Shown: one piece after another, positions 1-64,000 of the stretch | How positions within the stretch are numbered: position 1 is the first letter of the stretch | Layout of the letters: every line of letters starts with the position of its first letter | NCBI GenBank assembly: GCA_031552685.1 | Contig: JAVBMI010000019.1 | Span: 2,771-66,770, forward strand | Origin: Oscillospiraceae bacterium | Lineage (GTDB): Bacteria > Bacillota > Clostridia > Oscillospirales > Oscillospiraceae | Length of the DNA stretch: 64,000 nt | Direction: 5' to 3' | Made by a program: the position numbers and the translations under genes | Notes under the pieces: generated by a model | Databases searched by the model: none | Told to the model about the DNA's origin: nothing | What the model saw: only the letters and a program-made list of their open reading frames with translations

Positions 1-1060
<1,060 letters not shown>

Positions 1061-1071
<11 letters not shown>

Positions 1072-2140
1072 TTGTTCCATCTCCTTTGATTTGCAGCTTA
1101 TCAAAACCGGGTGGTGCTTCACCCGCACCCAAAAGTCTGCTCAGTCCGGCGGCAATATAGCTCAGCTTTGCCGCAACGCCGGAATAGTCCATTCGTGTGG
1201 GGCCGACGACCCCGATAATGCCCTTCATATTATCACCGGCGTCATAACGGGCAATAATAACACTTGAATCTTTCAGCTCCGCGGCAACATTTTCCGGGCC
1301 GATGAGAATTTCGATGTCGCCGTCACCGTCTCCGGCGGGCAATCCCAGCAGGTGGCTGCTGTCGGAAAGGAAGCTCATCAAATTATGCGCCTTGTCGGGA
1401 TCTCTGAATTCCGGCAGCCGCAAAAGCTGGGCTTCGCCGGTGACCACAGCCTCTCCCTGAGCGGCGTCCTTTAATACTTCAATCGTAAAGGTTGCCACAA
1501 CGGAAACCAGACCCATTGTGTCGCCGCAGGCAATTTCCGCAGAGTCAATCAGCGAGGCGTCAATTACACCGTGCGGAATGCCGGTGAAGCTGGAATTGAA
1601 AACCGAGGCAAGCCTTGCAACCATTCCCTGCTCAACCGAGAAAGGAAGGCGGATGAGTTTGTTATGAACAGTGCTGTTCTCCAGCATAACAACAATAATA
1701 AAGGTATTTGCGTCAACATAAATAATGTCAAAGCGCGAAGCGGTTGCCGCGGCGGGAACCGCCAGAGCAAGCGCGGGGTAGCTTGTGAGTGAGGAGGCCA
1801 GACTTCCGACATCTGTCATCAGCTTGTCGAGCTGCTTGATTTTCAGCTGCAGACTTCTGTTGATTTCTTCCGTCTCCTCCATTGAAAGGCGCTGCCGCTC
1901 CATGAGCTCGTTGACGTAAAGGCGGTAACCCGAGGGTGAAGGAACCCGTCCGGCCGATGTGTGGGGCTGTTCAAGCAGACCAAGGGCTGTCAGCTCCGCA
2001 AGCTCGTTGCGGATAGTTGCGCTGGAGAGCCCGAGCTCGCCCGCGTCCGCAATCGCTTTGGAGCCGACCGGTTCCGCGGTTGTGATATAAGAATCAATAA
2101 CCGCGGAAAGTATTTTTTTCTTGCGGTCACTGATGTTCAT
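1061..2140 (-). CDS. hrcA: Heat-inducible transcription repressor HrcA
   Basis: MNISDRKKKILSAVIDSYITTAEPVGSKAI is the typical HrcA winged-helix N-terminus. GGAGG lies 7 nt upstream of the ATG at 2140. A CIRCE operator lies upstream. Confidence 0.92.
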
Positions 2141-2195
2141 CGCTATGCCTCCGTTTCGTTCGGGGACGTCTTCTGGCACTCGCTCCTAACGAGCA

Positions 2196-2222
2196 CTGGC
2201 ACTCTCGCCATCTGAGTGCTAA
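2196..2222 (-). promoter_or_regulatory. CIRCE operator (HrcA binding site)
   Basis: The minus strand reads TTAGCACTC-agatggcga-GAGTGCCAG, against consensus TTAGCACTC-N9-GAGTGCTAA. The left arm is perfect and the right arm has 2 mismatches. It sits about 55 nt upstream of hrcA. Confidence 0.85.
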
Positions 2223-2249
2223 TTTAGCACTATTGCCTTTTGTTGTCAA
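2221..2249 (-). promoter_or_regulatory. Putative sigma-A promoter of hrcA-grpE-dnaK
   Basis: The minus strand has TTGACA, a 17-nt spacer and TAAATT. The -10 directly abuts and overlaps the CIRCE left arm. Confidence 0.5.
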
Positions 2250-2461
2250 TAGATTTTATCTAAATTGATGATTTGTTCACAAATAGTCATGGGATATTCT
2301 CTTGCGCCGGTGAGAACCCAAAGCCGATAAGACACAAAGCTCAGAAAATAAAAGTTTTACTTGCATTTAGGAAATTGTTCTGCTATTATTATGTAGCTAT
2401 TCGTTTGAACCGAGCAAAATCGGCGCAAGGGATGAATTTTTTTACAGGAGGTGCAGAGAAG

Positions 2462-2650
2462 ATGGCGAAATGTGAAGTTTGCGGGAAGGGCGTTTCCTTC
2501 GGTATCCAGGTCAGCCATTCGCACAGACGCTCCAATCGTACATGGAAGCCCAACGTCAAGCGCGTCAAGGTTGTCATGAACGGAACCCCCAAGCATGTCT
2601 ACGTTTGCACCCGTTGCTTGCGCAGCGGTAAGGTTACCCGCGCAGTATAG
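2462..2650 (+). CDS. rpmB: 50S ribosomal protein L28
   Basis: [37 protein letters not shown] is the classic L28 sequence. The product is 62 aa and there is a GGAGG RBS. Confidence 0.95.
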
Positions 2651-2664
2651 ATATTGCTTTTACG

Positions 2665-2704
2665 AACACCGCTTTGCTTTTGCAGGGCGGTGTTTTTCTT
2701 TTTT
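2665..2704 (+). terminator. Rho-independent terminator after rpmB
   Basis: Stem aacaccgc/gcggtgtt followed by a T-run. Confidence 0.7.
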
Positions 2705-2815
2705 GAGATAAGTCGCGGCAATGTGCTTGCCAAAACGCTGCCGGGTGTTTACAATGGTAATGTGTAATTATAAAGCACTTTTTCCGCAAGCAAAGGAAAG
2801 GAAGGGCTACAAAAG

Positions 2816-3766
2816 ATGGCTGAAACATATTCCGTTTTGCTCTCACAATTGGTTGAGGAGCATAAGCTGAAAATAGAAAATGCGTCTGCTGATTTTGCCA
2901 CAGCAAAAATAACCAGCATGGCGGTTGGTAGACCCGGTCTGCAATTCGCGGGGTTTTACGAGTATTTTGACCCTGAGCGTATTCTGGTTTACGGCAAGCA
3001 GGAACACACCTATCTTGAGCGTCTTTCTCCGGAGGAGAGATTCGCATCTGTTGCCGGACTCATGCTCCGCAGGCCCTGTGCGCTGATTGCCTGCCACGGT
3101 GTGGGCGTACTGCCGGAAATGGTAGAACTGGCGGCAAAATATGATGTTAACGTGCTTTCCTCTGAGCATGACACCTCGGAGTTTATGGCGCGGCTTATCA
3201 GCGCGCTGCACGTTTATCTTGCCCCCCGACAGACGATACACGCGGTTTTGGTTGAGGTCTACGGCGAAGGGCTTCTGATAATGGGCGATTCGGGCATAGG
3301 AAAGAGCGAAACTGCACTCGAGCTTATCAAGCGAGGTCACCGGCTCATCGCGGACGATGCGGTGGAAATCCGCCGTATTTCGGCGGACACTTTAGTCGGG
3401 CAGTCACCGCCGCTGATTCGGCATTACATGGAATTTCGAGGCATCGGCATAGTCAACGCCCGTTATATTTTCGGCGTAGGTGCCGTAAAATCTACCCAGA
3501 GCATCCATTTGGCGGTTCGCCTTGAAAACTGGGAAGACTATAAGCCCTACAACCGTTTGGGGGCGGATACGGAATACACTGAGATTCTTGGTGTTGGTGT
3601 TCCCTCCGTTACTATTCCTGTGCGGCCGGGCCGAAACCTCGCGGTAATTCTTGAGCTTGCCGCCATGAACAACCGCCAGAAAAAACTGGGCTACAACGCT
3701 GCCCAGGATTTAGAGGAGCGTCATGACGCCGGAATAGACAGCGGCTTTGACACTGATTTTTATTGA
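2816..3766 (+). CDS. hprK: HPr kinase/phosphorylase
   Basis: Walker A GDSGIGKSETALELIKRGHRLIADDAVEI and the overall HprK/P architecture. Confidence 0.9.
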   Translation: MAETYSVLLSQLVEEHKLKIENASADFATAKITSMAVGRPGLQFAGFYEYFDPERILVYGKQEHTYLERLSPEERFASVAGLMLRRPCALIACHGVGVLPEMVELAAKYDVNVLSSEHDTSEFMARLISALHVYLAPRQTIHAVLVEVYGEGLLIMGDSGIGKSETALELIKRGHRLIADDAVEIRRISADTLVGQSPPLIRHYMEFRGIGIVNARYIFGVGAVKSTQSIHLAVRLENWEDYKPYNRLGADTEYTEILGVGVPSVTIPVRPGRNLAVILELAAMNNRQKKLGYNAAQDLEERHDAGIDSGFDTDFY

Positions 3767-3801
3767 TCGCGGTATAGCCTGCGGAATTATTAGGAGCAAT
3801 A

Positions 3802-4707
3802 ATGATTGAGCTGATAAGAGCAATTCGCATTAAGATACCCTTGCTGGAGCTGAGGGAGAACGAGGAAATGAGCCGCCACTGCTCATTCAGAATAGGCGGG
3901 CGCGTGCGCGCAATGGCGTTTCCCGCATCAATGGAGGAACTCACTGCCCTGCTCGCAATTTTGCGGGAAGGGGGCGTAACTCCGCTGATAATTGGCAACG
4001 GAACCAACTTGCTGGTTACTGACGCGCCGCTCGATCGCTTTGTCATCAAGATTTCTGAAAACATGAGCGCCGTCGAAAAGCGAGGGGAAACGGAAATATA
4101 CGCTCTGGCGGGGATATCCCTCGCGCGCTTGGCTACTTTTTGCGCGGGAGAGAGCCTGACGGGTCTGGAATTTGCCCACGGGATCCCCGGCACCCTTGGA
4201 GGCGCGGCGAGCATGAACGCCGGTGCCTACGGCGGGGAGATGAAGGACGTTCTCACCTATGTAACATATATAGATGAGGACGGGAATCTCGCGGAGAAAC
4301 GCGGCAATGAGCTGGAACTTTCCTACCGGCACAGCGTTTTTTCGGACACAAACTGCGTGATTACAGCCTGTGGACTGTCGCTGAAAAAAGGCTGCCCCGA
4401 GGATATTAAAGAAAAAATGCGGGAGCTGGCCGAAAAGCGCAGAAGCTCCCAGCCGCTCGACAAGCCCTCTGCGGGGAGTACCTTCAAGCGCCCGAAAACC
4501 GGCTACGCCGCCGCCCTCATTGACGAGTCTGGACTCAAGGGCTTCAAAATAGGCGGCGCGCAGGTCAGCGAAAAGCACGCCGGCTTCGTCATCAACGCGG
4601 GCGATGCGAGCTTTGACGATGTTCTTGCGCTTATGGAGCACATCAGACAGAAAGTTTTTGAGAAAAGCGGCATCAGCCTCGAGGCAGAAATTAAGATCAT
4701 TCGATGA
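3802..4707 (+). CDS. murB: UDP-N-acetylenolpyruvoylglucosamine reductase
   Basis: The FAD-binding MurB pattern is present (RHCSFRIGG..., GNGTNLLV, GGAQVSEKHAGFVIN). Confidence 0.9.
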   Translation: MIELIRAIRIKIPLLELRENEEMSRHCSFRIGGRVRAMAFPASMEELTALLAILREGGVTPLIIGNGTNLLVTDAPLDRFVIKISENMSAVEKRGETEIYALAGISLARLATFCAGESLTGLEFAHGIPGTLGGAASMNAGAYGGEMKDVLTYVTYIDEDGNLAEKRGNELELSYRHSVFSDTNCVITACGLSLKKGCPEDIKEKMRELAEKRRSSQPLDKPSAGSTFKRPKTGYAAALIDESGLKGFKIGGAQVSEKHAGFVINAGDASFDDVLALMEHIRQKVFEKSGISLEAEIKIIR

Positions 4708-4762
4708 GCTACGCGGAAGTATGGCGCGTTTGCCGGAAACAGCTTACAGGAGGGGAAAACCT

Positions 4763-5620
4763 ATGGAATTTCTGATAATCTCAGGCCTTTCCGGCGCGGG
4801 AAAGAGCCGTGCGGCAAATATGCTTGAGGACCTGTCCTACTACTGCGTGGACAACATGCCCATTGCGCTGATTCCAAAATTTGCCCAGCTTTGTATGGCT
4901 GCCAATGACCGCTACGAGCGGGTTGTTCTGGTTACGGATATCCGTGAGCGAGCGAGCTTTGAGGAGCTTTTCGAGGTTCTGGATGGTCTTTGGGAGCTCA
5001 ATTGTGATTATCGCATTCTTTTTATGGAGGCGGATGTCAATACCATCGTCACGAGATACAAAGAAACGCGCCGCCGCCATCCGCTTTCCGCTCCGGGAAT
5101 TTCCATTGAGCAGGCGATTGAAAAAGAGATCAAGCTGCTCTCTCCGGTTCGTGAACGGGCGGACTATGTGATAAACACCTCCAACCTTACACTCGGAATG
5201 TTGCAGGGCGAGCTTTACCGCCTGTTTGTCGGCACGGATGCAAAGAACAAAATGGTCGTTAACGTTATGAGCTTCGGCTTCAAATTCGGCATTCCAATTG
5301 AGTCCGATCTGGTTTTTGACGTGCGCTTTTTGCCCAATCCCTACTACGTTGCCGAGCTTCGCCCCTTTAGCGGACTGGACGCTCCGGTGAGGGATTTTGT
5401 GTTTCTGCGGGGTGAGACAAAAGAGTTTATGGGACATCTTGAGCAAATGATGAAATTCCTGTTGCCGCAGTATGCCGAGGAGGGCAAGCTCAGCCTGACC
5501 GTTGCGATTGGCTGCACAGGCGGTCGCCACCGCAGCGTTGCCATTGCCAGAGCCTTGAGCGAGAGCATTAATGCCATGGGCTACAGCGCGCAAAACATTA
5601 ATCGCGACATCAACAAGTAG
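4763..5620 (+). CDS. rapZ: RNase adapter protein RapZ (YvcJ family P-loop NTPase)
   Basis: MEFLIISGLSGAGKSRAANMLEDLSYYCVDNMP and the C-terminal GCTGGRHRSV motif. I chose the start at 4763 (GGAGGGG RBS) rather than the ORF-track start, which overlaps murB. Confidence 0.9.
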   Translation: MEFLIISGLSGAGKSRAANMLEDLSYYCVDNMPIALIPKFAQLCMAANDRYERVVLVTDIRERASFEELFEVLDGLWELNCDYRILFMEADVNTIVTRYKETRRRHPLSAPGISIEQAIEKEIKLLSPVRERADYVINTSNLTLGMLQGELYRLFVGTDAKNKMVVNVMSFGFKFGIPIESDLVFDVRFLPNPYYVAELRPFSGLDAPVRDFVFLRGETKEFMGHLEQMMKFLLPQYAEEGKLSLTVAIGCTGGRHRSVAIARALSESINAMGYSAQNINRDINK

Positions 5621-5650
5621 TCGCCGCCGACAAATGGTTGGGAGGGCAAT

Positions 5651-6649
5651 ATGAAGAATGTGTATACAGAGCCGTCCGTTGTCGCCTTGGGCGGCGGAAC
5701 AGGGCTTTCAACAATGCTTCGGGGTCTGAAGAAGTATACAAAAAAAATTACCGCCATTGTCACGATGGCAGACGACGGCGGCGGCTCGGGAATTTTGCGC
5801 GACGAGCTTGGGATGCCCCCGCCGGGCGACGTGCGCAACTGTCTGCAGGCTCTTGCAAACGCAGAGCCGACCATGCAGCAGCTCCTGAAATACCGCTTCA
5901 CAGAGGGCGGTTTGCGCGGGCAGAGCATGGGGAACCTGTTTCTCGCCGCTCTCAACGATATTTCGGGCTCGTTCTACGGCGCCGTCCGCAGTTTATCGGA
6001 GGTTTTGGCCATAACCGGACAGGTGCTGCCGGTCACCACCGAGGACGTGCGACTGCTGGCCTGTTTTGACGACGGGACGGAGGTTTTGGGAGAGTCCAAA
6101 ATCCGCGACTTCAAGAAGCAGGGCGACAGGAGAATCAGCTGCGTGAAGATTCTGCCGGAAAATCCCCCGGCTCTCAGAGAAAGCATCCGAGCCCTTGAGG
6201 AGGCGGACATGATTCTGCTCGGGCCGGGCAGTCTCTACACCAGCATAATCCCGAACCTGCTCACAGACGGGATAAGCCGGGCGATAGCGGAGTCTGACGC
6301 CCTGCGTATCTATGTTCTGAACGTGGCCACAGAGGACGGCGAAACCGATAACTACACGGCCTCCGATCACGTGCGCGCGCTTTTCAAGCATGGAACGGAA
6401 AAGCTTTTTGATTATTGTCTTGCCAACAGCACGCCTTTCCCAGAAAACGTTATTATCAACCACGCCTCTGTCGGCGGAGGACAAACCACCGTTGACACGG
6501 GTGAACTTGAGCGTCTGGGCGTCACGACGATTCTGCGTCCGATTCTGGACTACAGCGATGGCTTTGCCCATCACGACTCGAATCTTCTGGCAAGAGAATT
6601 AATGAATATTTACAGGGAAAAATCTCCCACGAGGATATACAATACATAG
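5651..6649 (+). CDS. yvcK: Gluconeogenesis factor YvcK / CofD-like family protein
   Basis: VVALGGGTGLSTMLRGLKKYT...ITAIVTMADDGGGSG is the YvcK signature. It keeps the conserved position between rapZ and whiA. Confidence 0.88.
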   Translation: MKNVYTEPSVVALGGGTGLSTMLRGLKKYTKKITAIVTMADDGGGSGILRDELGMPPPGDVRNCLQALANAEPTMQQLLKYRFTEGGLRGQSMGNLFLAALNDISGSFYGAVRSLSEVLAITGQVLPVTTEDVRLLACFDDGTEVLGESKIRDFKKQGDRRISCVKILPENPPALRESIRALEEADMILLGPGSLYTSIIPNLLTDGISRAIAESDALRIYVLNVATEDGETDNYTASDHVRALFKHGTEKLFDYCLANSTPFPENVIINHASVGGGQTTVDTGELERLGVTTILRPILDYSDGFAHHDSNLLARELMNIYREKSPTRIYNT

Positions 6650-6684
6650 GCGTCCGGGCAAAAGTAACAAACAGGAGGTGCAAA

Positions 6685-7584
6685 ATGTCGTTCTCATCAG
6701 ACACCAAGGCGGAGCTGTGCCGCGATGGCATGAGTCGGCATTGCTGCGCCGTTGCGGAGGCCTACGGCGTTTTGCTGTTCTGCAACCTTTTTTCGGCTCA
6801 GGAAATACGAATTATTACTGGAAGCACAGATTTTGCCGATAGGTTGCCGAGATTGTTTAAGCGCGCCTTCGGATTGGCTTTTGACCCTGTGCCAACGGTT
6901 GAAACCAAGGGTAAGCAGACCTTTTCGATAACAGGCAAAAAGGCGATCGAGCAGGTTTTTTCAGCTTATGGCTACGTTGCGGAGGACATTCTCGCCCACC
7001 ACATCAACCTGAGCGTTTTGGAGGATTCCTGCTGCAAAACGGCCTTTCTAAAGGGCGCATTTCTTGCAGGTGGCAGTATTTCAGACCCGGAAAAGAGCTA
7101 TCATCTGGAGCTTGTAACGCCGCACTATAATGTCAGCCGCGAGGCTTTTTCAATTTTGCTGGAGCTTGGGTTTTCACCTAAGGATGCCTCCCGCGGCGGC
7201 AACTACATCATCTATTTCAAGCAGTCGGCCGCAATAGAGGACTTTCTCACCATGCTCGGCGCACCGGTTTCGGCCATGGATATCATGTCGGCAAAGGTCG
7301 AAAAGGATATGCGCAACACCATAAACCGCCGTGTGAACTGCGACAGCGCGAATGCGGACAAAATAGTTTCCGCCGCTCAGGAGCAGCTGGAGGCAATTCG
7401 CCGCATTGAGCAAAAGCTCGGGCTGGACGAGCTGCCCGAGAAACTGCGCGAAACGGCACTATTAAGAATTGCGAATCCGGACTCCAGCATTTCGGATCTG
7501 GCTGCCCTGTCGATGCCGTCTGTGAGCAAAAGCTGCATGAATCACAGGCTCCGCAAGCTGCTGGAGCTGGAACAGACTCTGTAA
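6685..7584 (+). CDS. whiA: DNA-binding protein WhiA
   Basis: The N-terminus MSFSSDTKAELC is typical, followed by a LAGLIDADG-like core and a C-terminal HTH (SVSKSCMNHRLRKL). Confidence 0.9.
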   Translation: MSFSSDTKAELCRDGMSRHCCAVAEAYGVLLFCNLFSAQEIRIITGSTDFADRLPRLFKRAFGLAFDPVPTVETKGKQTFSITGKKAIEQVFSAYGYVAEDILAHHINLSVLEDSCCKTAFLKGAFLAGGSISDPEKSYHLELVTPHYNVSREAFSILLELGFSPKDASRGGNYIIYFKQSAAIEDFLTMLGAPVSAMDIMSAKVEKDMRNTINRRVNCDSANADKIVSAAQEQLEAIRRIEQKLGLDELPEKLRETALLRIANPDSSISDLAALSMPSVSKSCMNHRLRKLLELEQTL

Positions 7585-7595
7585 GGAGAAAAACA

Positions 7596-10500
7596 ATGGC
7601 CTTTACCCATCTGCATGTTCATAGTGAATTCAGTCTCCTGGACGGCGCCTGCCGCGTAAAGGAGATGGCTGCCTATGCCAAAGAGCTGGGTCAGGAGGCC
7701 CTTGCCATAACAGACCACGGTGTCATGTACGGCGCGGTGGCCTTTTTCAACGCCTGCAGGGAGGCGGGAATTAAACCGATAATCGGCTGTGAGGTCTATA
7801 TTGCTCCGCGCGGCATGGAGGACAAGGAATACGGCGCTGACTCGAATTATTCCCATCTCATTTTGCTGTGCAAAAACGAAACAGGCTACCGAAACCTCTG
7901 CTATCTCGTGAGCGAGGGCTTTACACGCGGCTTCTACATCAAGCCGCGCATCGACTGGCAACTTTTGATCGAGCATGCGCAGGGGCTTATTTGCCTTTCC
8001 GGCTGTATCGCCGGAGAAATTCAGCAGAAAATCATAAACGGCGACTACAACGGCGCGAAAAACCGTGCGCTTGAGCTTGCAAAGGTTTTTGGCGGTGACG
8101 GTTTCTATCTGGAGCTTCAGGCCCACGGCATCAATGCCGAGCGGGAGGCAGCCGAGGGGCTTGTGCGCCTGCACCGCGAAACAGGAATCCCCCTTGTGCT
8201 GACTAACGACGCGCACTATACAAAAAAGCAGGACGCCCGAAATCAGGACGTGCTCATGTGCGTTCAGATGCAAAAAACTCTGGACGATCCTGATAGGATG
8301 CGCTTTGAGGGCAGCGAATTCTATCTCAAAAGCGAGCAGGAGATGCGAGAGCTGCTGGGAGAATACCCCGAAACGCAGGAGGCCGCCGACAACACTCGGA
8401 AAATCGCGGATATGTGCGATTTCAGCTTTGAATTCGGACACTATCATCTGCCGAAGTTTCCGTTGCCCGAGGGCGAGGAAAGAGCGGCGGAATACCTGAA
8501 AAAGCTCTGTGAAAAGGGCTTTCAAATGCGCTACGGCAATAACCGTCAGGACACCCAAAAGCTCAGGGAGCAGCTATATTACGAGCTGGACATGATAGAG
8601 AAAATGGGCTTTACAGACTACTTTCTTATCGTTTCCGACTTCATCTGGTATGCCAAGTCGAACGGTATCCCCGTCGGACCGGGGCGCGGCTCGGCTGCGG
8701 GAAGCATTGTGTCTTACTGTCTGGAGATCACGGACGTTGACCCGATAAAATACAGTCTGTTTTTTGAACGCTTCCTGAATCCGGAGCGAATTTCAATGCC
8801 GGATATCGATATCGACTTCTGCGTTGAGCGCAGGGGGGAAGTTATCGACTATGTCAACCGCAAATACGGCGCGGACCACGTTGCCCAAATCGTCACCTTC
8901 GGGACGATGGCGGCGCGTCTTGCCATACGCGACGTCGGGCGCGCTCTCGGTATCGGCTATGCAGAGTGCGACGCGGTAGCAAAGCAGATCCCCTTCGCTA
9001 TCGGCATCACCATTGAAGAAGCGCTTAAGCTCTCCCGTCCTCTGCGGGATATGTACGAGGGTGATGAGCGGATCCGCAATCTGGTAGACACCGCGAGGGC
9101 GCTTGAGGGAATGCCCCGTCACGCTTCCACCCACGCTGCCGGAGTAGTTATCACAGGAAAACCCGTATATGAGTATGTACCACTGGCGAAAAATGATGAG
9201 GCCGTGGTCTGTCAGTACCCCATGACCACGCTCGAGGAGCTGGGTCTGCTCAAAATGGACTTTCTCGGCCTGCGCAACCTGACGGTGCTGGAAAAATCCC
9301 AGCAGCTTGTGCGCAAAAAGCAGCCTGATTTTGACATTGAAAAGGTGCCGGATGATGATAAGGCTGTTTTTGAAATGATCTCCGAGGGAAGGACATCAGG
9401 CGTTTTTCAGCTTGAAAGCGCCGGCATGACAGGAGTTTGTACGGGTCTAAAACCAAAGTCGATTGAGGACATCACAGCGGTCATAGCCCTTTACCGACCG
9501 GGACCCATGGAGAGCATTCCGCGTTTCCTCGCTTGTGCTGTCGACCCGAAAAAAATCAGCTACAAGCACGAGCTGCTGCGCCCGATTCTCGATGTAACAT
9601 ACGGCTGTATTGTTTATCAGGAGCAGGTTATCGAGATTTTCCGCAGACTGGCGGGATTTTCCCTCGGTCAGGCCGACATGATCAGGCGAGCAATGTCGAA
9701 AAAGAAAGAAAAAGAGATTAAAAAGGAACGGACGGCGTTTATTTTCGGTGATCCCGAGCGCAAAATCAACGGCGCTGTCGCCAACGGTGTGCCCGAAAAA
9801 ATTGCCGGAAGCATTTATGACGAGATTCTGGACTTTGCCAACTACGCCTTCAACAAGGCGCATGCCGTTTCCTACGCCGTAATCTCTTACCGGACGGCCT
9901 ACATGAAGTGCCACTATCCCCGCGAATACATGGCGGCGCTGCTGTCTTCGGTTTTGGACAACACCCCCAAGGTCGCCGAATATATCGCCGAGTGCAGGGA
10001 CTGCGGAATCGCCCTGCTGCCGCCCGATATCAATGAATCTGAGGCAGACTTTACAGTTTCGGGTGAGAATATCCGCTTTGGACTTGTGGCGATAAAAAAT
10101 ATCGGACGCGGTTTCATCAGTGCGCTTGAAGAAAACCGAAGTGAACAGGGACCCTTTACCTCCTTTGAGGATTTCTGCAGGAGGATGCATGGCAGAGAGC
10201 TGAACAAGCGCGCAGTTGAAAATCTGATCCGCAGCGGGGCGTTTGACAGTCTTGGCTCAAAGCGCAGCCAGCTTCTGCGCGTATCAGAGCAGATAATCGA
10301 TGGCGTCAGCGATGCAGCCAGAAAGAATGTGGACGGTCAGCTCGACCTTTTCAGTATGGGCGGAGGGCAGAAGCAGTCGGAGAATTCAAGCGTCAAGCTG
10401 CCGGACATTCCGGAGTTCGCGGTTCGTGAGCTGATGACGATGGAGAAGGAAACCACCGGGCTTTACCTCTCCGGACACCCGATGGATGAGTACCGAGCGG

Positions 10501-11087
10501 CTGTCCTGAAGGCGGGGGCTGTGCCTATTGCGTCGATCGTTACCGATTTTGCGCAGGAGGGCGGGCCGACGAACTATCAGGACGACCAGCTTGTGACCCT
10601 TGCGGGCGTGATTGAGCACTCAAAAACCAGAACCACGCGCAACAACTCGCTGATGGCGTATATCCAGCTGGAGGATACCTCCGGCACGATTGAGATGTTG
10701 GCGTTTCAGAAAATACTCGACATCAGCGGCGGATATATAAAAGAAGGAGCGGCGATTGTAGTCAAGGGCAGGATTTCCGCCCGTGATGAAAAAGAACCCC
10801 AGATAATGGTGGAGTCTCTGCGGCCGATCAGCGACAATGACGCAGAGGACATGCCGACTCCTGCCGAGCGGGCAGCCGTTAAAACACTCTGGCTGAAGCT
10901 GCCGGCACAATCAGATCCCAGACTGCAGAAGATAGAAAATCTGCTGCTCATGTTTCAGGGCGATGATAAGCTGATAATCTACATCGAAGATGAGAAAAAA
11001 CGTATCGGCACAACCTGCATGGTACATGATTCACTTCTGCGGGAGCTGAGGGAGCTTCTCGGTGTGGAAAATGTAGTTGTAAAATAA
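7596..11087 (+). CDS. dnaE: DNA polymerase III alpha subunit (DnaE type)
   Basis: The product is 1163 aa. The PHP domain starts FTHLHVHSEFSLLDGA, and polymerase core motifs (GRGSAAGS, MPDIDIDF) are present. Confidence 0.95.
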   Translation: MAFTHLHVHSEFSLLDGACRVKEMAAYAKELGQEALAITDHGVMYGAVAFFNACREAGIKPIIGCEVYIAPRGMEDKEYGADSNYSHLILLCKNETGYRNLCYLVSEGFTRGFYIKPRIDWQLLIEHAQGLICLSGCIAGEIQQKIINGDYNGAKNRALELAKVFGGDGFYLELQAHGINAEREAAEGLVRLHRETGIPLVLTNDAHYTKKQDARNQDVLMCVQMQKTLDDPDRMRFEGSEFYLKSEQEMRELLGEYPETQEAADNTRKIADMCDFSFEFGHYHLPKFPLPEGEERAAEYLKKLCEKGFQMRYGNNRQDTQKLREQLYYELDMIEKMGFTDYFLIVSDFIWYAKSNGIPVGPGRGSAAGSIVSYCLEITDVDPIKYSLFFERFLNPERISMPDIDIDFCVERRGEVIDYVNRKYGADHVAQIVTFGTMAARLAIRDVGRALGIGYAECDAVAKQIPFAIGITIEEALKLSRPLRDMYEGDERIRNLVDTARALEGMPRHASTHAAGVVITGKPVYEYVPLAKNDEAVVCQYPMTTLEELGLLKMDFLGLRNLTVLEKSQQLVRKKQPDFDIEKVPDDDKAVFEMISEGRTSGVFQLESAGMTGVCTGLKPKSIEDITAVIALYRPGPMESIPRFLACAVDPKKISYKHELLRPILDVTYGCIVYQEQVIEIFRRLAGFSLGQADMIRRAMSKKKEKEIKKERTAFIFGDPERKINGAVANGVPEKIAGSIYDEILDFANYAFNKAHAVSYAVISYRTAYMKCHYPREYMAALLSSVLDNTPKVAEYIAECRDCGIALLPPDINESEADFTVSGENIRFGLVAIKNIGRGFISALEENRSEQGPFTSFEDFCRRMHGRELNKRAVENLIRSGAFDSLGSKRSQLLRVSEQIIDGVSDAARKNVDGQLDLFSMGGGQKQSENSSVKLPDIPEFAVRELMTMEKETTGLYLSGHPMDEYRAAVLKAGAVPIASIVTDFAQEGGPTNYQDDQLVTLAGVIEHSKTRTTRNNSLMAYIQLEDTSGTIEMLAFQKILDISGGYIKEGAAIVVKGRISARDEKEPQIMVESLRPISDNDAEDMPTPAERAAVKTLWLKLPAQSDPRLQKIENLLLMFQGDDKLIIYIEDEKKRIGTTCMVHDSLLRELRELLGVENVVVK

Positions 11088-11098
11088 TAACGTTATTT

Positions 11099-11577
11099 CA
11101 AGCGTCCAACACTTGGGCAGGCGCGGGCACTACGTGCCCTGCTGCCCGTATAAGGGGGAACCGGTTCTTGCAAAGAAACGGTTCCCCCTTATGATCCCCT
11201 TGGCGAAGAAGCCCAAAGGGAGAACCCTTTGGAAACCCCTTAATGAACGCTTCGCTCTGTTCTCACGTGCCGCTCCGCGGACAGGTTCGCCGCTGCCTGC
11301 GGAGCGCGGCTGCATCATGCTACGGGCAACAAGTTGCGCCTGCACCAAAGCTAAGCGAGCGGTTCAGACGCGCAGTGGTAATCTGCCCTGTGGCACGGTA
11401 CGCAGTTAGCGAGCGGATGGTATTGCTTGCATTTGTGGGGAGGCAATATTTTCTTTAGGAGAGTCAAGAGAGGGCATTTATTTTTCTAAAAGAAAGCCCT
11501 CTTTTGCCCTGCGCGGGAAGCGCAAAATAATAAAAACGGGTTGCCCCCTGCGGGTAGCAGGTAAATAAATAAAAATA
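11099..11577 (+). repeat. Hairpin-rich mosaic intergenic element, copy 1
   Basis: The first ~125 nt are almost identical to 48499..48625. The core with two AGCGAGCG boxes and the 3' part also match copy 3. It contains a series of perfect or near-perfect hairpins. Confidence 0.85.
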
Positions 11578-11647
11578 TAGAATAATGTCAATTATCCACA
11601 GCCTCTGCCTTCACATATACTGTCTTATATAAAAAAAGGAGATGTGT

Positions 11648-12457
11648 ATGGAAGGGCTGTTCTCGGGCTGCGGATATACCGCGCAGGCCTTAATTGCTAC
11701 CCTGTTCACCTGGGGTGTGACAGCTCTCGGTGCGGCAGTAGTTGTTTTTTTCAAGAAAATCAACAAAACCGTTTTGGACGCCATGCTCAGTATTGCGGCA
11801 GGCGTTATGACCGCGGCTTGCTTCTGGTCCTTGCTTTCGCCGTCGCTTCAAATGGCGGAGAGTCTGGGCATAAACCCGTGGCTGACGGTGTGCGCGGGTT
11901 TTCTATCCGGCGGCCTGCTGATATATCTCGGTGAAAAGCTGCTTGGTTTTATCACAACGAGAAATGGCACCGGCGAAAAAACGCCCAACATGAGAAAAAA
12001 ACGCATTGTTATGCTGATTGTCTCTATCACGCTGCACAATATTCCGGAGGGCTTGGCTGTAGGCGTGGCTTTCGGCAGCATAGCTTACGGGCTGGAAGGG
12101 GCTGGAATATCTGCGGCAGTGCTTCTGGCGCTGGGAATCGGCATTCAGAATTTTCCGGAGGGTACGGCGGTCAGCGTTCCGCTGCGCCGCGAGGGAATGA
12201 GCCGAGGGAGGGCCTTTTTTTATGGACAGCTCAGCGGAGCTGTTGAACCCGTTGCCGGTGTTTTGGGCGCATTGCTCGTGCTGCATGTTCGTGCTCTTCT
12301 GCCTTTTTTTCTGGCCTTTGCCGCCGGAGCGATGCTTTATGTCGTTACGCAGGAGCTGATTCCCGAGAGCCAGACCAATCCGCGCCGCGGGCTTATGGCC
12401 TTGTTCACTGTTTTCGGGTTTGCTCTGATGATGGTGCTTGACGTTGCGCTTGGATAA
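11648..12457 (+). CDS. zupT: ZIP family metal (zinc) transporter
   Basis: Multi-TM protein with the HNIPEGLAVG and QNFPEGTAVS ZIP signatures. I preferred the ATG at 11648, 7 nt after AAGGAG. Confidence 0.85.
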   Translation: MEGLFSGCGYTAQALIATLFTWGVTALGAAVVVFFKKINKTVLDAMLSIAAGVMTAACFWSLLSPSLQMAESLGINPWLTVCAGFLSGGLLIYLGEKLLGFITTRNGTGEKTPNMRKKRIVMLIVSITLHNIPEGLAVGVAFGSIAYGLEGAGISAAVLLALGIGIQNFPEGTAVSVPLRREGMSRGRAFFYGQLSGAVEPVAGVLGALLVLHVRALLPFFLAFAAGAMLYVVTQELIPESQTNPRRGLMALFTVFGFALMMVLDVALG

Positions 12458-12486
12458 AAAAACCGCCAAAATGGCGGTTTTTTTTA
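12455..12486. terminator. Bidirectional terminator between zupT and the ECF operon
   Basis: The sequence is aaaaaaccgcca-aaa-tggcggtttttttt, flanked by A and T runs. Confidence 0.75.
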
Positions 12487-12999
12487 TGCTGTCAGACGAA
12501 TGCCGAACTTATTTTTCACGCGGCGGAGCTTCTCAGTCATCGCCGGAGCGATAAGCCAGAGGAACAGCGCAGTCGCCGCCGCCTGGATAAGGTCAAAGGG
12601 CAGACCCAGCGCATATGCGGCCAAAATCGCCTGAAAAGTGGGATTTGCCTGTGAAATTAGAATACCCGCCGGATTCATAATGCCACCGTAGACAACAATG
12701 GTTGCCGCCGCGCCGAAAATGCAAAGCGCCGTCCGGCTCTTCTCAAGCGTTCCGCGGTAAAAAACCAGACCTGCCATAAGGCCCACAAGACCCATGGCAA
12801 ACATCTGCCAAGGCGTCCAAGGCCCCTGGCTCGCGAAAAAATTGGAAATAAACGCGCCCAGCGCGCCGACGATAAAGCCAGCCTCCCCGCCGAAACACGC
12901 GCCTGTGATGATAATGACCGCCAGAGTCGGCTTGAACTGCGGAATCATGTAAAAAGCCGCCCTGCCCGCCACTGCGAAAGCGCAAAGAACAGCAATCAC
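12484..12999 (-). CDS. ECF transporter S (substrate-capture) component-like membrane protein, possibly the C-terminal part of a larger fusion
   Basis: Five predicted hydrophobic helices (GFIVGALGAFISNFFASQGPWTPWQMFAMGL). It is the last gene of the ECF operon. The ORF starts at a GTG that is in frame with the upstream ATPase ORF, separated by a single TAA. Confidence 0.65.
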   Translation of the reverse strand: MIAVLCAFAVAGRAAFYMIPQFKPTLAVIIITGACFGGEAGFIVGALGAFISNFFASQGPWTPWQMFAMGLVGLMAGLVFYRGTLEKSRTALCIFGAAATIVVYGGIMNPAGILISQANPTFQAILAAYALGLPFDLIQAAATALFLWLIAPAMTEKLRRVKNKFGIRLTA

Positions 13000-13029
13000 A
13001 ACAAGCTCTCTCGCCCTTGGCTTTCGTCC

Positions 13030-14892
13030 TTAAAAAATTAGAAAAAACGGCAGCATGGCCTCAAGAATGACCAAGATACTTATGAAATAGTACTGCCGTT
13101 CGCCTGTAAATCTCAGGCCGAAAATTATTGTCAGAGGTATCAGCGCAAGCAAAATCAGAGCACAGATAACAGACCTTGCCGAGGGTCTGCGAACGGGTGC
13201 TTTTGCTGCGTCCGGCGCCGGGGTCGGGTCATCGGAAAATCCGCCGAAATCTCCGTCAGTCGGAGAAGGGGGCGGCACAGCTCCGCAGGCGAGGATTATT
13301 TCATCTGCCGTTATAGCCAGCGGCAGAAGATCTGCAGCCATTCTTGCCGCGGCGGTAGTATAAAAACGCTTGTTTGAGAAAAAGGTGTGCGGCTCCGCCA
13401 CGCCAACAATCTCACCGTCGAAAAACATGGCGCAGCGGTCTGCGCAGACTGCGCAAAACTCCACGTCATGGCTGACCAGAACAACAGTCGTTCCGTTCTC
13501 GCACAATTGCTTCAAAAGTGCTGATAAACGGTGCTTGCTTGCGGCATCAAGTCCCTTTGTCGGTTCGTCCAGCAGCAGGATGTCGGGCTCAAGCAGCAGG
13601 AGCTTTGCCAAAGCCGCCGACTGCCGCTGTCCTCCGGACAGGTCAAAGGGGTGTCGCTCCAACAGTCCGTCAAGATCGCACAACTTTATTACTTCGCTCA
13701 GACGGCGCTCTTTCTCATGCTTTGGTATGCCGAGCGGCTCGAGAGTGTCACGCAAATCAGTATCAAGCGTGGAACGGGAAAAAAGCAGCAGCGGATCCTG
13801 CGGCATCAGGGCCGCTCTGCCGCTTTGTTCCACTCTGCCCCTCAAGGGCCGCAGGATTCCGGAAATGACCGACAGTGCGGTGGTTTTTCCGGCACCGTTA
13901 CCGCCGAGAATGGCGAAAATCTCGCCCTTGCGTATTTCGCAATTGACACCGCGCAGCACGTCCTCACCGCCGCGTTTATATCGATACCAGAGGTCGCGCA
14001 AAACGAGCGCGTTTTCATTTGCATTACTTTCGGTTTCAGATGCGTTCAGAGAAGAAAGCGTGTGCTTACTGGCATAGTTTTCCAGCCATGTACGTCCCTG
14101 GCGGACAGAAACCGGGCACACATCGTCATTTTCTACCGCCGACCAGACCCGCATAGCCGTGGGCATAGCAAAAAAACTGCCGCTGCCGTTTTGAAGAAGC
14201 TCCTGCGCCACTTCGAGGGCTGTGCCCCGGGCGAGAATTCCGCCGTTTTCCATGACTATTATACTGTCACAAAGAGAGAACAGCTCCTCACCGCGGTGCT
14301 CCGAGATTATCACAGTAGTACCCAGATCTTCGTTTATCCGCTTTAGCAGATGCAAAAATTCGGTAGCGGCAATCGGATCGAGCTGTCCCGTGGGTTCATC
14401 CAAAATAAGCAGCGAGGGGCGCATAACCATTGCGGATGCAAGGTTCAGAATTTGCTTTTGACCGCCGGAGAGCTCAGATACATTTTTCCTGAACCAAGGC
14501 TCAATACCAAAAAAGGAAGCCGTTTCCGCCACTCTCAGGCGTATTTCTTCTGAGGAAATTCCAAGACTCTCAAGCCCGAAGGCCAGCTCATGCCAAACCT
14601 TGTCTGTGACAATCTGGTTGTCTGGATCTTGGAAAACGAAGCCTATATTTTCAGCAGCTTCACGGTCGCTGAGAGCGGAGATTGGTTTTTCTTCGAAGAA
14701 GATTTCGCCCGCCGAAGTGCCGGAGGGCGAAATTTTAGGCTTGAGTAGCCGCAATAATGTGGTTTTTCCGCAGCCTGACGGGCCGCAGAGCGCGACGAAC
14801 TGTCCCTCGTCAACGGACAGGCTTACATCACGCAGCGCTGCAGCCGAATTAGGGTAACTGAAGCTCAGATTTTGAGTTCGGATTTTCTCCAT
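13030..14892 (-). CDS. ECF transporter duplicated ATPase (EcfA-EcfA' fusion) with a C-terminal transmembrane extension
   Basis: There are two ABC cassettes (GPSGCGKTT...LSGGQKQ...LILDEPT and GGNGAGKTT...LSGGQRQ...LLLDEPT). These are followed by a Pro-rich linker and two hydrophobic helices. Confidence 0.9.
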   Translation of the reverse strand: MEKIRTQNLSFSYPNSAAALRDVSLSVDEGQFVALCGPSGCGKTTLLRLLKPKISPSGTSAGEIFFEEKPISALSDREAAENIGFVFQDPDNQIVTDKVWHELAFGLESLGISSEEIRLRVAETASFFGIEPWFRKNVSELSGGQKQILNLASAMVMRPSLLILDEPTGQLDPIAATEFLHLLKRINEDLGTTVIISEHRGEELFSLCDSIIVMENGGILARGTALEVAQELLQNGSGSFFAMPTAMRVWSAVENDDVCPVSVRQGRTWLENYASKHTLSSLNASETESNANENALVLRDLWYRYKRGGEDVLRGVNCEIRKGEIFAILGGNGAGKTTALSVISGILRPLRGRVEQSGRAALMPQDPLLLFSRSTLDTDLRDTLEPLGIPKHEKERRLSEVIKLCDLDGLLERHPFDLSGGQRQSAALAKLLLLEPDILLLDEPTKGLDAASKHRLSALLKQLCENGTTVVLVSHDVEFCAVCADRCAMFFDGEIVGVAEPHTFFSNKRFYTTAAARMAADLLPLAITADEIILACGAVPPPSPTDGDFGGFSDDPTPAPDAAKAPVRRPSARSVICALILLALIPLTIIFGLRFTGERQYYFISILVILEAMLPFFLIF

Positions 14893-15755
14893 TTCCTGTC
14901 CTCCAAGACTTCAAAAATCATGGGCATAGCACACAGCGCGAAATATGCCGTCAGCGCAGCAAAGGTCAGCGGCGTGAATGTGCCGCTGACCGCGGGAAAA
15001 TAGTCCCAGCGCATACCGCCGGCCAGAGAGGCAAGAGCAGCGAGAATCCCAAGCAAAGAGATTAGAGCAAGAGTAAAGCTGTCTCTGGGCGTGAAGCGGT
15101 AAATCAAAAATGCCGTTCTGCCGGGCAACCCGTAGCCACGAGCCGCCATTGAGTCCGCTGTTTCAACAGCGTCTTCCAGTGATCGACTGACAACTGTGGA
15201 AAGCGTTTTCAAGCCGGTCTTTATCCGGTCAAGACATTTTTTGGTGGAGAAATCGCCGTACAGTCCCTTTTGCGCGGATGAAACCTCACGGAGCTGTCGT
15301 ATAAACCCGGGGATAAAGCGCAGAGTCATTGATAGCAGCAGGGCCAACGACGGAAGAAAACGTCCTAGCAGAAAAACAAGTTTGTCGGAGCTTATCATCC
15401 GCCCCAGACAAAAACACCAGAGCAAAACAGCGCCCAGCATAAGCGCCGCAGCCGCGCCGTAGATAAGACTTTCCGCTGTGAGTGGGTTGCCGCCGGGCAA
15501 ATACGTCAGTATGGTTTGCCCCATATGATTAAAAGCAGGGTTTAGCACAGCCGACAGCAGCATCATAGGCAGAACGGCCAGTAATGCGAAGCGAAGCGCA
15601 CGGCGTCCCCCCAGCCGAAGAGCGGAAAGAAACGCCCAGAACAGAGAGATAACAAGGCAGGCGGGGTGCATGAGGGTTGCGGAAAGAATCAAAACAAATA
15701 TAAAATACACGGCGCTCACGGCAGGGTGAAGTGAGGCGAAGCCACTATTTTTCAT
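14865..15755 (-). CDS. ECF transporter transmembrane T component (EcfT/CbiQ family)
   Basis: Polytopic membrane protein with the C-terminal coupling region (ARGYGLPGRT). Its start ATG at 15755 overlaps the upstream stop as ATGA. Confidence 0.82.
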   Translation of the reverse strand: MKNSGFASLHPAVSAVYFIFVLILSATLMHPACLVISLFWAFLSALRLGGRRALRFALLAVLPMMLLSAVLNPAFNHMGQTILTYLPGGNPLTAESLIYGAAAALMLGAVLLWCFCLGRMISSDKLVFLLGRFLPSLALLLSMTLRFIPGFIRQLREVSSAQKGLYGDFSTKKCLDRIKTGLKTLSTVVSRSLEDAVETADSMAARGYGLPGRTAFLIYRFTPRDSFTLALISLLGILAALASLAGGMRWDYFPAVSGTFTPLTFAALTAYFALCAMPMIFEVLEDRKWRKSELKI

Positions 15756-17044
15756 CCCGTCACCGCCCTTTTTGAACACACGAATTCAAAAACCACAACA
15801 TCGCCAGGTTCCAATAACTGCTCCGAGCATGAATGAGCAGGGTATTCGCCGTTGACACTGTAAAGCCAGCCGGAGAGATCGCCCGCGTCAAATTCATAGA
15901 GATTTGCGATGCCCTCAATATAAATGCTGTCCGTCAAGGGAGTTGAAGTAAACTCAAAATGAATTCCCGCAGCCTTCAGCTCGCGTCGAACAATGTCGAA
16001 AACGCTGTCACCTTCCGAAAAATCCGCGTCCTCGACCCGGAGGATAATTCCGCCCTCCGGAACAAGTCCTCGCTTGTTTTCGGGCAGTTTCTTTTGCAAT
16101 TCTTCAAGCTCGGCACAGCGGATTTCAAACGTGCAGGTGTTGGCGGAGCTCTCAGCAAAGTCATAGAGCCGGGACTCTCCCGCCGCTTGTCTATCCATTG
16201 CGGCGAGTGCGCAAAGCGCCTGCTGGGTAGCCAGAATATCGGACTTCCCGCCTACTGTGTGGGCAAAGCCGCCGTCAGAACGCGAAAAAGCAAGAAATGC
16301 GTCGAAAACGCTCTTTTCTTTTATGAACCGGCTGCTGTCGCCGTTGATTCCGAGCGTGCACAGGGCTATTATGACCTGCGCTGTGCTCTCTGCGTTCGGC
16401 GTACCGGAATTGGAAAAGCTGCCGTCCGGGTTCTGCATTGTGGAGAGTGCGGAAGCAGCAATGGCAATTGCCGGCTCAACAAAGTCAATATCCCGGTTTT
16501 GAGCGAGAGCCTGCAGGGCGATTGCAGTTAAATCCACGTCCGCTTCACCATCCTGCGGGGCAAATTCACCGCCCGGGAGCTGACAGGCAAGGAGCTTTTC
16601 AATATACCGCTCGCGCAGGGTCAGATCAGCCCCACCGCCCAGAGCAAGCAAAGCGTAGGAAATACCCGCCGCGCCCTGCTCTGCGGTTTTTTCGACATCC
16701 CGGAGCGGTGCGAGCAAATCAAAGCCTCCGAAGCTGCCCGGGTCTTTGCCCAAAGCATGCAGGGCAAGGGCGGTTCGGGAGTATTCGGTGTTTTTTGTTT
16801 CGCTCAGAACTCCGCCGCAGGCGGTCAGTTGATTTTCAAGCGCCGCAAGATATTCACCTTCCCACTTTTCGGTAATTTTTCCGCTGCGCGCCAGCGCGAA
16901 GGCCGTCCAGTCGGCGGCTCCGCTCAGGGGCTGCTTTAACAGGAAATCCGCTGCATTTTGGGCAGGCTCCGCCCTCCCTGCGCAGCCCGAAAGCAAAGCG
17001 AGAACGAGAGTCACTGATAAAATTTTTGCTAATATCCTTGTCAT
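15752..17044 (-). CDS. Lipoprotein with an alpha/alpha-toroid (prenyltransferase/terpene-cyclase-like) repeat domain plus a C-terminal DUF4430 domain; transcobalamin-like architecture
   Basis: Lipobox LLSGC. Repeated helical hairpin motifs are present (TAFALARSG, TALALHALG, SYALLALGG, TAIALQALA, AQVIIALCTLG, QQALCALAA). The C-terminus GDLSGWLYSVNGEYP...GDVVVFEF is typical of DUF4430. Confidence 0.7.
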   Translation of the reverse strand: MTRILAKILSVTLVLALLSGCAGRAEPAQNAADFLLKQPLSGAADWTAFALARSGKITEKWEGEYLAALENQLTACGGVLSETKNTEYSRTALALHALGKDPGSFGGFDLLAPLRDVEKTAEQGAAGISYALLALGGGADLTLRERYIEKLLACQLPGGEFAPQDGEADVDLTAIALQALAQNRDIDFVEPAIAIAASALSTMQNPDGSFSNSGTPNAESTAQVIIALCTLGINGDSSRFIKEKSVFDAFLAFSRSDGGFAHTVGGKSDILATQQALCALAAMDRQAAGESRLYDFAESSANTCTFEIRCAELEELQKKLPENKRGLVPEGGIILRVEDADFSEGDSVFDIVRRELKAAGIHFEFTSTPLTDSIYIEGIANLYEFDAGDLSGWLYSVNGEYPAHSCSEQLLEPGDVVVFEFVCSKRAVTG

Positions 17045-17529
17045 TATTTGTTCTCAGCTATTATTTTTGGTATGTCAAGAATGAATGTGCTTGTTTCCCA
17101 GTCAACCTCGGTGTTAAAGTCATCAACATACTGCAGGATAACATGATCGTCCTCCTTGACTTTGTAATCGCCCATCCCGACTTCAGGAATCACACCGTTA
17201 ACGGCGAACAGCCAGCCGCTGTTCGGGCCGTTTTCAGATGCCTCAAGTGTCATGTTGCCCGGAGTGGTTACGGAATATATATAACTTTCATCGGCAAAGC
17301 TGTAGCCCTTCTTTTCAAGGCCGCGGATGATCACGCTTAAAGCGGAGTCGCCCTCTTGAATATTTATACTTATCGCGTCTATCCAAACGGCATAGCCCTG
17401 ATGTCCGGTTTCGCCGTGCAAGTCGTCGCCGTAGAGACTAAAGGTGACGTTTTTCGCTCCGCAGCCGGTCAGGGATAAAATCAGCATTAGCACTATCAAA
17501 ACGCTTGCAAGACTTCTCAGTTTTTTCAT
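17044..17529 (-). CDS. DUF4430 domain lipoprotein
   Basis: Signal peptide with lipobox LTGC. SGWLFAVNGVIPEVGMGDYKVKEDDHVILQY is the DUF4430 signature. The GGAGGAG RBS favours the ATG at 17529. Its stop overlaps the next start as TAATG. Confidence 0.8.
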   Translation of the reverse strand: MKKLRSLASVLIVLMLILSLTGCGAKNVTFSLYGDDLHGETGHQGYAVWIDAISINIQEGDSALSVIIRGLEKKGYSFADESYIYSVTTPGNMTLEASENGPNSGWLFAVNGVIPEVGMGDYKVKEDDHVILQYVDDFNTEVDWETSTFILDIPKIIAENK

Positions 17530-17589
17530 TCTTTTCTCCTCCAAATATTAAACGGCCGCCGCAGAAAACTGCAGCGACCGTTTTTTCGC

Positions 17590-17795
17590 ATAACATAGCT
17601 GTCCGTCCCCGTACGACGCGGGGCGGACAAATAAAACGTGCAGGTCTTCTGACTCGCGTCCTTGAGGCGTCCTTTCCCTGCCTTCCCGATTTCTCAGTGA
17701 CCGGCTTTCACCGACGAGAGAGGACAAAACGCATACAGCGGCGGTACCGTCCGGGATTCTCACCCGATTCTCTATTCTCCGCCAAGGGCCATACG
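17590..17795 (-). promoter_or_regulatory. Cobalamin (B12) riboswitch
   Basis: The minus strand reads AATAGAGAATCGGGTGAGAATCCCGGACGGTACCGCCGCTGTA ... GGTGAAAGCCGGTCACTG ... GGGAAGGC ... GAGTCAGAAGACCTGC. This matches the conserved core and B12-box region of the cobalamin riboswitch class. It lies directly upstream of the DUF4430/ECF operon. Confidence 0.82.
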
Positions 17796-17814
17796 CCCGG
17801 GGCGGCACACATTT

Positions 17815-18942
17815 TTATTCGGTTTTATTGCCGGGATTAGTAGTCCGTCCTATACCATAGGGCTTGCGTACATGGACATATATTGAGATTATACCACTTA
17901 TTATAAACATTGTATAGAAATTAATAAATCGTGACAGCAGCATGCCCGGAAGAATCGATATCCCGAACAGCGGGCGCATTAGCAGCAAATAACCGCTCTC
18001 AGACGCACCGACGCTGCCCGGCAGCGGCATAAAGGAAACGGAAATATAGAGAACAGCGCTCACAGCGACAAAGTCAAACACGCTAAACTCGGAAAAGCCG
18101 AAGGATTTATAGACAAAATAAGGAACAAGGTGGTACAAAATCAGCTGCAGCATAGTTGCGCCCGTTATTGAAAAGAAGCGTTTGGGGCTCTCCCTGATAA
18201 GTGAAACCCCTGCCTTGACCTCGGATACATACTTGTCAAGTTCGCGCAGGGCCTTTTCCCGATTTTTGATGATTCGGATTTTTGCCAGCAGCTTGACTAC
18301 TCCCCGCAGCAGCTTGGTAAGGATTTTTTCGGAGAACATCACCCCCAGCAGGAGCAGTAGCATGAAAAAGTTGATGGCAAAACCAAAGAAAAACAGGATA
18401 AACAGATTTGGGTCAACGGAGGAGATATAGTTCCACTTAACAATAACCATGGAAAGACCCAAAACCACCACGGCGAGCTGATAGGTGATGTTTGTCACGA
18501 ACAAAATGAGCGTGGTTTTTGAATAGTGGATTCCATCACGCACCAAATAGAAAAACTGCATGGGCTGTCCGCCGGAGGAGGAGGGAGTTACACCGCTGTA
18601 AAAAAAGCCGAGAGCGGAATACTGCATCATCTCGCGAAAACGCAGGCGCAGCCGAATCCAGTTTGCCGCCATGCCGATGATGACGCCCTGAACAATAAGA
18701 CTCAGCAGCATTGAGAGAACCCCCGCTCCGATATAGGGCAGCCTGACCTCCTGCAAAACATTGAAAACATCAATGAGCGAGCGGTCTTTGAAAATTACAT
18801 AGAACGTTACAGCGATGAGCACGATCAGGAAAAGAAAGCTCAGCACATAGTTTCTGATTCGTTTTTTAGGAGGCTTTACAGCGACTTCCGGTTCGTCCGG
18901 AGGGGCGCCGTAGAGTTTTTCAGCTTTGATTTCTTCAGACAT
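17815..18942 (-). CDS. Flippase-like / lysylphosphatidylglycerol synthase TM-region family membrane protein (UPF0104)
   Basis: Polytopic membrane protein with a charged N-terminus (MSEEIKAEKLYGAPPDEPE) followed by about 8 TM helices. The start at 18942 has an AAGGAA RBS. Confidence 0.7.
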   Translation of the reverse strand: MSEEIKAEKLYGAPPDEPEVAVKPPKKRIRNYVLSFLFLIVLIAVTFYVIFKDRSLIDVFNVLQEVRLPYIGAGVLSMLLSLIVQGVIIGMAANWIRLRLRFREMMQYSALGFFYSGVTPSSSGGQPMQFFYLVRDGIHYSKTTLILFVTNITYQLAVVVLGLSMVIVKWNYISSVDPNLFILFFFGFAINFFMLLLLLGVMFSEKILTKLLRGVVKLLAKIRIIKNREKALRELDKYVSEVKAGVSLIRESPKRFFSITGATMLQLILYHLVPYFVYKSFGFSEFSVFDFVAVSAVLYISVSFMPLPGSVGASESGYLLLMRPLFGISILPGMLLSRFINFYTMFIISGIISIYVHVRKPYGIGRTTNPGNKTE

Positions 18943-19158
18943 GGTCAATTCCTTATTGAGAGTGAAAGTGTAATACTGCGAATAGTACACCCATGTAATG
19001 ATACTACCCGCAGGTTGATAAAGCAACATTTTTCTGATAGCAGGCCTGAACATGGGTGTTTCAGCGGGAGAATGTATTTTACATTTGGAAATATATATGA
19101 TAAAATTACGGTTACGCTAATAATACCCATTTTTGCATGAAACTAGGAGGCCTGAGGG

Positions 19159-19737
19159 ATGCGGAGCTTTTTTGCGCTGATATCACGAATGAGATACATC
19201 AGACGCTGGGGTCTGATGCGCAACAGTCTGAGTGAAAATATTCAGGAGCACAGCCACATGGTTGCTGTGCTTGCCCACGCCCTCGCCGTTATCGGAAAGG
19301 AAATAATGGGCAAGGATATTAACCCGGAAACCTGCGCAACAGTGGCGCTTTACCACGACGCCTCGGAAATTATCACCGGCGATATGCCCACGCCGATAAA
19401 GTACAATAATGACGCGATTAAAAACTCGTATAAAGAAATTGAACGCCAGGCGAATATCCGGCTCTTAAATCTCCTGCCGGGCGAGCTTCAGCCCTCTTTT
19501 GAGCCGCTGCTTATGGGAGCTGACGAGCAGGTTGGCGCCTATGTAAAGGCAGCCGATAAGCTCTCTGCCTATATCAAGTGCATTGAGGAGCGCAAGGCCG
19601 GAAATAATGAGTTTTTGTCGGCTGAGGCGCAGATTCTGGATACCCTGCGGAAAAATCCGCTGCCGGAACTGGCATATTTTATTGAAAACTTCATTCCCGC
19701 TTTCGAGCTGACGCTCGATGAGCTGGGCGGAATGTAA
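19159..19737 (+). CDS. HD-domain 5'-deoxynucleotidase (YfbR-like)
   Basis: RMRYIRRWGLMRNSLSENIQEHSHMVA ... YHDASEIITGDMPTP is the YfbR-family HD motif. Confidence 0.85.
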   Translation: MRSFFALISRMRYIRRWGLMRNSLSENIQEHSHMVAVLAHALAVIGKEIMGKDINPETCATVALYHDASEIITGDMPTPIKYNNDAIKNSYKEIERQANIRLLNLLPGELQPSFEPLLMGADEQVGAYVKAADKLSAYIKCIEERKAGNNEFLSAEAQILDTLRKNPLPELAYFIENFIPAFELTLDELGGM

Positions 19738-19750
19738 AAGGAGAAAGCAA

Positions 19751-20020
19751 ATGCGGGCATTCGTAACAGTAATAGGACAGGACAGGGTCGGCATTATGGC
19801 CGCCGTCTGCAATCTTCTGGCGGAAAAGAGGGTGAACATCCTTGACATCAGCCAGACGGTTTTGCAGGATAATTTTACAATGGTAATGCTGGTGGATGCC
19901 GGCGAGTGTACGGTTTCCTTTGAGGAGCTTTCAGACGGTTTGGCCTCACTCGGCAAGGACATGGGGCTGTCCATCCGTATCCAGCGCGAGGAAATTTTTA
20001 ACGCCATGCATAGAATATAG
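19751..20020 (+). CDS. ACT domain-containing protein (UPF0237 family)
   Basis: MRAFVTVIGQDRVGIMAAVCNLLAEKRVNILDISQTV. The product is 89 aa. It keeps the conserved partnership with the downstream UPF0210 gene. Confidence 0.85.
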   Translation: MRAFVTVIGQDRVGIMAAVCNLLAEKRVNILDISQTVLQDNFTMVMLVDAGECTVSFEELSDGLASLGKDMGLSIRIQREEIFNAMHRI

Positions 20021-20039
20021 CTCAGGCTGAGGTGGCGGA

Positions 20040-21398
20040 ATGATAAATCAGGGTGAGATTCTTCAAACAATAAACATGATCGACAAGCAGCATCTGGACG
20101 TGCGTACCATTACCATGGGCATTTCCCTGCGCGACTGCGGTCATCATGATTTGAAAACCAGCTGCGACAAAATTTATGACAAAATCTGCCGTTATGCCGG
20201 AAAATTGGTGGAAACAGGCAATCAAATCGAGGCCGAATTCGGTATTCCAATCGTAAATAAGCGCATTTCGGTTACGCCGATATCGCTTGTTGCAGAGTGC
20301 TGCGACACAGATGATTACGTTCCCTTTGCCATTGCGCTTGACAAGGCGGCAAAGGAGGTCGGAGTCGATTTTCTCGGCGGCTACTCCGCGCTTGTTCACA
20401 AGGGCTGCACCAAAGGTGACGAGAGGCTTATCCGCTCTATTCCGCAGGCGCTGGCGGAGACAACTTATGTTTGCTCCAGCGTTAACGTGGGCACGACCCG
20501 CGCCGGAATCAACATGAACGCCGTTCGCCGCATGGGCGAAATTATCAAGCAGGCAGCCGAACTGACCCGTGACAGAGGCAGTCTTGGCTGCGCCAAGCTG
20601 GTTGTTTTTTGCAACGCGGTTGAGGATAACCCCTTTATGGCGGGCGCGTTCCACGGTGTTGGAGAGCCGGAATGCGAGATAAACGTCGGCGTTTCAGGTC
20701 CAGGGGTCGTCTCCCGCGCGCTTGAGAGCGCAAAGGGGCTGCCGGTCGACGAAGTGGCGGAAATAATCAAAAAGACGGCCTTCCAGATAACCCGCGTCGG
20801 TCAGTTGGTCGCTCAGGAGGCGTCAAATCGCCTCGGCGTACCGTTTGGAATCGTAGATCTCTCTCTGGCGCCTACCCCGGCAATCGGAGACAGCGTGGCG
20901 GATATTCTGGAGCTTGTAGGTCTTGAGAGCGTTGGTGCTCCGGGAACTACGGCGATTCTGGCCATGCTCAATGACGCCGTCAAAAAAGGCGGCGTTATGG
21001 CGAGCTCCAATGTCGGCGGGCTCTCCGGCGCGTTCATTCCCGTCTCCGAGGATGCGGGTATGATAGCTGCGGCAAAAGCGGGAAAACTTACCCTGGAGAA
21101 GCTGGAAGCCATGACCTGCGTTTGCTCTGTCGGTCTTGACATGATCGCCGTTCCCGGCGACACGTCGGCCGAAACCATCGCAGGGATTATAGCGGACGAG
21201 GCGGCCATCGGCATGGTAAACAACAAAACCACGGCTGTTAGAATTATCCCCGTTGTCGGCAAAAAAGTCGGCGATATGGTGGAATTCGGCGGACTTCTGG
21301 GCAGCGCGCCCATCATGCCGGTAAATACCTGCTCTCCTGCCGAGTTCATCGCCCGAGGCGGCAGGATACCCGCTCCGCTGCACAGCTTGAAGAACTAG
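20040..21398 (+). CDS. UPF0210 / DUF711 (PFL-like) family protein
   Basis: The product is 452 aa. [24 protein letters not shown] and the overall length and pattern are typical of UPF0210. Confidence 0.85.
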
Positions 21399-21418
21399 TA
21401 CAGCCAAGAGGAAAAACT

Positions 21419-21622
21419 ATGGAACAGCAAAAAATCGACCGTATAAACGAGCTTGCGCGACTGGCAAAGGAGCGCGAACTGTCTGATGCGGAGAAAAGCG
21501 AGCGGGAAATTCTCCGAAGAGAATACATTGACGACTGGAAGCGCGGCGCGGAGCAAACGCTCAAAAGGGTTGTCATTGTTGAGCCGGACGGCACAAAAAC
21601 CCCGCTGAAGCGGAAAAAGTAA
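21419..21622 (+). CDS. DUF896 (UPF0291) family small protein
   Basis: INELARLAKERELSDAEKSEREILRREYID is the typical UPF0291 helical protein. The product is 67 aa. Confidence 0.8.
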   Translation: MEQQKIDRINELARLAKERELSDAEKSEREILRREYIDDWKRGAEQTLKRVVIVEPDGTKTPLKRKK

Positions 21623-21688
21623 GGTTTCGGCACTGCCGTTTCCAATAAAAAGTTCCCATAGCTGCCAGCTATGGAGAGGAGAAGAAGA

Positions 21689-23089
21689 ATGCAGAACACT
21701 GAAAAAACCATGGACAAGATCGTGTCCCTATGCAAGGGCCGCGGCTTTGTCTATCCGGGAAGCGACATTTACGGCGGGCTCGCAAACTCGTGGGACTTCG
21801 GTCCTCTGGGCGTGGAGCTGAAAAACAACGTCAAACGCGCGTGGTGGAAAAAATTCGTTCAGGAAAGCCCTTACAACGTAGGGCAGGACGCCGCCATTCT
21901 GATGAATCCGCAGGTTTGGATGGCATCGGGACATGTTACCAATTTCAACGACCCGCTGATCGACTGCAAGGCCTGCAAGATGCGCCATCGCGCGGATAAT
22001 CTTGTTGAGGACTGGTGCAAGGATAACAACGTGACCGACCTTGTTGTGGACGCGATGAGCAGCGAGGAGCTGGTTGCCTTCATTCAGGAGAAGGGCATTG
22101 TTTGCCCGCACTGCGGAAAGGCAGATTTTACAAACATCCGCAAGTTTAACCTGATGTATAAAACCCAGCAGGGTGTCACAGAGGAGAGCTCTGTGGACAT
22201 TTACCTGCGCCCCGAGACCGCTCAGGGCATCTTTGTCAACTTTAAAAACGTCCAGCGCACGACGCGCCGGAAAATACCCTTCGGAATTGCGCAGATAGGC
22301 AAGAGCTTCCGCAACGAGATAACTCCGGGTAACTTTATTTTCCGAATCCGCGAGTTTGAGCAGATGGAGCTTGAATTCTTCTGCGAGCCGGGCAGCGACC
22401 TTGAGTGGTTCGACTACTGGCGCGGCTTCTGCAAGGATTGGCTGATTTCACTGGGCATGAAGGAAGAAAACCTGCGGCTTTACGACCACCCGAAGGAGGT
22501 TCTGTCGCACTATTCCAAGGCAACGACCGACTTCCAGTTTCTCTTCCCCTTTGGCTGGGGCGAGCTCTGGGGCGTCGCCGACCGTACAGACTTTGATCTC
22601 AAGGCGCATCAGAGCTCATCCGGTCAGGACATGAGCTACTTTGACCAGGAGAAAAACGAGCACTACATCCCATATGTCATAGAGCCGTCGCTGGGTGCTG
22701 ACCGAGCCTTCCTCGCCTTCCTTGTCGATGCCTATGACGAGGAAGTGGTTGACGCGGAAAAGGAAGACAGCCGCGTGGTTCTGCGCCTGCATCCCTTCCT
22801 TGCGCCGGTAAAGTGCGCCGTTTTGCCCCTTTCCAAGAAGCTGGGAGAAAGTGCGGAAAAGCTGTATCAGAATTTGCAGACAAGGTTTATGTGTGATTAT
22901 GATGAGGCGGGCTCGATCGGCAAGCGCTACCGCCGTCAGGACGAGATCGGCACGCCCTTCTGCGTCACCTACGACTTTGACAGCCAGGAAGACGGCTGCG
23001 TTACCGTGCGCGAGCGCGACAGCATGCAGCAGGTTCGCATAAAAATCGAAGAATTGGCGGCGTATATCGAGGAAAGAATCCGGTTTTAA
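21689..23089 (+). CDS. glyQS: Glycine--tRNA ligase (homodimeric GlyQS type)
   Basis: [34 protein letters not shown] and class II synthetase motifs are present. The ATG at 21689 follows a GGAGAGGAG RBS. Confidence 0.92.
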
Positions 23090-23125
23090 CGCATTTTAGA
23101 AACTTTCAAGAAAAGGAGGGCGGCA

Positions 23126-23479
23126 ATGTCAACTGGCCAGGAATTCGTAAAGAAAATCGGCCCGGTCGGAAGCGTTTTGTTTCTGCTGGTTTTTGCCGCC
23201 TTCTTAGTAATGTGCTTCATGCCCCCCAAAGCGGCTGACGGCTTTTCTCCCGCATACGACACCGCGTACTACACCGAGAGCGCGGAGCATATGGAGGAGC
23301 TGAAAACCGAGTTGGAAAAGGACCTCCTGCCGCAGCTGAAAATTGACGCGACAACGCAAATATCGGGAGAAAAGCTCGTTGTCACTTTTTCTGAAGCGGA
23401 CTACAAGGCAGGCGCTGAGGGCGTTTTGAAGCACTACGATGAAAGCCTCTTTGTTTTTGAAAAGGAGGACAGGCAATGA
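23126..23479 (+). CDS. Hypothetical small membrane-anchored protein
   Basis: AGGAGG RBS and a single N-terminal TM helix. Its stop overlaps the nadE start (ATGA), suggesting translational coupling. I recognised no family. Confidence 0.5.
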   Translation: MSTGQEFVKKIGPVGSVLFLLVFAAFLVMCFMPPKAADGFSPAYDTAYYTESAEHMEELKTELEKDLLPQLKIDATTQISGEKLVVTFSEADYKAGAEGVLKHYDESLFVFEKEDRQ

Positions 23480-25383
23480 AAGACGGACTAATAAAAGTAG
23501 CTGCAGGAACGCCGGAGCTCCGCGTTGCGGACGTGGAGTTCAACAAGCGTGCTATCCTCGATTTGATTGAGCAGGCTGGGGAAAAGGGCGTCAAAATCCT
23601 TGCGCTGCCTGAGCTGTGCCTTACCGGCTACACCTGTGCAGACCTCTTTTTTCAGGATGCTCTGCTAAGAGGTGCAGAGGATGCGCTTGCGCAAATTCTG
23701 GCGGAGACAAAAGACCTTGAGCTTTTTTTCGCTCTTGGAATCCCAGTTGGACAAGCAGGACAGATTTTCAACTGCGCGGCAGTATGTAACCGAGGCAGGC
23801 TGCTTGCCCTTGTGCCGAAAACATACATTCCGGACTACGGCGAATTTCAGGAAAGCCGCTGGTTCGCTTCCGGCGGAGGAGTTTTCGAGGAGCTGGTTTT
23901 TGCCGGACAGAATACCTGTCTGGGTGCGAAGGTGATTTTCCCCTGCCCCGCTCTGCCGGATCTCTGCTTAGGGGTCGAAATCTGCGAGGACCTCTGGGTC
24001 GCGGCGCCGCCTTCATCGGCTCTGGCGGGCTGTGGGGCAACGATTATTTTAAATCTGTCGGCAAGCAGTGATGCAGCGTACAAAGCGGCATACCGCCGCG
24101 AGCTGGTAAAAACCCAGTCGGCGCGTCTCATCTGCGGCTATGTTTATGCCGGAGCCGGACAGGGCGAGAGCACAACTGATGTAGTGTTTTCAGGCCATAG
24201 CATGATTGCCGAAAACGGCGAGCTGCTGCGTGAATCGATTTATGAAAACGGGATGGCGGTGTCTGAAATTGACATCTCATACCTGCAAAACGAGCGCAGA
24301 AGAATTAAATACAGCAATGAGTGCGAAAAGGGGGACTGTGCCCGCTTCCCTTTTGACCTCAGTCTGTCGGAGACTTATATTTGCCGCGCAATTCCTCGGA
24401 ATCCCTTTGTACCCGAGGACAGAGAACTTCGCTTTGAGCGCTGTGAGGAAATTTTAAACATTGCCTCGCACGGTCTGAAGAAACGCATCGCCCACACAGG
24501 CTCAAAGTCGCTTGTACTGGGCGTTTCCGGTGGTTTGGACTCCACGCTTGCGATGCTCATTTCCGTACTTGCCCTCGACATGCTCGGCATGCCGCGAGAG
24601 AGCATAATCGCGGTGACTATGCCCGGCTTCGGCACGACAAGCCGCACCCGCGACAACGCCGTGATTTTGGCGGAAAGTCTTGGAGCTGCATTGCGGACAA
24701 TTTCCATAGAAGCCGCTGTCCGTCAGCACTTTGAAGACATTGGACATGATGATAAGTGCCGCGATGTTGTCTACGAGAACGCGCAGGCGCGCGAGCGCAC
24801 TCAGGTGCTTATGGATATCGCCAACGGCTGCGGTGGCCTGGTTGTAGGCACCGGCGACATGTCCGAGCTTGCGCTTGGTTGGGCCACATTCAACGGCGAT
24901 CACATGAGTATGTACGGCGTCAACTCCGGTATACCAAAAACCCTGGTGCGCTATTTGGTTGAGCACTGCGCCGAAAAGACAGATAACAAGCAGATTGCGG
25001 AAGTATTGCGCGATATTCTGGCAACGCCCGTATCGCCGGAGCTGCTTCCCTCTGAAAATGGAAAAATATCCCAAATGACCGAGGAACTGGTTGGACCATA
25101 TGAGCTTCACGACTTTTTCCTGTTCCATATGATACGCCGCGGCAGCGAGCCAAAGAAGATTCTGAGAATGGCCGGGCATGCCTTTGCGGGCGAATATGAC
25201 GCAGACACTATTCTCAAGTGGCTGCGGATCTTCATCAGACGCTTTTTCTCTCAGCAGTTTAAGCGAAATTGTCTTCCTGACGGGCCAAAGGTGGGTTCCC
25301 TCTCACTTAGCCCACGGGGAGATTTCAGGATGCCGTCGGACGCGGTCAGCAGTCTGTGGCTTAAGCAGCTCGATGCTGAATGA
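23476..25383 (+). CDS. nadE: Glutamine-dependent NAD+ synthetase
   Basis: The product is 635 aa. It has an N-terminal CN-hydrolase domain (ALPELCLTGY) and a C-terminal NAD synthetase domain with a PP-loop (GVSGGLDS). Confidence 0.9.
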   Translation: MKDGLIKVAAGTPELRVADVEFNKRAILDLIEQAGEKGVKILALPELCLTGYTCADLFFQDALLRGAEDALAQILAETKDLELFFALGIPVGQAGQIFNCAAVCNRGRLLALVPKTYIPDYGEFQESRWFASGGGVFEELVFAGQNTCLGAKVIFPCPALPDLCLGVEICEDLWVAAPPSSALAGCGATIILNLSASSDAAYKAAYRRELVKTQSARLICGYVYAGAGQGESTTDVVFSGHSMIAENGELLRESIYENGMAVSEIDISYLQNERRRIKYSNECEKGDCARFPFDLSLSETYICRAIPRNPFVPEDRELRFERCEEILNIASHGLKKRIAHTGSKSLVLGVSGGLDSTLAMLISVLALDMLGMPRESIIAVTMPGFGTTSRTRDNAVILAESLGAALRTISIEAAVRQHFEDIGHDDKCRDVVYENAQARERTQVLMDIANGCGGLVVGTGDMSELALGWATFNGDHMSMYGVNSGIPKTLVRYLVEHCAEKTDNKQIAEVLRDILATPVSPELLPSENGKISQMTEELVGPYELHDFFLFHMIRRGSEPKKILRMAGHAFAGEYDADTILKWLRIFIRRFFSQQFKRNCLPDGPKVGSLSLSPRGDFRMPSDAVSSLWLKQLDAE

Positions 25384-25392
25384 TAGAGGCAA

Positions 25393-25430
25393 TAAAAAAC
25401 AGGGCAGTCGCTTGACTGCCCTGTTTTTTG
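25393..25430. terminator. Bidirectional terminator between nadE and serS
   Basis: The sequence is aaaaaacagggcagtc-gctt-gactgccctgtttttt. Confidence 0.8.
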
Positions 25431-25438
25431 TTCAATTC

Positions 25439-26764
25439 TTAGCCGCAGGTGAAGGCGCTTTTGATATTCACCTTAAGCTGATCCTCTTTTGTAATCATCT
25501 CGCGGCCTCTCAAAAAGCGCTTGAGCGCTTGCGGCACAGCGACTGAGCCGTCTGCCTGCTGGTACTGCTCAACGATTGCGGGCAGGATGCGGCTGGTTGC
25601 CAGACCCGAGCCGTTGAGGGTGTGGACATACTCGATTTTGCCGTCCTCGCGGCGGTAACGGATGTTGCCGCGGCGCGCCTGATAGTCCCGAGCGTTGCTG
25701 ACGGAGGATACTTCCTTATAGCCGTTCATCGAGGGAATGTAAACTTCGATGTCGTATGTCCGCGCCATGGAGGCGGAGCAGTCGCCAGCAGCGAGCTTTA
25801 CTGTGCGGAATTTCAGACCGAGACCCTTCACAAGGCTTTCCGCGCGGACAACAAGCTCGTCAAAGGCTTCGTTCGACTGTTCCGGAGTAGTTACCTGGAA
25901 CATCTCGACCTTATTGAACTGATGACCCCGGATCATGCCGCGCTCATCAGAGCGGTAAGAGCCCGCTTCCCTTCTGTAACAAGGAGTGTAGGAAACATAC
26001 TTGCGCGGAAGCTCAGCCTCGGTAAGTATCTCATCGCGGTGCAGACTGGCAAGCGCGGTCTCAGCTGTGGGCAGCATGAAGTGACGGTTTTCTCCATCCT
26101 CGTCAACCCAATAAACCTCGTCCTTGAACTTTGGGAACTGCCCTGCGGTCAGACCGCAATCATAGCCCAGCATGTGCGGCACCATTACTATTTCATAGCC
26201 GTCCATCTCGTGAGTTTCGATGAAGTAATTGATTAGGGCCCACTCAAGGCGCGAACCCAGACCGCGGTATAGCCAGTAACCATTGCCGGAGAGCTTTGCG
26301 CCCCTCTCGTAGTCGATTATCCCCAGGCTTGTGCATAGGTCAACGTGGTTTTTTATTTCAAAATCGCGCTTAGAGCTGCCGCCATAGAAGCAGATCGGCT
26401 GGTTATTCTCTTTTCCGCCGGGCTTCAGGTCCGGATCGGGCAGATTCGGTAGAGAGAGCATGAGGTCGGTATATTCATCCTCAACAGACTTCAAATCAGC
26501 GTCAAAAGCCTTGATTTCTTCCTTCAGAGCATTCATGCGCTCGATGAGTGCCGAGACGTCCTTGCCCTCTTTCTTTAGCTGTGGTACATCCTTTGAGGCC
26601 CTGTTCTGCTCGCTTTTAGCGGCTTCGGTCTTTTGGATGAGCTCACGGCGCTGTGTGTCCAGCACCAAAATTCTGTCGACCGCGCTGTCGCAATCCACTT
26701 CCTTGGCCTTCAGGCGGGTTTTTACCTCATCCGGGTTCTCACGTATCAGTTTAATATCAAGCAT
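25439..26764 (-). CDS. serS: Serine--tRNA ligase
   Basis: MLDIKLIRENPDEVKTRLK gives a coiled-coil N-terminus. A class II core is present (TAGQFPKF, GSGLATSRILPAIVE). Confidence 0.95.
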   Translation of the reverse strand: MLDIKLIRENPDEVKTRLKAKEVDCDSAVDRILVLDTQRRELIQKTEAAKSEQNRASKDVPQLKKEGKDVSALIERMNALKEEIKAFDADLKSVEDEYTDLMLSLPNLPDPDLKPGGKENNQPICFYGGSSKRDFEIKNHVDLCTSLGIIDYERGAKLSGNGYWLYRGLGSRLEWALINYFIETHEMDGYEIVMVPHMLGYDCGLTAGQFPKFKDEVYWVDEDGENRHFMLPTAETALASLHRDEILTEAELPRKYVSYTPCYRREAGSYRSDERGMIRGHQFNKVEMFQVTTPEQSNEAFDELVVRAESLVKGLGLKFRTVKLAAGDCSASMARTYDIEVYIPSMNGYKEVSSVSNARDYQARRGNIRYRREDGKIEYVHTLNGSGLATSRILPAIVEQYQQADGSVAVPQALKRFLRGREMITKEDQLKVNIKSAFTCG

Positions 26765-26780
26765 TGTTATGCCTCCTCAG

Positions 26781-27674
26781 TTATTTATTCGTTCCAAAAC
26801 GCATCAGGGCGGATATCAGTAACTCGCGGTCATCCGCGCCGTAGTATTCCAGTTCGATTTTCCCCTTTTTGCGATTGTCCTTAATATGTACTTTTCGTCC
26901 GAGTGCGCGCTCAAGCTGCTTTTCCGCATCTGCGACATAGTCCACTTTTGTGTCAAGCTGTTTCTTCGCAGACGCTGAAACGCTTGATTTTTCAAGACTC
27001 TCAGCGATTCTCGCGGCCAGTTTCTCAAGCTGCCGAACTGATAATGCCTCCTGCGCCGCCTTTTGCGCTGTTTGCAGCTGCACAGCGCTGTCTTTGATTG
27101 CCAGCAGCGCCCGTGCGTGACCCGCCGAAAGCGTCCCATCCTCGACCATGGCGGCCACAGGCTCTGAGAGCGACAGCAAGCGCAGGGCGTTTGCGACTGC
27201 CGGCCTCGACTTTCCGACGCTCTGTGAAGCATCTTCCTGAGTCATGCCATACTCTTCCATGAGCGCACGGAAGCCTCTTGCTTCTTCAATCGGATTAAGA
27301 TCCTCTCTCTGCAGGTTTTCAACCAGCGCCAGCTCCATAGCACGTTTGTCGTCAGCCTCCAAAAGCCGCACCGGAACTGTGTTCAGACCCACAAGCCTCG
27401 CTGCACGCCAGCGCCGCTCGCCTGCGATAATCTGGTAATAACCGCCATCCAGTTTCCTCACTGTTATGGGGGAAATAATGCCAAACTGCGAGATGGAATC
27501 AGCAAGCTCCTGCAAGGCCTCCGGGTCGAAAGCCTTTCTCGGCTGGTCACTTCGCGGTTCAACTTTTTCAATCGGGACATTGAGTGCGCCGTCCAGCTCG
27601 TTTCCGATGCCGGTTTCACCGAAAAGTGCCCCCAGACCTGCGCCAAGCCCTCTTTTCTGTTGTTTTTCGGCCAT
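26781..27674 (-). CDS. parB: Chromosome partitioning protein ParB (Spo0J)
   Basis: KRGLGAGLGALF...PRKAFDPEALQELADSISQFGIISPITVR...IIAGERRWRAA is the ParB box pattern. The ATG at 27674 follows GAGGAGG. Confidence 0.92.
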   Translation of the reverse strand: MAEKQQKRGLGAGLGALFGETGIGNELDGALNVPIEKVEPRSDQPRKAFDPEALQELADSISQFGIISPITVRKLDGGYYQIIAGERRWRAARLVGLNTVPVRLLEADDKRAMELALVENLQREDLNPIEEARGFRALMEEYGMTQEDASQSVGKSRPAVANALRLLSLSEPVAAMVEDGTLSAGHARALLAIKDSAVQLQTAQKAAQEALSVRQLEKLAARIAESLEKSSVSASAKKQLDTKVDYVADAEKQLERALGRKVHIKDNRKKGKIELEYYGADDRELLISALMRFGTNK

Positions 27675-27710
27675 TTTGACCTCCTCGGCTCCTGAACGGA
27701 GCATTTTTCT

Positions 27711-28469
27711 TTATGTAGTCTGACGCTTCAGGAATTCACTTGCGAAGCGCAGATATGCTCTGGTACCCTTTGAATACTTGTCATACACGATAACCGGCTT
27801 GCCGTGGCTCGGCGCCTCGCTGATACGGACGTTGCGCGGAATCTGCGTTGTATAAACCTTAGCGCCGAAGTATTGACGAATCTCCGACTCGACCTCAACC
27901 GAGAGGTTTGTTCTGGAGTCATACATTGTAAGGAGGATTCCTTCCAGATAAAGCTCGGTATTTAACTGCTTGTTAACGTTTTTCAGAGTGCCCATCAAAT
28001 CGGTCAGCCCTTCGAGCGCAAAGTATTCGCACTGTACGGGCACAAGAATGCTGTCCGCCGCGCACAGGGCATTGAGAGTGAGCAATTCCAGTGAAGGCGG
28101 GCAGTCAATGAAGATGAAATCATAGTTATTAGTTACGGGCTCAAGCGCCTGCTTCAGCACATACTCGCGCTCACTCGCACCAACCAGCTCAATGAGTGCA
28201 CCGGACAGCTCACGATTGGACGGGAGCACATCGCCGTATTTTGTTTTTACAATAGCGGCCTCGGCCATCACGCCGTTCATCAGGACATCATATGTACTCG
28301 GGCCGGCCATCTTATCAACGCCCATGCCCGAAGTACTGTTCCCCTGCGGGTCGCAGTCACAAAGCAGCACCCTTTTGTTCCTGGACTTCAGAGCACAACA
28401 GAGATTGATGCAGGTCGTGGACTTGCCCACGCCACCTTTTTGATTGACTACCGCAACGGTTTTGCCCAT
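27711..28469 (-). CDS. parA: Chromosome partitioning ATPase ParA (Soj)
   Basis: MGKTVAVVNQKGGVGKSTTCINL carries the deviant Walker A motif. Confidence 0.92.
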   Translation of the reverse strand: MGKTVAVVNQKGGVGKSTTCINLCCALKSRNKRVLLCDCDPQGNSTSGMGVDKMAGPSTYDVLMNGVMAEAAIVKTKYGDVLPSNRELSGALIELVGASEREYVLKQALEPVTNNYDFIFIDCPPSLELLTLNALCAADSILVPVQCEYFALEGLTDLMGTLKNVNKQLNTELYLEGILLTMYDSRTNLSVEVESEIRQYFGAKVYTTQIPRNVRISEAPSHGKPVIVYDKYSKGTRAYLRFASEFLKRQTT

Positions 28470-28590
28470 GCCAATTCTCCCACCGGCGCTCATCTTTAAT
28501 ATAACGCCAAAAATGTTGTAGGGTCATTATAGCATCAACAGAAGGGCAATTCAACGATTTTAGGCAATAATATCGCAAACGCGTGAAAAA

Positions 28591-28606
28591 TGTTTCACGT
28601 GAAACA
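28591..28606. other. parS centromere-like site
   Basis: TGTTTCACGTGAAACA is a perfect palindrome matching the Firmicute parS consensus TGTTNCACGTGAAACA. It lies about 120 nt upstream of parA. Confidence 0.85.
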
Positions 28607-28613
28607 TTTCTGT

Positions 28614-29504
28614 CTAGCCCAGCATCATGTCTACATCCTCAATAGTCATGCCTCTATGAAGCGCAAGATTAATGGAATAGCCGACAAGACGCCCGATGCA
28701 GCTAACCTGTGAGTCGATGCTTCTGGGCGTAACAATCATCTCCTCATTGTTGGCAAGTTCCTCAGGAGCTTTTTCCATTCCAAAATCCGAAAAGAGAGTG
28801 CGCATATCAACAACAGTGGGCACGCCTATCGCAACCACCGGCACACCCATGGTTTCAGAGTTGATAAGACTTCTGCCGTTGCCGACGCCGGAGCCAGGGA
28901 TGATGCCTGTGTCCGTAAGCTGCACGGTGCGGCAGAGCCTGTCAATATTACGCGCGGCAAGAGCGTCGACGGCTATCACACAATCAGGATTCAGCAAATC
29001 GCATATACATTTAATGTAGTCCGCGCTCTCGATTCCGCTTGTGCCCAGTACGCCGGGAGTGACAACGGACACATCGCGGAATGCCTGAAAATCTTCCGGC
29101 ATAAAGCGCTTTAGGTGGCGGGTGACAAGAGTGGCCTCCACAGCCAGCGGGCCAACAGAGTCCGGAGTTATTTGCCGGTTGCCAAGTCCGGCGACCAGAA
29201 CGCAGAATTCCTCCCTGTCCTTAGGGAGAAAACCCTTTATCAGTTCGGTGACTGCGGTGACCGCCTTTGGAAACTCCTCAGTCTCGCGGCGAAGAACCGG
29301 CTCGATTTGGATTGTGCAGTATCGCCCCTTCGGCTTGCCCAAAGCGTTCGCGCCCTCGTCGTTCATAATTTCCATAATATGGTAGCCAACACCGTCAATC
29401 TCGTCCTCTTTGTAGTCTACTCCCGGGATTTCTCCGCCAAGACCTTCACGGACGAGCTCTCTGGCCTCCATCACAAGGTCTGTTCGAGGCATCTTCTTTT
29501 CCAT
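28614..29504 (-). CDS. gpr: Germination protease GPR (spore endopeptidase)
   Basis: MPRTDLVMEARELV...GKPKGRYCTIQ and the C-terminal GVPVVAIGVPTVVD are typical of GPR. Confidence 0.85.
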   Translation of the reverse strand: MEKKMPRTDLVMEARELVREGLGGEIPGVDYKEDEIDGVGYHIMEIMNDEGANALGKPKGRYCTIQIEPVLRRETEEFPKAVTAVTELIKGFLPKDREEFCVLVAGLGNRQITPDSVGPLAVEATLVTRHLKRFMPEDFQAFRDVSVVTPGVLGTSGIESADYIKCICDLLNPDCVIAVDALAARNIDRLCRTVQLTDTGIIPGSGVGNGRSLINSETMGVPVVAIGVPTVVDMRTLFSDFGMEKAPEELANNEEMIVTPRSIDSQVSCIGRLVGYSINLALHRGMTIEDVDMMLG

Positions 29505-29634
29505 ATGTTGTGTATCCTTTCGAAATGTGCATAATGAAATACAATATATAGTGGATAAGTTGTTTTGCACACATTCTTTATAGTAATAAGATACCCACTT
29601 TTTACACGATTTCTTCAAAATAATAAAAAAAGTC

Positions 29635-29663
29635 TTGCAAAATCAAAAAATGAATGGTAGAAT
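29635..29663 (+). promoter_or_regulatory. Putative sigma-A promoter of rpsT
   Basis: TTGCAA, a 17-nt spacer and TAGAAT. Confidence 0.5.
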
Positions 29664-29726
29664 TAAAATCCGCGGAACATGGCAGAGCGCCGGTTCGGCA
29701 ATTATATAGGAGGAGGTGGCAAGAGT

Positions 29727-29990
29727 ATGCCCAACATCAAGTCTTCAGCCAAGAGAGATGCTCTTCAGAAGGCGCAGAACGCTAAGAACAGAGCGGCAAA
29801 AACCCTGCTCAAAACCAATATTAAGAAGTTTGATGCAGCCGTTGCCGAGGGCGACCGCGACACAGCCGTCAATGCCTATAAGGTTGCTGTTAAGTCTGTT
29901 GATCACGCTGCGACCAAGCATCTTATCCATAAGAATGCCGCAGCGCACAAGAAGTCTCAGCTGACAAACAAGCTCAATAGCATTGCATAA
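29727..29990 (+). CDS. rpsT: 30S ribosomal protein S20
   Basis: MPNIKSSAKRDALQKAQNAKNRAAKTLLKT. AGGAGGAGG RBS. Confidence 0.95.
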   Translation: MPNIKSSAKRDALQKAQNAKNRAAKTLLKTNIKKFDAAVAEGDRDTAVNAYKVAVKSVDHAATKHLIHKNAAAHKKSQLTNKLNSIA

Positions 29991-30003
29991 TTAATTCAAT
30001 TAT

Positions 30004-30037
30004 AAAAAAACCGACGATTTTTCGTTGGTTTTTCTTT
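30004..30037 (+). terminator. Rho-independent terminator after rpsT
   Basis: The sequence is aaaaaaaccgacga-tttt-tcgttggttttt. Confidence 0.7.
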
Positions 30038-30133
30038 TATGCCTTGTTTTTCATAAAAACAGATGGATATTGACATTTTTTCCCGCAATGATATGATTTA
30101 TTAGAAAAAATCGGCCGGGAGGGGGGCGCAGCG

Positions 30134-31618
30134 GTGGATAACTACATAACTTTGTTCCGGCGTCTGGCTGCGCTGGACGAGGGCGAAGCTGTTCCGATGC
30201 ACATGCCCGGACACAAGCGGAATCCAGGAGATATAGAGTATTTGCAGGGCATCGGAGCTAAATATGATATTTCGGAAATCTGCGGATTCGATGATCTTTC
30301 TGAGCCAAGAGGCATATTAAAAGATGCCATGGAAAGGGCTGCGGAGGTCTTTGGCAGCGAAAAGAGCTTTTTCCTGATAAACGGTTCAACGGGCGGAGTG
30401 CTTTCTGCGGTCAGAGCCGCCTCCGTTGTCAGCGACAGCGGCAAGCTCATCATGGCGCGCAACTCGCACCGTTCGGTGTATAACGCGGCGGAGCTTTGCG
30501 CATTGGAGCCGATTTACCTGTCCGCACCAACAGTCGCAGGCTTTGGTTTTTGCGGCAGTATGCCGCCGAAGGCGGTGGAAATCGCCGTTAGAGATAATCC
30601 GGGAACGCCGGTTATCATAACCAGCCCCACATATGAGGGCGTTATCAGCAACATTGCCGAAATATCTATAATATGCCATATGTATGGCTGTCCGCTGATA
30701 GTCGACGAAGCGCACGGCGCTCACCTTGACTTGTCCGCCCACTTTGTCGGCGGGGCTGTTTCTGGCGGGGCGGACATCGTAGTTCAGAGCATACACAAGA
30801 CCTTGCCGGGTCTGACGCAGTCGGCTATCCTTCATCTTAACGGTGACCTTATAACTCAAAAGGATGTCATCGGGGAACTCTCGGTTTTTCAAAGCAGCAG
30901 CCCCTCGTATCTTCTGATGGCCTCGATCGACGGGGCGGTGGATTTAGTTAAAAACAGGGGAGGAGAGCTGTTTTCCGCGTGGAAAAGGCGGCTTGAGCGC
31001 TTTGACCGCAAGGTGTCTGCTCTGCAAAACCTGAAGGTGCCGGGTCACAGTGAGCTTTTTGAATGTCAGACGGCACAGAAGACCCCCGGATATGTACGCC
31101 TGGGGCTTGCAAACTCCGAGGTATACCGCTATGACCGCAGCAAAATTCTCATCTGCTGCGAGGGCACGGACACTACAGGCGTTGAATTAATGCAAAAGCT
31201 GCGCGAACGCTTCAAAATAGAATGTGAAATGGCGGCCGGGGGCTACTGCCTCGCAATGACAGGTCTGCTCGATACAAACGAAAGTATTGACCGCCTCGCT
31301 GCGGCGATTTGCACTCTTGACGGGGAAACCCGCCGTACGGCACCAAGATTGCCCTTTGTTTTTCCGGGCATGCCCCCAAGGCGCATGAGCGTTGGAGCGG
31401 CTCTGCGCGAGCCCTTCCGCGACATGTCGCTCAGGGATGTGCGGGGCAGGATTGCGGCGGAATATATTTGGTCATATCCCCCGGGCATACCCCTTGTCGT
31501 CCCGGGCGAAGAGCTGACACAGGAGCTTATCGGCAGCTTATTTATCCAGCGCGAAACAGGTATTGCGCTTCGCAGCTCCTCCGGAGGAATGCCGCGGACG
31601 GTCAGAGTTGTCAACTGA
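30134..31618 (+). CDS. PLP-dependent Orn/Lys/Arg decarboxylase family protein
   Basis: PMHMPGHKR...FFLINGSTGG...SIHKTLPGLTQSA includes the PLP lysine motif. It has a GTG start. Confidence 0.8.
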   Translation: MDNYITLFRRLAALDEGEAVPMHMPGHKRNPGDIEYLQGIGAKYDISEICGFDDLSEPRGILKDAMERAAEVFGSEKSFFLINGSTGGVLSAVRAASVVSDSGKLIMARNSHRSVYNAAELCALEPIYLSAPTVAGFGFCGSMPPKAVEIAVRDNPGTPVIITSPTYEGVISNIAEISIICHMYGCPLIVDEAHGAHLDLSAHFVGGAVSGGADIVVQSIHKTLPGLTQSAILHLNGDLITQKDVIGELSVFQSSSPSYLLMASIDGAVDLVKNRGGELFSAWKRRLERFDRKVSALQNLKVPGHSELFECQTAQKTPGYVRLGLANSEVYRYDRSKILICCEGTDTTGVELMQKLRERFKIECEMAAGGYCLAMTGLLDTNESIDRLAAAICTLDGETRRTAPRLPFVFPGMPPRRMSVGAALREPFRDMSLRDVRGRIAAEYIWSYPPGIPLVVPGEELTQELIGSLFIQRETGIALRSSSGGMPRTVRVVN

Positions 31619-31630
31619 GTTGCGCGCGGC

Positions 31631-31659
31631 TTGACATTTTGGGCAAAATAAATTATAGT
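31631..31659 (+). promoter_or_regulatory. Putative sigma-A promoter of the SCIFF locus
   Basis: TTGACA, a 17-nt spacer and TATAGT, about 30 nt upstream of the SCIFF ATG. Confidence 0.55.
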
Positions 31660-31689
31660 TATTCCATAAAAATAACTGGGAGAAAAACC

Positions 31690-31833
31690 ATGAAAAGAAT
31701 AAAAACACTCAACACAAAAAATCTTTGCAGCTCTATGAAAAACGGCGGCTGCGGTGAATGTCAGACCTCCTGCCAGTCCGCCTGCAAAACCTCCTGCGGA
31801 GTTGCCAATCAGGTTTGCGAAAAGAGCAAATAA
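31690..31833 (+). CDS. SCIFF (six-cysteines-in-forty-five) ribosomal peptide precursor
   Basis: MKRIKTLNTKNLCSSMKNGGCGECQTSCQSACKTSCGVANQVCEKSK. The GGCGECQTSCQSACKTSC core is the hallmark of the SCIFF family. It lies immediately upstream of its maturase. Confidence 0.92.
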   Translation: MKRIKTLNTKNLCSSMKNGGCGECQTSCQSACKTSCGVANQVCEKSK

Positions 31834-31851
31834 TCAGTTTAAATGGATTTT

Positions 31852-31891
31852 GAATGCTGCTCGTTCTATCGGGCAGCATTTTCCGTTTTTT
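31852..31891 (+). terminator. Hairpin plus T-run between the SCIFF peptide and maturase genes (partial terminator/attenuator)
   Basis: Stem aatgctgc/gcagcatt followed by ttccgtttttt. Confidence 0.55.
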
Positions 31892-31936
31892 ATAATGCAG
31901 GCGGAGTCTTGCCTTCGCCATCAAATAGAGGTGCTT

Positions 31937-33310
31937 ATGATTCACCAATACAAACTCAACGGCTACAATATTGTGCTCGATGTTGCCAGCGGCGGCGTCC
32001 ACAGTGTGGACGATCTTGCCTATGACATTATCGGGCTTTTTGAGGATACTTCGCCCGATGAAATTGTCCGTCTCATGCTGGAAAAATACGCTGATGACGC
32101 AACCGTGAGCCGGCAGGAAATTATCGACTGTATTGAAGATGTTAACGAGCTCAAAGCCACAGGACAGCTCTACTCTGAGGATATTTACGAGGAGCACGCG
32201 GGGGACTTTAAAAACAAGAGCAGGGCGATAAAGGCCTTGTGCCTCCACGTTGCGCACAGCTGCAATCTGACTTGTGACTACTGCTTTGCTGCGCAGGGCA
32301 AGTACCATGGCGAGAGGGCGCTGATGAGCTTTGAGGTGGGCAAACAGGCGCTGGAATTTCTCATTGCGAACTCCGGCGGCCAAAAAAATCTTGAGGTGGA
32401 CTTCTTCGGTGGTGAGCCGCTTATGAACTGGGAAGTGGTCAAGCAGCTTGTCGCCTACGCGCGCAGCCGTGAGCAGTCCAGCGGCAAGCACTTTCGATTT
32501 ACTCTTACGACTAACGGTGTGCTGGTGGACGAGGAGGTCATAGAATTCTCCAATCAGGAGATGAATAATGTGGTGCTCTCTCTTGACGGGAGACCGGAGA
32601 TCCACGACCGACTGCGCAAAACCGTTAACGGCAGGGGCAGCTATGAGATAATCGTTCCAAAATTCCAGCAATTCGCCGCCGCAAGAGGGGGCAGGGAATA
32701 CTATATGCGCGGCACCTTTACCCATGAGAACACAGAATTTACAAAGGATTTGTTGCACATGGCGGACTTGGGCTTCAGCGAGCTTTCAATGGAGCCTGTG
32801 GTTTGCGCGCCCGACGACCCTCACGCCCTGACAGAGGAGGACTTGCCGGTTCTCTACCGTGAATATGAGATTCTTGCGGAAGAGATGCTAAGGCGCAAAA
32901 AAGAGGGCAGGCCAATCAATTTTTATCACTATATGATTGATTTTGAGGGCGGACCCTGCATCTACAAGCGCATTTCTGGCTGCGGCAGCGGCACGGAGTA
33001 TCTGGCTGTCACACCCTGGGGAGAGCTGTTTCCCTGCCACCAGTTCGTGGGTGACGAAACATACAGCATGGGAAATGTCTGGGACGGCGTGACCAACACC
33101 GAAATGCGTGAGCGATTCAAGGCCTGCAACGCATACGCCAGAGAGGAGTGCCGGGACTGCTGGGCAAGGCTCTACTGCTCCGGAGGCTGCGCCGCCAACG
33201 CTTACCACGCGACTGGCGACATTACCGGAATTTACGAATACGGTTGCAAGCTGTTTCGCAAGCGCATGGAATGCGCCATCATGATTAAAGTTGCGGAGAG
33301 CGAAGAATAG
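31937..33310 (+). CDS. SCIFF radical SAM/SPASM maturase (thioether cross-link-forming)
   Basis: The N-terminus is MIHQYKLNGYNIVLDVASGGVHSVDD. The radical SAM motif is CNLTCDYC, and a C-terminal SPASM Cys cluster is present (CGSG...C..C....CSGGC). Confidence 0.9.
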   Translation: MIHQYKLNGYNIVLDVASGGVHSVDDLAYDIIGLFEDTSPDEIVRLMLEKYADDATVSRQEIIDCIEDVNELKATGQLYSEDIYEEHAGDFKNKSRAIKALCLHVAHSCNLTCDYCFAAQGKYHGERALMSFEVGKQALEFLIANSGGQKNLEVDFFGGEPLMNWEVVKQLVAYARSREQSSGKHFRFTLTTNGVLVDEEVIEFSNQEMNNVVLSLDGRPEIHDRLRKTVNGRGSYEIIVPKFQQFAAARGGREYYMRGTFTHENTEFTKDLLHMADLGFSELSMEPVVCAPDDPHALTEEDLPVLYREYEILAEEMLRRKKEGRPINFYHYMIDFEGGPCIYKRISGCGSGTEYLAVTPWGELFPCHQFVGDETYSMGNVWDGVTNTEMRERFKACNAYAREECRDCWARLYCSGGCAANAYHATGDITGIYEYGCKLFRKRMECAIMIKVAESEE

Positions 33311-33441
33311 AGCGAAATCAACTATCCGCGCAATCCATTAACGGGGAAAGGCGGAGTAAGGCCGGGCATTTCAAACACCTCCGGCGATGTGCGGATTTTG
33401 CCGTAAGCTAAATATTGGACAGACAAGTCATCAATAAAAGT

Positions 33442-33474
33442 AAAGGTCAGCGGAATTTCCGCTGACCTTTTGTT
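33442..33474. terminator. Bidirectional terminator
   Basis: The sequence is aaaggtcagcgg-aattt-ccgctgacctttt. Confidence 0.75.
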
Positions 33475-33510
33475 ATCTGCGCCGGTAACTATGTAGATTT
33501 TCGCTTCCTC

Positions 33511-33795
33511 TTATTCCTCGTACATGGAAAGACGGGTTTTTACGCCGTGCTCTTTGCATATGGGGCGGAACTTCTGGAATAGCTCGGTTTCGGAGTGAGC
33601 CTGGAGGTCTTCGACTGATTCCCAATGCTCAACGAGCATCATTTTAGTGGGGTCTTCGGCGTTAACGTAGAAGTCGTACTTGAGATTGCCCTTGTCATTG
33701 CGTGAACCCTCAACAAGTCCCTCTGCAACGAGAACCTTGAAGAATTCGTTCATGTTGGCGGTATCGCTGATAAAGCTGCAATTGATAACAATCAT
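33511..33795 (-). CDS. Antibiotic-biosynthesis-monooxygenase (ABM) family small protein
   Basis: The product is 94 aa. The pattern GNLKYDFYVNAEDPTKMMLVEHWESVEDLQAHSET is typical of the ABM ferredoxin-like fold. Confidence 0.7.
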   Translation of the reverse strand: MIVINCSFISDTANMNEFFKVLVAEGLVEGSRNDKGNLKYDFYVNAEDPTKMMLVEHWESVEDLQAHSETELFQKFRPICKEHGVKTRLSMYEE

Positions 33796-33840
33796 TTTTA
33801 TTTTCCTCCATTAAAGGTTTGTTAGCATATTCTACCATTA

Positions 33841-33877
33841 AAACAGCCTGTTTGCAATCACAAACAGGCTGTTTTTG
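33841..33877. terminator. Terminator downstream of leuB
   Basis: The sequence is aaacagcctgtttg-caatca-caaacaggctgttttt. Confidence 0.8.
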
Positions 33878-33913
33878 TAATTATTGCAAGTTAAATAATA
33901 GACAAGCGGAGGA

Positions 33914-34984
33914 TTAAATCCTCTCGCAAATCGCCCGACCCATATCGGAGCAACCCAAACATGTTTTGCCCGCGCTCATGGTGTCGCCGGTGCGCAGGCC
34001 ATCCCGAAGCGCCCTGTCAACTGCCGCCTCAACAGCGTCCGCCTCTTCCGGCATATCCAGCGAAAAGCGCAGCATCATTGCCGCCGACAAAATCATGCCG
34101 ACCGGGTTTGCAATGTCCTGCCCGGCAATGTCGGGCGCAGAGCCGTGAATCGGCTCGTAAAGCCCGCGGCTGCCGTCTCCCAGACTGCTCGAGCCGATCA
34201 TGCCGATTGAGCCGCAAATCTGGCTGGCCTCATCCGAGAGAATGTCGCCAAACAGGTTTTCCGTGACGATAACGTCAAACTGCGAGGGATCACGCACAAG
34301 CTGCATTGCGCAGTTGTCGACATACATATGGCTTAGCTCCACATCAGGATAGCCCACAGAAATCTCAGTGACCACCTTACGCCAGAGCTTTGAGGAATCC
34401 AGCACATTTGCCTTGTCAACGCTGCAAAGTTTTTTTCCGCGCTTCTGGGCGGTTTTGAAGGCTACATGGGCGATGCGCTCGATCTCATGTCGCGAGTAGC
34501 CCATGATGTCGCTGGCATATTCCTCGCCGTCACGTACTTCGGTGGTGTGCTTTCCGAAATACGCCCCGCCGATCAGCTCGCGGACAACTATGAAGTCGAT
34601 GCCCTTGTCAACAACCTCTGGCTTAAGCGGGCTCGCGTCTCTCAGCTCGGAGAACAGCTTTGCAGGACGCAGGTTCGAATACAGCCCCATGCCCGCTCTC
34701 AGCGCCAAAAGTCCTTTTTCCGGACGCTTTGCGGGGTCAATTTTATCCCACTTCGGCCCTCCGATTGCAGAGAGCAGGACGGAGTCGGAGGCAAGGCAGG
34801 TTTCCAGTGAAGACTGCGGCAAGGGTTCTCCGAAAGAATCGTAGGCGTTGCCGCCCATGGGAGCTTCCGTGTAGTTAAAGCTGTGTCCGAATTTTTCGGC
34901 GACCTTATCCAAAACTGCGAGAGCCTGCCGCATTATTTCCGGGCCGATGCCGTCGCCGCGGATTATGGCGATGTTTTTTGTCAT
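33914..34984 (-). CDS. leuB: 3-isopropylmalate dehydrogenase
   Basis: MTKNIAIIRGDGIGPEI...NLFGDILSDEASQICGSIGM is the signature motif. Confidence 0.93.
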   Translation of the reverse strand: MTKNIAIIRGDGIGPEIMRQALAVLDKVAEKFGHSFNYTEAPMGGNAYDSFGEPLPQSSLETCLASDSVLLSAIGGPKWDKIDPAKRPEKGLLALRAGMGLYSNLRPAKLFSELRDASPLKPEVVDKGIDFIVVRELIGGAYFGKHTTEVRDGEEYASDIMGYSRHEIERIAHVAFKTAQKRGKKLCSVDKANVLDSSKLWRKVVTEISVGYPDVELSHMYVDNCAMQLVRDPSQFDVIVTENLFGDILSDEASQICGSIGMIGSSSLGDGSRGLYEPIHGSAPDIAGQDIANPVGMILSAAMMLRFSLDMPEEADAVEAAVDRALRDGLRTGDTMSAGKTCLGCSDMGRAICERI

Positions 34985-34988
34985 ACGC

Positions 34989-35495
34989 TCACCCCTTGAT
35001 AGAGGCCATCAGGCCGCCCCTGCTTATCATATCCTTGATGAAATCCGGAAAGGGCTGCGCCTGATAGGTTCTGCCCTTGCTTATGTTGGTGATGATTCCG
35101 GTGTCGAAGTCTATCTCCACCTCATTGCCCTCATCTATATCGTTTGAGGCATCCTCGCATTCCAGAATAGCAAGGCCGATGTTTATCGAGTTGCGATAGA
35201 AAATGCGCGCGAAGCTCTTGGCGATTACGCAGGAGATTCCGCTGGCCTTAATAGCGATAGGAGCGTGCTCGCGCGATGAGCCGCAGCCGAAGTTGATGCC
35301 GGCGACCATTATGTCGCCGTCCTTAACGCGGGTGATAAAGCTCTTGTCAATGTCCTCCATGCAGTGGGAGGCAAGCTCCTTGTGGTCCTGCGTTGCAAGG
35401 TAGCGGGCAGGGATGATAACATCTGTGTCGACGTGATCACCGTATTTGATTGCGTTTCCGTGTGCATTCATTGGTGTTATGACCAGTCCTTTCAT
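34989..35495 (-). CDS. leuD: 3-isopropylmalate dehydratase small subunit
   Basis: The product is 168 aa with [12 protein letters not shown]. It lies adjacent to leuC. Confidence 0.9.
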
Positions 35496-35603
35496 ATCTC
35501 AATACATTATGACCTTAAAGGAATGGCCATAATGCGCATGTGGCGCGGTTTCGGCAAAGCCGAGAGCACCACGCGCTTAAATCATGTGTAATAAAGGCTT
35601 GGA

Positions 35604-36872
35604 TCAAGCCTTCACTACCTCCTCTGGATGTGAAATGTGTCCTGTGATTGCTGACGCGGCGGCGACTGCGGGAGAGGCCAGGTACACTTCGCTTTCCGTG
35701 TGCCCCATTCGCCCTACAAAATTGCGGTTTGTCGTGGACACCGCCCTCTCGCCGGAGGCGAGAATACCTGTGTGTCCGCCGAGACAGGGGCCGCAAGTGG
35801 GGGTGGAAACTATGCAGCCGGCCTCCATGAAAATCTTCGTGTAGCCGCGGTCGATGCACTCCGTGTAAATCTTCGGTGTGGCGGGGATGACTATTGCCCG
35901 AACGCCCTTTTTCACATGGCGGCCCTTGAAGATTTCGGCTGCCGCCGCCATATCCTCGATATTGCCGTTGGTGCACGAGCCGATTACCACCTGATCTATC
36001 TCAATGTCTTTTCCTTCAGTCGCCGGATGAGTTTTCTCCGGCAGATGCGGATAGGCAACAGTACAGGGAATCTGCGACAGGTCAAGGTCAATTACTCTGC
36101 TGTATACAGCATCCGGGTCGGCCTCATAGGCCGTCCACGGACGGTCAACACGCTGCGCGACATATGCCCGGGTTGTATCGTCAACGGCGAATATTCCGTT
36201 CTTTGCGCCCGCTTCAATCGCCATATTGGATATCGTGAGCCGGTCAGCCATTGTCAAGTCAGACAGACCCTCGCCGGAAAACTCCAGTGACTGATACAAG
36301 GCCCCGTCAACGCCGATCATGCCGATAAGGTGCAAAATAACGTCCTTACCGCTTACCCATTTCTGCTTTTTGCCGGACAGATTGACCTTAATTGCCGCGG
36401 GAACCTTGAACCAGGTTTCGCCGGTTGCCATGGCGGCGGCCATGTCGGTTGAGCCGACGCCGGTGGAGAAAGCCCCCAGTGCGCCGTAGGTGCAGGTGTG
36501 GCTGTCTGCGCCGATTGCCGCCTCACCCGGGGCAATCAATCCCTTTTCGGGCAAAAGAGCGTGCTCGACTCCCATTTCACCGACATCGTAGAAGTTTTCA
36601 ATGTCGTGACGCTTTGCAAAAGTGCGGCACTGCTTGCAGCATTCGGCGGACTTGATGTCCCTGTTCGGTGTGAAATGATCCATCACCAGAGTTATACGGG
36701 TATCACGGCTGACCTGCGAAAAGCCCGCTTTTTCAAACTCATTAATCGCCACAGGGCCGGTGATGTCATTTGCCAGCACCAGATCCAGCTTTGCTTTGAT
36801 AAGCTGACCCGCAGAAACGCTGTCCAGGCCCGCGTGCGCGGCGAGAATTTTTTGTGTCATTGTCATAGCCAT
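35604..36872 (-). CDS. leuC: 3-isopropylmalate dehydratase large subunit
   Basis: [13 protein letters not shown] and aconitase-family Cys ligand regions ([14 protein letters not shown]). Confidence 0.92.
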
Positions 36873-36901
36873 AGTTGCTTTTCCTTTCGGCTTCTTGATA
36901 G

Positions 36902-38404
36902 TTATGCCCCGACGATTTTGTTAATGCCGTTGACGTATGCCCTTATTGAAGACTCAATAATGTCGGTGGACAGGCCGCGCCCTGTGTATTCCTCACCCTT
37001 ATAGCTGAGCTTGACAACCGCCTCGCCCATTGCGTCTTCTCCGTCGGTTACCGCGTTAAGACTAAAGCTGTCAAGATTGGCGTCAATGCCCGACATCATA
37101 TCGACAGCCTTGAAAGAAGCGTCAATCGGGCCGGAACCGATGGCGACCTCCTCGCGGATGCCGTCCTCCGTTTTCAGCTTGATGCAAGCTATGTTGGTGG
37201 TGTCCTTGCCGGTTGTGACCACATGGCTGAGCAGCTCGAACGTTGCCTCTACAGTGTGGGTGTTGGCGAAGGTCAGCGCCACGATGTCCTTGTCAGTCAA
37301 GCTCTTTTTCTTGTCCGCAAGAGCCTTGAAGCGCACGAAAATCTCGTCCAGCTCCTCTTTAGTGACCTCGTAACCGAGCTGGCTCAGACGGTCGCGCAGA
37401 GCGTGTTTACCGCTGTGCTTGCCCAGAACCATGGTGTTTTGAGGTATGCCCACGTCCGTGGACTTCATGATTTCGTAAGTCAGGGGGTTGGCGATAACTC
37501 CGTGCTGATGAATGCCGCTTTCGTGGGCGAAGGCATTTGCGCCGACTATCGACTTATTGGGAGAGACGGGCACACCGGTGATATTTGAGAGCAGCTTGCA
37601 GGATTTGTAAATCTGCGTAGTATTAACGCCGGTTTCCGCCTGATAGTACTCGCCGCGGGTTTTCAGGGTCATAACGATTTCTTCGAGACTGGCGTTGCCC
37701 GCGCGCTCACCAATGCCGTTTACCGTACATTCAACCTGAGTCGCTCCGGCAAGAACACAGGCAAGGGAGTTTGCCACTGCCATGCCGAGGTCATCGTGAC
37801 AGTGTGAGGAAATATCCACATTCTCGATGCCCGGTGTGTGCTCACGCAGGTAGCTTATCAGCTCGAACATCTCCATGGGTGTGGAATAGCCTACCGTGTC
37901 GGGAATGTTCAGAGTGGTTGCGCCGGCTTTTATCGCCGTTTCGCAGCAACGGCTCATGAATTCCCTGTCGCTGCGGGAGGCGTCCTCGCAGGAGAATTCA
38001 ACATCGTTGCAGAGGGATTTTGCGTAGGAAACGTGGGTGTTTATGCTCTCCAGAACCTGTTCGCGGCTCATTTTCAGCTTATATTCCATGTGTATATCAC
38101 TTGTTGCCAGAAAGATGTGAATGCGCGGGTACTTCGCGCCCTTCACGGCGTTCCAGGCGGCGTCAATATCACCCTTTGTGCAGCGGGCAAGACTGGCGAC
38201 CGTGCAGTTTTGTACAGTCTGGGATATGGCTTCAACGGCCTTGAAGTCGTCCGGGGATGCGATTGCGAAACCGGCTTCGATAATGTCAACGCCGAGAGCG
38301 TCAAGCTGCCGTGCCATCTCCAGTTTTTCGGAGAGGTTCATGCTGCAGCCAGGAGACTGCTCACCGTCACGCAGCGTTGTATCGAAGACCTTAATTTTTC
38401 TCAT
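36902..38404 (-). CDS. leuA: 2-isopropylmalate synthase
   Basis: [19 protein letters not shown]...[13 protein letters not shown]. The product is 500 aa with a LeuA dimerisation/regulatory C-terminus. Confidence 0.93.
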
Positions 38405-38516
38405 TTTTCGTTTTTCCTCCTATATAGCCTTGATTTAACAAAAATGCGGTGAGGGCAAACATCGGGGAGCTCGCGGGGGCAACGCCCGCCTCGACTTGGA
38501 TGATTTTTACCGAAGG

Positions 38517-38785
38517 TAAAAAAATAAGCCCCGTCTCATATAAGAGACGAAGCATAAACTCCGCGGTACCACTCAAATTGACAGATAAACTGTCCGCTTT
38601 CGGCGTCTTAAAACGCCGCCTCTTTGATAACGGTGAGGAAATCCGGTCACACCTACTGCCATGGGCTTTCAGCTGACTGCTCAAGGGTGAGTTCGCAACT
38701 TTTTCGCATACCGTTTCGCACCGCACAACGGCTCTCTGAAATGCTCGGAAGCTGCTTTGTCCCTGTCACTGCATTTGTGTTATTG
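38517..38785 (-). promoter_or_regulatory. T-box leader, probable Leu specifier (CUC)
   Basis: The minus strand has AGAGA in stem I, a specifier loop GAA-CUC-A (CUC at 38691..38689) and the T-box sequence AATTTGAGTGGTACCGCGGAG. The terminator is gcttcgtctc/gagacggggc plus a U-run. It lies upstream of leuA. Confidence 0.85.
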
Positions 38786-38791
38786 CAATAA

Positions 38792-38820
38792 ACCTTACAA
38801 CATGTTTATGCGTTTGTCAA
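38792..38820 (-). promoter_or_regulatory. Putative sigma-A promoter of the leu T-box leader
   Basis: The minus strand has TTGACA, a 17-nt spacer and TAAGGT. Confidence 0.45.
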
Positions 38821-38922
38821 GGAAAAGTTTCTTCTCGTTATTCCAAACGACTTGCATCCCCCCGGCGGGGACAGGCTCTTTTTAAATGCAACGGGTTGAG
38901 GTGAGGTTTTCAAGCGCACAAC

Positions 38923-38955
38923 GCTTGGGCGACAGCGGGAGCTACGCTCCCTGCC
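38923..38955 (+). repeat. Left arm of the perfect 33-nt inverted repeat of copy 2
   Basis: gcttgggcgacagcgggagctacgctccctgcc is the exact reverse complement of 39398..39430. Confidence 0.95.
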
Positions 38956-39397
38956 TTTCCACGTCAAAACCATTTTACTCGCGCTAAGAGCCGCGCTTCG
39001 CGCGGTTGCGCTCTGTACAGCGCTGCGGCGCTAGTCTTTTTGATGTCGTCAAAAAGAGAAACCGTTTTAACAATTCGAAAGAGAAAAACCGCCTGGGGGC
39101 GTTTCGAGTCGCCCCCAGACCCCCTAACGACCAAAAGGGGGCTGACACCGCCCCCCTTGGATCCCCCTTGTGGCGAGGGACGAAAGTTTTCGTCTGTGCC
39201 GCAGAGCAGCGAGCGATTATGTGGCGCAGTGCTCACCTGCCCTGTGGCACGCTCCGCAGTCAGCGAGCGGACGGTTTGCTTGTTCTAATGGCTTCGGCGG
39301 GGGTTTCCAAAGGGGTTACGCCCCTTTGGGCTTCTTTTCTTTGGAGTGAAGAGGGATTTCTTTTCTCGCAAGAAAAGAAACCTCTCTTCAAAGGGGC

Positions 39398-39430
39398 GGC
39401 AGGGAGCGTAGCTCCCGCTGTCGCCCAAGC
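39398..39430 (-). repeat. Right arm of the perfect 33-nt inverted repeat of copy 2
   Basis: ggcagggagcgtagctcccgctgtcgcccaagc is the exact reverse complement of 38923..38955. Confidence 0.95.
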
Positions 39431-39464
39431 ATTGGAGATTGCTGAGTTTCAATCAAGAACCCTC

Positions 39465-39493
39465 TTGTAACAAGCCCAAAATCTTGGTATACT
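39465..39493 (+). promoter_or_regulatory. Putative sigma-A promoter of the DUF815 ATPase gene
   Basis: TTGTAA, a 17-nt spacer and TATACT. Confidence 0.45.
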
Positions 39494-39525
39494 GGATAAG
39501 CAGAACACCCGAAAGGAGCCCCGCT

Positions 39526-40713
39526 ATGAACAATACTCAGCTTGCAAAAACAATGAAGGAAGCGGTAATTTTCAAAAACCTCCGCAATGAGCCGATAATC
39601 TCAGCTTTGGCGGAGCTTCTGTGCTGCGACAAAACAGACGGCGACAGGTCTTTTTCCCTCTGCTGCGAAATTGCCCGGGAGCTATATCCCTACGGGACAA
39701 ATTTGACCGACAGAGTGCTTGCGCTTGTTTGTGCAGACGAGAATTTTCTGATTGAAGCCATAGCGGGCGAGGAGATCGTCAGCGCCGCGATCGAGCAGCA
39801 GCTTATCCGTGAGCTGCGTGCCTTTGAGCTGGCATCAGCATATTCCTCGAGTTATTTTGTGGATAATATCAGACCCTCCGGCGATGTCCCCATCTGGTAT
39901 GCCAACGAGGCGGACTTTGTTTACAGCTACAACGAATATGCCTCTGCCGCGGCACAGCGGGGCTATGGTATTTTTGCGTCAAACCACGTTTTCACCGTTT
40001 CCGAAGACGGCACGCTCGCGCCGGTTAAGAACCCTGACCCGCAAGCGATTTCCGAGCTTTACGGCTACGAGAGCGAGAGGGAGCTCGTGCTCGCAAATAC
40101 CCGTTCCCTGCTGGGCGGACTTCCTGCCAACAACGTTTTGCTGTACGGCGATGCGGGAACGGGAAAAAGCAGCACTGTGAAAGCTATCGCAAACGCATAT
40201 AAGGACGCCGGACTACGCCTGATTCAGGCGGAGAAGGGGCTCTTGCGCCATATTCCCGCGCTGCTTGACTACCTTGCTTCGAAGCCTTTGAAGTTTATTA
40301 TTTTCATTGACGACTTGTCATTTGAGAGTAACGACAGGGATTTTACCGCCCTGAAAACCGTTTTGGAGGGGAGCGTTGCCGCCCGCGCAAAGAACACGGT
40401 TATCTATGCAACCAGCAACCGGCGCCACCTGCTTCGGGAGAGTTTTAAAGCCCGCCATGGGGATGATATTCACGTGGGCGATACCTTGGAGGAGAGTTCC
40501 AGCCTGGCAGGACGCTTCGGCATCGTGGTGACCTTCGTGCGGCCGGACAGAGATGAATACGCCGATTTAGTTCTGAATCTTGCGGAGGAATACGGCCTGA
40601 AACTCAGCGGGGAAGATCTGATTTCCGGCGCTGAGGCCTATGCCATTCGCGCAGGCGGACGCAGTCCCAGAGTCGCAAAACAGTATGTTGAATATAAAAT
40701 TGCCATCAAATAA
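39526..40713 (+). CDS. DUF815-family AAA-like ATP-binding protein
   Basis: Walker A LLYGDAGTGKSSTVKAI, Walker B FIIFIDDLSF, and ATSNRRHL. I preferred the start at 39526 (GAAAGGAG RBS) over the longer ORF that begins inside the repeat. Confidence 0.75.
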   Translation: MNNTQLAKTMKEAVIFKNLRNEPIISALAELLCCDKTDGDRSFSLCCEIARELYPYGTNLTDRVLALVCADENFLIEAIAGEEIVSAAIEQQLIRELRAFELASAYSSSYFVDNIRPSGDVPIWYANEADFVYSYNEYASAAAQRGYGIFASNHVFTVSEDGTLAPVKNPDPQAISELYGYESERELVLANTRSLLGGLPANNVLLYGDAGTGKSSTVKAIANAYKDAGLRLIQAEKGLLRHIPALLDYLASKPLKFIIFIDDLSFESNDRDFTALKTVLEGSVAARAKNTVIYATSNRRHLLRESFKARHGDDIHVGDTLEESSSLAGRFGIVVTFVRPDRDEYADLVLNLAEEYGLKLSGEDLISGAEAYAIRAGGRSPRVAKQYVEYKIAIK

Positions 40714-40737
40714 TTTCGAATTTATCAAAAAGAACAG

Positions 40738-40767
40738 TTGACAAGGCGCATTTTAGTGGGTTATGAT
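40738..40767 (+). promoter_or_regulatory. Putative sigma-A promoter of the ilv T-box leader
   Basis: TTGACA, a 17-18-nt spacer and TATGAT. Confidence 0.55.
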
Positions 40768-40789
40768 GTGTCTAATCCAGATTTTAAAT

Positions 40790-41080
40790 GCGTTGATGGG
40801 AAAAAGTAGGCCGATACCCACTTCAGAGAGCTGCCGGTCGGTGCAAGGCGGTGTGGAGGTCGGAGGAAAGTCATCCCGGAGCGGTTTGCCGAAGGGCCGG
40901 TCACGCCTGTCTGTGTAAGCAAAACGGTTGCGCCCGTTACAGCGCAGGACGTTGACAGACGTTCAAAGTGGTTTTTTCAATGGCAGTGCAGCGCCGGAGA
41001 AAGAGCAATAAGAGTGGTACCGCAGGGGTATTTTGCCTTTGTCTCTTGATTTATGAATTAGAGACATGGGCGTTTTTTGT
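40790..41080 (+). promoter_or_regulatory. T-box leader, probable Val specifier (GUC)
   Basis: It has AGAGAGC in stem I, a specifier loop GAAA-GUC-A (GUC at 40870..40872) and the T-box sequence AATAAGAGTGGTACCGCAGGGG. The terminator is tgtctct/agagaca plus tttttt. It lies upstream of ilvB. Confidence 0.8.
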
Positions 41081-41116
41081 TATTTGCGACAATATTAACA
41101 TCAGGAGGAGAGAGCT

Positions 41117-42781
41117 TTGAAATTATCAGGAGCGGAAATCATCATTGAGGTTCTTATAGAGCAGGGAGTTACCGATGTTTTCGGTTATCCTGGCGGAGCG
41201 GCGCTCAATATATATGAGGCGCTTTATCACAGACAGGACAAAATTAAGCATTATCTTACCGCCCACGAGCAGGGAGCGACCCATGCGGCGGACGGTTATG
41301 CCCGCACAACAGGGAAAACGGGCGTCATGTTCGCGACCAGCGGCCCGGGCGCAACCAACACCGTCACCGGCATTGCAACGGCGTACCTGGACAGCATTCC
41401 GATGGTGGTAATCACCGCCAACGTCGCTCAGGATCTGATAGGAAAAGACAGCTTCCAGGAGGTTTTTATCGCCGGAATCACCCAGCCTGTCACCAAGCAC
41501 AACTATGCTGTGCGCGACATTACCAGACTGGCGGAAACCATCCGCGAGGCCTTCAAAATTGCTGCCAGCGGCCGCTGTGGCCCTGTGCTGATAGATGTTC
41601 CGAAGGATATAACCGCCGCAGTGTATGAATTTACTCCCGCTCCCAAGTACGAAAAACCGACGCCGAAGGCTGCCTCCGATGAGGAGCACAGCAAAATTGC
41701 GGCTCTGATAAAAAAAGCGAAGCGTCCTGTTATCTGCTTCGGCGGCGGTGTGATAAGCGCCAACGCCGGGGATGAGATGAGGGAATTTATCAAAAAGACA
41801 CGCATCCCCGCCTGCCGCACAATAATGGGTACAGGCGTTATCGGCTTCGGTGACGATTTGGATTTGGGTATTCTGGGTATGCACGGTTCGATGGCGGCGA
41901 ACCACGCCGTTGATGAAGCCGACCTGCTTCTGGCTCTTGGAACCCGCTTTTCTGACCGCGTTGCCACCAAGCTGCGCGATTTCGCGCCCCACGCGACCAT
42001 CGTTCAGATAGACATTGACGAGAGCGAAATACGCAAGAACGTCATGGTGGATTTGGCGGTCGTGGGCGATTTGAAGGCGGAGCTTCCCGCCCTGCTTGAG
42101 ATCGTTGAAAACGCCGAGCGCGCGGCCTGGCTTGAACAGGTCAGGAACTGGCAGGAAATGGACAGCAGAATCAACCGTCAGGAGACAGGTCACATCCGCC
42201 CGGTGGAAATTATGGACGTTATCGGCAGCGTTTGCGGCAGGGATGCCATAATTGCTACGGACGTAGGCCAGCATCAGATGTGGGCCTCCCAGTTCTGCAA
42301 GGAAACAGCTCCCAGAGGCTTTTTGACCTCCGGCGGACTGGGTACCATGGGCTTTGGCTACGGCGCGGCAATAGGCGCACAGGTTGCCAGACCCGAAAAG
42401 AGAGTTATCCACATCACCAGCGACGGCAGCTTCCACATGAACATGAACGAAGCCTGCACCGCAGTGACCTACGAACTGCCGGTTATCACAGTTATTTTTG
42501 ACAATCAGGTGCTTGGCATGGTATACCAGTGGCAGACGAGTTTTTACAACAAGCACTATTTCTCAACCGTTGCAGAGCGCAAAACGGATTATATTAAAGT
42601 TGCGGAGGGCTTTGGAGCCAAAGGTTTCAGAGCTGAGACGAAGGCGGAATTCGAAACCGTCCTCAAGGAAGCACTTGCAACCGGCAAGCCGTGCTGGATC
42701 GTTTGCCCCATCGACAGAAACGAGCGCGTGCTGCCAATGATCGCGGGCGGAGAGACGGTTCGCGCCGCAATTCTGGAATAA
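41117..42781 (+). CDS. ilvB: Acetolactate synthase large subunit (biosynthetic type)
   Basis: MKLSGAEIIIEVLIEQGVTDVFGYPGGAAL and the ThDP motif GGLGTMGFGYGAAIGA. It has a TTG start after AGGAGGAG. Confidence 0.92.
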   Translation: MKLSGAEIIIEVLIEQGVTDVFGYPGGAALNIYEALYHRQDKIKHYLTAHEQGATHAADGYARTTGKTGVMFATSGPGATNTVTGIATAYLDSIPMVVITANVAQDLIGKDSFQEVFIAGITQPVTKHNYAVRDITRLAETIREAFKIAASGRCGPVLIDVPKDITAAVYEFTPAPKYEKPTPKAASDEEHSKIAALIKKAKRPVICFGGGVISANAGDEMREFIKKTRIPACRTIMGTGVIGFGDDLDLGILGMHGSMAANHAVDEADLLLALGTRFSDRVATKLRDFAPHATIVQIDIDESEIRKNVMVDLAVVGDLKAELPALLEIVENAERAAWLEQVRNWQEMDSRINRQETGHIRPVEIMDVIGSVCGRDAIIATDVGQHQMWASQFCKETAPRGFLTSGGLGTMGFGYGAAIGAQVARPEKRVIHITSDGSFHMNMNEACTAVTYELPVITVIFDNQVLGMVYQWQTSFYNKHYFSTVAERKTDYIKVAEGFGAKGFRAETKAEFETVLKEALATGKPCWIVCPIDRNERVLPMIAGGETVRAAILE

Positions 42782-42800
42782 AAAAGGGAGGATCACTGAC

Positions 42801-44356
<1,556 letters not shown>

Positions 44357-44430
44357 GTCTACATTTTTGTCTGCAAGCGTGGAGTCGTTGATTTCACGCT
44401 TGCAGTATTCCATTACAAAAGGAGCACCGC

Positions 44431-46089
44431 ATGAAAAGTGACAACGTCAAAACCGGCGTTTCGCAGGCACCGCACAGAAGCCTGTTCTACGCCCTCGGTT
44501 TTACAAAGGAAGAGATGGAAAAACCGCTGGTCGGAATCGTCAGCTCGTATAACGAGATAGTTCCGGGGCATATGAACCTTGACAAGATAACCGAGGCCGT
44601 CCGTCAGGGCGTTCTCTCAGCCGGCGGCACGCCGATAGTCTTTCCGGCCATCGCCGTGTGCGACGGTATCGCAATGGGACACGAGGGGATGAAGTATTCT
44701 CTGGTAACGAGAGATTTGATTGCCGACAGCACGGAGTGCATGGCGCTGGCCCATCAGTTTGACGCGCTTGTGATGATTCCCAACTGCGACAAAAACGTTC
44801 CGGGACTTCTCATGGCGGCGGCGCGTGTCAATGTGCCGACAATTTTCGTCTCCGGCGGGCCGATGCTCTCCGGCAGAATGGAGGGCAAAAGAACCTGCCT
44901 GTCCTCGATTTTCGAGGCGGTCGGAGCCTACCACGCGGGAAAGATTTCAGAAGCCGAGCTCGAGGCCTGCGAGATGGAAACCTGCCCAACCTGCGGCAGC
45001 TGCTCGGGTATGTACACCGCAAACTCGATGAACTGCGTTACGGAGGCTCTCGGGATGGCGCTGCGAGGCAACGGCACTATACCCGCCGTTATGAGCGCGC
45101 GCCTGCGTCTGGCAAAGCTCACGGGAATGAAGATTATGGAGCTTTATGAAAAGAACATCCGTCCGCGCGACATAATGACAGAGGCTGCCTTCCACAACGC
45201 GGAAATCGTGGATATGGCGCTCGGCTGTTCGACCAACACCATGCTGCACATCCCGGCAATTGCGCATGAAGCGGGCTTTGAGCTGAATTTAGAGATGGCC
45301 AACAAATTTTCCGAGAACACCCCGAATCTCTGCCACCTTGCTCCGGCGGGTGACACCTATATGGAGGATTTGGAGCATGCGGGAGGTGTCCACGCTGTTA
45401 TGGCGGAGCTGAACAAGCTCAACATGCTTGACACCTCGGTTTTGACCTGCACAGGCAAAACGCTGGCGGAAAACCTTGAGGGCGTTGCTAATCTTGACCC
45501 TGAGGTGATTCGCCCGATTGAAAATCCCTTCTCCAAAACAGGCGGAATTGCTGTGCTCAAGGGCAATCTCGCGCCGGAAGGCTGTGTTGTGAAGCGCAGC
45601 GCGGTTGCTGAAGCAATGATGAAGCACGAGGGCCCGGCGCGGGTGTTTAACAGCGAGGACGAGGCGATCGCCGCGATTACCGCGGGCAAAATCGTTGCCG
45701 GAGATGTTGTTGTTATCCGCTATGAGGGCCCGAAGGGCGGCCCGGGTATGCGCGAAATGCTTAATCCCACATCCGCAATCTGTGGCATGGGCCTAGGCGA
45801 GAGCGTTGCTCTCATTACCGACGGTCGCTTTTCCGGCGCTACTCGCGGCGCGGCGATCGGACACGTTTCCCCGGAGGCGGCTCTCGGCGGCAGCATTGCT
45901 TTGGTGAAAGAGGGGGACACGATTGCAATAGACATCAATGCCTATAAAATTGAGCTTCTGGTCTCCGACGATGAGCTGGAAGCCCGCCGCGAGGCTTGGG
46001 TCTGCCCCGAACCGCGCATTAAAACCGGCTATCTTGCCCGCTATGCAAAACAGGTTAGCAGTGCGGCACAAGGCGCAATACTTCAATAA
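44431..46089 (+). CDS. ilvD: Dihydroxy-acid dehydratase
   Basis: [24 protein letters not shown]...CDKNVPG...[10 protein letters not shown]. Confidence 0.93.
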
Positions 46090-46093
46090 GAAC

Positions 46094-46135
46094 AAAACCC
46101 GTTTTCGGAAGTTCCGAAAACGGGTTTCGTCTTTC
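46094..46135 (+). terminator. Rho-independent terminator after ilvD
   Basis: The sequence is aaacccgttttcggaa-g-ttccgaaaacgggttt followed by cgtcttt. Confidence 0.75.
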
Positions 46136-46187
46136 CAATAAGCAATGGAAGCTGAGTGCAGGCGATGGTGATTCGACTCCCGTTGCC

Positions 46188-46215
46188 TTGACATACCTGC
46201 AGAATATGTTAAAAT
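46188..46215 (+). promoter_or_regulatory. Putative promoter of the gtrA-like gene (extended -10)
   Basis: TTGACA, a 16-nt spacer and TGtTAAAAT. Confidence 0.5.
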
Positions 46216-46261
46216 GGCTCTCGAGTCGAATGCGATATAAAGATATCTGGGGGGGCTTTCT

Positions 46262-46765
46262 GTGGACGAAAAACAGACAAAGCTGCGAGAGCTTTTTGAA
46301 AAACACCGGGAAATAATTATGTATCTCATATTTGGAGTTGTTACGTCAGTAGTCAGTTGGGTGATCTACAGCCTGTGCATAATACTTTTCCGGGGATTCA
46401 GCCACATTCAGGTAGTGGCGTTCGGACTGGACATACAGCTCTATATCTTTCTTGCCAATGTCGTCTCCTGGATAATTGCCGTATCGGTTGCCTTTGTTAC
46501 GAACAAGCTCTGGGTTTTTGACAGCCGAAGCTGGGAGGGGAAGCTGGTCAGGAAAGAGGCAGTGACCTTTGTCGGAGGTCGGGCGCTCACAGGGGTTCTG
46601 GAAATAGGGGCGGTTACTCTCCTGGCCGGAGTTCCCGGCTTTGACGCAACGCTCTTCGGAATTGAAACGCTGCCGGCAAAAATTTTGATTGCAATTATCG
46701 TTGTCATCCTCAACTATCTGATCAGTAAATTTATTTCCTTCAAACCGAAGGGGAGCAAAGCATAG
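46262..46765 (+). CDS. GtrA family membrane protein
   Basis: It has four TM helices. The pattern IIMYLIFGVVTSVVSWVIY...FVTNKLWVF is typical of GtrA-like proteins. It has a GTG start. Confidence 0.75.
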   Translation: MDEKQTKLRELFEKHREIIMYLIFGVVTSVVSWVIYSLCIILFRGFSHIQVVAFGLDIQLYIFLANVVSWIIAVSVAFVTNKLWVFDSRSWEGKLVRKEAVTFVGGRALTGVLEIGAVTLLAGVPGFDATLFGIETLPAKILIAIIVVILNYLISKFISFKPKGSKA

Positions 46766-46796
46766 AAAAAGACCGCCTGAAGGCGGTCTTTTTATT
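46766..46796. terminator. Bidirectional terminator
   Basis: The sequence is aaaaagaccgcc-tgaa-ggcggtcttttt. Confidence 0.8.
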
Positions 46797-46806
46797 TGTA
46801 AAGAAA

Positions 46807-47247
46807 TTAATCCCTTTTGCGGCGGTAGCCGGTCTTTTTGTCCCCGTACATACGGCAGCCGGAGATGCGGTTGTCCGAATCCTGCATAAACTGCTTAAGC
46901 TTATCTTCAAAGGCAGACTCAACGGGAGGAGCAGACTGTTGGGAGCCGGGTCTTTGCCCAGACTGGCGCGGAGGAGGGGCAGACTTCTGCGCGGCGGCTT
47001 TTTTTTCCGCCGGTTCCGATGCCTGCTTGATGGAAAGATTGATTTTTCCGGCTTCGTTTACCCCGAGAACCTTGACCCTGACGACCTGGCCCACGGAAAC
47101 GAAATCACTGACATCGTTAACATAGCTGTTCGCGATTTCCGAAATGTGAACAAGTCCGTTTTCACCGCCGGGCAGCGAAACAAAAGCGCCGAACTTCGTA
47201 ATGCCGGTAACCTTTCCCTCAAAAAATTCTCCCAAAGATGGCTGCAT
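46807..47247 (-). CDS. yabR: S1 RNA-binding domain protein (YabR-like)
   Basis: GKVTGITKFGAFVSLPGGENGLVHISEIANSYV is an S1 domain. It sits downstream of divIC, as in Bacillus. Confidence 0.85.
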   Translation of the reverse strand: MQPSLGEFFEGKVTGITKFGAFVSLPGGENGLVHISEIANSYVNDVSDFVSVGQVVRVKVLGVNEAGKINLSIKQASEPAEKKAAAQKSAPPPRQSGQRPGSQQSAPPVESAFEDKLKQFMQDSDNRISGCRMYGDKKTGYRRKRD

Positions 47248-47286
47248 ATAGGGGTTTATCCTCCTGTTAATAAAGCTGGCCTGCCG

Positions 47287-47565
47287 CTAATCTCCTATAT
47301 CGTAATATATCTTTTCCCCGGGCTTTACAAGGCCCAGCTCGTTCCTTGCAACGTCCTCTATAATTTCCGGATCCGTGCTGTGGTCGATATCGTATTGCCG
47401 TTCCGTGTTCTCCTGCCTGAGCTTGTCAACCTGCTGCTGAAGCTCATCTCTTTTGTTTTGCGTTTCGGCTGTTTGCTGTCTCAGAGAGAACAGGCTTATT
47501 CCTGCGTACACCACGAGAGCGAGTATGACGATTTTTGTTATCAGGCTTGCTCCTTTGAATTTCAT
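47287..47565 (-). CDS. divIC: Septum formation initiator (FtsB/DivIC family)
   Basis: It has a TM helix plus a coiled coil (QNKRDELQQQVDKLRQEN) and the C-terminal ARNELGLVKPGEKIY motif. The ATG at 47565 follows AAGGAG. Confidence 0.85.
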   Translation of the reverse strand: MKFKGASLITKIVILALVVYAGISLFSLRQQTAETQNKRDELQQQVDKLRQENTERQYDIDHSTDPEIIEDVARNELGLVKPGEKIYYDIGD

Positions 47566-48025
47566 GGCGGTTTTCTCCTTCAAAAGCACTTCGGTTTTTT
47601 GGTGACACTTCACCTAATACCCTCATTCTATACCACTTACAAGCTTTTTGAAAGAAAAATTTTGATTTTTTTACCATAAATTTTATCGGAACGGCGAATT
47701 TATGTAATAATTTCCCGGTAAAAGAGGCTAAACCCGAAAAAACCATGAGGAAAAACGGACTGAACAGTAAAAAATAAAATACAGAGCCCAGCACACAGCA
47801 AAGCAGTATATAAAGACGCGTTTCACCTCGGCCGACGGTCATAAACAGCAAAAAGAGGATCGCAAAGGCTGCGATGCAAACCATAACATCGCTAAAAATG
47901 GTGAAAATCATTCTCTTGAGCCTTAGCCTGAAAGCCTTGAAAAAATCATACAGCAGTCCAAATCCCAGCCCGCCGCAGATGGAAATTATGGATGCAATGA
48001 GCTGGTCAGTAATCGGCAGATTCAT
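47444..48025 (-). CDS. yabQ: Spore cortex biosynthesis protein YabQ
   Basis: ICGGLGFGLLYDFFKAFRLRL matches the YabQ N-terminal pattern. It has 4 TM helices and keeps its position after yabP. The basic C-terminal tail overlaps divIC by 122 nt, so the true 3' end is uncertain. Confidence 0.7.
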   Translation of the reverse strand: MNLPITDQLIASIISICGGLGFGLLYDFFKAFRLRLKRMIFTIFSDVMVCIAAFAILFLLFMTVGRGETRLYILLCCVLGSVFYFLLFSPFFLMVFSGLASFTGKLLHKFAVPIKFMVKKSKFFFQKACKWYRMRVLGEVSPKNRSAFEGENRHEIQRSKPDNKNRHTRSRGVRRNKPVLSETANSRNAKQKR

Positions 48026-48027
48026 TG

Positions 48028-48312
48028 TTACTTGAAAAGGCGGGACCAGAGACTGCCATGGGCGGCGCTCTCCTCATAGCCCAATTCGCTTATGAGCCCG
48101 GTAATGGATATTTCGCCGGTATCCAGACTAAGCTTGTCGATGTGCAGGTCGCTGCCACGAAGGATCAGATTACCCTTTGAGGTTTGCATGATAATCTGCC
48201 TGTCGTCGAAACTGTCAACGTCCTCAACGCCGGAGACGGAAAGCCTCTCCCGGTTTTCCATAATCAAGTTGTGCGGCTTTCCGCCGGTCTTGGTCTTTTC
48301 CTCTATGACCAT
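48028..48312 (-). CDS. yabP: Sporulation protein YabP
   Basis: HNLIMENRERLSVSGVEDVDSFDDRQIIMQTSKGNLILRGSDLHI is typical of YabP. The ATG at 48312 follows GGGAGG. Confidence 0.88.
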   Translation of the reverse strand: MVIEEKTKTGGKPHNLIMENRERLSVSGVEDVDSFDDRQIIMQTSKGNLILRGSDLHIDKLSLDTGEISITGLISELGYEESAAHGSLWSRLFK

Positions 48313-48440
48313 AGTATTTACCTCCCTTTTTGACAAGGTCACAAAACAGCCGTCTGCGCGAAACGGCTGTTTTCGTTTGTAAATAGTATGCGGTTCTCGG
48401 ACGAGGTATGCCCTGAACGGAATAATTACATTATTGCAAA

Positions 48441-49012
48441 TGTCCCCCCGTGGGGACTGGCTTTTTCCAACACGCTGAGTTGAGGGCTACATTATTCCAA
48501 CGTCCAACGTTGGGGCAGGCGCGGGCACTATGTGCCCTGCTGCCCGTATAAGGGGGAACCGGTTCTTGCAAAGAAACGGTTCCCCCTTATGATCCCCTTG
48601 GCGAAGAAGCCCAAAGGGGTGCAACCCCTTTGGAAACCCCAAGTAGACGCTCGCGTGGGCTCGCTCTGCATGCGGCCGCCGCAAGCGGCGGATATCCCCG
48701 CCGCTGCCTGCGGAGCGCGGCTACTGCAAGCGTCGGGCAACAAGTTGCGCCACCACCGAATCTAAGCGAGCGATTATGTGGCGCAGTGCTAATCTGCCCT
48801 GTGGCACGGTTGGCAGTTAGCGAGCGGATGGGTTGCTTGTATTTGTGGCGATGTTATATTTTCTTTGGGAGAGTCAAGAGAGGGCATTTCTTTTTTAAAG
48901 AATGCCCTCTTTTGCCCTGCGCGGGAAGCGCAAAATAATTAAAAATGTGTTGCTCCCTGCGGGTAGCAGGTAATATATAAAAATGGGTTACCCCCTGCAT
49001 GGGGGGACTTTT
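48441..49012 (+). repeat. Hairpin-rich mosaic intergenic element, copy 3
   Basis: The core 48499..48985 is co-linear with copy 1. The 5' leader hairpin (tccccccgtgggga plus T-run) matches the 5' leader of copy 2. The 3' end module is duplicated. Confidence 0.85.
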
Positions 49013-49024
49013 GGAATAATATCG

Positions 49025-49897
49025 CTATGAGATTTTGTTATTAGCCGAAAGCTCAAGCGCTTTCTCCACCATTGCAGTGAAGCCCTTGTGCCCCTCGGCA
49101 TAGCCTGCGGACTCCCAGGTGAAAACGCCGCGGCACTCAAGCCCCAGGTCCTTTGCGCCGGCGGACCAGCTGCTGATTGCCGACGCGTATTCATCCGCGG
49201 TGGCGTCCGCATCGTGAACGCGGAATTTCTGGAGCGTTGTTGTGTTTGTTTCCGTGTTGTACTCCTCATACTTGTAAGCAACGGAAGTGAGAGTCAGAAC
49301 ACCGTTATCGTTGCCGAAACGGATAAGCTCGCGGTATGAGAATTCAACGCTGCCGTTGCCGCTTTCGACAACAAAGTATTCCTCACCTGAGGTGTTGTCC
49401 TCCATGAGCCGGAAATCCTCCATCAGGTTTGCGTTTACGACTTTAGACGTGAAATGGTCGCCGCCAAAGGACTCGCCGACTAACTCCATATTTGCGGAAA
49501 TGCACTCCACTGAGCCGTCAACAATGTCAAAAAACTGCAGACCCATTGAGGCGGAAGCGCCGACATCAAAAATAATCAGCTCGCTGCAGCCGTCGCAGTC
49601 CAGATCGATGAAGCCGACACCGGCAATGTTGCCGAAGCATGCATAAAAGAGAGTATCGTAGTTTTCATCAAGAAAAGAGCGATAGATTTCGGCAGCCTCA
49701 TCATCGGTCATGGAAGGGCTTGGCGAGGCGGAGGGCGTCACGGACGTATCCGGGCTGACGTTTCCGGCAACCGGGCTTTCGCTGGGGTTGGGGGACAGCT
49801 CCGTTTCCAGACCGCCGTTAAGCTCTGCCTGATCGTTGCAGGCTGAAAACAGCAGTAGTATTGAAAGGGCAAGAACAGCCCAAATGATTTTTTTCAT
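49025..49897 (-). CDS. Hypothetical lipoprotein
   Basis: It has a signal peptide with lipobox LFSAC, a Ser/Pro-rich linker and a GGAGG RBS. I recognised no family. Confidence 0.6.
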   Translation of the reverse strand: MKKIIWAVLALSILLLFSACNDQAELNGGLETELSPNPSESPVAGNVSPDTSVTPSASPSPSMTDDEAAEIYRSFLDENYDTLFYACFGNIAGVGFIDLDCDGCSELIIFDVGASASMGLQFFDIVDGSVECISANMELVGESFGGDHFTSKVVNANLMEDFRLMEDNTSGEEYFVVESGNGSVEFSYRELIRFGNDNGVLTLTSVAYKYEEYNTETNTTTLQKFRVHDADATADEYASAISSWSAGAKDLGLECRGVFTWESAGYAEGHKGFTAMVEKALELSANNKIS

Positions 49898-50108
49898 GTG
49901 AAAACCTCCAATCTGCCTGTAACACAGGAATACAAAAAGCGCAGAAATTAAAATATTATTTACAGGTCATTGTACCACCAGATTCTCCATTGGTAAATAC
50001 CAATCCAAATTTTGTAGAATTTGTATCATTTTGTAACAAAGCTCTTGGCAACAATACTGAAAAAAAGCGGCGGACAAATGCCCGCCACTAAATTAAAACG
50101 CAATTCTC

Positions 50109-50852
50109 TTACAGAACCTTTGCCAGAAATCCCTTGAGCCGCTCACTCTTCGGGTTTTCAAATATCTCTGAAGGTTTGTTTTCCTCAACGATTTTGCCCT
50201 CGTCCATGAAGATGACTCTGTCGCCCATTTCGCGGGCAAAGCCCATCTCGTGAGTAACGACGACCATGGTCATTCCCTCTCGGGCAAGCTGCTTCATAAC
50301 GTCCAGCACCTCCCCGACCATTTCGGGGTCAAGGGCGCTTGTCGGCTCGTCAAAGAGCATAACATCCGGGTTCATGCACAGGGCGCGGACAATGGCGATT
50401 CTCTGCTTTTGTCCGCCGGAGAGCTGGCTGGGATAGGCGTCGGCACGGTCTTCAAGGCCAACGCGCCTTAGCAGCTTCATGGCCTGTGCCTCCGCTTCCT
50501 CCTTGCTCTTTTTCAGAACATTTATTGGAGCGATGGTCATGTTTTTCAGAACTGTCATGTGCGGGAAAAGATTGAACTGCTGAAAAACCATGCCCATTTT
50601 CTGGCGGTGCAGGTTGATGTCCGTTTTTGGGTCGGTGATGTCAACACCCTCAAAGGTTATCGTACCGCCGGTCGGAATCTCGAGCAGATTCAGGCAGCGC
50701 AGGAAAGTTGATTTCCCGCTGCCGGAGGGGCCGATTACAACGACGACCTCGCCCAGGCGAATCTCGGCATCAATGCCGTCAAGTGCCTTGATCTCGCCGT
50801 TGTTGAAATATTTCTGGAGGTTTTTTGTTTGGATCAATACATTTGAGTTCAT
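50109..50852 (-). CDS. Polar amino acid ABC transporter ATP-binding protein
   Basis: GPSGSGKST...[15 protein letters not shown]...[13 protein letters not shown] is the GlnQ/ArtP-like pattern. Confidence 0.9.
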
Positions 50853-51700
50853 TTTTCAACAACCTCCTCCAGTGATCTCGTCACACCACGGTGGACTGAT
50901 TGCAGCCGCTTGTTTCCGCGACCCTCACTGTTTTGCAGCCGCCGTTCGAGCTTTTTCATAAAGAAGGTTATTATCGTAACCAGCAGCAGGTATATGAGTG
51001 CCGCAGTAATGAGCGGGTAAAAATAGTTGTAGGTTCTGCCGCCTACAATATTGGCAGCGTAAGTCAAATCCGTCAGACCGATATAACCTGCAACAGCCGT
51101 TTCCTTCAAAAGAACAATGAATTCATTGACCAGCGACGGCAGAACGGTTTTGAAAGCCTGAGGCAGGACAATAAAACGCATTGTCGGCACATAGCCGAAG
51201 CCCAGACTGCGACCTGCCTCCGTTTGTCCTATATCCACAGACATTATTCCGCCGCGGATGATCTCAGCCACATATGCACCGGAATTTATGCCGAAGGCAA
51301 GGCAGCCGACAGCAAGTTTGTTGCGGCTGGAGGCGAAAATGACAAAGAACATTATCATAATCTGAACAATGGCGGGCGTGCCGCGAATTACAGTCAGATA
51401 AATGTTGCAGATTGCATTGCCGATTTTCAGAAAAACCTTACCGGGACCGCTTCGCATTTCATGATACTGTTTGTCATAAGTAACGCGGATGAGAGAAACC
51501 ACAACGCCTAGACAAACACCTATTATCAGAGCAAACAGTGTCAGCAGAAGTGTATTGCCCAGTCCGCTGAGAAAGTACTTGTAGCGGTCATCCTGAATAA
51601 AGTGCCGGAAGATGTTGTAGCAGAACGACTGTAAAGCCTCGGGAAGACCCTGTATCCAGTCAGGTGCCGATGCCAGCCAATCAATCATTTTTTGGGTCAT
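50849..51700 (-). CDS. Polar amino acid ABC transporter permease
   Basis: The HisM/GlnP-type permease EAA-like region is present ([22 protein letters not shown]). Its stop overlaps the ATPase start. Confidence 0.88.
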
Positions 51701-51720
51701 ATGCCAAACCTCCTTGCTGT

Positions 51721-51759
51721 GAAAAGGGAAAAATAAGGGGCAGGAAACTGCCCCTTATT
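51721..51759 (-). terminator. Intra-operon hairpin plus U-run between the binding-protein and permease genes
   Basis: The minus strand has aataaggggcag-tttc-ctgccccttatt followed by tttttccc. Confidence 0.5.
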
Positions 51760-51776
51760 GCCAATTAAACAGTACC

Positions 51777-52622
51777 TTATGCGGCAGGGATGTATTTTTC
51801 GATGATTGCAGCGACTGTGCCGTCAGCAATCAGCTCCTTGAGGGCCTTGTTAACAGCCTCAAACAGAGCCTCGTTAGTCTTGCTCATAGCACCGGCATAG
51901 TTTTCAGTGATGTACTCAGTGTCAAGAATCTTCAGTCCGGTGTTTTCAGCTACATAAGCCTTCGCGGGCTCGTTGTCGATTACGACGCAGTCGACCTTGC
52001 CTGTTGTAAGAGCCAGAACCGCTTCATTGCCCTTGCTGTAACGGTCAATAGTGGCAAGTCCCTCGTCCTCAAGGTCCCATGTGGTGTAGAGGTCGCCGGT
52101 GGTGTTACGCTGAACGCCGATGGTGTAGTTTGCACCCTCTGCAAAAAGATCGTCAACGCTGGTAATAGCGCTGTCTTCCTTAACGATGATGACCTGAACT
52201 CCGGTTGCGTAGGATTCGGTGAAGTTGACCTCCTCAAGACGGTCCTCGGTGACTGTCATACCTGCCATGCCGATATCTGCCTTGCCGGTGTTTACAGCCG
52301 TTGTGATGGAGTCAAACTCCATATCCTCGATTTTGAGTTCAAGACCAAGCTTCTCGGCGATAGCAGCTGCAATTTCCGCATCGATGCCGATTATGGCATT
52401 GTTCTCGTAGAACTCATAGGGCGGGAAGAAGGCGTTTGTGGCCATTGTGAGATAGCCCGCATTGGCTGTAGTGAATTCGGCCGTGTCGCCGCCGGCTGTC
52501 GGAGAGCTTGTGTCTGCATCAGGTGAGGGGCTTGTTGTGGTTTGACCGTTGCCGCAGGCGGCAAGGCTGAAAAGCATTGCCAGCGCAAGAATGGCAACTA
52601 TTATTTTTGTCATCTTTTTCAT
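51777..52622 (-). CDS. Amino acid ABC transporter substrate-binding lipoprotein
   Basis: Lipobox SLAACG and a family-3 SBP pattern (FPPYEF...GIDAEIA...DIGMAGMT). The ATG at 52622 lies 8 nt after GGAG. Confidence 0.88.
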   Translation of the reverse strand: MKKMTKIIVAILALAMLFSLAACGNGQTTTSPSPDADTSSPTAGGDTAEFTTANAGYLTMATNAFFPPYEFYENNAIIGIDAEIAAAIAEKLGLELKIEDMEFDSITTAVNTGKADIGMAGMTVTEDRLEEVNFTESYATGVQVIIVKEDSAITSVDDLFAEGANYTIGVQRNTTGDLYTTWDLEDEGLATIDRYSKGNEAVLALTTGKVDCVVIDNEPAKAYVAENTGLKILDTEYITENYAGAMSKTNEALFEAVNKALKELIADGTVAAIIEKYIPAA

Positions 52623-52708
52623 TTTCGTCACTCCATTAATTATTATTCGTTGTCGCAGAGTTCAGAGCACAGATGATATATCCGTGCCATCTGATTTTTA
52701 CGAAACTG

Positions 52709-52737
52709 ATTATAATACAGAATGAATGAATATTCAA
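52709..52737 (-). promoter_or_regulatory. Putative sigma-A promoter of the amino acid ABC operon
   Basis: The minus strand has TTGAAT, a 17-nt spacer and TATAAT. Confidence 0.55.
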
Positions 52738-52843
52738 GGGATATTTGTTTTTTTGGTAATTTTGCAGCAATATGCATAAAAATATGCCCTGAGTTGCATA
52801 TAATTATCATCTGCGCTATGCGACAGGGCATAATTATTCTTTT

Positions 52844-54175
52844 TTAGTCCTTGGCAATGCCGCCGAAATCCTGTGCGAGCTTACTGTATTTCTGGCAGGC
52901 GGAGAGTCTGTCTTTTTCTCTGCCGCCGGCTGCCTCAACAAGAATTGCCGACTCGTCCTCAAGCGGGTAAATCTTGACCTTGCATTTTCCGTCCTTTATG
53001 GATATGCCGTCGGAAAAATCCGCACCCGCCTCCCACAGAACCGAGGACATCTGCCGCATAAGCGTGGCTCTGCTTTTGCAGGATAGCTCCAGACAAAGGC
53101 CGCGATCACGGCGGGCGGGGGCTTCGCTTTGCTGTGGTTCCGTAAAGCAGCTTTCTCCGGTTCGGGAGATGATTTCGCCGCCCTTCGTCACGGTTTTTGC
53201 GGGAATACACGCGTTGCGGCAAACGATGCTTCCTTTAATCAGGCTTGCATCGCCCACCTTTCCGCCGTCCACAACGGAGTTTACGATTTTGCTGAAGCTG
53301 CCTATTTCACTTCTCGGATGAATTACGCTGTGCTCGATAACCGTGCCGTAACCGATGCTCGCGCCGCGGCAAATAACACTTGGCGCGATCACCGTGACAT
53401 CATTCTCCAAATGATATACTCCCCGCCCGCCGAAGTAATGGTCGCTTGCAGCGCCCTTAACTTTCAAAGCACCCTCCAAGGCGTCCATGCAGCTGCAAAG
53501 ATAGCTCGCACCATCGCCTATATCGCACCAGTAGCCGTCCATGGGCAATCCGGTCATTTTGCGCTTTTTCTCCGCCATCAGCGGAAAGAGATCCCGCGCA
53601 AAATCAAAGGGTATGTCGTGCGGCACAAGCTCCATCGCCTTTGGGGACATAATATAAATGCCGGTGTTGACATGATCTGTTACAACCCTGCTCCAGCCGG
53701 GTTTTTCGATAAAGCTGACTACGCGGCCTTCTCTGTCTGTGACCACAGTGCCGTAGCGCAGGGGCTGCGGATGCGGAAAAAGCGCCATTGTGACCTCGCT
53801 CTTTGTGTTCTTATGGTGCTCGTAGAGTGTTTTCAGCTCAAAATCACAGGCCGCGTCTCCGCTTATGATGAGAAAATCATCTCGTCCGTAAAAATCGGAA
53901 CAGGCACGGACGCCGCCGGCTGTTCCCAGTGGTTCTTCTTCGATGTGATAACTAATGGAAACGCCCAGACTCGAGCCGTTGCCGAAATAGTCAACAATGC
54001 AGTCCGGCTGGTGACCCAGAGTGAGGCAAAGCTCAGTAAAGCCGTTTTCTTTCAGCAGGAGCACAAGGTGCTCCAACAGCGGGATTCCAAGCAGTCTTGT
54101 CATCGGTTTGGGCGCAAGCTCACTGATCGGCATAAGCCTTGTACCTTTTCCTCCCGCCATTATGATTGCTTTCAA
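52844..54175 (-). CDS. Sugar-phosphate nucleotidyltransferase with a left-handed beta-helix domain and an extra C-terminal domain
   Basis: KAIIMAGGKGTRLMPISELAPKPM...EEPLGTAGGV is the NTP-transferase signature. Hexapeptide-like repeats follow. I propose a TTG start at 54175 giving MKAIIMAGG. The ORF track extends to 54244. Confidence 0.8.
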   Translation of the reverse strand: MKAIIMAGGKGTRLMPISELAPKPMTRLLGIPLLEHLVLLLKENGFTELCLTLGHQPDCIVDYFGNGSSLGVSISYHIEEEPLGTAGGVRACSDFYGRDDFLIISGDAACDFELKTLYEHHKNTKSEVTMALFPHPQPLRYGTVVTDREGRVVSFIEKPGWSRVVTDHVNTGIYIMSPKAMELVPHDIPFDFARDLFPLMAEKKRKMTGLPMDGYWCDIGDGASYLCSCMDALEGALKVKGAASDHYFGGRGVYHLENDVTVIAPSVICRGASIGYGTVIEHSVIHPRSEIGSFSKIVNSVVDGGKVGDASLIKGSIVCRNACIPAKTVTKGGEIISRTGESCFTEPQQSEAPARRDRGLCLELSCKSRATLMRQMSSVLWEAGADFSDGISIKDGKCKVKIYPLEDESAILVEAAGGREKDRLSACQKYSKLAQDFGGIAKD

Positions 54176-54349
54176 GCCTTCACTTCCCTTCTTTTTCTCA
54201 GACTTGAACGGCATTGCCCGGGAAAAATCCGCATAGAGCAACACTGTTCATGCTAATTAAGAGTATTTCCCATACATGGGATAATTAATCGAGGAGAAAT
54301 CAGACAGTGGCAATTGAACAGTTTCACAATATTTTAGACTTCTCCGCTA

Positions 54350-54378
54350 TTGAATTATCAGAATAATATTGATATAAT
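54350..54378 (+). promoter_or_regulatory. Putative sigma-A promoter of gdpP-rplI-dnaB
   Basis: TTGAAT, a 17-nt spacer and TATAAT. Confidence 0.55.
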
Positions 54379-54434
54379 GTATAATCTCCGTGTCTTTATA
54401 CGTTGACGCAATTTTTTTGAGAGGAGTGCCTTTT

Positions 54435-56423
54435 TTGAAAAATCCCATCAACAGGCTTACAGAGCCCGGCACCCCTATGCTGTTTTCCGTTCTTGCGGTG
54501 TTCGCGATCGCCGCATATTTCTTCAACCCTATTCTCGGATATATTGAGGGCGGCCTGGTCGCGGTTATAATCATTTACACACTGCTTATCAACAGGCGGC
54601 GCAGAAAGCAGCTTCAGGATTATATTGAGTCGGTCACCTACGATGCGGAGACGGCTAAGAATGACAGTCTTGTCAATTTTCCGCTGCCAATGGTCGCAAT
54701 TAAGCTGGACAACTCCTCAATAGTATGGGGCAACCGCTTCTTTTTCGACCTTTTCGGCAAAAATTCGCCGAGATTCGACTCCCGGCTAACTGACTTTGTG
54801 CCCGGATTCAAGGCAAAATGGCTCACCGAGGGCAAGCAGCAGTGCTCAGAACTTATGGAAGTCAACGGCCGCCGCTACAGGGTTTACGGGAACATCGTCC
54901 GAAACGAAAACGAAAGCACTCTCGACTTCATGGCAGTGACCTATTGGCTTGACGTCACCGAATACGATCAGACAAAGCAGGAGTATGAGGACACGCGTCC
55001 GGTCGTTGCGATAATAGTATTTGACAATCTGGACGAAATAGCCCGAAACCAGCCGGACAGGGTTAAAACAGAGCTTCAAAACATGGTCGCGGACAGAATT
55101 GAAAACTGGTGCGTTGATATGGGCGCAATCCTGTGCCGATATGAGCGGGACAAGTATCTTTTCGTCTTTGAAAGCCGCTATCTGCCCATATTGAAAAGAG
55201 AACGTTTTTCTCTGCTGGACAGGGTTCACGAGGTAATAAGCCCAGTCGGAATCCACGCCAGTGTCAGCATCGGAATAGGCATTGACGGTGAGGATTTTGA
55301 GGAAAACTACAGCTTTGCCCGGCTCAGCGCGGACATGGCGCTGTCCAGAGGCGGAGATCAGGCGGTTATCAAGAACCGTTTCAATTTCGAGTTTTTCGGC
55401 GGACGCGGCGAGGAGGTTGAAACCAGAACAAAGGTTAAAAGCCGTGTTATGGCCAACGCTCTGTCAGAGCTGATAAAAATATCCGACCATGTGATGATAA
55501 TGGGTCACCACTTCGGGGACATGGACTGTGTCGGAGCGGCGGCCGGAGTTTTTTGCATTGCCCGCAAGCTCGGCTGCAAGGCAAACATCATAGTTGATGA
55601 GAGCAATAACGCTGCGGAACGCCTGATCGGAATGCTCAGAGCCACAGCCGACTATGCCGGCGCCTTTATGACGCCGCAGGAGGCGATGCTGCAGGCGGGC
55701 AAAAACACCCTGCTGGTCATTGTTGACACAAACAGGCCCGAGCAGGTTGAGGATCAGAGCATTCTGCTGGCCTGCAACCGGGTTGCAGTAATCGACCATC
55801 ACAGACGCGCGGCAACCTACATCCAAAACGCTATTTTTTCCTTTATCGAGCCATATGCTTCGTCAGTCTGCGAGCTGGTTTGTGAGCTTATGCAGGAGCT
55901 TGTCGGTCAGGACGATATTCTCAGGGCGGAGGCGGACGCCCTCTTGGCCGGAATAGTTATGGACACTAAAAACTTCACCCTTCGCACAGGTGAAAGAACC
56001 TTTGACGCCGCAGCATTTCTGCGCCGAATGGGAGCGGACACCATCGCCGTTAAGCGCATTTTACAAAATGACATGGACGATACGGTGGCAAAATACGGGA
56101 TTCTGCAGAATGTTCACAGATACCGCGACAATATCGCGGTCGCGGTCATGGAAGAGCAGCAGGACAGAAGTGTGGCGGCGCAGGCGGCCGATGAAATGCT
56201 CAACATAACGGGTATTCATGCCTCCCTTGTGATTTATCCCAACCAAAACGGAGGGCTTAATATCTCTGCGCGCTCAATCGGTGATGTCAATGTCCAGGTG
56301 CTTCTTGAGGAGCTTGGCGGCGGCGGTAACAAATCAGCGGCAGGAGCTCAGCTTGAAAACACTTCACTGAAAGACGGGGTGAACCGGCTGTTTGCCGCAA
56401 TTGACAAGTATTTTGAAGATTAA
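54435..56423 (+). CDS. gdpP: Cyclic-di-AMP phosphodiesterase GdpP (YybT): TM-PAS-degenerate GGDEF-DHH/DHHA1
   Basis: It has two N-terminal TM helices, a DHH motif (VIDHHRR) and DHHA1 (GGGGNKSAAGAQ). It keeps the conserved position upstream of rplI-dnaB. There is a TTG start at 54435, 8 nt after GAGAGGAG. Confidence 0.85.
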   Translation: MKNPINRLTEPGTPMLFSVLAVFAIAAYFFNPILGYIEGGLVAVIIIYTLLINRRRRKQLQDYIESVTYDAETAKNDSLVNFPLPMVAIKLDNSSIVWGNRFFFDLFGKNSPRFDSRLTDFVPGFKAKWLTEGKQQCSELMEVNGRRYRVYGNIVRNENESTLDFMAVTYWLDVTEYDQTKQEYEDTRPVVAIIVFDNLDEIARNQPDRVKTELQNMVADRIENWCVDMGAILCRYERDKYLFVFESRYLPILKRERFSLLDRVHEVISPVGIHASVSIGIGIDGEDFEENYSFARLSADMALSRGGDQAVIKNRFNFEFFGGRGEEVETRTKVKSRVMANALSELIKISDHVMIMGHHFGDMDCVGAAAGVFCIARKLGCKANIIVDESNNAAERLIGMLRATADYAGAFMTPQEAMLQAGKNTLLVIVDTNRPEQVEDQSILLACNRVAVIDHHRRAATYIQNAIFSFIEPYASSVCELVCELMQELVGQDDILRAEADALLAGIVMDTKNFTLRTGERTFDAAAFLRRMGADTIAVKRILQNDMDDTVAKYGILQNVHRYRDNIAVAVMEEQQDRSVAAQAADEMLNITGIHASLVIYPNQNGGLNISARSIGDVNVQVLLEELGGGGNKSAAGAQLENTSLKDGVNRLFAAIDKYFED

Positions 56424-56441
56424 ATAAATGAGGTTTGCGCT

Positions 56442-56891
56442 ATGAAAGTAATTTTCTTGACCGATGTAAAAGGACAGGGCAAAAAAGACGAATTGAAAGA
56501 GGTTTCCGACGGCTACGCCAGAAACTATCTGATACCTAAAAAAATGGCACTTGAGGCGACCACAGACGCGCTTAACAAGCTTAAGCTCCAGGAAAAGGCC
56601 CGTCTTGCGCAGCTTGCCAAGGACAAGGCCCTCGCAGAAGAAATCAATAAGCAGCTTGAGGCAATTGTGGTCAAAGTACCTGCGAAAGGCGGAGAGGGCG
56701 GAAAGCTGTTCGGCTCAGTTACCTCCAAGGAGATAAGCGATGCGCTGAATGAACAGTTCGGTATAGCGGTTGACAAAAACAAAATTGTTCAGTCAGAGCC
56801 GATAAAGACCTTTGGCACGCACGAGGTAAAGTGTAAGCTTGGATTCGAAATTTCAGGTACAATCAACGTAATAGTAACCGAAGAAAAATAA
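56442..56891 (+). CDS. rplI: 50S ribosomal protein L9
   Basis: [34 protein letters not shown]. Confidence 0.95.
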
Positions 56892-56914
56892 CTCTCCCAA
56901 ACAAGGAGAAAGAT

Positions 56915-58267
56915 ATGAACGAGCTTTTTGAGCAAAAAGTACCCCATAGCTCTGAGGCGGAGCAGGCTGTTCTGGGCTCAATGCTCATTGACAGCGACTG
57001 CATTCCGGACGTTCTCCAGAAGGCGAGGAGTGAGGACTTCTTCCTTGAGAGCAACAGGGATATTTTCGAAACGATTTTTAATATGTACTCATACGGACGC
57101 ACGGTGGATCCCATCACGGTGCTGGATCAAATGCGCGTCCGCGGCGTTTCGCGGGATAATTCTCAGGCTTACCTGATGGAGCTCATGCAGGTAACGCCGA
57201 CCGCCGCAAACGTGCTCAAATATGTGGATATCCTGCGTGAAATGTCATTGCTGCGCGGCCTTTCCGCCGTGGGACGCGACATTACCGAGATGGTTTCCGA
57301 GGGCACCGGTCAGGCGGACGCCATGTTGGAGGCCGCTGAGAGAAAGATCTATTCCCTGCGCCAGGGCAGAACCATCGGCGGGCTGATGAAAATCGCAAAT
57401 GTTGTTCAGGACGTATATGAGCAGATTTCCCGCATCAGCATGGAGGGCAACCCGATTCCGGGCCTTTCCACCGGACTGACTGATCTTGACAGCAAGATAC
57501 TGGGTCTGAACAAGGGCGACCTTATCATTATCGCTTCCCGCCCCGGCATGGGAAAAACAAGTATTGCGCTGAACATGTCCATGCACGTGGCAAAGAACTA
57601 TGACAAGTCGGTCGCCATTTTCTCACTGGAAATGGCCAGAGAGCAGCTTGCGATAAGGCTGCTTTCCGCCGAGAGCTTTGTAGACAGCAAAAAGCTGCTC
57701 ACAGGCAGGCTTTCAAACCGCGATTGGGAGGAGCTCGGAAAGGCGGCCTCTACCATAAGTGAAACCGGCATCCTTATAGATGACAACCCCACACTGACGG
57801 TTGCGGAGATGAACTCCCAATGCCGCAGGCTCAACAATCTCGGCCTCGTGGTAATTGACTATCTCCAGCTCATGCAATCCTCCGGCAGCGGCAAGAGCTA
57901 CTCCGGAGAAAACCGCCAGCAGGCTGTCAGCGACATGAGCCGCATGCTCAAAGTTATGGCGAAAGAACTCAATGTGCCAGTAATCTGCCTGTCACAGCTC
58001 TCACGAGCAGCGGAAGGGCGGAAGGAAAATAAAAGGCCAATGCTCTCAGACCTGCGCGAATCGGGTGCTATCGAGCAGGACGCAGACATCGTCATCGGCC
58101 TTTTCAGAGAAGGCTACTATGACGAGGAGTGCGTCAACCCGAACGCCGCAGAGGCGATAGTACTGAAGAACCGCCACGGTGAGCCCGGAACGGTAAATCT
58201 CATCTGGCAGGCGGAATACACCCGCTATGTTTCGGCGGATAAGAGACACGATGAAGAAGATTATTGA
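56915..58267 (+). CDS. dnaB: Replicative DNA helicase (DnaB family)
   Basis: PHSSEAEQAVLGSMLID...GDLIIIASRPGMGKTS...RESGAIEQDAD. Confidence 0.95.
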   Translation: MNELFEQKVPHSSEAEQAVLGSMLIDSDCIPDVLQKARSEDFFLESNRDIFETIFNMYSYGRTVDPITVLDQMRVRGVSRDNSQAYLMELMQVTPTAANVLKYVDILREMSLLRGLSAVGRDITEMVSEGTGQADAMLEAAERKIYSLRQGRTIGGLMKIANVVQDVYEQISRISMEGNPIPGLSTGLTDLDSKILGLNKGDLIIIASRPGMGKTSIALNMSMHVAKNYDKSVAIFSLEMAREQLAIRLLSAESFVDSKKLLTGRLSNRDWEELGKAASTISETGILIDDNPTLTVAEMNSQCRRLNNLGLVVIDYLQLMQSSGSGKSYSGENRQQAVSDMSRMLKVMAKELNVPVICLSQLSRAAEGRKENKRPMLSDLRESGAIEQDADIVIGLFREGYYDEECVNPNAAEAIVLKNRHGEPGTVNLIWQAEYTRYVSADKRHDEEDY

Positions 58268-59630
58268 TAAGGTCTCCGATTTCAGTAAAAAACTGGATCT
58301 ATTTCCGAGGGGCGGAATCGTTCTTGCGGCTGTTTCCGGCGGCAAAGACTCAATGGTGATGCTGGATATACTCATGCAGCTCAGAAACAGTTTCGGCTTT
58401 GAGCTTGCCTGCGCCCATTTTAATCACCGTCTGCGTGCACAGGAGTCGGAGAGGGACGCCGGCTTTGTGGAGTCCTATTGTCAGAATAATAAGATTAGTT
58501 TTTTTCTCGGCTCGGGAGATGTTTATGCACTTGCAGCGGAAAGCGGCACCGGAATCGAGGAAGCCGCGCGCAACGCCAGATATGCATTTTTGCAGGATAC
58601 CCTCATCGACATTTCCAGAGAAAACTCCCGCGATGTCAGGATAGCTACCGCCCACACGGCGGACGACAACGCGGAAACATTTCTGCTTAATCTTTCAAGA
58701 GGCAGTGGCCTGCGCGGACTGTGCGCAATTCCGCCGGTTCGCGGCAAAATAATCCGCCCGATGCTGGATGTTACGACCGGAGAGGTCGTGGAGTATCTGC
58801 GCGAAAACGACATTCCCCATGTGGACGACAGCACAAACCTTGAGGATGATTACACGCGCAACCGCCTTCGCCACCACGTTATTCCCGCGTTGCTGGACAT
58901 TAACCCCGCGTTTATGGAAAACGCCGGAAGGGCAATTTCGATCCTGCGTGAGGATGAGGACTTTCTGCTCTCTCTGGCAAGGGCTTTGGTCTCCGAAAAC
59001 GAGCTGGAGGGTGAGCTTCCGGCGGCAACGCTTGCAGAGCTTCCAAAACCCGTTGCGGCAAGAGTAATAAAACTCATGGCAGACAGGGAGCTTTCCCAAA
59101 AACATATTGATGCGATCCTTTCCATCGCCTCCGGAGAAGACCCGCACGCGGCGGCGGATATTCCCGGAATGCGCGTTCAGCGCAACTATGACAGGCTGTT
59201 TTTCGATTTGGACGATGCGCAGCTTTTTGAGCCGCAGGTGCTGAAAATCGGTGAAACACTCCACATAAAGAACGCTCAAACACGTATTATTTCAGAGTTT
59301 TTGCCTAATTGCGGTGAAATTCACAATTCCGACAACACTTTTTTCTTTAAGAATGATAGCATCTGTGGTAATATTGTTGTCGGCGCGCGCCGCGATGGTG
59401 ACGAAATTCGTTTAGCGGGCAGGGGCTGCACCAAAACACTGAAGAAGTTATTCAACGAATCCCGCCTGAACGGCGTGGGTATGAGGAAAATTCCTGTGCT
59501 TCGGGATGACCGTGGCGTTATTGCCGTCAGCGGCTTCGGCTTAGCCGAGCGCTGCCTGGCCAAACCCGGGGACGACGTTATCTGCGTGAGCATTCAAACA
59601 GATAATCCTCCGCTGCAATACGCGGACTAA
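58251..59630 (+). CDS. tilS: tRNA(Ile)-lysidine synthase
   Basis: It has the PP-loop AAVSGGKDSMVM and AHTADDNAETFLLNLSRGSG. Its start overlaps the dnaB 3' end by 17 nt. Confidence 0.9.
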   Translation: MKKIIDKVSDFSKKLDLFPRGGIVLAAVSGGKDSMVMLDILMQLRNSFGFELACAHFNHRLRAQESERDAGFVESYCQNNKISFFLGSGDVYALAAESGTGIEEAARNARYAFLQDTLIDISRENSRDVRIATAHTADDNAETFLLNLSRGSGLRGLCAIPPVRGKIIRPMLDVTTGEVVEYLRENDIPHVDDSTNLEDDYTRNRLRHHVIPALLDINPAFMENAGRAISILREDEDFLLSLARALVSENELEGELPAATLAELPKPVAARVIKLMADRELSQKHIDAILSIASGEDPHAAADIPGMRVQRNYDRLFFDLDDAQLFEPQVLKIGETLHIKNAQTRIISEFLPNCGEIHNSDNTFFFKNDSICGNIVVGARRDGDEIRLAGRGCTKTLKKLFNESRLNGVGMRKIPVLRDDRGVIAVSGFGLAERCLAKPGDDVICVSIQTDNPPLQYAD

Positions 59631-59659
59631 ATAGATAGAAATTGTGGGAGAATCAATTA

Positions 59660-60196
59660 ATGAAAGACGACATTCTCAAAGTCCTGCTTACCGAGGAGCA
59701 GATTGCGCAGCGCGTGCAGGAGCTTGGGCAGGAAGTCACCGAGCGCTTTAAGGGCAGGGAGCCGCTGTTCATAGGCATTTTGAAGGGCAGCTTCGTGTTC
59801 ATGGCCGATTTGATGCGGCATGTTAATTTGAGGAGTTCAATCGACTTCATGGCTGTGTCTTCATACGGAGCAGGGACAAGCACCTCCGGAGCTGTAAAAA
59901 TCAACAAGGATCTGAATGAGGATATCGAAGGCCGTGACGTTATTATTGTGGAGGACATTCTGGACAGCGGCGTTACGCTCAACTATCTGCGCGGCTACCT
60001 GACAAACCGGAAACCGGCGTCAATCACGATAGTCACCCTGCTTGACAAGCCCTCGCGCCGCAAGGCAGACATTGTAGCCGATTTTTCAGGCTTCTCGGTG
60101 CCGGATGAATTTGTTGTAGGCTACGGCCTCGACTATGACGAAAAATACCGTAACCTCCCGTTTATTGGCGTTCTTAAACCGGAGGTCTACTCTTAA
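59660..60196 (+). CDS. hpt: Hypoxanthine phosphoribosyltransferase
   Basis: GILKGSFVFMADL...VIIVEDILDSGVTL is the PRPP-binding motif. Confidence 0.92.
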   Translation: MKDDILKVLLTEEQIAQRVQELGQEVTERFKGREPLFIGILKGSFVFMADLMRHVNLRSSIDFMAVSSYGAGTSTSGAVKINKDLNEDIEGRDVIIVEDILDSGVTLNYLRGYLTNRKPASITIVTLLDKPSRRKADIVADFSGFSVPDEFVVGYGLDYDEKYRNLPFIGVLKPEVYS

Positions 60197-60248
60197 ATAA
60201 ACCCCGCAAAACATACAGTTTAGGTTAAAACGAGGAAGTGAATTAAGT

Positions 60249-62279
60249 TTGACAAAAAGAAGTCCAAAACAAAGCAGAGATATGTGGTTTGCCGTCCTGA
60301 TAATCGTGTTATTGCTGGGAGCGGTCTATTCGCTCACGCGCACAGATAATACCGGCAAGGACCTTGTATACTCTGACATTATAGATTTATTCAGAGAAGA
60401 GAAGGTCGATTCTTTCGGTACTATCGGCAACGAGCTGCATCTGGTGCTCAAGGAGGAACTTGACGGCAAAACTGAGTATGTCTATGCGCTTGCGTCCGTA
60501 ACATTCTTCAGGGAGGATTTAGGCGAGCTTATCCAGGAGCAAAAAGACGCCGGAATACTTGAAGAATTTGAATACGCGCCCACTCCGGACCCGTCTATTT
60601 GGCTCGGTATCTTCCCCTATCTGATGATAGCGGGCGTTGCCGTTTTCCTTTGGATTGCCATGATGAACATGGCAAAGCGTGCCGACGGAGCGGGCGGCGG
60701 AGCAATGCGCTTCGGCAAGGCCCGTGCCCGTTTGGGAACTGAGGAAACCAAAAAGGTCACCTTCAATGACGTTGCCGGCTGCGACGAGGAGAAGGAAGAG
60801 CTTCAGGAGGTCGTGGAGTTTTTACGCAATCCGACTTCCTTTAGTCAGATGGGCGCGCGCATACCTAAGGGCGTTCTGCTCGTCGGACCTCCGGGAACGG
60901 GTAAGACCCTGCTGGCAAAGGCCGTTGCGGGCGAGTCCGGCGTTCAGTTCCTGTCTATTTCCGGCTCCGACTTTGTTGAGCTTTATGTCGGCGTCGGCGC
61001 TTCCCGCGTGCGTGACCTGTTCAAGCAGGCAAAGGAAGTTGCCCCAGCTATTATATTTATTGATGAAATCGATGCTGTCGGCCGTCAGCGCGGCTCAGGG
61101 CTGGGCGGCGGTCACGATGAGCGCGAACAGACCCTGAACCAATTGCTGGTCGAGATGGACGGCTTCGGCAACAACTCGGGCGTAATAGTTATGGCCGCGA
61201 CCAACCGCGCGGACATTCTGGACAATGCTCTGCTGCGCCCGGGTCGCTTTGACAGAACGGTTTATGTCGGCATGCCCGACAAGAAGGGACGCGCCGCTAT
61301 CCTGCGAGTACATGCCAGAGGCAAGGCTCTGGGTGACGATGTCGACCTTGACAGCATTGCACGAGGCACACCTGGCTTCTCAGGCGCCGACCTTGAAAAT
61401 CTGCTCAACGAGGCCGCCATTCTGGCAGTTCGCAGAGCGAAAAAGTTCATAACACAGGAAGAAGTCAACGAAGCCATTTTGAAGGTCATCGCGGGCCCTG
61501 AAAAGAAGAGCCGTGTTATGAGCGAAAAGGCCAAGCGCCTTACCGCCTACCACGAGGCAGGCCACGCGGTTGCCGGACGCTTTATGCAGGATATGGACCC
61601 GGTTGAGTTTATTACCATCATCCCGCGCGGCCCAAGCGGCGGCATGACCGTTTATCGTCCGAGCGAGGACAAGGAGGAATATACCTCCCGCGGAGAGATG
61701 TTTGCGAACATCGTTGTATGCCTTGGCGGACGTATCGCGGAGAGCATGATACTCGATGATATTTCCACCGGCGCTTCGGGAGATATCCACAGCGCCACGG
61801 AAACTGCCAGAGCGATGGTGATGAAATACGGCTTCTCCGAAAAGCTCGGCCCGATATCCTTTGACAGCTCCGAGCACAGCCTGTTCATCGGGCGCGATTT
61901 CGGCACTATGAAGAGCTATTCTGAGGAGACCGCCGCACTTATCGACGAAGAAGTCAAACGTATCTTCGACGAGGCCGGCGCAAAATGTGTGGAGATCCTC
62001 GAGGAGCATAAGGATCTGCTGGTTGCCACAGCGGAATACCTCATCGAGAACGAATCCATGGACGGTGCTCAATTTGCCGCGCTTTGCGAAACGGGCAGCG
62101 TTCCCGAGCGCATCGAGGCTCCTATCGAGCCGCGTGAGCAGCAGCCCAGCGTTGCGCCCGGCGGCGAGGAGGACAAAATCGAAAGGCCGCTTGAGGCGGA
62201 GCTTTCGGAGGAAAACATCAGGCCGGGCACGGGCGACAATGAGGAAAAATCCGTGTTCCGCGACTCTGACGCAGAATAA
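60249..62279 (+). CDS. ftsH: ATP-dependent zinc metalloprotease FtsH
   Basis: [17 protein letters not shown], the SRH region and the HEAGHA zinc motif. It has a TTG start. An alternative ATG at 60282 is possible. Confidence 0.93.
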
Positions 62280-62287
62280 AAAAACCC

Positions 62288-62316
62288 AAAATGGCGGGCA
62301 ATGCCCGCCATTTTTG
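62288..62316 (+). terminator. Rho-independent terminator after ftsH
   Basis: The sequence is atggcgggca-a-tgcccgccat followed by tttt. Confidence 0.75.
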
Positions 62317-62346
62317 AGAGAAATCCAATGAGAGCGGGAAGAAAGA

Positions 62347-63444
62347 ATGAAACTTGGAATCGTAGGCTTGCCGAATGTCGGCAAGAGCACGCTTTTTAAC
62401 GCCATAACAAACGCAGGAGCTGACAGCGCGAACTATCCCTTCTGCACAATCGACCCCAACGTGGGCACTGTCGCCGTCCCTGACGAACGGCTGGATTTTT
62501 TGGCGCAGCTTTACAGCCCGAAGAAATACACCCCTGCAATTATCGAATTTGTTGACATTGCGGGCCTTGTAAAGGGCGCGTCGAAGGGCGAGGGGCTGGG
62601 CAACAAGTTTTTGAGTAATATTCGCATGACGGACGCTATCGTCCATGTTGTGCGTTGCTTTGACGATGAGAATGTCATCCACGTTGAGGGCGGATGTGAC
62701 CCGCTTCGGGACATTGAGATTATCAACCTTGAACTCATAATGGCGGATATGGAAATGGTTGAGCGCCGCATTGACAAGGCCAGAAAGGCCGGCAAGGGAG
62801 GCGACAAGCGTTTTCTCCACGAGGCGGAGGTAATGGAGGGTCTGCAAAAGCATCTCGATTCGGGAAAGAGTGCGAGAATTTATGACTGCCCACCCGAAGA
62901 CAGGGCAATTATCGCCGAGAGCGAGCTGTTGTCGCTAAAGCCGGTTATTTACGCGGCAAACCTGGACGAGGCGGGATTTGTCGCCGGCTTTGAGAGCAAT
63001 AAATACTACGGACAGGTTGAGGAATATGCCAAAGGCGAGGGCTCGTTAACGCTGCCCATCTGCGCCAAGGTCGAGCAGGAGATCGGCGAGCTGGACTCCG
63101 ACGACAAGCAGCTTTTCCTCGAAGAGCTGGGCATGAGCGAATCCGGACTTGACAGACTTATAAAATGTTCCTACGAGCTTTTGGGGCTGATATCCTTCCT
63201 GACCGCAGGAGCGGACGAGGTGCGCGCATGGACAATAAAGCGCGGAACAAAGGCACCGCAGGCTGCCGGGAAAATTCACACCGATTTTGAAAGAGGTTTC
63301 ATCAGGGCGGAAATTGTCGCATTTGATGATTTGAAGGCCTGCGGGACTCTTGCCGCCGCAAAGGAAAAGGGGCTTATCCGCAGTGAGGGCAAGGAATATA
63401 TTATGCATGACGGCGATGTAACGCTGTTTAGATTCAACGTTTAG
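62347..63444 (+). CDS. ychF: Redox-regulated ATPase YchF (Obg-like)
   Basis: MKLGIVGLPNVGKSTLFNAIT...C-terminal TGS-like domain HTDFERGFIRAE. Confidence 0.93.
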   Translation: MKLGIVGLPNVGKSTLFNAITNAGADSANYPFCTIDPNVGTVAVPDERLDFLAQLYSPKKYTPAIIEFVDIAGLVKGASKGEGLGNKFLSNIRMTDAIVHVVRCFDDENVIHVEGGCDPLRDIEIINLELIMADMEMVERRIDKARKAGKGGDKRFLHEAEVMEGLQKHLDSGKSARIYDCPPEDRAIIAESELLSLKPVIYAANLDEAGFVAGFESNKYYGQVEEYAKGEGSLTLPICAKVEQEIGELDSDDKQLFLEELGMSESGLDRLIKCSYELLGLISFLTAGADEVRAWTIKRGTKAPQAAGKIHTDFERGFIRAEIVAFDDLKACGTLAAAKEKGLIRSEGKEYIMHDGDVTLFRFNV

Positions 63445-63455
63445 GAGGCAACAGG

Positions 63456-64000
63456 GTGGAAGAGCAAATCATTGTAGTCAAGGGACTGAACAAGACCTTC
63501 AAGCTCTCTGCAAAGCAGCAAAAGCTTGAGAAGACAAAGACAAAAGTAATTAAAGCAGTAGATGACCTTTCCTTTACCGCAACTAAGGGCGAAATTTTCG
63601 GACTTCTCGGTCCGAACGGCGCGGGAAAGACAACAACTCTGCGAATGCTGGCAACGCTCATCAAGCCGGATTCAGGAGATGCGGTTCTCGACGGCGCCAG
63701 CATTGTGAGCCAGCCGGACGAGGTGCGTTCAAAAATCGGCTTTCTCACGAGCGAGCTGAAGCTGGAGGACTTTTTCACGCCGAACTACCTCTATGACTTC
63801 TTCTCATCGCTGCACAATGTTAGCGATGCCGTACGCAATGATCGAAAAAGCTACATATTCAAAAAATTCGGTATTGACGTTTTTGCGGAGGTGAAGGTCG
63901 CAAACCTCTCCACAGGTATGAAACAGAAGGTTTCTCTGGCTGTTTCCCTTGTGCACGACCCGGATATAATTATTTTTGACGAGCCCACAAACGGCCTTGA
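63456..64000 (+). CDS. ABC transporter ATP-binding protein, N-terminal part; the gene runs off the window end
   Basis: The GTG at 63456 lies 7 nt after AGGAGG. The translation contains GLLGPNGAGKTTTLRML, LSTGMKQK and IIIFDEPTNGL. Confidence 0.8.
   Translation, partial: MEEQIIVVKGLNKTFKLSAKQQKLEKTKTKVIKAVDDLSFTATKGEIFGLLGPNGAGKTTTLRMLATLIKPDSGDAVLDGASIVSQPDEVRSKIGFLTSELKLEDFFTPNYLYDFFSSLHNVSDAVRNDRKSYIFKKFGIDVFAEVKVANLSTGMKQKVSLAVSLVHDPDIIIFDEPTNGL

Follow-up and report, generated by a model that had tools for sequence, protein, structure and literature searches.

A repeated, hairpin-rich intergenic element with a conserved core in an Oscillospiraceae bacterium, possibly a lineage-specific mosaic repeat family

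The window analyzed here, a stretch of 64,000 nucleotides from an Oscillospiraceae bacterium, belongs to a sparsely sampled lineage of spore-forming Clostridia. Its scanned ORFs are all housekeeping and origin-proximal (parA/parB, dnaB, rplI, serS, dnaE, leu/ilv), and no transposase, recombinase or RAYT gene was found among them. The origin-proximal genes include those at 25439-29990 and 54390-59630 (serS, parB, parA, gpr, rpsT; gdpP, rplI, dnaB, tilS), around which the plus strand has a net positive GC skew. A cobalamin riboswitch (17622-17822, minus strand, 75.5 bits) lies upstream of a DUF4430 / CbiQ / ABC-ECF transporter cluster, and two T-box leaders precede leuA (leader 38540-38778, minus, 115 bits; gene 36902-38404, minus) and an ilvB-type acetolactate synthase gene (leader 40784-41049, plus, 113 bits; gene 41117-42781). 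An in-frame stop at 13030-13032 splits a minus-strand gene into ORFs of 620 and 171 aa. In the Logan assembly of the same organism (SRR23967709), position 13031 is C and not A, resulting in one 802-aa ABC-ABC-ECF S-component fusion, and a T-run just downstream of the gene (about 12478-12485) is one base shorter. The discrepancy reflects an assembly error, or else a genuine polymorphism or pseudogene. The spacer between dnaE and zupT is filled by the element under study (copy 1; 11092-11586, plus strand), delimited by BLASTN and by alignment to a second, similar copy (copy 3).

A BLASTN search with 11051-11650 matched 48489-48984 at 83.9% identity over 502 columns (E 2e-149), bearing out the sequence-only reading that the dnaE-zupT spacer element recurs elsewhere in the window. 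The two copies match over about 500 nt (11090-11576 against 48489-48984). The same query gave an additional match of 76 nt at 39208-39282, within a third, rearranged copy (copy 2, 38837-39436). The conserved core of the element (11354-11429 in copy 1, plus strand) was detected by nhmmer exactly three times in the window, with E-values of 1e-35 to 1e-38, and comparison of the whole window with itself revealed no second dispersed repeat family. Copies are 486-600 bp long, and those in the window occupy its three largest inter-ORF gaps once leader sequence and ORF-picking artefacts are set aside. Their contexts are indeed unrelated, as had been proposed: copy 1 follows dnaE, copy 2 separates the leuA T-box leader from a DUF815 ATPase gene, and copy 3 lies between yabP and a gene of unknown kind. 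The coordinates first given for the family required adjustment, since copies 2 and 3 reach about 85 nt further left (module X) and copy 3 runs to 49020. Together with two copies on other NCBI contigs, known here solely from translations of spurious ORFs, at least five copies are documented. The three in the window fold far better than dinucleotide shuffles (z = -5.8, -11.4 and -11.5), and the description of the element as genuinely repeated, non-coding, hairpin-rich and intergenic is supported.

Copy 1 has an arm of type A on its left and one of type B on its right, with short end motifs GTTATTTCAA and ATAGAATAAT. Its first strong structure is HP1 (11115-11147), a nested hairpin (GGGCAG-GCGC-GGGCAC-TAC-GTGCCC-TG-CTGCCC) that has its homologue in the inverted-repeat hairpin of copy 2; between these two copies, two pairs of the inner stem and one pair of the outer stem are altered on both sides. 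HP-A (11150-11192) follows, with 20-nt arms that are 95% complementary, and is the nearly perfect long stem noticed earlier. Copy 2 has a hairpin with another stem sequence at the homologous place. The first 125 nt or so had been described as identical in copies 1 and 3. This is true of 11115-11212, which are 99% identical with TAC/TAT in the HP1 loop as the sole difference, but not of the approximately 20 nt at 11092-11114, where identity is just 70%. HP-B (11213-11232; CCAAAGGG-AGAA-CCCTTTGG) is 73% identical between the two copies and has a stem lengthened on both arms in copy 3 (48611-48633), exactly as reported; in copy 2 it is inverted and located after the core (39307-39329). The strongly diverged middle section was likewise recovered, as a variable segment (11233-11323) that includes hairpin HP-C (11271-11306) and is 51% identical to copy 3 over 11233-11286. 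Directly 5' of the core lies HP-D (11324-11340; GGGCAAC-AA-GTTGCGCC), a small hairpin identical in copy 3 and replaced in copy 2 by a different one, GACGAAA-GT-TTTCGTC.

The conserved core proposed from sequence is present and is 87% identical between copies 1 and 3. It is followed by a linker, TTTTCTTTAGGAGAG, and by hairpin HP-T (11465-11506; linker and hairpin together 11449-11506, plus strand), in which six pairs are altered on both sides in copy 2. HP-T is 88% and the tail 92% identical between copies 1 and 3. The suggested agagggc...gccctct hairpin therefore exists, being HP-T itself, and its role as a terminator is weak: the stem is followed by TTTTG, with only three to four U residues, and fails a standard terminator scan. 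It is the sole hairpin with a following U-run between dnaE and zupT. The tail (11504-11578, plus strand) belongs to arm type B and consists of two loosely similar units of about 38 nt, each a GC hairpin of 4-5 bp with a GGGNA loop and an A/T-rich spacer. An offset similarity of 75.5% was seen between 11504-11551 and 48950-48998. We rejected a tandem-repeat interpretation of the tail, as TRF gave no score and the offset similarity is just 75%.

Copy 2 (38837-39436, plus strand) has an arm of type A at both ends and lies between the leuA T-box leader (minus strand), which it directly adjoins, and the DUF815 ATPase gene (plus strand, ATG at 39526). It begins with module X (38837-38910, plus strand), composed of GTTATTCCAAA, a C6-N4-G5 hairpin, a T-run and GTTGAGG, which aligns with 48430-48490 of copy 3. 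Inward of this module lies the left member (38919-38955, containing GGGAGC-TAC-GCTCCC) of a 37-nt inverted repeat, absent from the earlier description, that is 97% complementary to its right member at 39398-39434. HP-D and the core occupy 39179-39282 on the plus strand (39179-39194 and 39208-39282, respectively), and the interior of the right arm (39296-39396) holds the inverted HP-B, a linker and HP-T (39347-39390). In reverse complement, the right arm corresponds to the left arm found in copies 1 and 3 (11105-11239 against 39436-39300, minus strand; 67% over 140 nt, E 1e-8). In a relative with a 69% identical DUF815 protein, a 67-aa HTH_26 gene (L011, 56-259) lies 11 nt upstream of the DUF815 ATPase gene. 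A remnant of such a gene was sought in the window at about 39440-39525 and no trace was found; repeat copy 2 occupies the upstream region instead.

Copy 3 (48430-49020, plus strand) consists of module X (48430-48490), a body (48491-48985) with the core at 48765-48839 and HP-T at 48875-48914 (both plus strand), and an inverted partial X (48986-49020). Its outer inverted repeat, 48430-48452 with 48998-49020, is 87% matched. The right end of copies 1 and 3 is formed by the two GC-hairpin and A/T-rich-spacer units of about 38 nt, and these copies carry no terminal inverted repeat beyond a pair of 9-10 nt, RTTATTYCAA / TWGAATAAT. A related motif, RTTATTNCAA, occurs seven times in the window against 0.89 expected (plus strand at 11092, 33880, 38779, 38837, 48430 and 48491; minus strand at 49011-49020), and six of these sites are at repeat-module boundaries. 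Module X of copy 3 is bracketed by two of them, which form a 9/10 direct repeat. The motif may represent element ends, a preferred target or a -35-like TTGCAA.

The general order of the family is thus HP1, HP-A, linker GATCCCCTTGGCGA, HP-B and the variable segment (in copies 1 and 3 only), HP-D, core, linker TTTTCTTTRGGAG, HP-T and right end. Local alignments on both strands show that the modules are collinear across copies, but that arms are swapped or inverted between them. HP-D, the core of about 80 nt, linker TTTTCTTTRGGAG and HP-T form the constant center of every copy, and the arms are of two types, A (HP1, HP-A, HP-B) and B (HP-T with small-hairpin/AATAAT units). Either orientation is seen for modules X, u1-u3, HP-B and HP1, which are heterogeneous and few. 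At homologous positions (HP1, HP-A/HP-T, HP-D) the stem sequence changes and pairing is kept. Stems of 18-20 bp are nearly perfect, and such palindromes fold equally well on both strands; a count by eye of mismatches in the arm sequences, about five G.T against three A.C, indicates no strand bias.

Two copies outside the window came to light through the open frame of the core. A profile of the core-frame peptide, searched against 1.84 billion representative proteins, retrieved two ORFs only, both hypothetical proteins present only at NCBI: P0246 (151 aa, on a contig of 91,654 bp, E 3e-17) and P0247 (87 aa, on a contig of 13,680 bp, E 1.5e-6). Read from its N-terminus, P0246 translates the reverse complement of tail and HP-T, a variable segment like that of copy 3, the core, HP-T and the tail, which implies that this copy has an inverted B arm at both ends. 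P0247 has diverged further but has core, linker and HP-T in register with P0246. Both translate further copies of the non-coding repeat and are probably annotation artefacts. A concatenated six-frame translation of copies 1 and 2 searched against 5.8 billion proteins gave no match among the 8000 candidates scored; this search missed P0246 and so is no valid negative, probably because scoring was limited to the 8000 candidates with the most words in common with the query.

The family appears restricted to one lineage. The nearest sampled relatives (DnaE 77% and ZupT 74% identical) keep the order whiA-dnaE-zupT-ABC, and in four independent assemblies their dnaE-zupT spacer is 110 nt long, with one canonical terminator and no element. 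This agrees with the view that the element is not a leader of its neighbors. The only empty site seen is thus at about genus distance, at 74-77% protein identity. No repeat copy was found by BLASTN or nhmmer in about 70 kb of the relatives' DNA, and none in plasmid and phage collections. More distant homologues of the DUF815 protein (49-55% identical) are labelled Oscillospiraceae, Ruminococcaceae, Clostridiales or Clostridia. Exact-pattern scans with the core hit GTDB representative genomes and JGI metagenomes once each, by chance and within coding sequence, and viral contigs not at all; these scans needed 20-22 exact bases and are blind to diverged relatives, and the genome of the window itself evidently lies outside the genome collection. 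Sequence from two samples of this organism is identical to the window upstream of dnaE, but the contigs concerned stop short of any repeat copy. Logan contigs of this organism break at 11502 and, inside the right inverted repeat of copy 2, at 39401, because copies 1 and 3 have 31-mers in common and because of that inverted repeat; these breaks carry no information on further copies. A literature search for the core and hairpin strings returned nothing relevant.

No known family matches by sequence, and by architecture the element most resembles the species-specific mosaic intergenic repeats. Within these, its closest analogues in build are BOX/RUP/SPRITE and REP/BIME. Pneumococcal BOX, RUP and SPRITE are nearly species-specific, modular and transcribed with their neighbors; spurious ORFs arise on both strands of their large copies, a BOX element is reported next to T-box leaders, and BOX has no known dedicated transposase (Croucher et al., 2011; PMC3049150). 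The family described here resembles BOX in being modular, intergenic, non-coding, extensively structured and lineage-restricted, with pairing terminal modules and variable internal ones, a likeness that we take as one of architecture and not of homology. Sequence similarity was neither found nor expected, and the host belongs to another class of Firmicutes. Moreover, the present family has a non-palindromic invariant core of about 80 nt and two interchangeable arm types, and five documented copies compared with more than 100 for BOX. REP units are 20-40 nt long, number more than 100 per genome, lie beside a RAYT gene, and in REP/BIME form are proposed to terminate transcription or to bind proteins (Nunvar et al., 2010; PMC2817692). 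They resemble our element in forming a species-specific intergenic mosaic of short GC-rich palindromes, and their alternating orientation and conserved linkers may have a counterpart in the few, heterogeneous modules that recur here in both orientations, but the present hairpins have stems of up to 20 bp, there is a long unique core, and the window holds no RAYT.

Comparison with prokaryotic MITEs (Delihas, 2011, PMC3184786; reviewed in PMC10969869) is less straightforward. The copies are short (below about 600 bp), lack coding capacity, and are intergenic with long stem-loops, a 37-nt inverted repeat in copy 2 and an empty site in relatives. On the other hand, inspection of the boundaries of the three window copies revealed no target-site duplication, and there is no known parent IS. 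Terminal inverted repeats common to all copies are lacking; the one long repeat is confined to copy 2 and lies inside the outermost boundary, with module X beyond it. The center is constant and the ends differ between copies. The sequence-only reading had held that empty sites with target-site duplications in relatives would make the element a plain MITE. The site is empty and points to a mobile or mosaic repeat, but with no target-site duplication the fit to a plain MITE is poor. Large structured RNAs such as OLE, ROOL, GOLLD and raiA are also of 0.3-0.6 kb, rich in hairpins and intergenic. Unlike them, the present repeat has no Rfam match at any threshold, shows no covariation, is not kept across taxa, and varies in module order and orientation between copies.

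Taking this evidence together, our preferred explanation, to which we give a probability of about one half, is that the element belongs to a lineage-specific, non-autonomous, non-coding mosaic family of foldback repeats of the BOX / BIME / MITE kind. Lineage restriction, a site empty in relatives, exclusively intergenic location, long near-perfect stems, mismatches without strand bias and the lack of any coding or RNA identity make this a better fit than an RNA gene. Complete elements might carry one arm type inverted at both ends, either A...A' as in copy 2 or B'...B as in P0246, and would owe their copying into intergenic DNA to a trans-acting enzyme. Exchange at the common center, by homologous recombination or gene conversion, could then have produced A...B chimeras such as copies 1 and 3, which would also account for the 99% identity of their left 100 nt. 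Once inserted, an element would be co-transcribed with its neighbors, its stems providing, as a side effect, 3'-end, terminator or processing structures. Repetition, modular anatomy, lack of coding capacity and of an Rfam match, and the empty orthologous site in relatives are direct observations; mobility, exchange between copies and any effect on transcripts are inferred. Several points speak against the mosaic-repeat explanation. Copies 1 and 3 have a common derived right end and no long terminal inverted repeat, and so were copied without one. Target-site duplications are missing, the scanned ORFs of the window include no transposase, recombinase or RAYT gene, no autonomous partner came to light, and the only empty site is that of a relative at about genus distance, with no presence/absence polymorphism seen among strains. 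The core is the most conserved part while the ends vary, the reverse of a classical MITE defined by its terminal inverted repeats, and the near-invariance of an unstructured core of about 80 nt in five copies is not accounted for by the mosaic-repeat model.

The core is 76-88 nt long, has the same orientation in all copies, and contains an invariant block, GCGCAGTG.T.A.CTGCCCTGTGGCACG, which is also conserved in the translated copies P0246 and P0247. It is conceivable, though unlikely, that the family is a multi-copy small-RNA or cis-acting RNA module, with HP-D, core, linker and HP-T (about 170-190 nt) as a functional transcript in which the unpaired 80-nt core between two hairpins offers a surface for a protein or for mRNAs, the arms being accessory or parasitic. 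No parts other than core, linker and HP-T occur in all five copies, and their relative orientation is constant, all three window cores lie on the G-rich and probably leading plus strand, the flanking hairpins change in sequence and keep their pairing, and UUUUG follows HP-T in copies 1 and 3. In all three window copies the segment from core to HP-T also folds 14-16 kcal/mol better on the plus strand; this advantage is, however, compositional (G+U-rich), because the core alone has z-scores near zero (+0.6, -2.3 and -1.2), no better than shuffles on either strand. The minimum-energy folds of the three cores differ from one another, and no compensatory changes were found in the core, a weak covariation test with three DNA sequences only.

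Other observations count against a transcript of its own as well. HP-T of copy 2 lacks a U-run, and scans recovered no conserved sigma-70-type promoter and no conserved canonical terminator among the copies. A sigma-54 or sigma-70 promoter within the core was considered and rejected, as the motif spacing misfits on inspection and the scan shows nothing conserved. The Rfam 15 gathering-threshold scan of the whole window detected only the two T-boxes and the cobalamin riboswitch, in keeping with the initial statement that no known RNA family is represented, and permissive scans of all three copies returned sub-threshold hairpin noise only. The module is absent from the same locus and from the 70 kb of relatives' DNA. 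Hence the initial leaning toward a new structured RNA gene lacks positive support, given the missing conserved promoter and canonical terminator, a core with neither structure nor covariation, and no copy outside the lineage.

A broader formulation, which we regard as rather unlikely, is that the family is defined by its center and not by its ends, the core being either a multi-copy regulatory RNA or protein-docking module or the internal site recognized by the mobilizing enzyme of a new kind of non-autonomous element with interchangeable foldback arms. More doubtful still is a DNA-level cassette, in which the core would be recognized by a site-specific recombinase, an HUH/Y1 enzyme or a nucleoid protein, and copy 2, lying between divergent genes, might behave as an inverton (invertible segment). 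Conservation of the core without structure and its two occurrences of AGCGAGCG, directly repeated 54 nt apart, would suit such a role, as would the perfect-type inverted repeats of copy 2, which are 442 nt apart between divergently transcribed genes, and the TAC loop of HP1, which is kept while the stem changes, as hairpin-recognizing enzymes would need. Yet the window encodes no recombinase or transposase, flanking inverted repeats of similar length are missing from copies 1 and 3, a promoter-like site belonging to the DUF815 gene lies outside the repeat, and no inverted-orientation assembly variant was seen in the one Logan contig end inspected.

The sequence-only reading had further stated that ORF frames are not conserved between copies, which holds just after the core, where the frame is broken by a 1-nt indel between copies 1 and 3 and by stops in copies 1 and 2 (an indel or stop in 3/5 copies overall), but not through the core, where one frame is open in every copy. 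That this frame (...AV(V/L)(I/T)CPVAR.AVSER...) is translated as a small protein family is most improbable: NCBI annotation did call ORFs in it twice, but the protein-library search favors copies in which it is open, no conserved start codon, ribosome-binding site or Pfam match was found, differences between copies 3 and 2 are split evenly between second and third codon positions (0/5/5 for positions 1/2/3), and the peptides are Cys/Arg-rich, as translated GC-rich non-coding DNA would be. A type I toxin-antitoxin system of the LDR / hok / Sib type was also discarded, as no conserved hydrophobic ORF preceded by an SD sequence exists on either strand of any copy.

If the mosaic foldback-repeat explanation is true, this family would be another species-specific intergenic repeat, of use for annotation, assembly and strain typing. 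At least two spurious ORFs (P0246 and P0247) have been called by NCBI in other copies, short-read contigs break within copies, and copy positions could serve as strain markers in an uncultured Oscillospiraceae-like lineage. If instead the core is a functional RNA or a recognition site, the family would be one held together by an internal sequence with exchangeable arms, an arrangement that is non-standard for MITEs.

Follow-up and report, generated by a model that had tools for sequence, protein, structure and literature searches.

The locus raises the question of what a non-coding stretch of ~600 bases could be when it lies between two divergent promoters, those of leuA and DUF815, and is filled with hairpins. 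It is the second of three copies in the window, that is, the whole 64,000-nucleotide stretch of DNA that was analysed. Two readings had been offered in the original prediction: a large structured RNA with a long closing helix and a non-autonomous mobile element bounded by terminal inverted repeats (a miniature inverted-repeat element or MITE). We favour, at a probability of roughly 0.55, the reading in which copy 2 belongs to a new family of mosaic repeats, similar to MITEs and BOX elements, with hairpins maintained as DNA palindromes. Selfish mobile DNA is the most likely identity of copy 2, ahead of a large RNA gene.

The element is slightly longer than had been proposed. Its start, placed at 38851, is moved to ~38838 by the terminal motif TTATTCCAA, and its end lies at ~39444 rather than at 39430. 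The predicted position between the leuA T-box promoter and DUF815 agrees with the promoters themselves, which lie outside 38838–39444: the leuA −35 hexamer is at 38815–38820 on the minus strand and the DUF815 promoter is at 39465–39493. The features of copy 2 are as follows:

38838–39444, no strand: whole element, two half-units tail to tail, with inverted module A at the bounds
38838–38846, plus strand: terminal motif TTATTCCAA at the left end (motif scan)
38857–38883, plus strand: 'pre' hairpin, TCCCC/GGGGA with a T run after it, homologous to 48442–48466 of copy 3
38911–38927, plus strand: first small hairpin of module A, CAAGCG-cacaa-CGCTTG, with two compensated changes relative to copy 3
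38919–38955, plus strand: left arm of the inverted repeat, a truncated module A, with hairpin GGGAGC-tac-GCTCCC at 38937–38951
39034–39184, plus strand: interior block with hairpins H1 (39035–39057), H2 (39093–39118) and H3 (39131–39160), homologous to elements of other genomes
39208–39283, plus strand: block D, conserved at the 3' end of the left half-unit, 89% identical to 48765–48840 and 83% to 11354–11429
39284–39299, no strand: half-unit junction, without homology to the other copies
39300–39336, minus strand: module C, inverted, with hairpin CCAAAGGGG/CCCCTTTGG at 39307–39329; 95% identical to 48640–48604
39347–39390, minus strand: module B, inverted, a 20-bp hairpin (inverted-repeat search, 90%; pairing count)
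39398–39434, minus strand: right inverted-repeat arm, made of a whole module A in which the outer stem GGGCG/CGCCC is intact

The left half therefore reads pre-A-H1-H2-H3-D, and the right half is A-B-C in inverted orientation, of the subtype found in the left halves of copies 1 and 3. The inversion of the 3' modules had been predicted and is borne out by module C; block D, absent from the earlier list of modules, has the same orientation as in copies 1 and 3. Element ends are marked by the motif TTATTSCAA, which has 7 matches where 1.4 are expected, four of them at ends (38838, 48431, 48492 and, on the minus strand, 49011). The same motif opens a unit in L011, a bacterial chromosome fragment from another genome. 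The 'pre' homologue in copy 3 is terminator-like, and hairpins of the form ATGTCCCC..GGGGAC that resemble 'pre' are present in L006 and L008. The GC content of the elements is close to that of the genome.

The other two copies in the window are:

11092–11589, plus strand: copy 1, directly after the dnaE stop codon, with left half A-B-C-X-D and an inverted right half
48430–49020, plus strand: copy 3, between yabP and a 290-aa gene, with the plan of copy 1 and its own terminal inverted repeat

Together, the three copies take up the three widest intergenic gaps in a stretch of chromosome that otherwise carries housekeeping genes. Copies 1 and 3 appear, on weaker evidence, to share the two-half plan. 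In copy 1 the inverted right half has a terminal ATTATTC motif, small GC hairpins, a B-like hairpin (11451–11509) and a purine-rich linker, and in copy 3 the ends form an inverted repeat of 23 nt and 87% (48430–48452/48998–49020). The 5' module A of copy 2 had been said to match these copies in the same orientation, and it does (38908–38954 against 11096–11142, 77%).

The family is also found in other genomes. There, it consists of oriented half-units, usually joined tail to tail into inverted-repeat-bounded elements of 550–700 nt. In each half-unit, read 5' to 3', a terminal motif of the TTATT type is followed by one or two small GC hairpins, a ~20-bp hairpin 'B' and a linker rich in purines; at least one more hairpin comes next, and a conserved block lies on the 3' side. 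Half-units are 150–450 nt long, have a strict orientation in which the 5' and 3' ends differ, and combine differently among elements; when two are paired tail to tail, the result is an element of 500–700 nt whose ends are inverted repeats. In L012 the arms are 61 nt long, 93% complementary and 389 nt apart, and in L011 they are 42 nt at 79%; the arm pairs of L011 and L014 are similar to those of L012, and the pairs of these other genomes, at 79–93%, are imperfect. The family is a set of hairpin-packed DNA repeats bounded by inverted repeats and scattered in gut Clostridia genomes.

The interior of copy 2 also links the window to other genomes. The predicted chain of hairpins is present (39093–39118, 39180–39195 and others), and it is not unique to the locus as had been thought, since homologous intergenic hairpin chains occur in other gut Oscillospiraceae-like genomes. 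Interior-block matches were found in L006 and L008–L011, with nhmmer E-values of 7e-23 to 1e-18 for L006, L011, L009 and L010, and the alignment of 39034–39184 with L006 2779–2926 has a Smith-Waterman score of 87.5, compared with 23.8 ± 3.0 for shuffles. The homologues keep the identical hairpin order and carry compensatory stem changes: three double compensatory pairs were counted in H1–H3 against L006/L008, where a reading of the alignment by eye shows several. Two adjacent hairpin-triplet units noticed by eye in L006 were unconfirmed by TRF. Hairpins B and E of the window match a gut-only B-core profile weakly (best E = 0.025), with 12 of the 19 matches inside elements. Exact-pattern scans for block D (CCCTGTGGCACGNNNNGCAGTNAGCGAGCG) and for module C (GAAGCCCAAAGGGN{3,9}CCCTTTGGAAACCCC) returned no match in genome, metagenome or viral contigs; neither did scans of viral contigs with the E and B modules, nor blastn against plasmids. 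A description of the family was not found in literature searches, and it is absent from Rfam 15.

As MAFFT placed the B hairpins out of register, stem changes were assessed by a scripted pairing count for each hairpin and by hand comparison; for the B stem of copy 2 against copies 1 and 3, this was done by hand, stem by stem. In module A, the first small hairpin is CCAACG/CGTTGG in copy 3 and CAAGCG/CGCTTG in copy 2, which amounts to two compensated pairs. The two compensated pairs announced in the original prediction, GGGCAC/GTGCCC against GGGAGC/GCTCCC, proved real when sequences and alignment were compared, and the outer stem of the module adds a third, A-T to G-C. For the long hairpin B, the stem had been called almost entirely different. 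Pairing is indeed kept, but the wording is too strong as the loop-proximal part is conserved: 9 of the 14 outer pairs differ, comprising seven double compensatory changes, one wobble and one broken pair. Overall, double compensatory changes number three in A and seven in B. An apparent three-way covariation that involved the purine-rich linker and the top of hairpin B was dropped, as it fails in register for copies of the L009 and L011 types.

These compensated stems bear on an unlikely rival, in which each half-unit is a structured non-coding RNA of ~300 nt (an sRNA, a 3'-UTR or a terminator-proximal RNA), tail-to-tail pairs are convergent RNA genes that share a terminator region, and the hairpins would owe their conservation to a role in RNA. 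Compensated stems are seen in the genome itself and between genera, with loops and linkers conserved; half-units have a strict orientation with distinguishable ends; and unpaired columns bear most of the substitutions that separate copies 1 and 3 (23%, compared with 7% in paired ones). In addition, hairpin B of copies 1 and 3 contains a promoter-like TTGCAA-16-TATGAT. At 11465–11506 and 48875–48914, a hairpin that precedes a short run of four T's looks like a terminator by eye, though it was not flagged by the terminator scan. Copy 2 does not preserve the promoter-like site, however, and no conserved promoter was found upstream of the units. Compensatory changes in a helix are equally expected for DNA palindromes, and template switching can create or maintain hairpins with apparently compensatory changes (PMC8794818). 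Their presence across genomes argues that single-strand structure matters at some level.

Strand symmetry weighs against an RNA. The whole of copy 2 folds at −282.0 and −282.6 kcal/mol on opposite strands, with z-scores of −12.9 (plus) and −13.4 (minus). Across 13 units, the sense-minus-antisense difference averages +1.5 ± 11 kcal/mol and the sense strand is favoured in 6. G-U use points the same way: the 12 copies of hairpin B contain 224 Watson-Crick pairs, nine G-T pairs (seven of them a T-G at the stem end), four A-C pairs and two others, so that two G-T stand against four A-C within the stem and there is no G-U bias. The proposed large RNA with a long closing helix is further weakened by its architecture. 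Which module supplies the closing repeat depends on the copy: it is module A for copy 2 and the 'pre' module for copy 3. The 5' boundary of the 76-nt block D cuts a helix, GTTGCGCCAC/GTGGCGCAGT, that copies 1 and 3 form, leaving block D of copy 2 without its partner strand, and the half-units are combined in varied ways.

Searches of RNA families agree. Rfam 15 gave only a T-box and a cobalamin match over the whole window, both outside the elements, and permissive scans of the three copies, as well as gathering and permissive scans of L011, L012 and L006, gave chance-level matches only. A tRNA or tmRNA was rejected, as none was found. The elements resemble the large RNAs OLE, GOLLD, ROOL, HEARO/omega RNA and raiA in being several hundred nucleotides long, with many hairpins and covarying stems, and in occurring in Firmicutes and gut metagenomes. 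They differ from them in having no Rfam 15 match, no strand preference, an architecture that varies within one genome and an unconserved context. The elements offer a clean example from nature of hairpins diverging through compensated changes while showing no sign of selection on an RNA strand. They are relevant to the question of how far DNA-level processes can produce 'covariation'.

The exact inverted repeat invites another explanation. The 33-nt match (38923–38955/39398–39430, 442 nt between arms) was confirmed by repeat search and blastn, and extends to arms of 37 nt (38919–38955/39398–39434) that are 97% complementary with a single mismatch (E = 6e-12, blastn within the window). Arm length and spacing are typical of invertons, the position is between two divergent genes, and short-read contigs break in both arms: Logan contigs L001 and L002 end inside them. 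A 442-nt segment could then flip between the 33-nt arms and alter the expression of leuA or DUF815. Such a switch is very improbable here, since both core promoters are outside the arms, there is no promoter-like site at 38956–39397, and no invertase or recombinase was found among the scanned window ORFs. Furthermore, the arms represent one module of a repeat family that is dispersed, the inverted-repeat pairs of other genomes are imperfect, and the contig breaks are expected from the k=31 assembly graph alone. The left arm lacks the 3' strand of the outer stem. In the favoured reading, the exact match between the two A modules is a recent inverted copy or a gene-conversion tract, not a conserved closing helix.

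A coding function for the element was considered and rejected, as reading frames are not preserved between copies. Copies 1 and 3 differ by indels of 1, 2 and 9 nt, which disrupt every frame, a 154-aa ORF has no Pfam match, and a concatenated six-frame peptide query, aimed at spurious ORFs called on other copies, had no match among 5.8 billion proteins; for these reasons the element is regarded as non-coding.

The mobile reading is supported by dispersal, by recurring architecture, by the lack of a strand preference in the fold and by comparison with relatives. The further copies of matching structure that it calls for exist in the window and in other genomes. At equivalent sites, relatives have no element (the comparison is at genus level, the species itself being represented by the source record and one sequencing run), which also speaks against the RNA reading. 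The spacers there are short and unrelated: 3' of dnaE, 185 nt in L005, 67 nt in L007 and 289 nt in L006; upstream of DUF815, 10 nt in L003 and 344 nt in L004. Likewise, from yabP to the 29x-aa gene, unrelated spacers of 52 nt (L007) and 222 nt (L004) replace the 712 nt of the window. A clean empty site among L009, L010 and L011 was rejected because a rearrangement breakpoint lies at the element end.

Two expectations of a classical MITE fare less well. No transposase, recombinase or HUH domain was found in the ~50 window ORFs scanned, a set that excludes a few small or uncertain ones, so the cognate transposase that had been suggested is not among them; nor is a RAYT gene, and no related IS with matching ends was found in the window. 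Target-site duplications are absent from copy 2 and from the L011 pair. Direct repeats do flank copy 1 (AATAAT) and copy 3 (GGAATAAT), but they overlap the terminal ATTATT inverted-repeat motif and AT-rich flanks, and a clear duplication cannot be read from them.

Because neither a transposase nor a clear target-site duplication was found, the mechanism of mobilisation is one that we infer. The family would spread as selfish, non-autonomous DNA of the MITE/BOX kind, using an enzyme encoded elsewhere. The hairpins would be kept as DNA palindromes if that enzyme recognises them as hairpins, possibly on single-stranded DNA, and/or if template switching between the arms regenerates pairing. As a side effect, terminator-like hairpins on both strands may insulate the divergent leuA and DUF815 promoters.

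Known repeats provide partial parallels. BOX elements of Streptococcus pneumoniae (boxA-boxB-boxC) are modular, 67–637 bp in length and have terminal inverted repeats (PMC3049150). Like the present family, they are intergenic, non-coding and lineage-restricted with many copies, they have variable modules and reach 600 nt, their ends pair as inverted repeats in a tight fold, and an effect on co-transcribed genes is likely (PMC3049150). In contrast to BOX, there is no sequence similarity when compared by eye; target-site duplications, which BOX is reported to make, are not clear here; the elements consist of two unlike, oriented half-units of 150–450 nt, each a chain of different hairpins; and their GC content follows the genome instead of being AT-rich. 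MITEs such as Correia of Neisseria, bcr1 of Bacillus cereus and Nezha share terminal inverted repeats, small size, non-coding character, dispersed intergenic positions, strong secondary structure and possible terminator or promoter effects (PMC3184786, PMC10969869, PMC3049150). Unlike for those, neither a clear target-site duplication nor a related IS with matching ends was found for the elements here, and their inverted repeats are long (60–100 nt), imperfect and hairpin-built, with arm subtypes that may differ.

REP and BIME sequences are bound by DNA gyrase and IHF, and REP/RAYT systems, in which the RAYT is an IS200-like Y1 transposase, provide a plausible mechanism of hairpin recognition on single-stranded DNA. 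Along with REPINs, which RAYTs mobilise, they resemble the present family in having palindromic units in which structure is conserved above sequence, in forming mosaics in both orientations and in lying between genes near 3' ends (PMC3733652). A host-recruited element of this type, now largely immobile and acting through nucleoid-protein or gyrase sites, cruciforms, or bidirectional terminators and insulators, would suit several observations. Copy 2 lies exactly between divergent core promoters and copy 1 directly follows a stop codon; seven terminator-like sites were found on the two strands of copy 2 where 2.3 are expected, inverted module C being one on the plus strand (scan site 39306–39330); the fold is symmetric between strands; and BIMEs can act as transcriptional attenuators (PMC3049150). 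Nonetheless, we consider recruitment of this kind improbable. REPs are 20–40 nt long with a GTAG/CGTC tag at the hairpin foot (PMC3733652), whereas the units here are ten times longer, are made of unlike hairpins rather than tandem alternations of one palindrome, and have no such tag at the stem foot, TAC/GTAG occurring only in loops (GGGAGC-TAC-GCTCCC and CCTGC-GGGTA-GCAGG). Nor does it explain the dispersal of the copies.

A further possibility, which we regard as doubtful, is that the half-unit itself is a new kind of element acting in single-stranded form: either a ~300-nt structured RNA widespread in gut Oscillospiraceae, or mobile DNA guided by its hairpins, for which the moving enzyme would be of the HUH type or another, unrecognised one. 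In the latter case, paired half-units may act as long, hairpin-built terminal repeats that carry a small ORF as cargo. B cores form convergent pairs in L011 (6982+/7520−), L012 (550+/1063−) and L014 (12640+/13177−); pairs 1040–1070 nt apart enclose a small ORF, and genes of 53 and 64 aa lie between convergent units in L010, L011 and L012.

With three copies per 64 kb in the window, four in the 7-kb L012 and four in the 15-kb L011, the family seems to be abundant in some gut Clostridia at least. It breaks short-read assemblies, as seen in the Logan contigs that end inside arms, and synteny breakpoints coincide with copy 2 and with the L011 pair. Together with the terminator-like hairpins between core promoters, these breaks suggest that the family may affect assembly, rearrangement and local expression.

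The three repeat elements of the window (copies 1, 2 and 3) are most likely mosaic repeats of a MITE/BOX-like type that form a new family. They would be selfish, non-autonomous DNA assembled from two oriented half-units joined tail to tail, with the hairpins retained as DNA palindromes. Among the closest analogues are the pneumococcal BOX elements, modular repeats of 67-637 bp whose ends pair (PMC3049150), and MITEs in general, whose definition covers the elements only in part. REP/BIME mosaics are also close, differing in unit size and tag, and no Rfam family matches. The elements are filed as a new family within a known kind of interspersed, hairpin-rich mosaic repeats.

Copy 2 (~38838-39444) is bounded by 37-nt inverted-repeat arms (38919-38955 and 39398-39434), which by repeat finding are 97% complementary with a 442-nt spacer; the arm pair has E=6e-12 by blastn within the window. 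The exact 33-nt inverted repeat of the original prediction, with 442 nt between its strands, is confirmed as the core of these arms. Copies 1 (~11092-11589) and 3 (~48430-49020) are 84% identical over ~500 nt, again by blastn within the window. The inverted module claimed for copy 2 holds, as C, the long hairpin B (~20 bp) and the second A are all reversed.

Hairpin modules of copy 2 relative to copies 1 and 3
38908-38954, same orientation: module A, 77% identical to 11096-11142
39208-39283, same orientation: block D (76 nt), 89% identical to 48765-48840
39300-39336, inverted: module C, 95% identical to 48640-48604
long hairpin B and second A: inverted

The edges of the exact match are sharp and the left A lacks the 3' strand of its outer stem, so the most plausible reading of the match is a recent inverted copy or conversion tract. 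In Logan assembly SRR23967709, the sole other assembly of the source organism, contigs end within both arms (window 38952 in L002 and 39401 in L001), which indicates that such elements fragment short-read assemblies.

A coding reading was rejected, since the 1-, 2- and 9-nt indels that separate copies 1 and 3 break every reading frame. The longest ORF of copy 2 has no Pfam match, and a six-frame peptide query matched no called protein anywhere. Rfam 15 gave no match in copies 1-3, permissive thresholds included, and no tRNA or tmRNA genes were found. Its only matches in the window, two T-boxes and a cobalamin riboswitch, lie outside the elements and exceed the gathering threshold.

Regulatory features of the window
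17622-17822, minus: cobalamin riboswitch
38540-38778, minus: T-box leader upstream of leuA
-35 at 38815-38820, minus: leuA T-box leader promoter, TTGACA-17-TAAGGT (read from the sequence; T-box by Rfam)
39465-39493: predicted DUF815 promoter
40784-41049, plus: T-box leader upstream of ilvB

The two core promoters flank copy 2 and lie outside its inverted repeat, the leuA -35 box being only ~18 nt from the element. Terminator-like hairpins are predicted on both strands of copy 2, and would likely insulate these divergent promoters. Separately, hairpin B carries a promoter-like TTGCAA-16-TATGAT in copy 1 (11168-11195) and copy 3 (48566-48593), which points into C-X-D-E; copy 2, with B inverted, does not preserve it.

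The three copies occupy the three largest intergenic gaps among housekeeping genes (grpE, hrcA, hprK, murB, whiA, dnaE, proS, nadE, serS, parAB, the leu and ilv operons, dnaB, ftsH and others). A Pfam scan of ~50 window ORFs, all but a few small or uncertain ones, revealed no transposase, recombinase or reverse-transcriptase domain, and the cognate transposase sought for copy 2 was thus not found among them.

The compensatory stem changes originally noted in copy 2 are real: between copies, hairpin A has three double (compensated) changes and the first small hairpin two. The outer stem of hairpin B, read by eye stem by stem, has 9 of 14 pairs changed (seven doubly compensated, one wobble, one broken). 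Its preserved pairing therefore stands; the description of an almost entirely different stem does not, as the loop-proximal part is retained. Copy 2 as a whole also has a far more stable predicted fold than its shuffles (z = -12.9).

Such features could reflect a single conserved structured RNA. However, the closing inverted repeat differs in module content between copies, and block D of copy 2 begins in the middle of the GTTGCGCCAC/GTGGCGCAGT helix of copies 1 and 3, with the partner strand absent. The two strands of copy 2 fold equally well (-282.0 versus -282.6 kcal/mol), and across 13 units the between-strand difference averages +1.5 +/- 11 kcal/mol. Nor do 12 B hairpins display a wobble bias, with two G-T versus four A-C pairs in the stem. 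Some single-strand function of the units is favored by their fixed polarity and by stems that covary, both inside one genome and across genomes, around constant loops and linkers. Compensated changes can also be produced without selection when one hairpin arm serves as template for the other through template switching (PMC8794818). Of the two readings first offered, repeat DNA is the most likely, with a partial fit to MITEs. A less likely but real alternative is that the half-units constitute a novel structured RNA or a novel type of mobile element guided by hairpins. Elsewhere, the convergent nadE/serS gene ends (25251-25550) contain two 200-nt windows whose predicted folding is unusually stable (z of roughly -3.2 to -3.3); they are unrelated to the family.

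Exact patterns of modules C and D had no match in public sequence collections. A fold-stability scan flagged hairpin-rich intergenic stretches in relatives, and one of these removes the supposed uniqueness of the copy 2 interior: L006 2779-2926 is collinear with 39034-39184 (Smith-Waterman 87.5 versus 23.8 +/- 3.0 for shuffles). The order, loops and linkers of hairpins H1, H2 and H3 are constant between the two, and the stems differ with compensation. A profile of the H2-H3 block matched L006, L009, L010 and L011 (E-values 7e-23 to 1e-18). The same block explains a weak phage-database match, in MT836034.1 (L011; human faeces), labelled 'UNVERIFIED: Bacteriophage sp.', which is a bacterial chromosome fragment with alaS, comEC, holA, rnmV and glnS. 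MT837348.1 (L012), from the same study, has an equal density of the family, with four copies in each. The L006 counterpart of the interior, a homologous hairpin chain at 2483-3180, adjoins an insertion of four genes (one for an HTH protein and three unknown ORFs) located between rpmB and hprK, absent in L005 and apparently in the window. At L006 14920-15140, two adjoining copies of a three-hairpin unit (terminator, ATGTCCCC..GGGGAC hairpin and GTCCGTGGGCC..GGCCCACATGGAC hairpin) were seen by eye, and were not reported by Tandem Repeats Finder.

A profile combining the B hairpin with its linker located oriented B copies in the gut fragments; they form convergent pairs of two spacing classes.

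B copies and small ORFs in gut fragments
L009: B at 9287+, 10328-
L010: 53-aa ORF at 14018-14176, minus (only one flanking half-unit inside the contig)
L011: B at 6982+, 7520-, 9413+, 10452-; 64-aa ORF at 9653-9847, minus
L012: B at 550+, 1063-, 3417+, 4486-; 49-aa ORF at 4039-4185, plus
L014: B at 12640+, 13177-

Pairs spaced 513-538 nt are ORF-free and form an inverted-repeat-bounded element with copy 2 geometry (L012 arms: 61 nt, 93%, spacer 389 nt). Those spaced 1040-1070 nt enclose a small ORF (53-64 aa) without known domain. The listed ORFs sit beside or between convergent half-units, appear helical and have AEN or SAN as their last residues; none exceeds the Pfam threshold or has a homolog in the window. 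Which ORF lies downstream of glnS differs between strains. The halves of one pair may belong to different subtypes, and homology between the L011 and L012 pairs extends over their length.

On the window, a profile made from gut copies alone gives weak matches (best E=0.025), 12 of 19 of them inside the three elements; the best two are the copy 1 and copy 3 E hairpins, minus strand. From these matches, copies 1 and 3 appear to consist of a left half (A-B-C-X-D) and an inverted right half, the latter comprising a terminal ATTATTC motif, small GC hairpins, a B-like hairpin and a purine-rich linker. Copy 2 is thus not an odd variant; it follows the same plan with the halves combined differently. 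Copy 3 has its own 23-nt terminal inverted repeat, made from the 'pre' hairpin module, and the terminal motif TTATTSCAA is overrepresented where elements end and is also present at the end of an L011 unit.

The source is an uncultured Oscillospiraceae-like Clostridium. Outside its own record, its DUF815 and LeuA proteins are present in just one sequencing run; its closest relatives share 69% (DUF815) and 77-82% (DnaE) identity. Sensitive blastn found no similarity at the relatives' equivalent dnaE, yabP and DUF815 sites.

Equivalent sites
dnaE downstream spacer: window ~554 nt; L005 185 nt with simple terminator; L007 67 nt; L006 289 nt
yabP to 29x-aa gene: window 712 nt; L007 52 nt; L004 222 nt
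DUF815 upstream: window, element; L003, other gene 10 nt away; L004 344 nt

Copy 3 is a putative insertion inside conserved synteny. The DUF815-ilv block has differing neighborhoods among relatives, which places copy 2 at a synteny breakpoint. Upstream of glnS, sequence is common to L009, L010 and L011 only as far as ...AATGAAATATTA (boundaries 7462, 11989 and 7588, respectively; L014 counterpart 12541-12575). Past it, L011 has the element pair and rnmV, and L009 and L010 have other DNA; L014 also has this pair, with flanking DNA that differs again. By these alignments the junction is a rearrangement breakpoint precisely at an element end. As the elements have no clear target-site duplication and the ~50 window ORFs no transposase, we infer mobility only from the distribution, the absence at equivalent sites and the breakpoint association.
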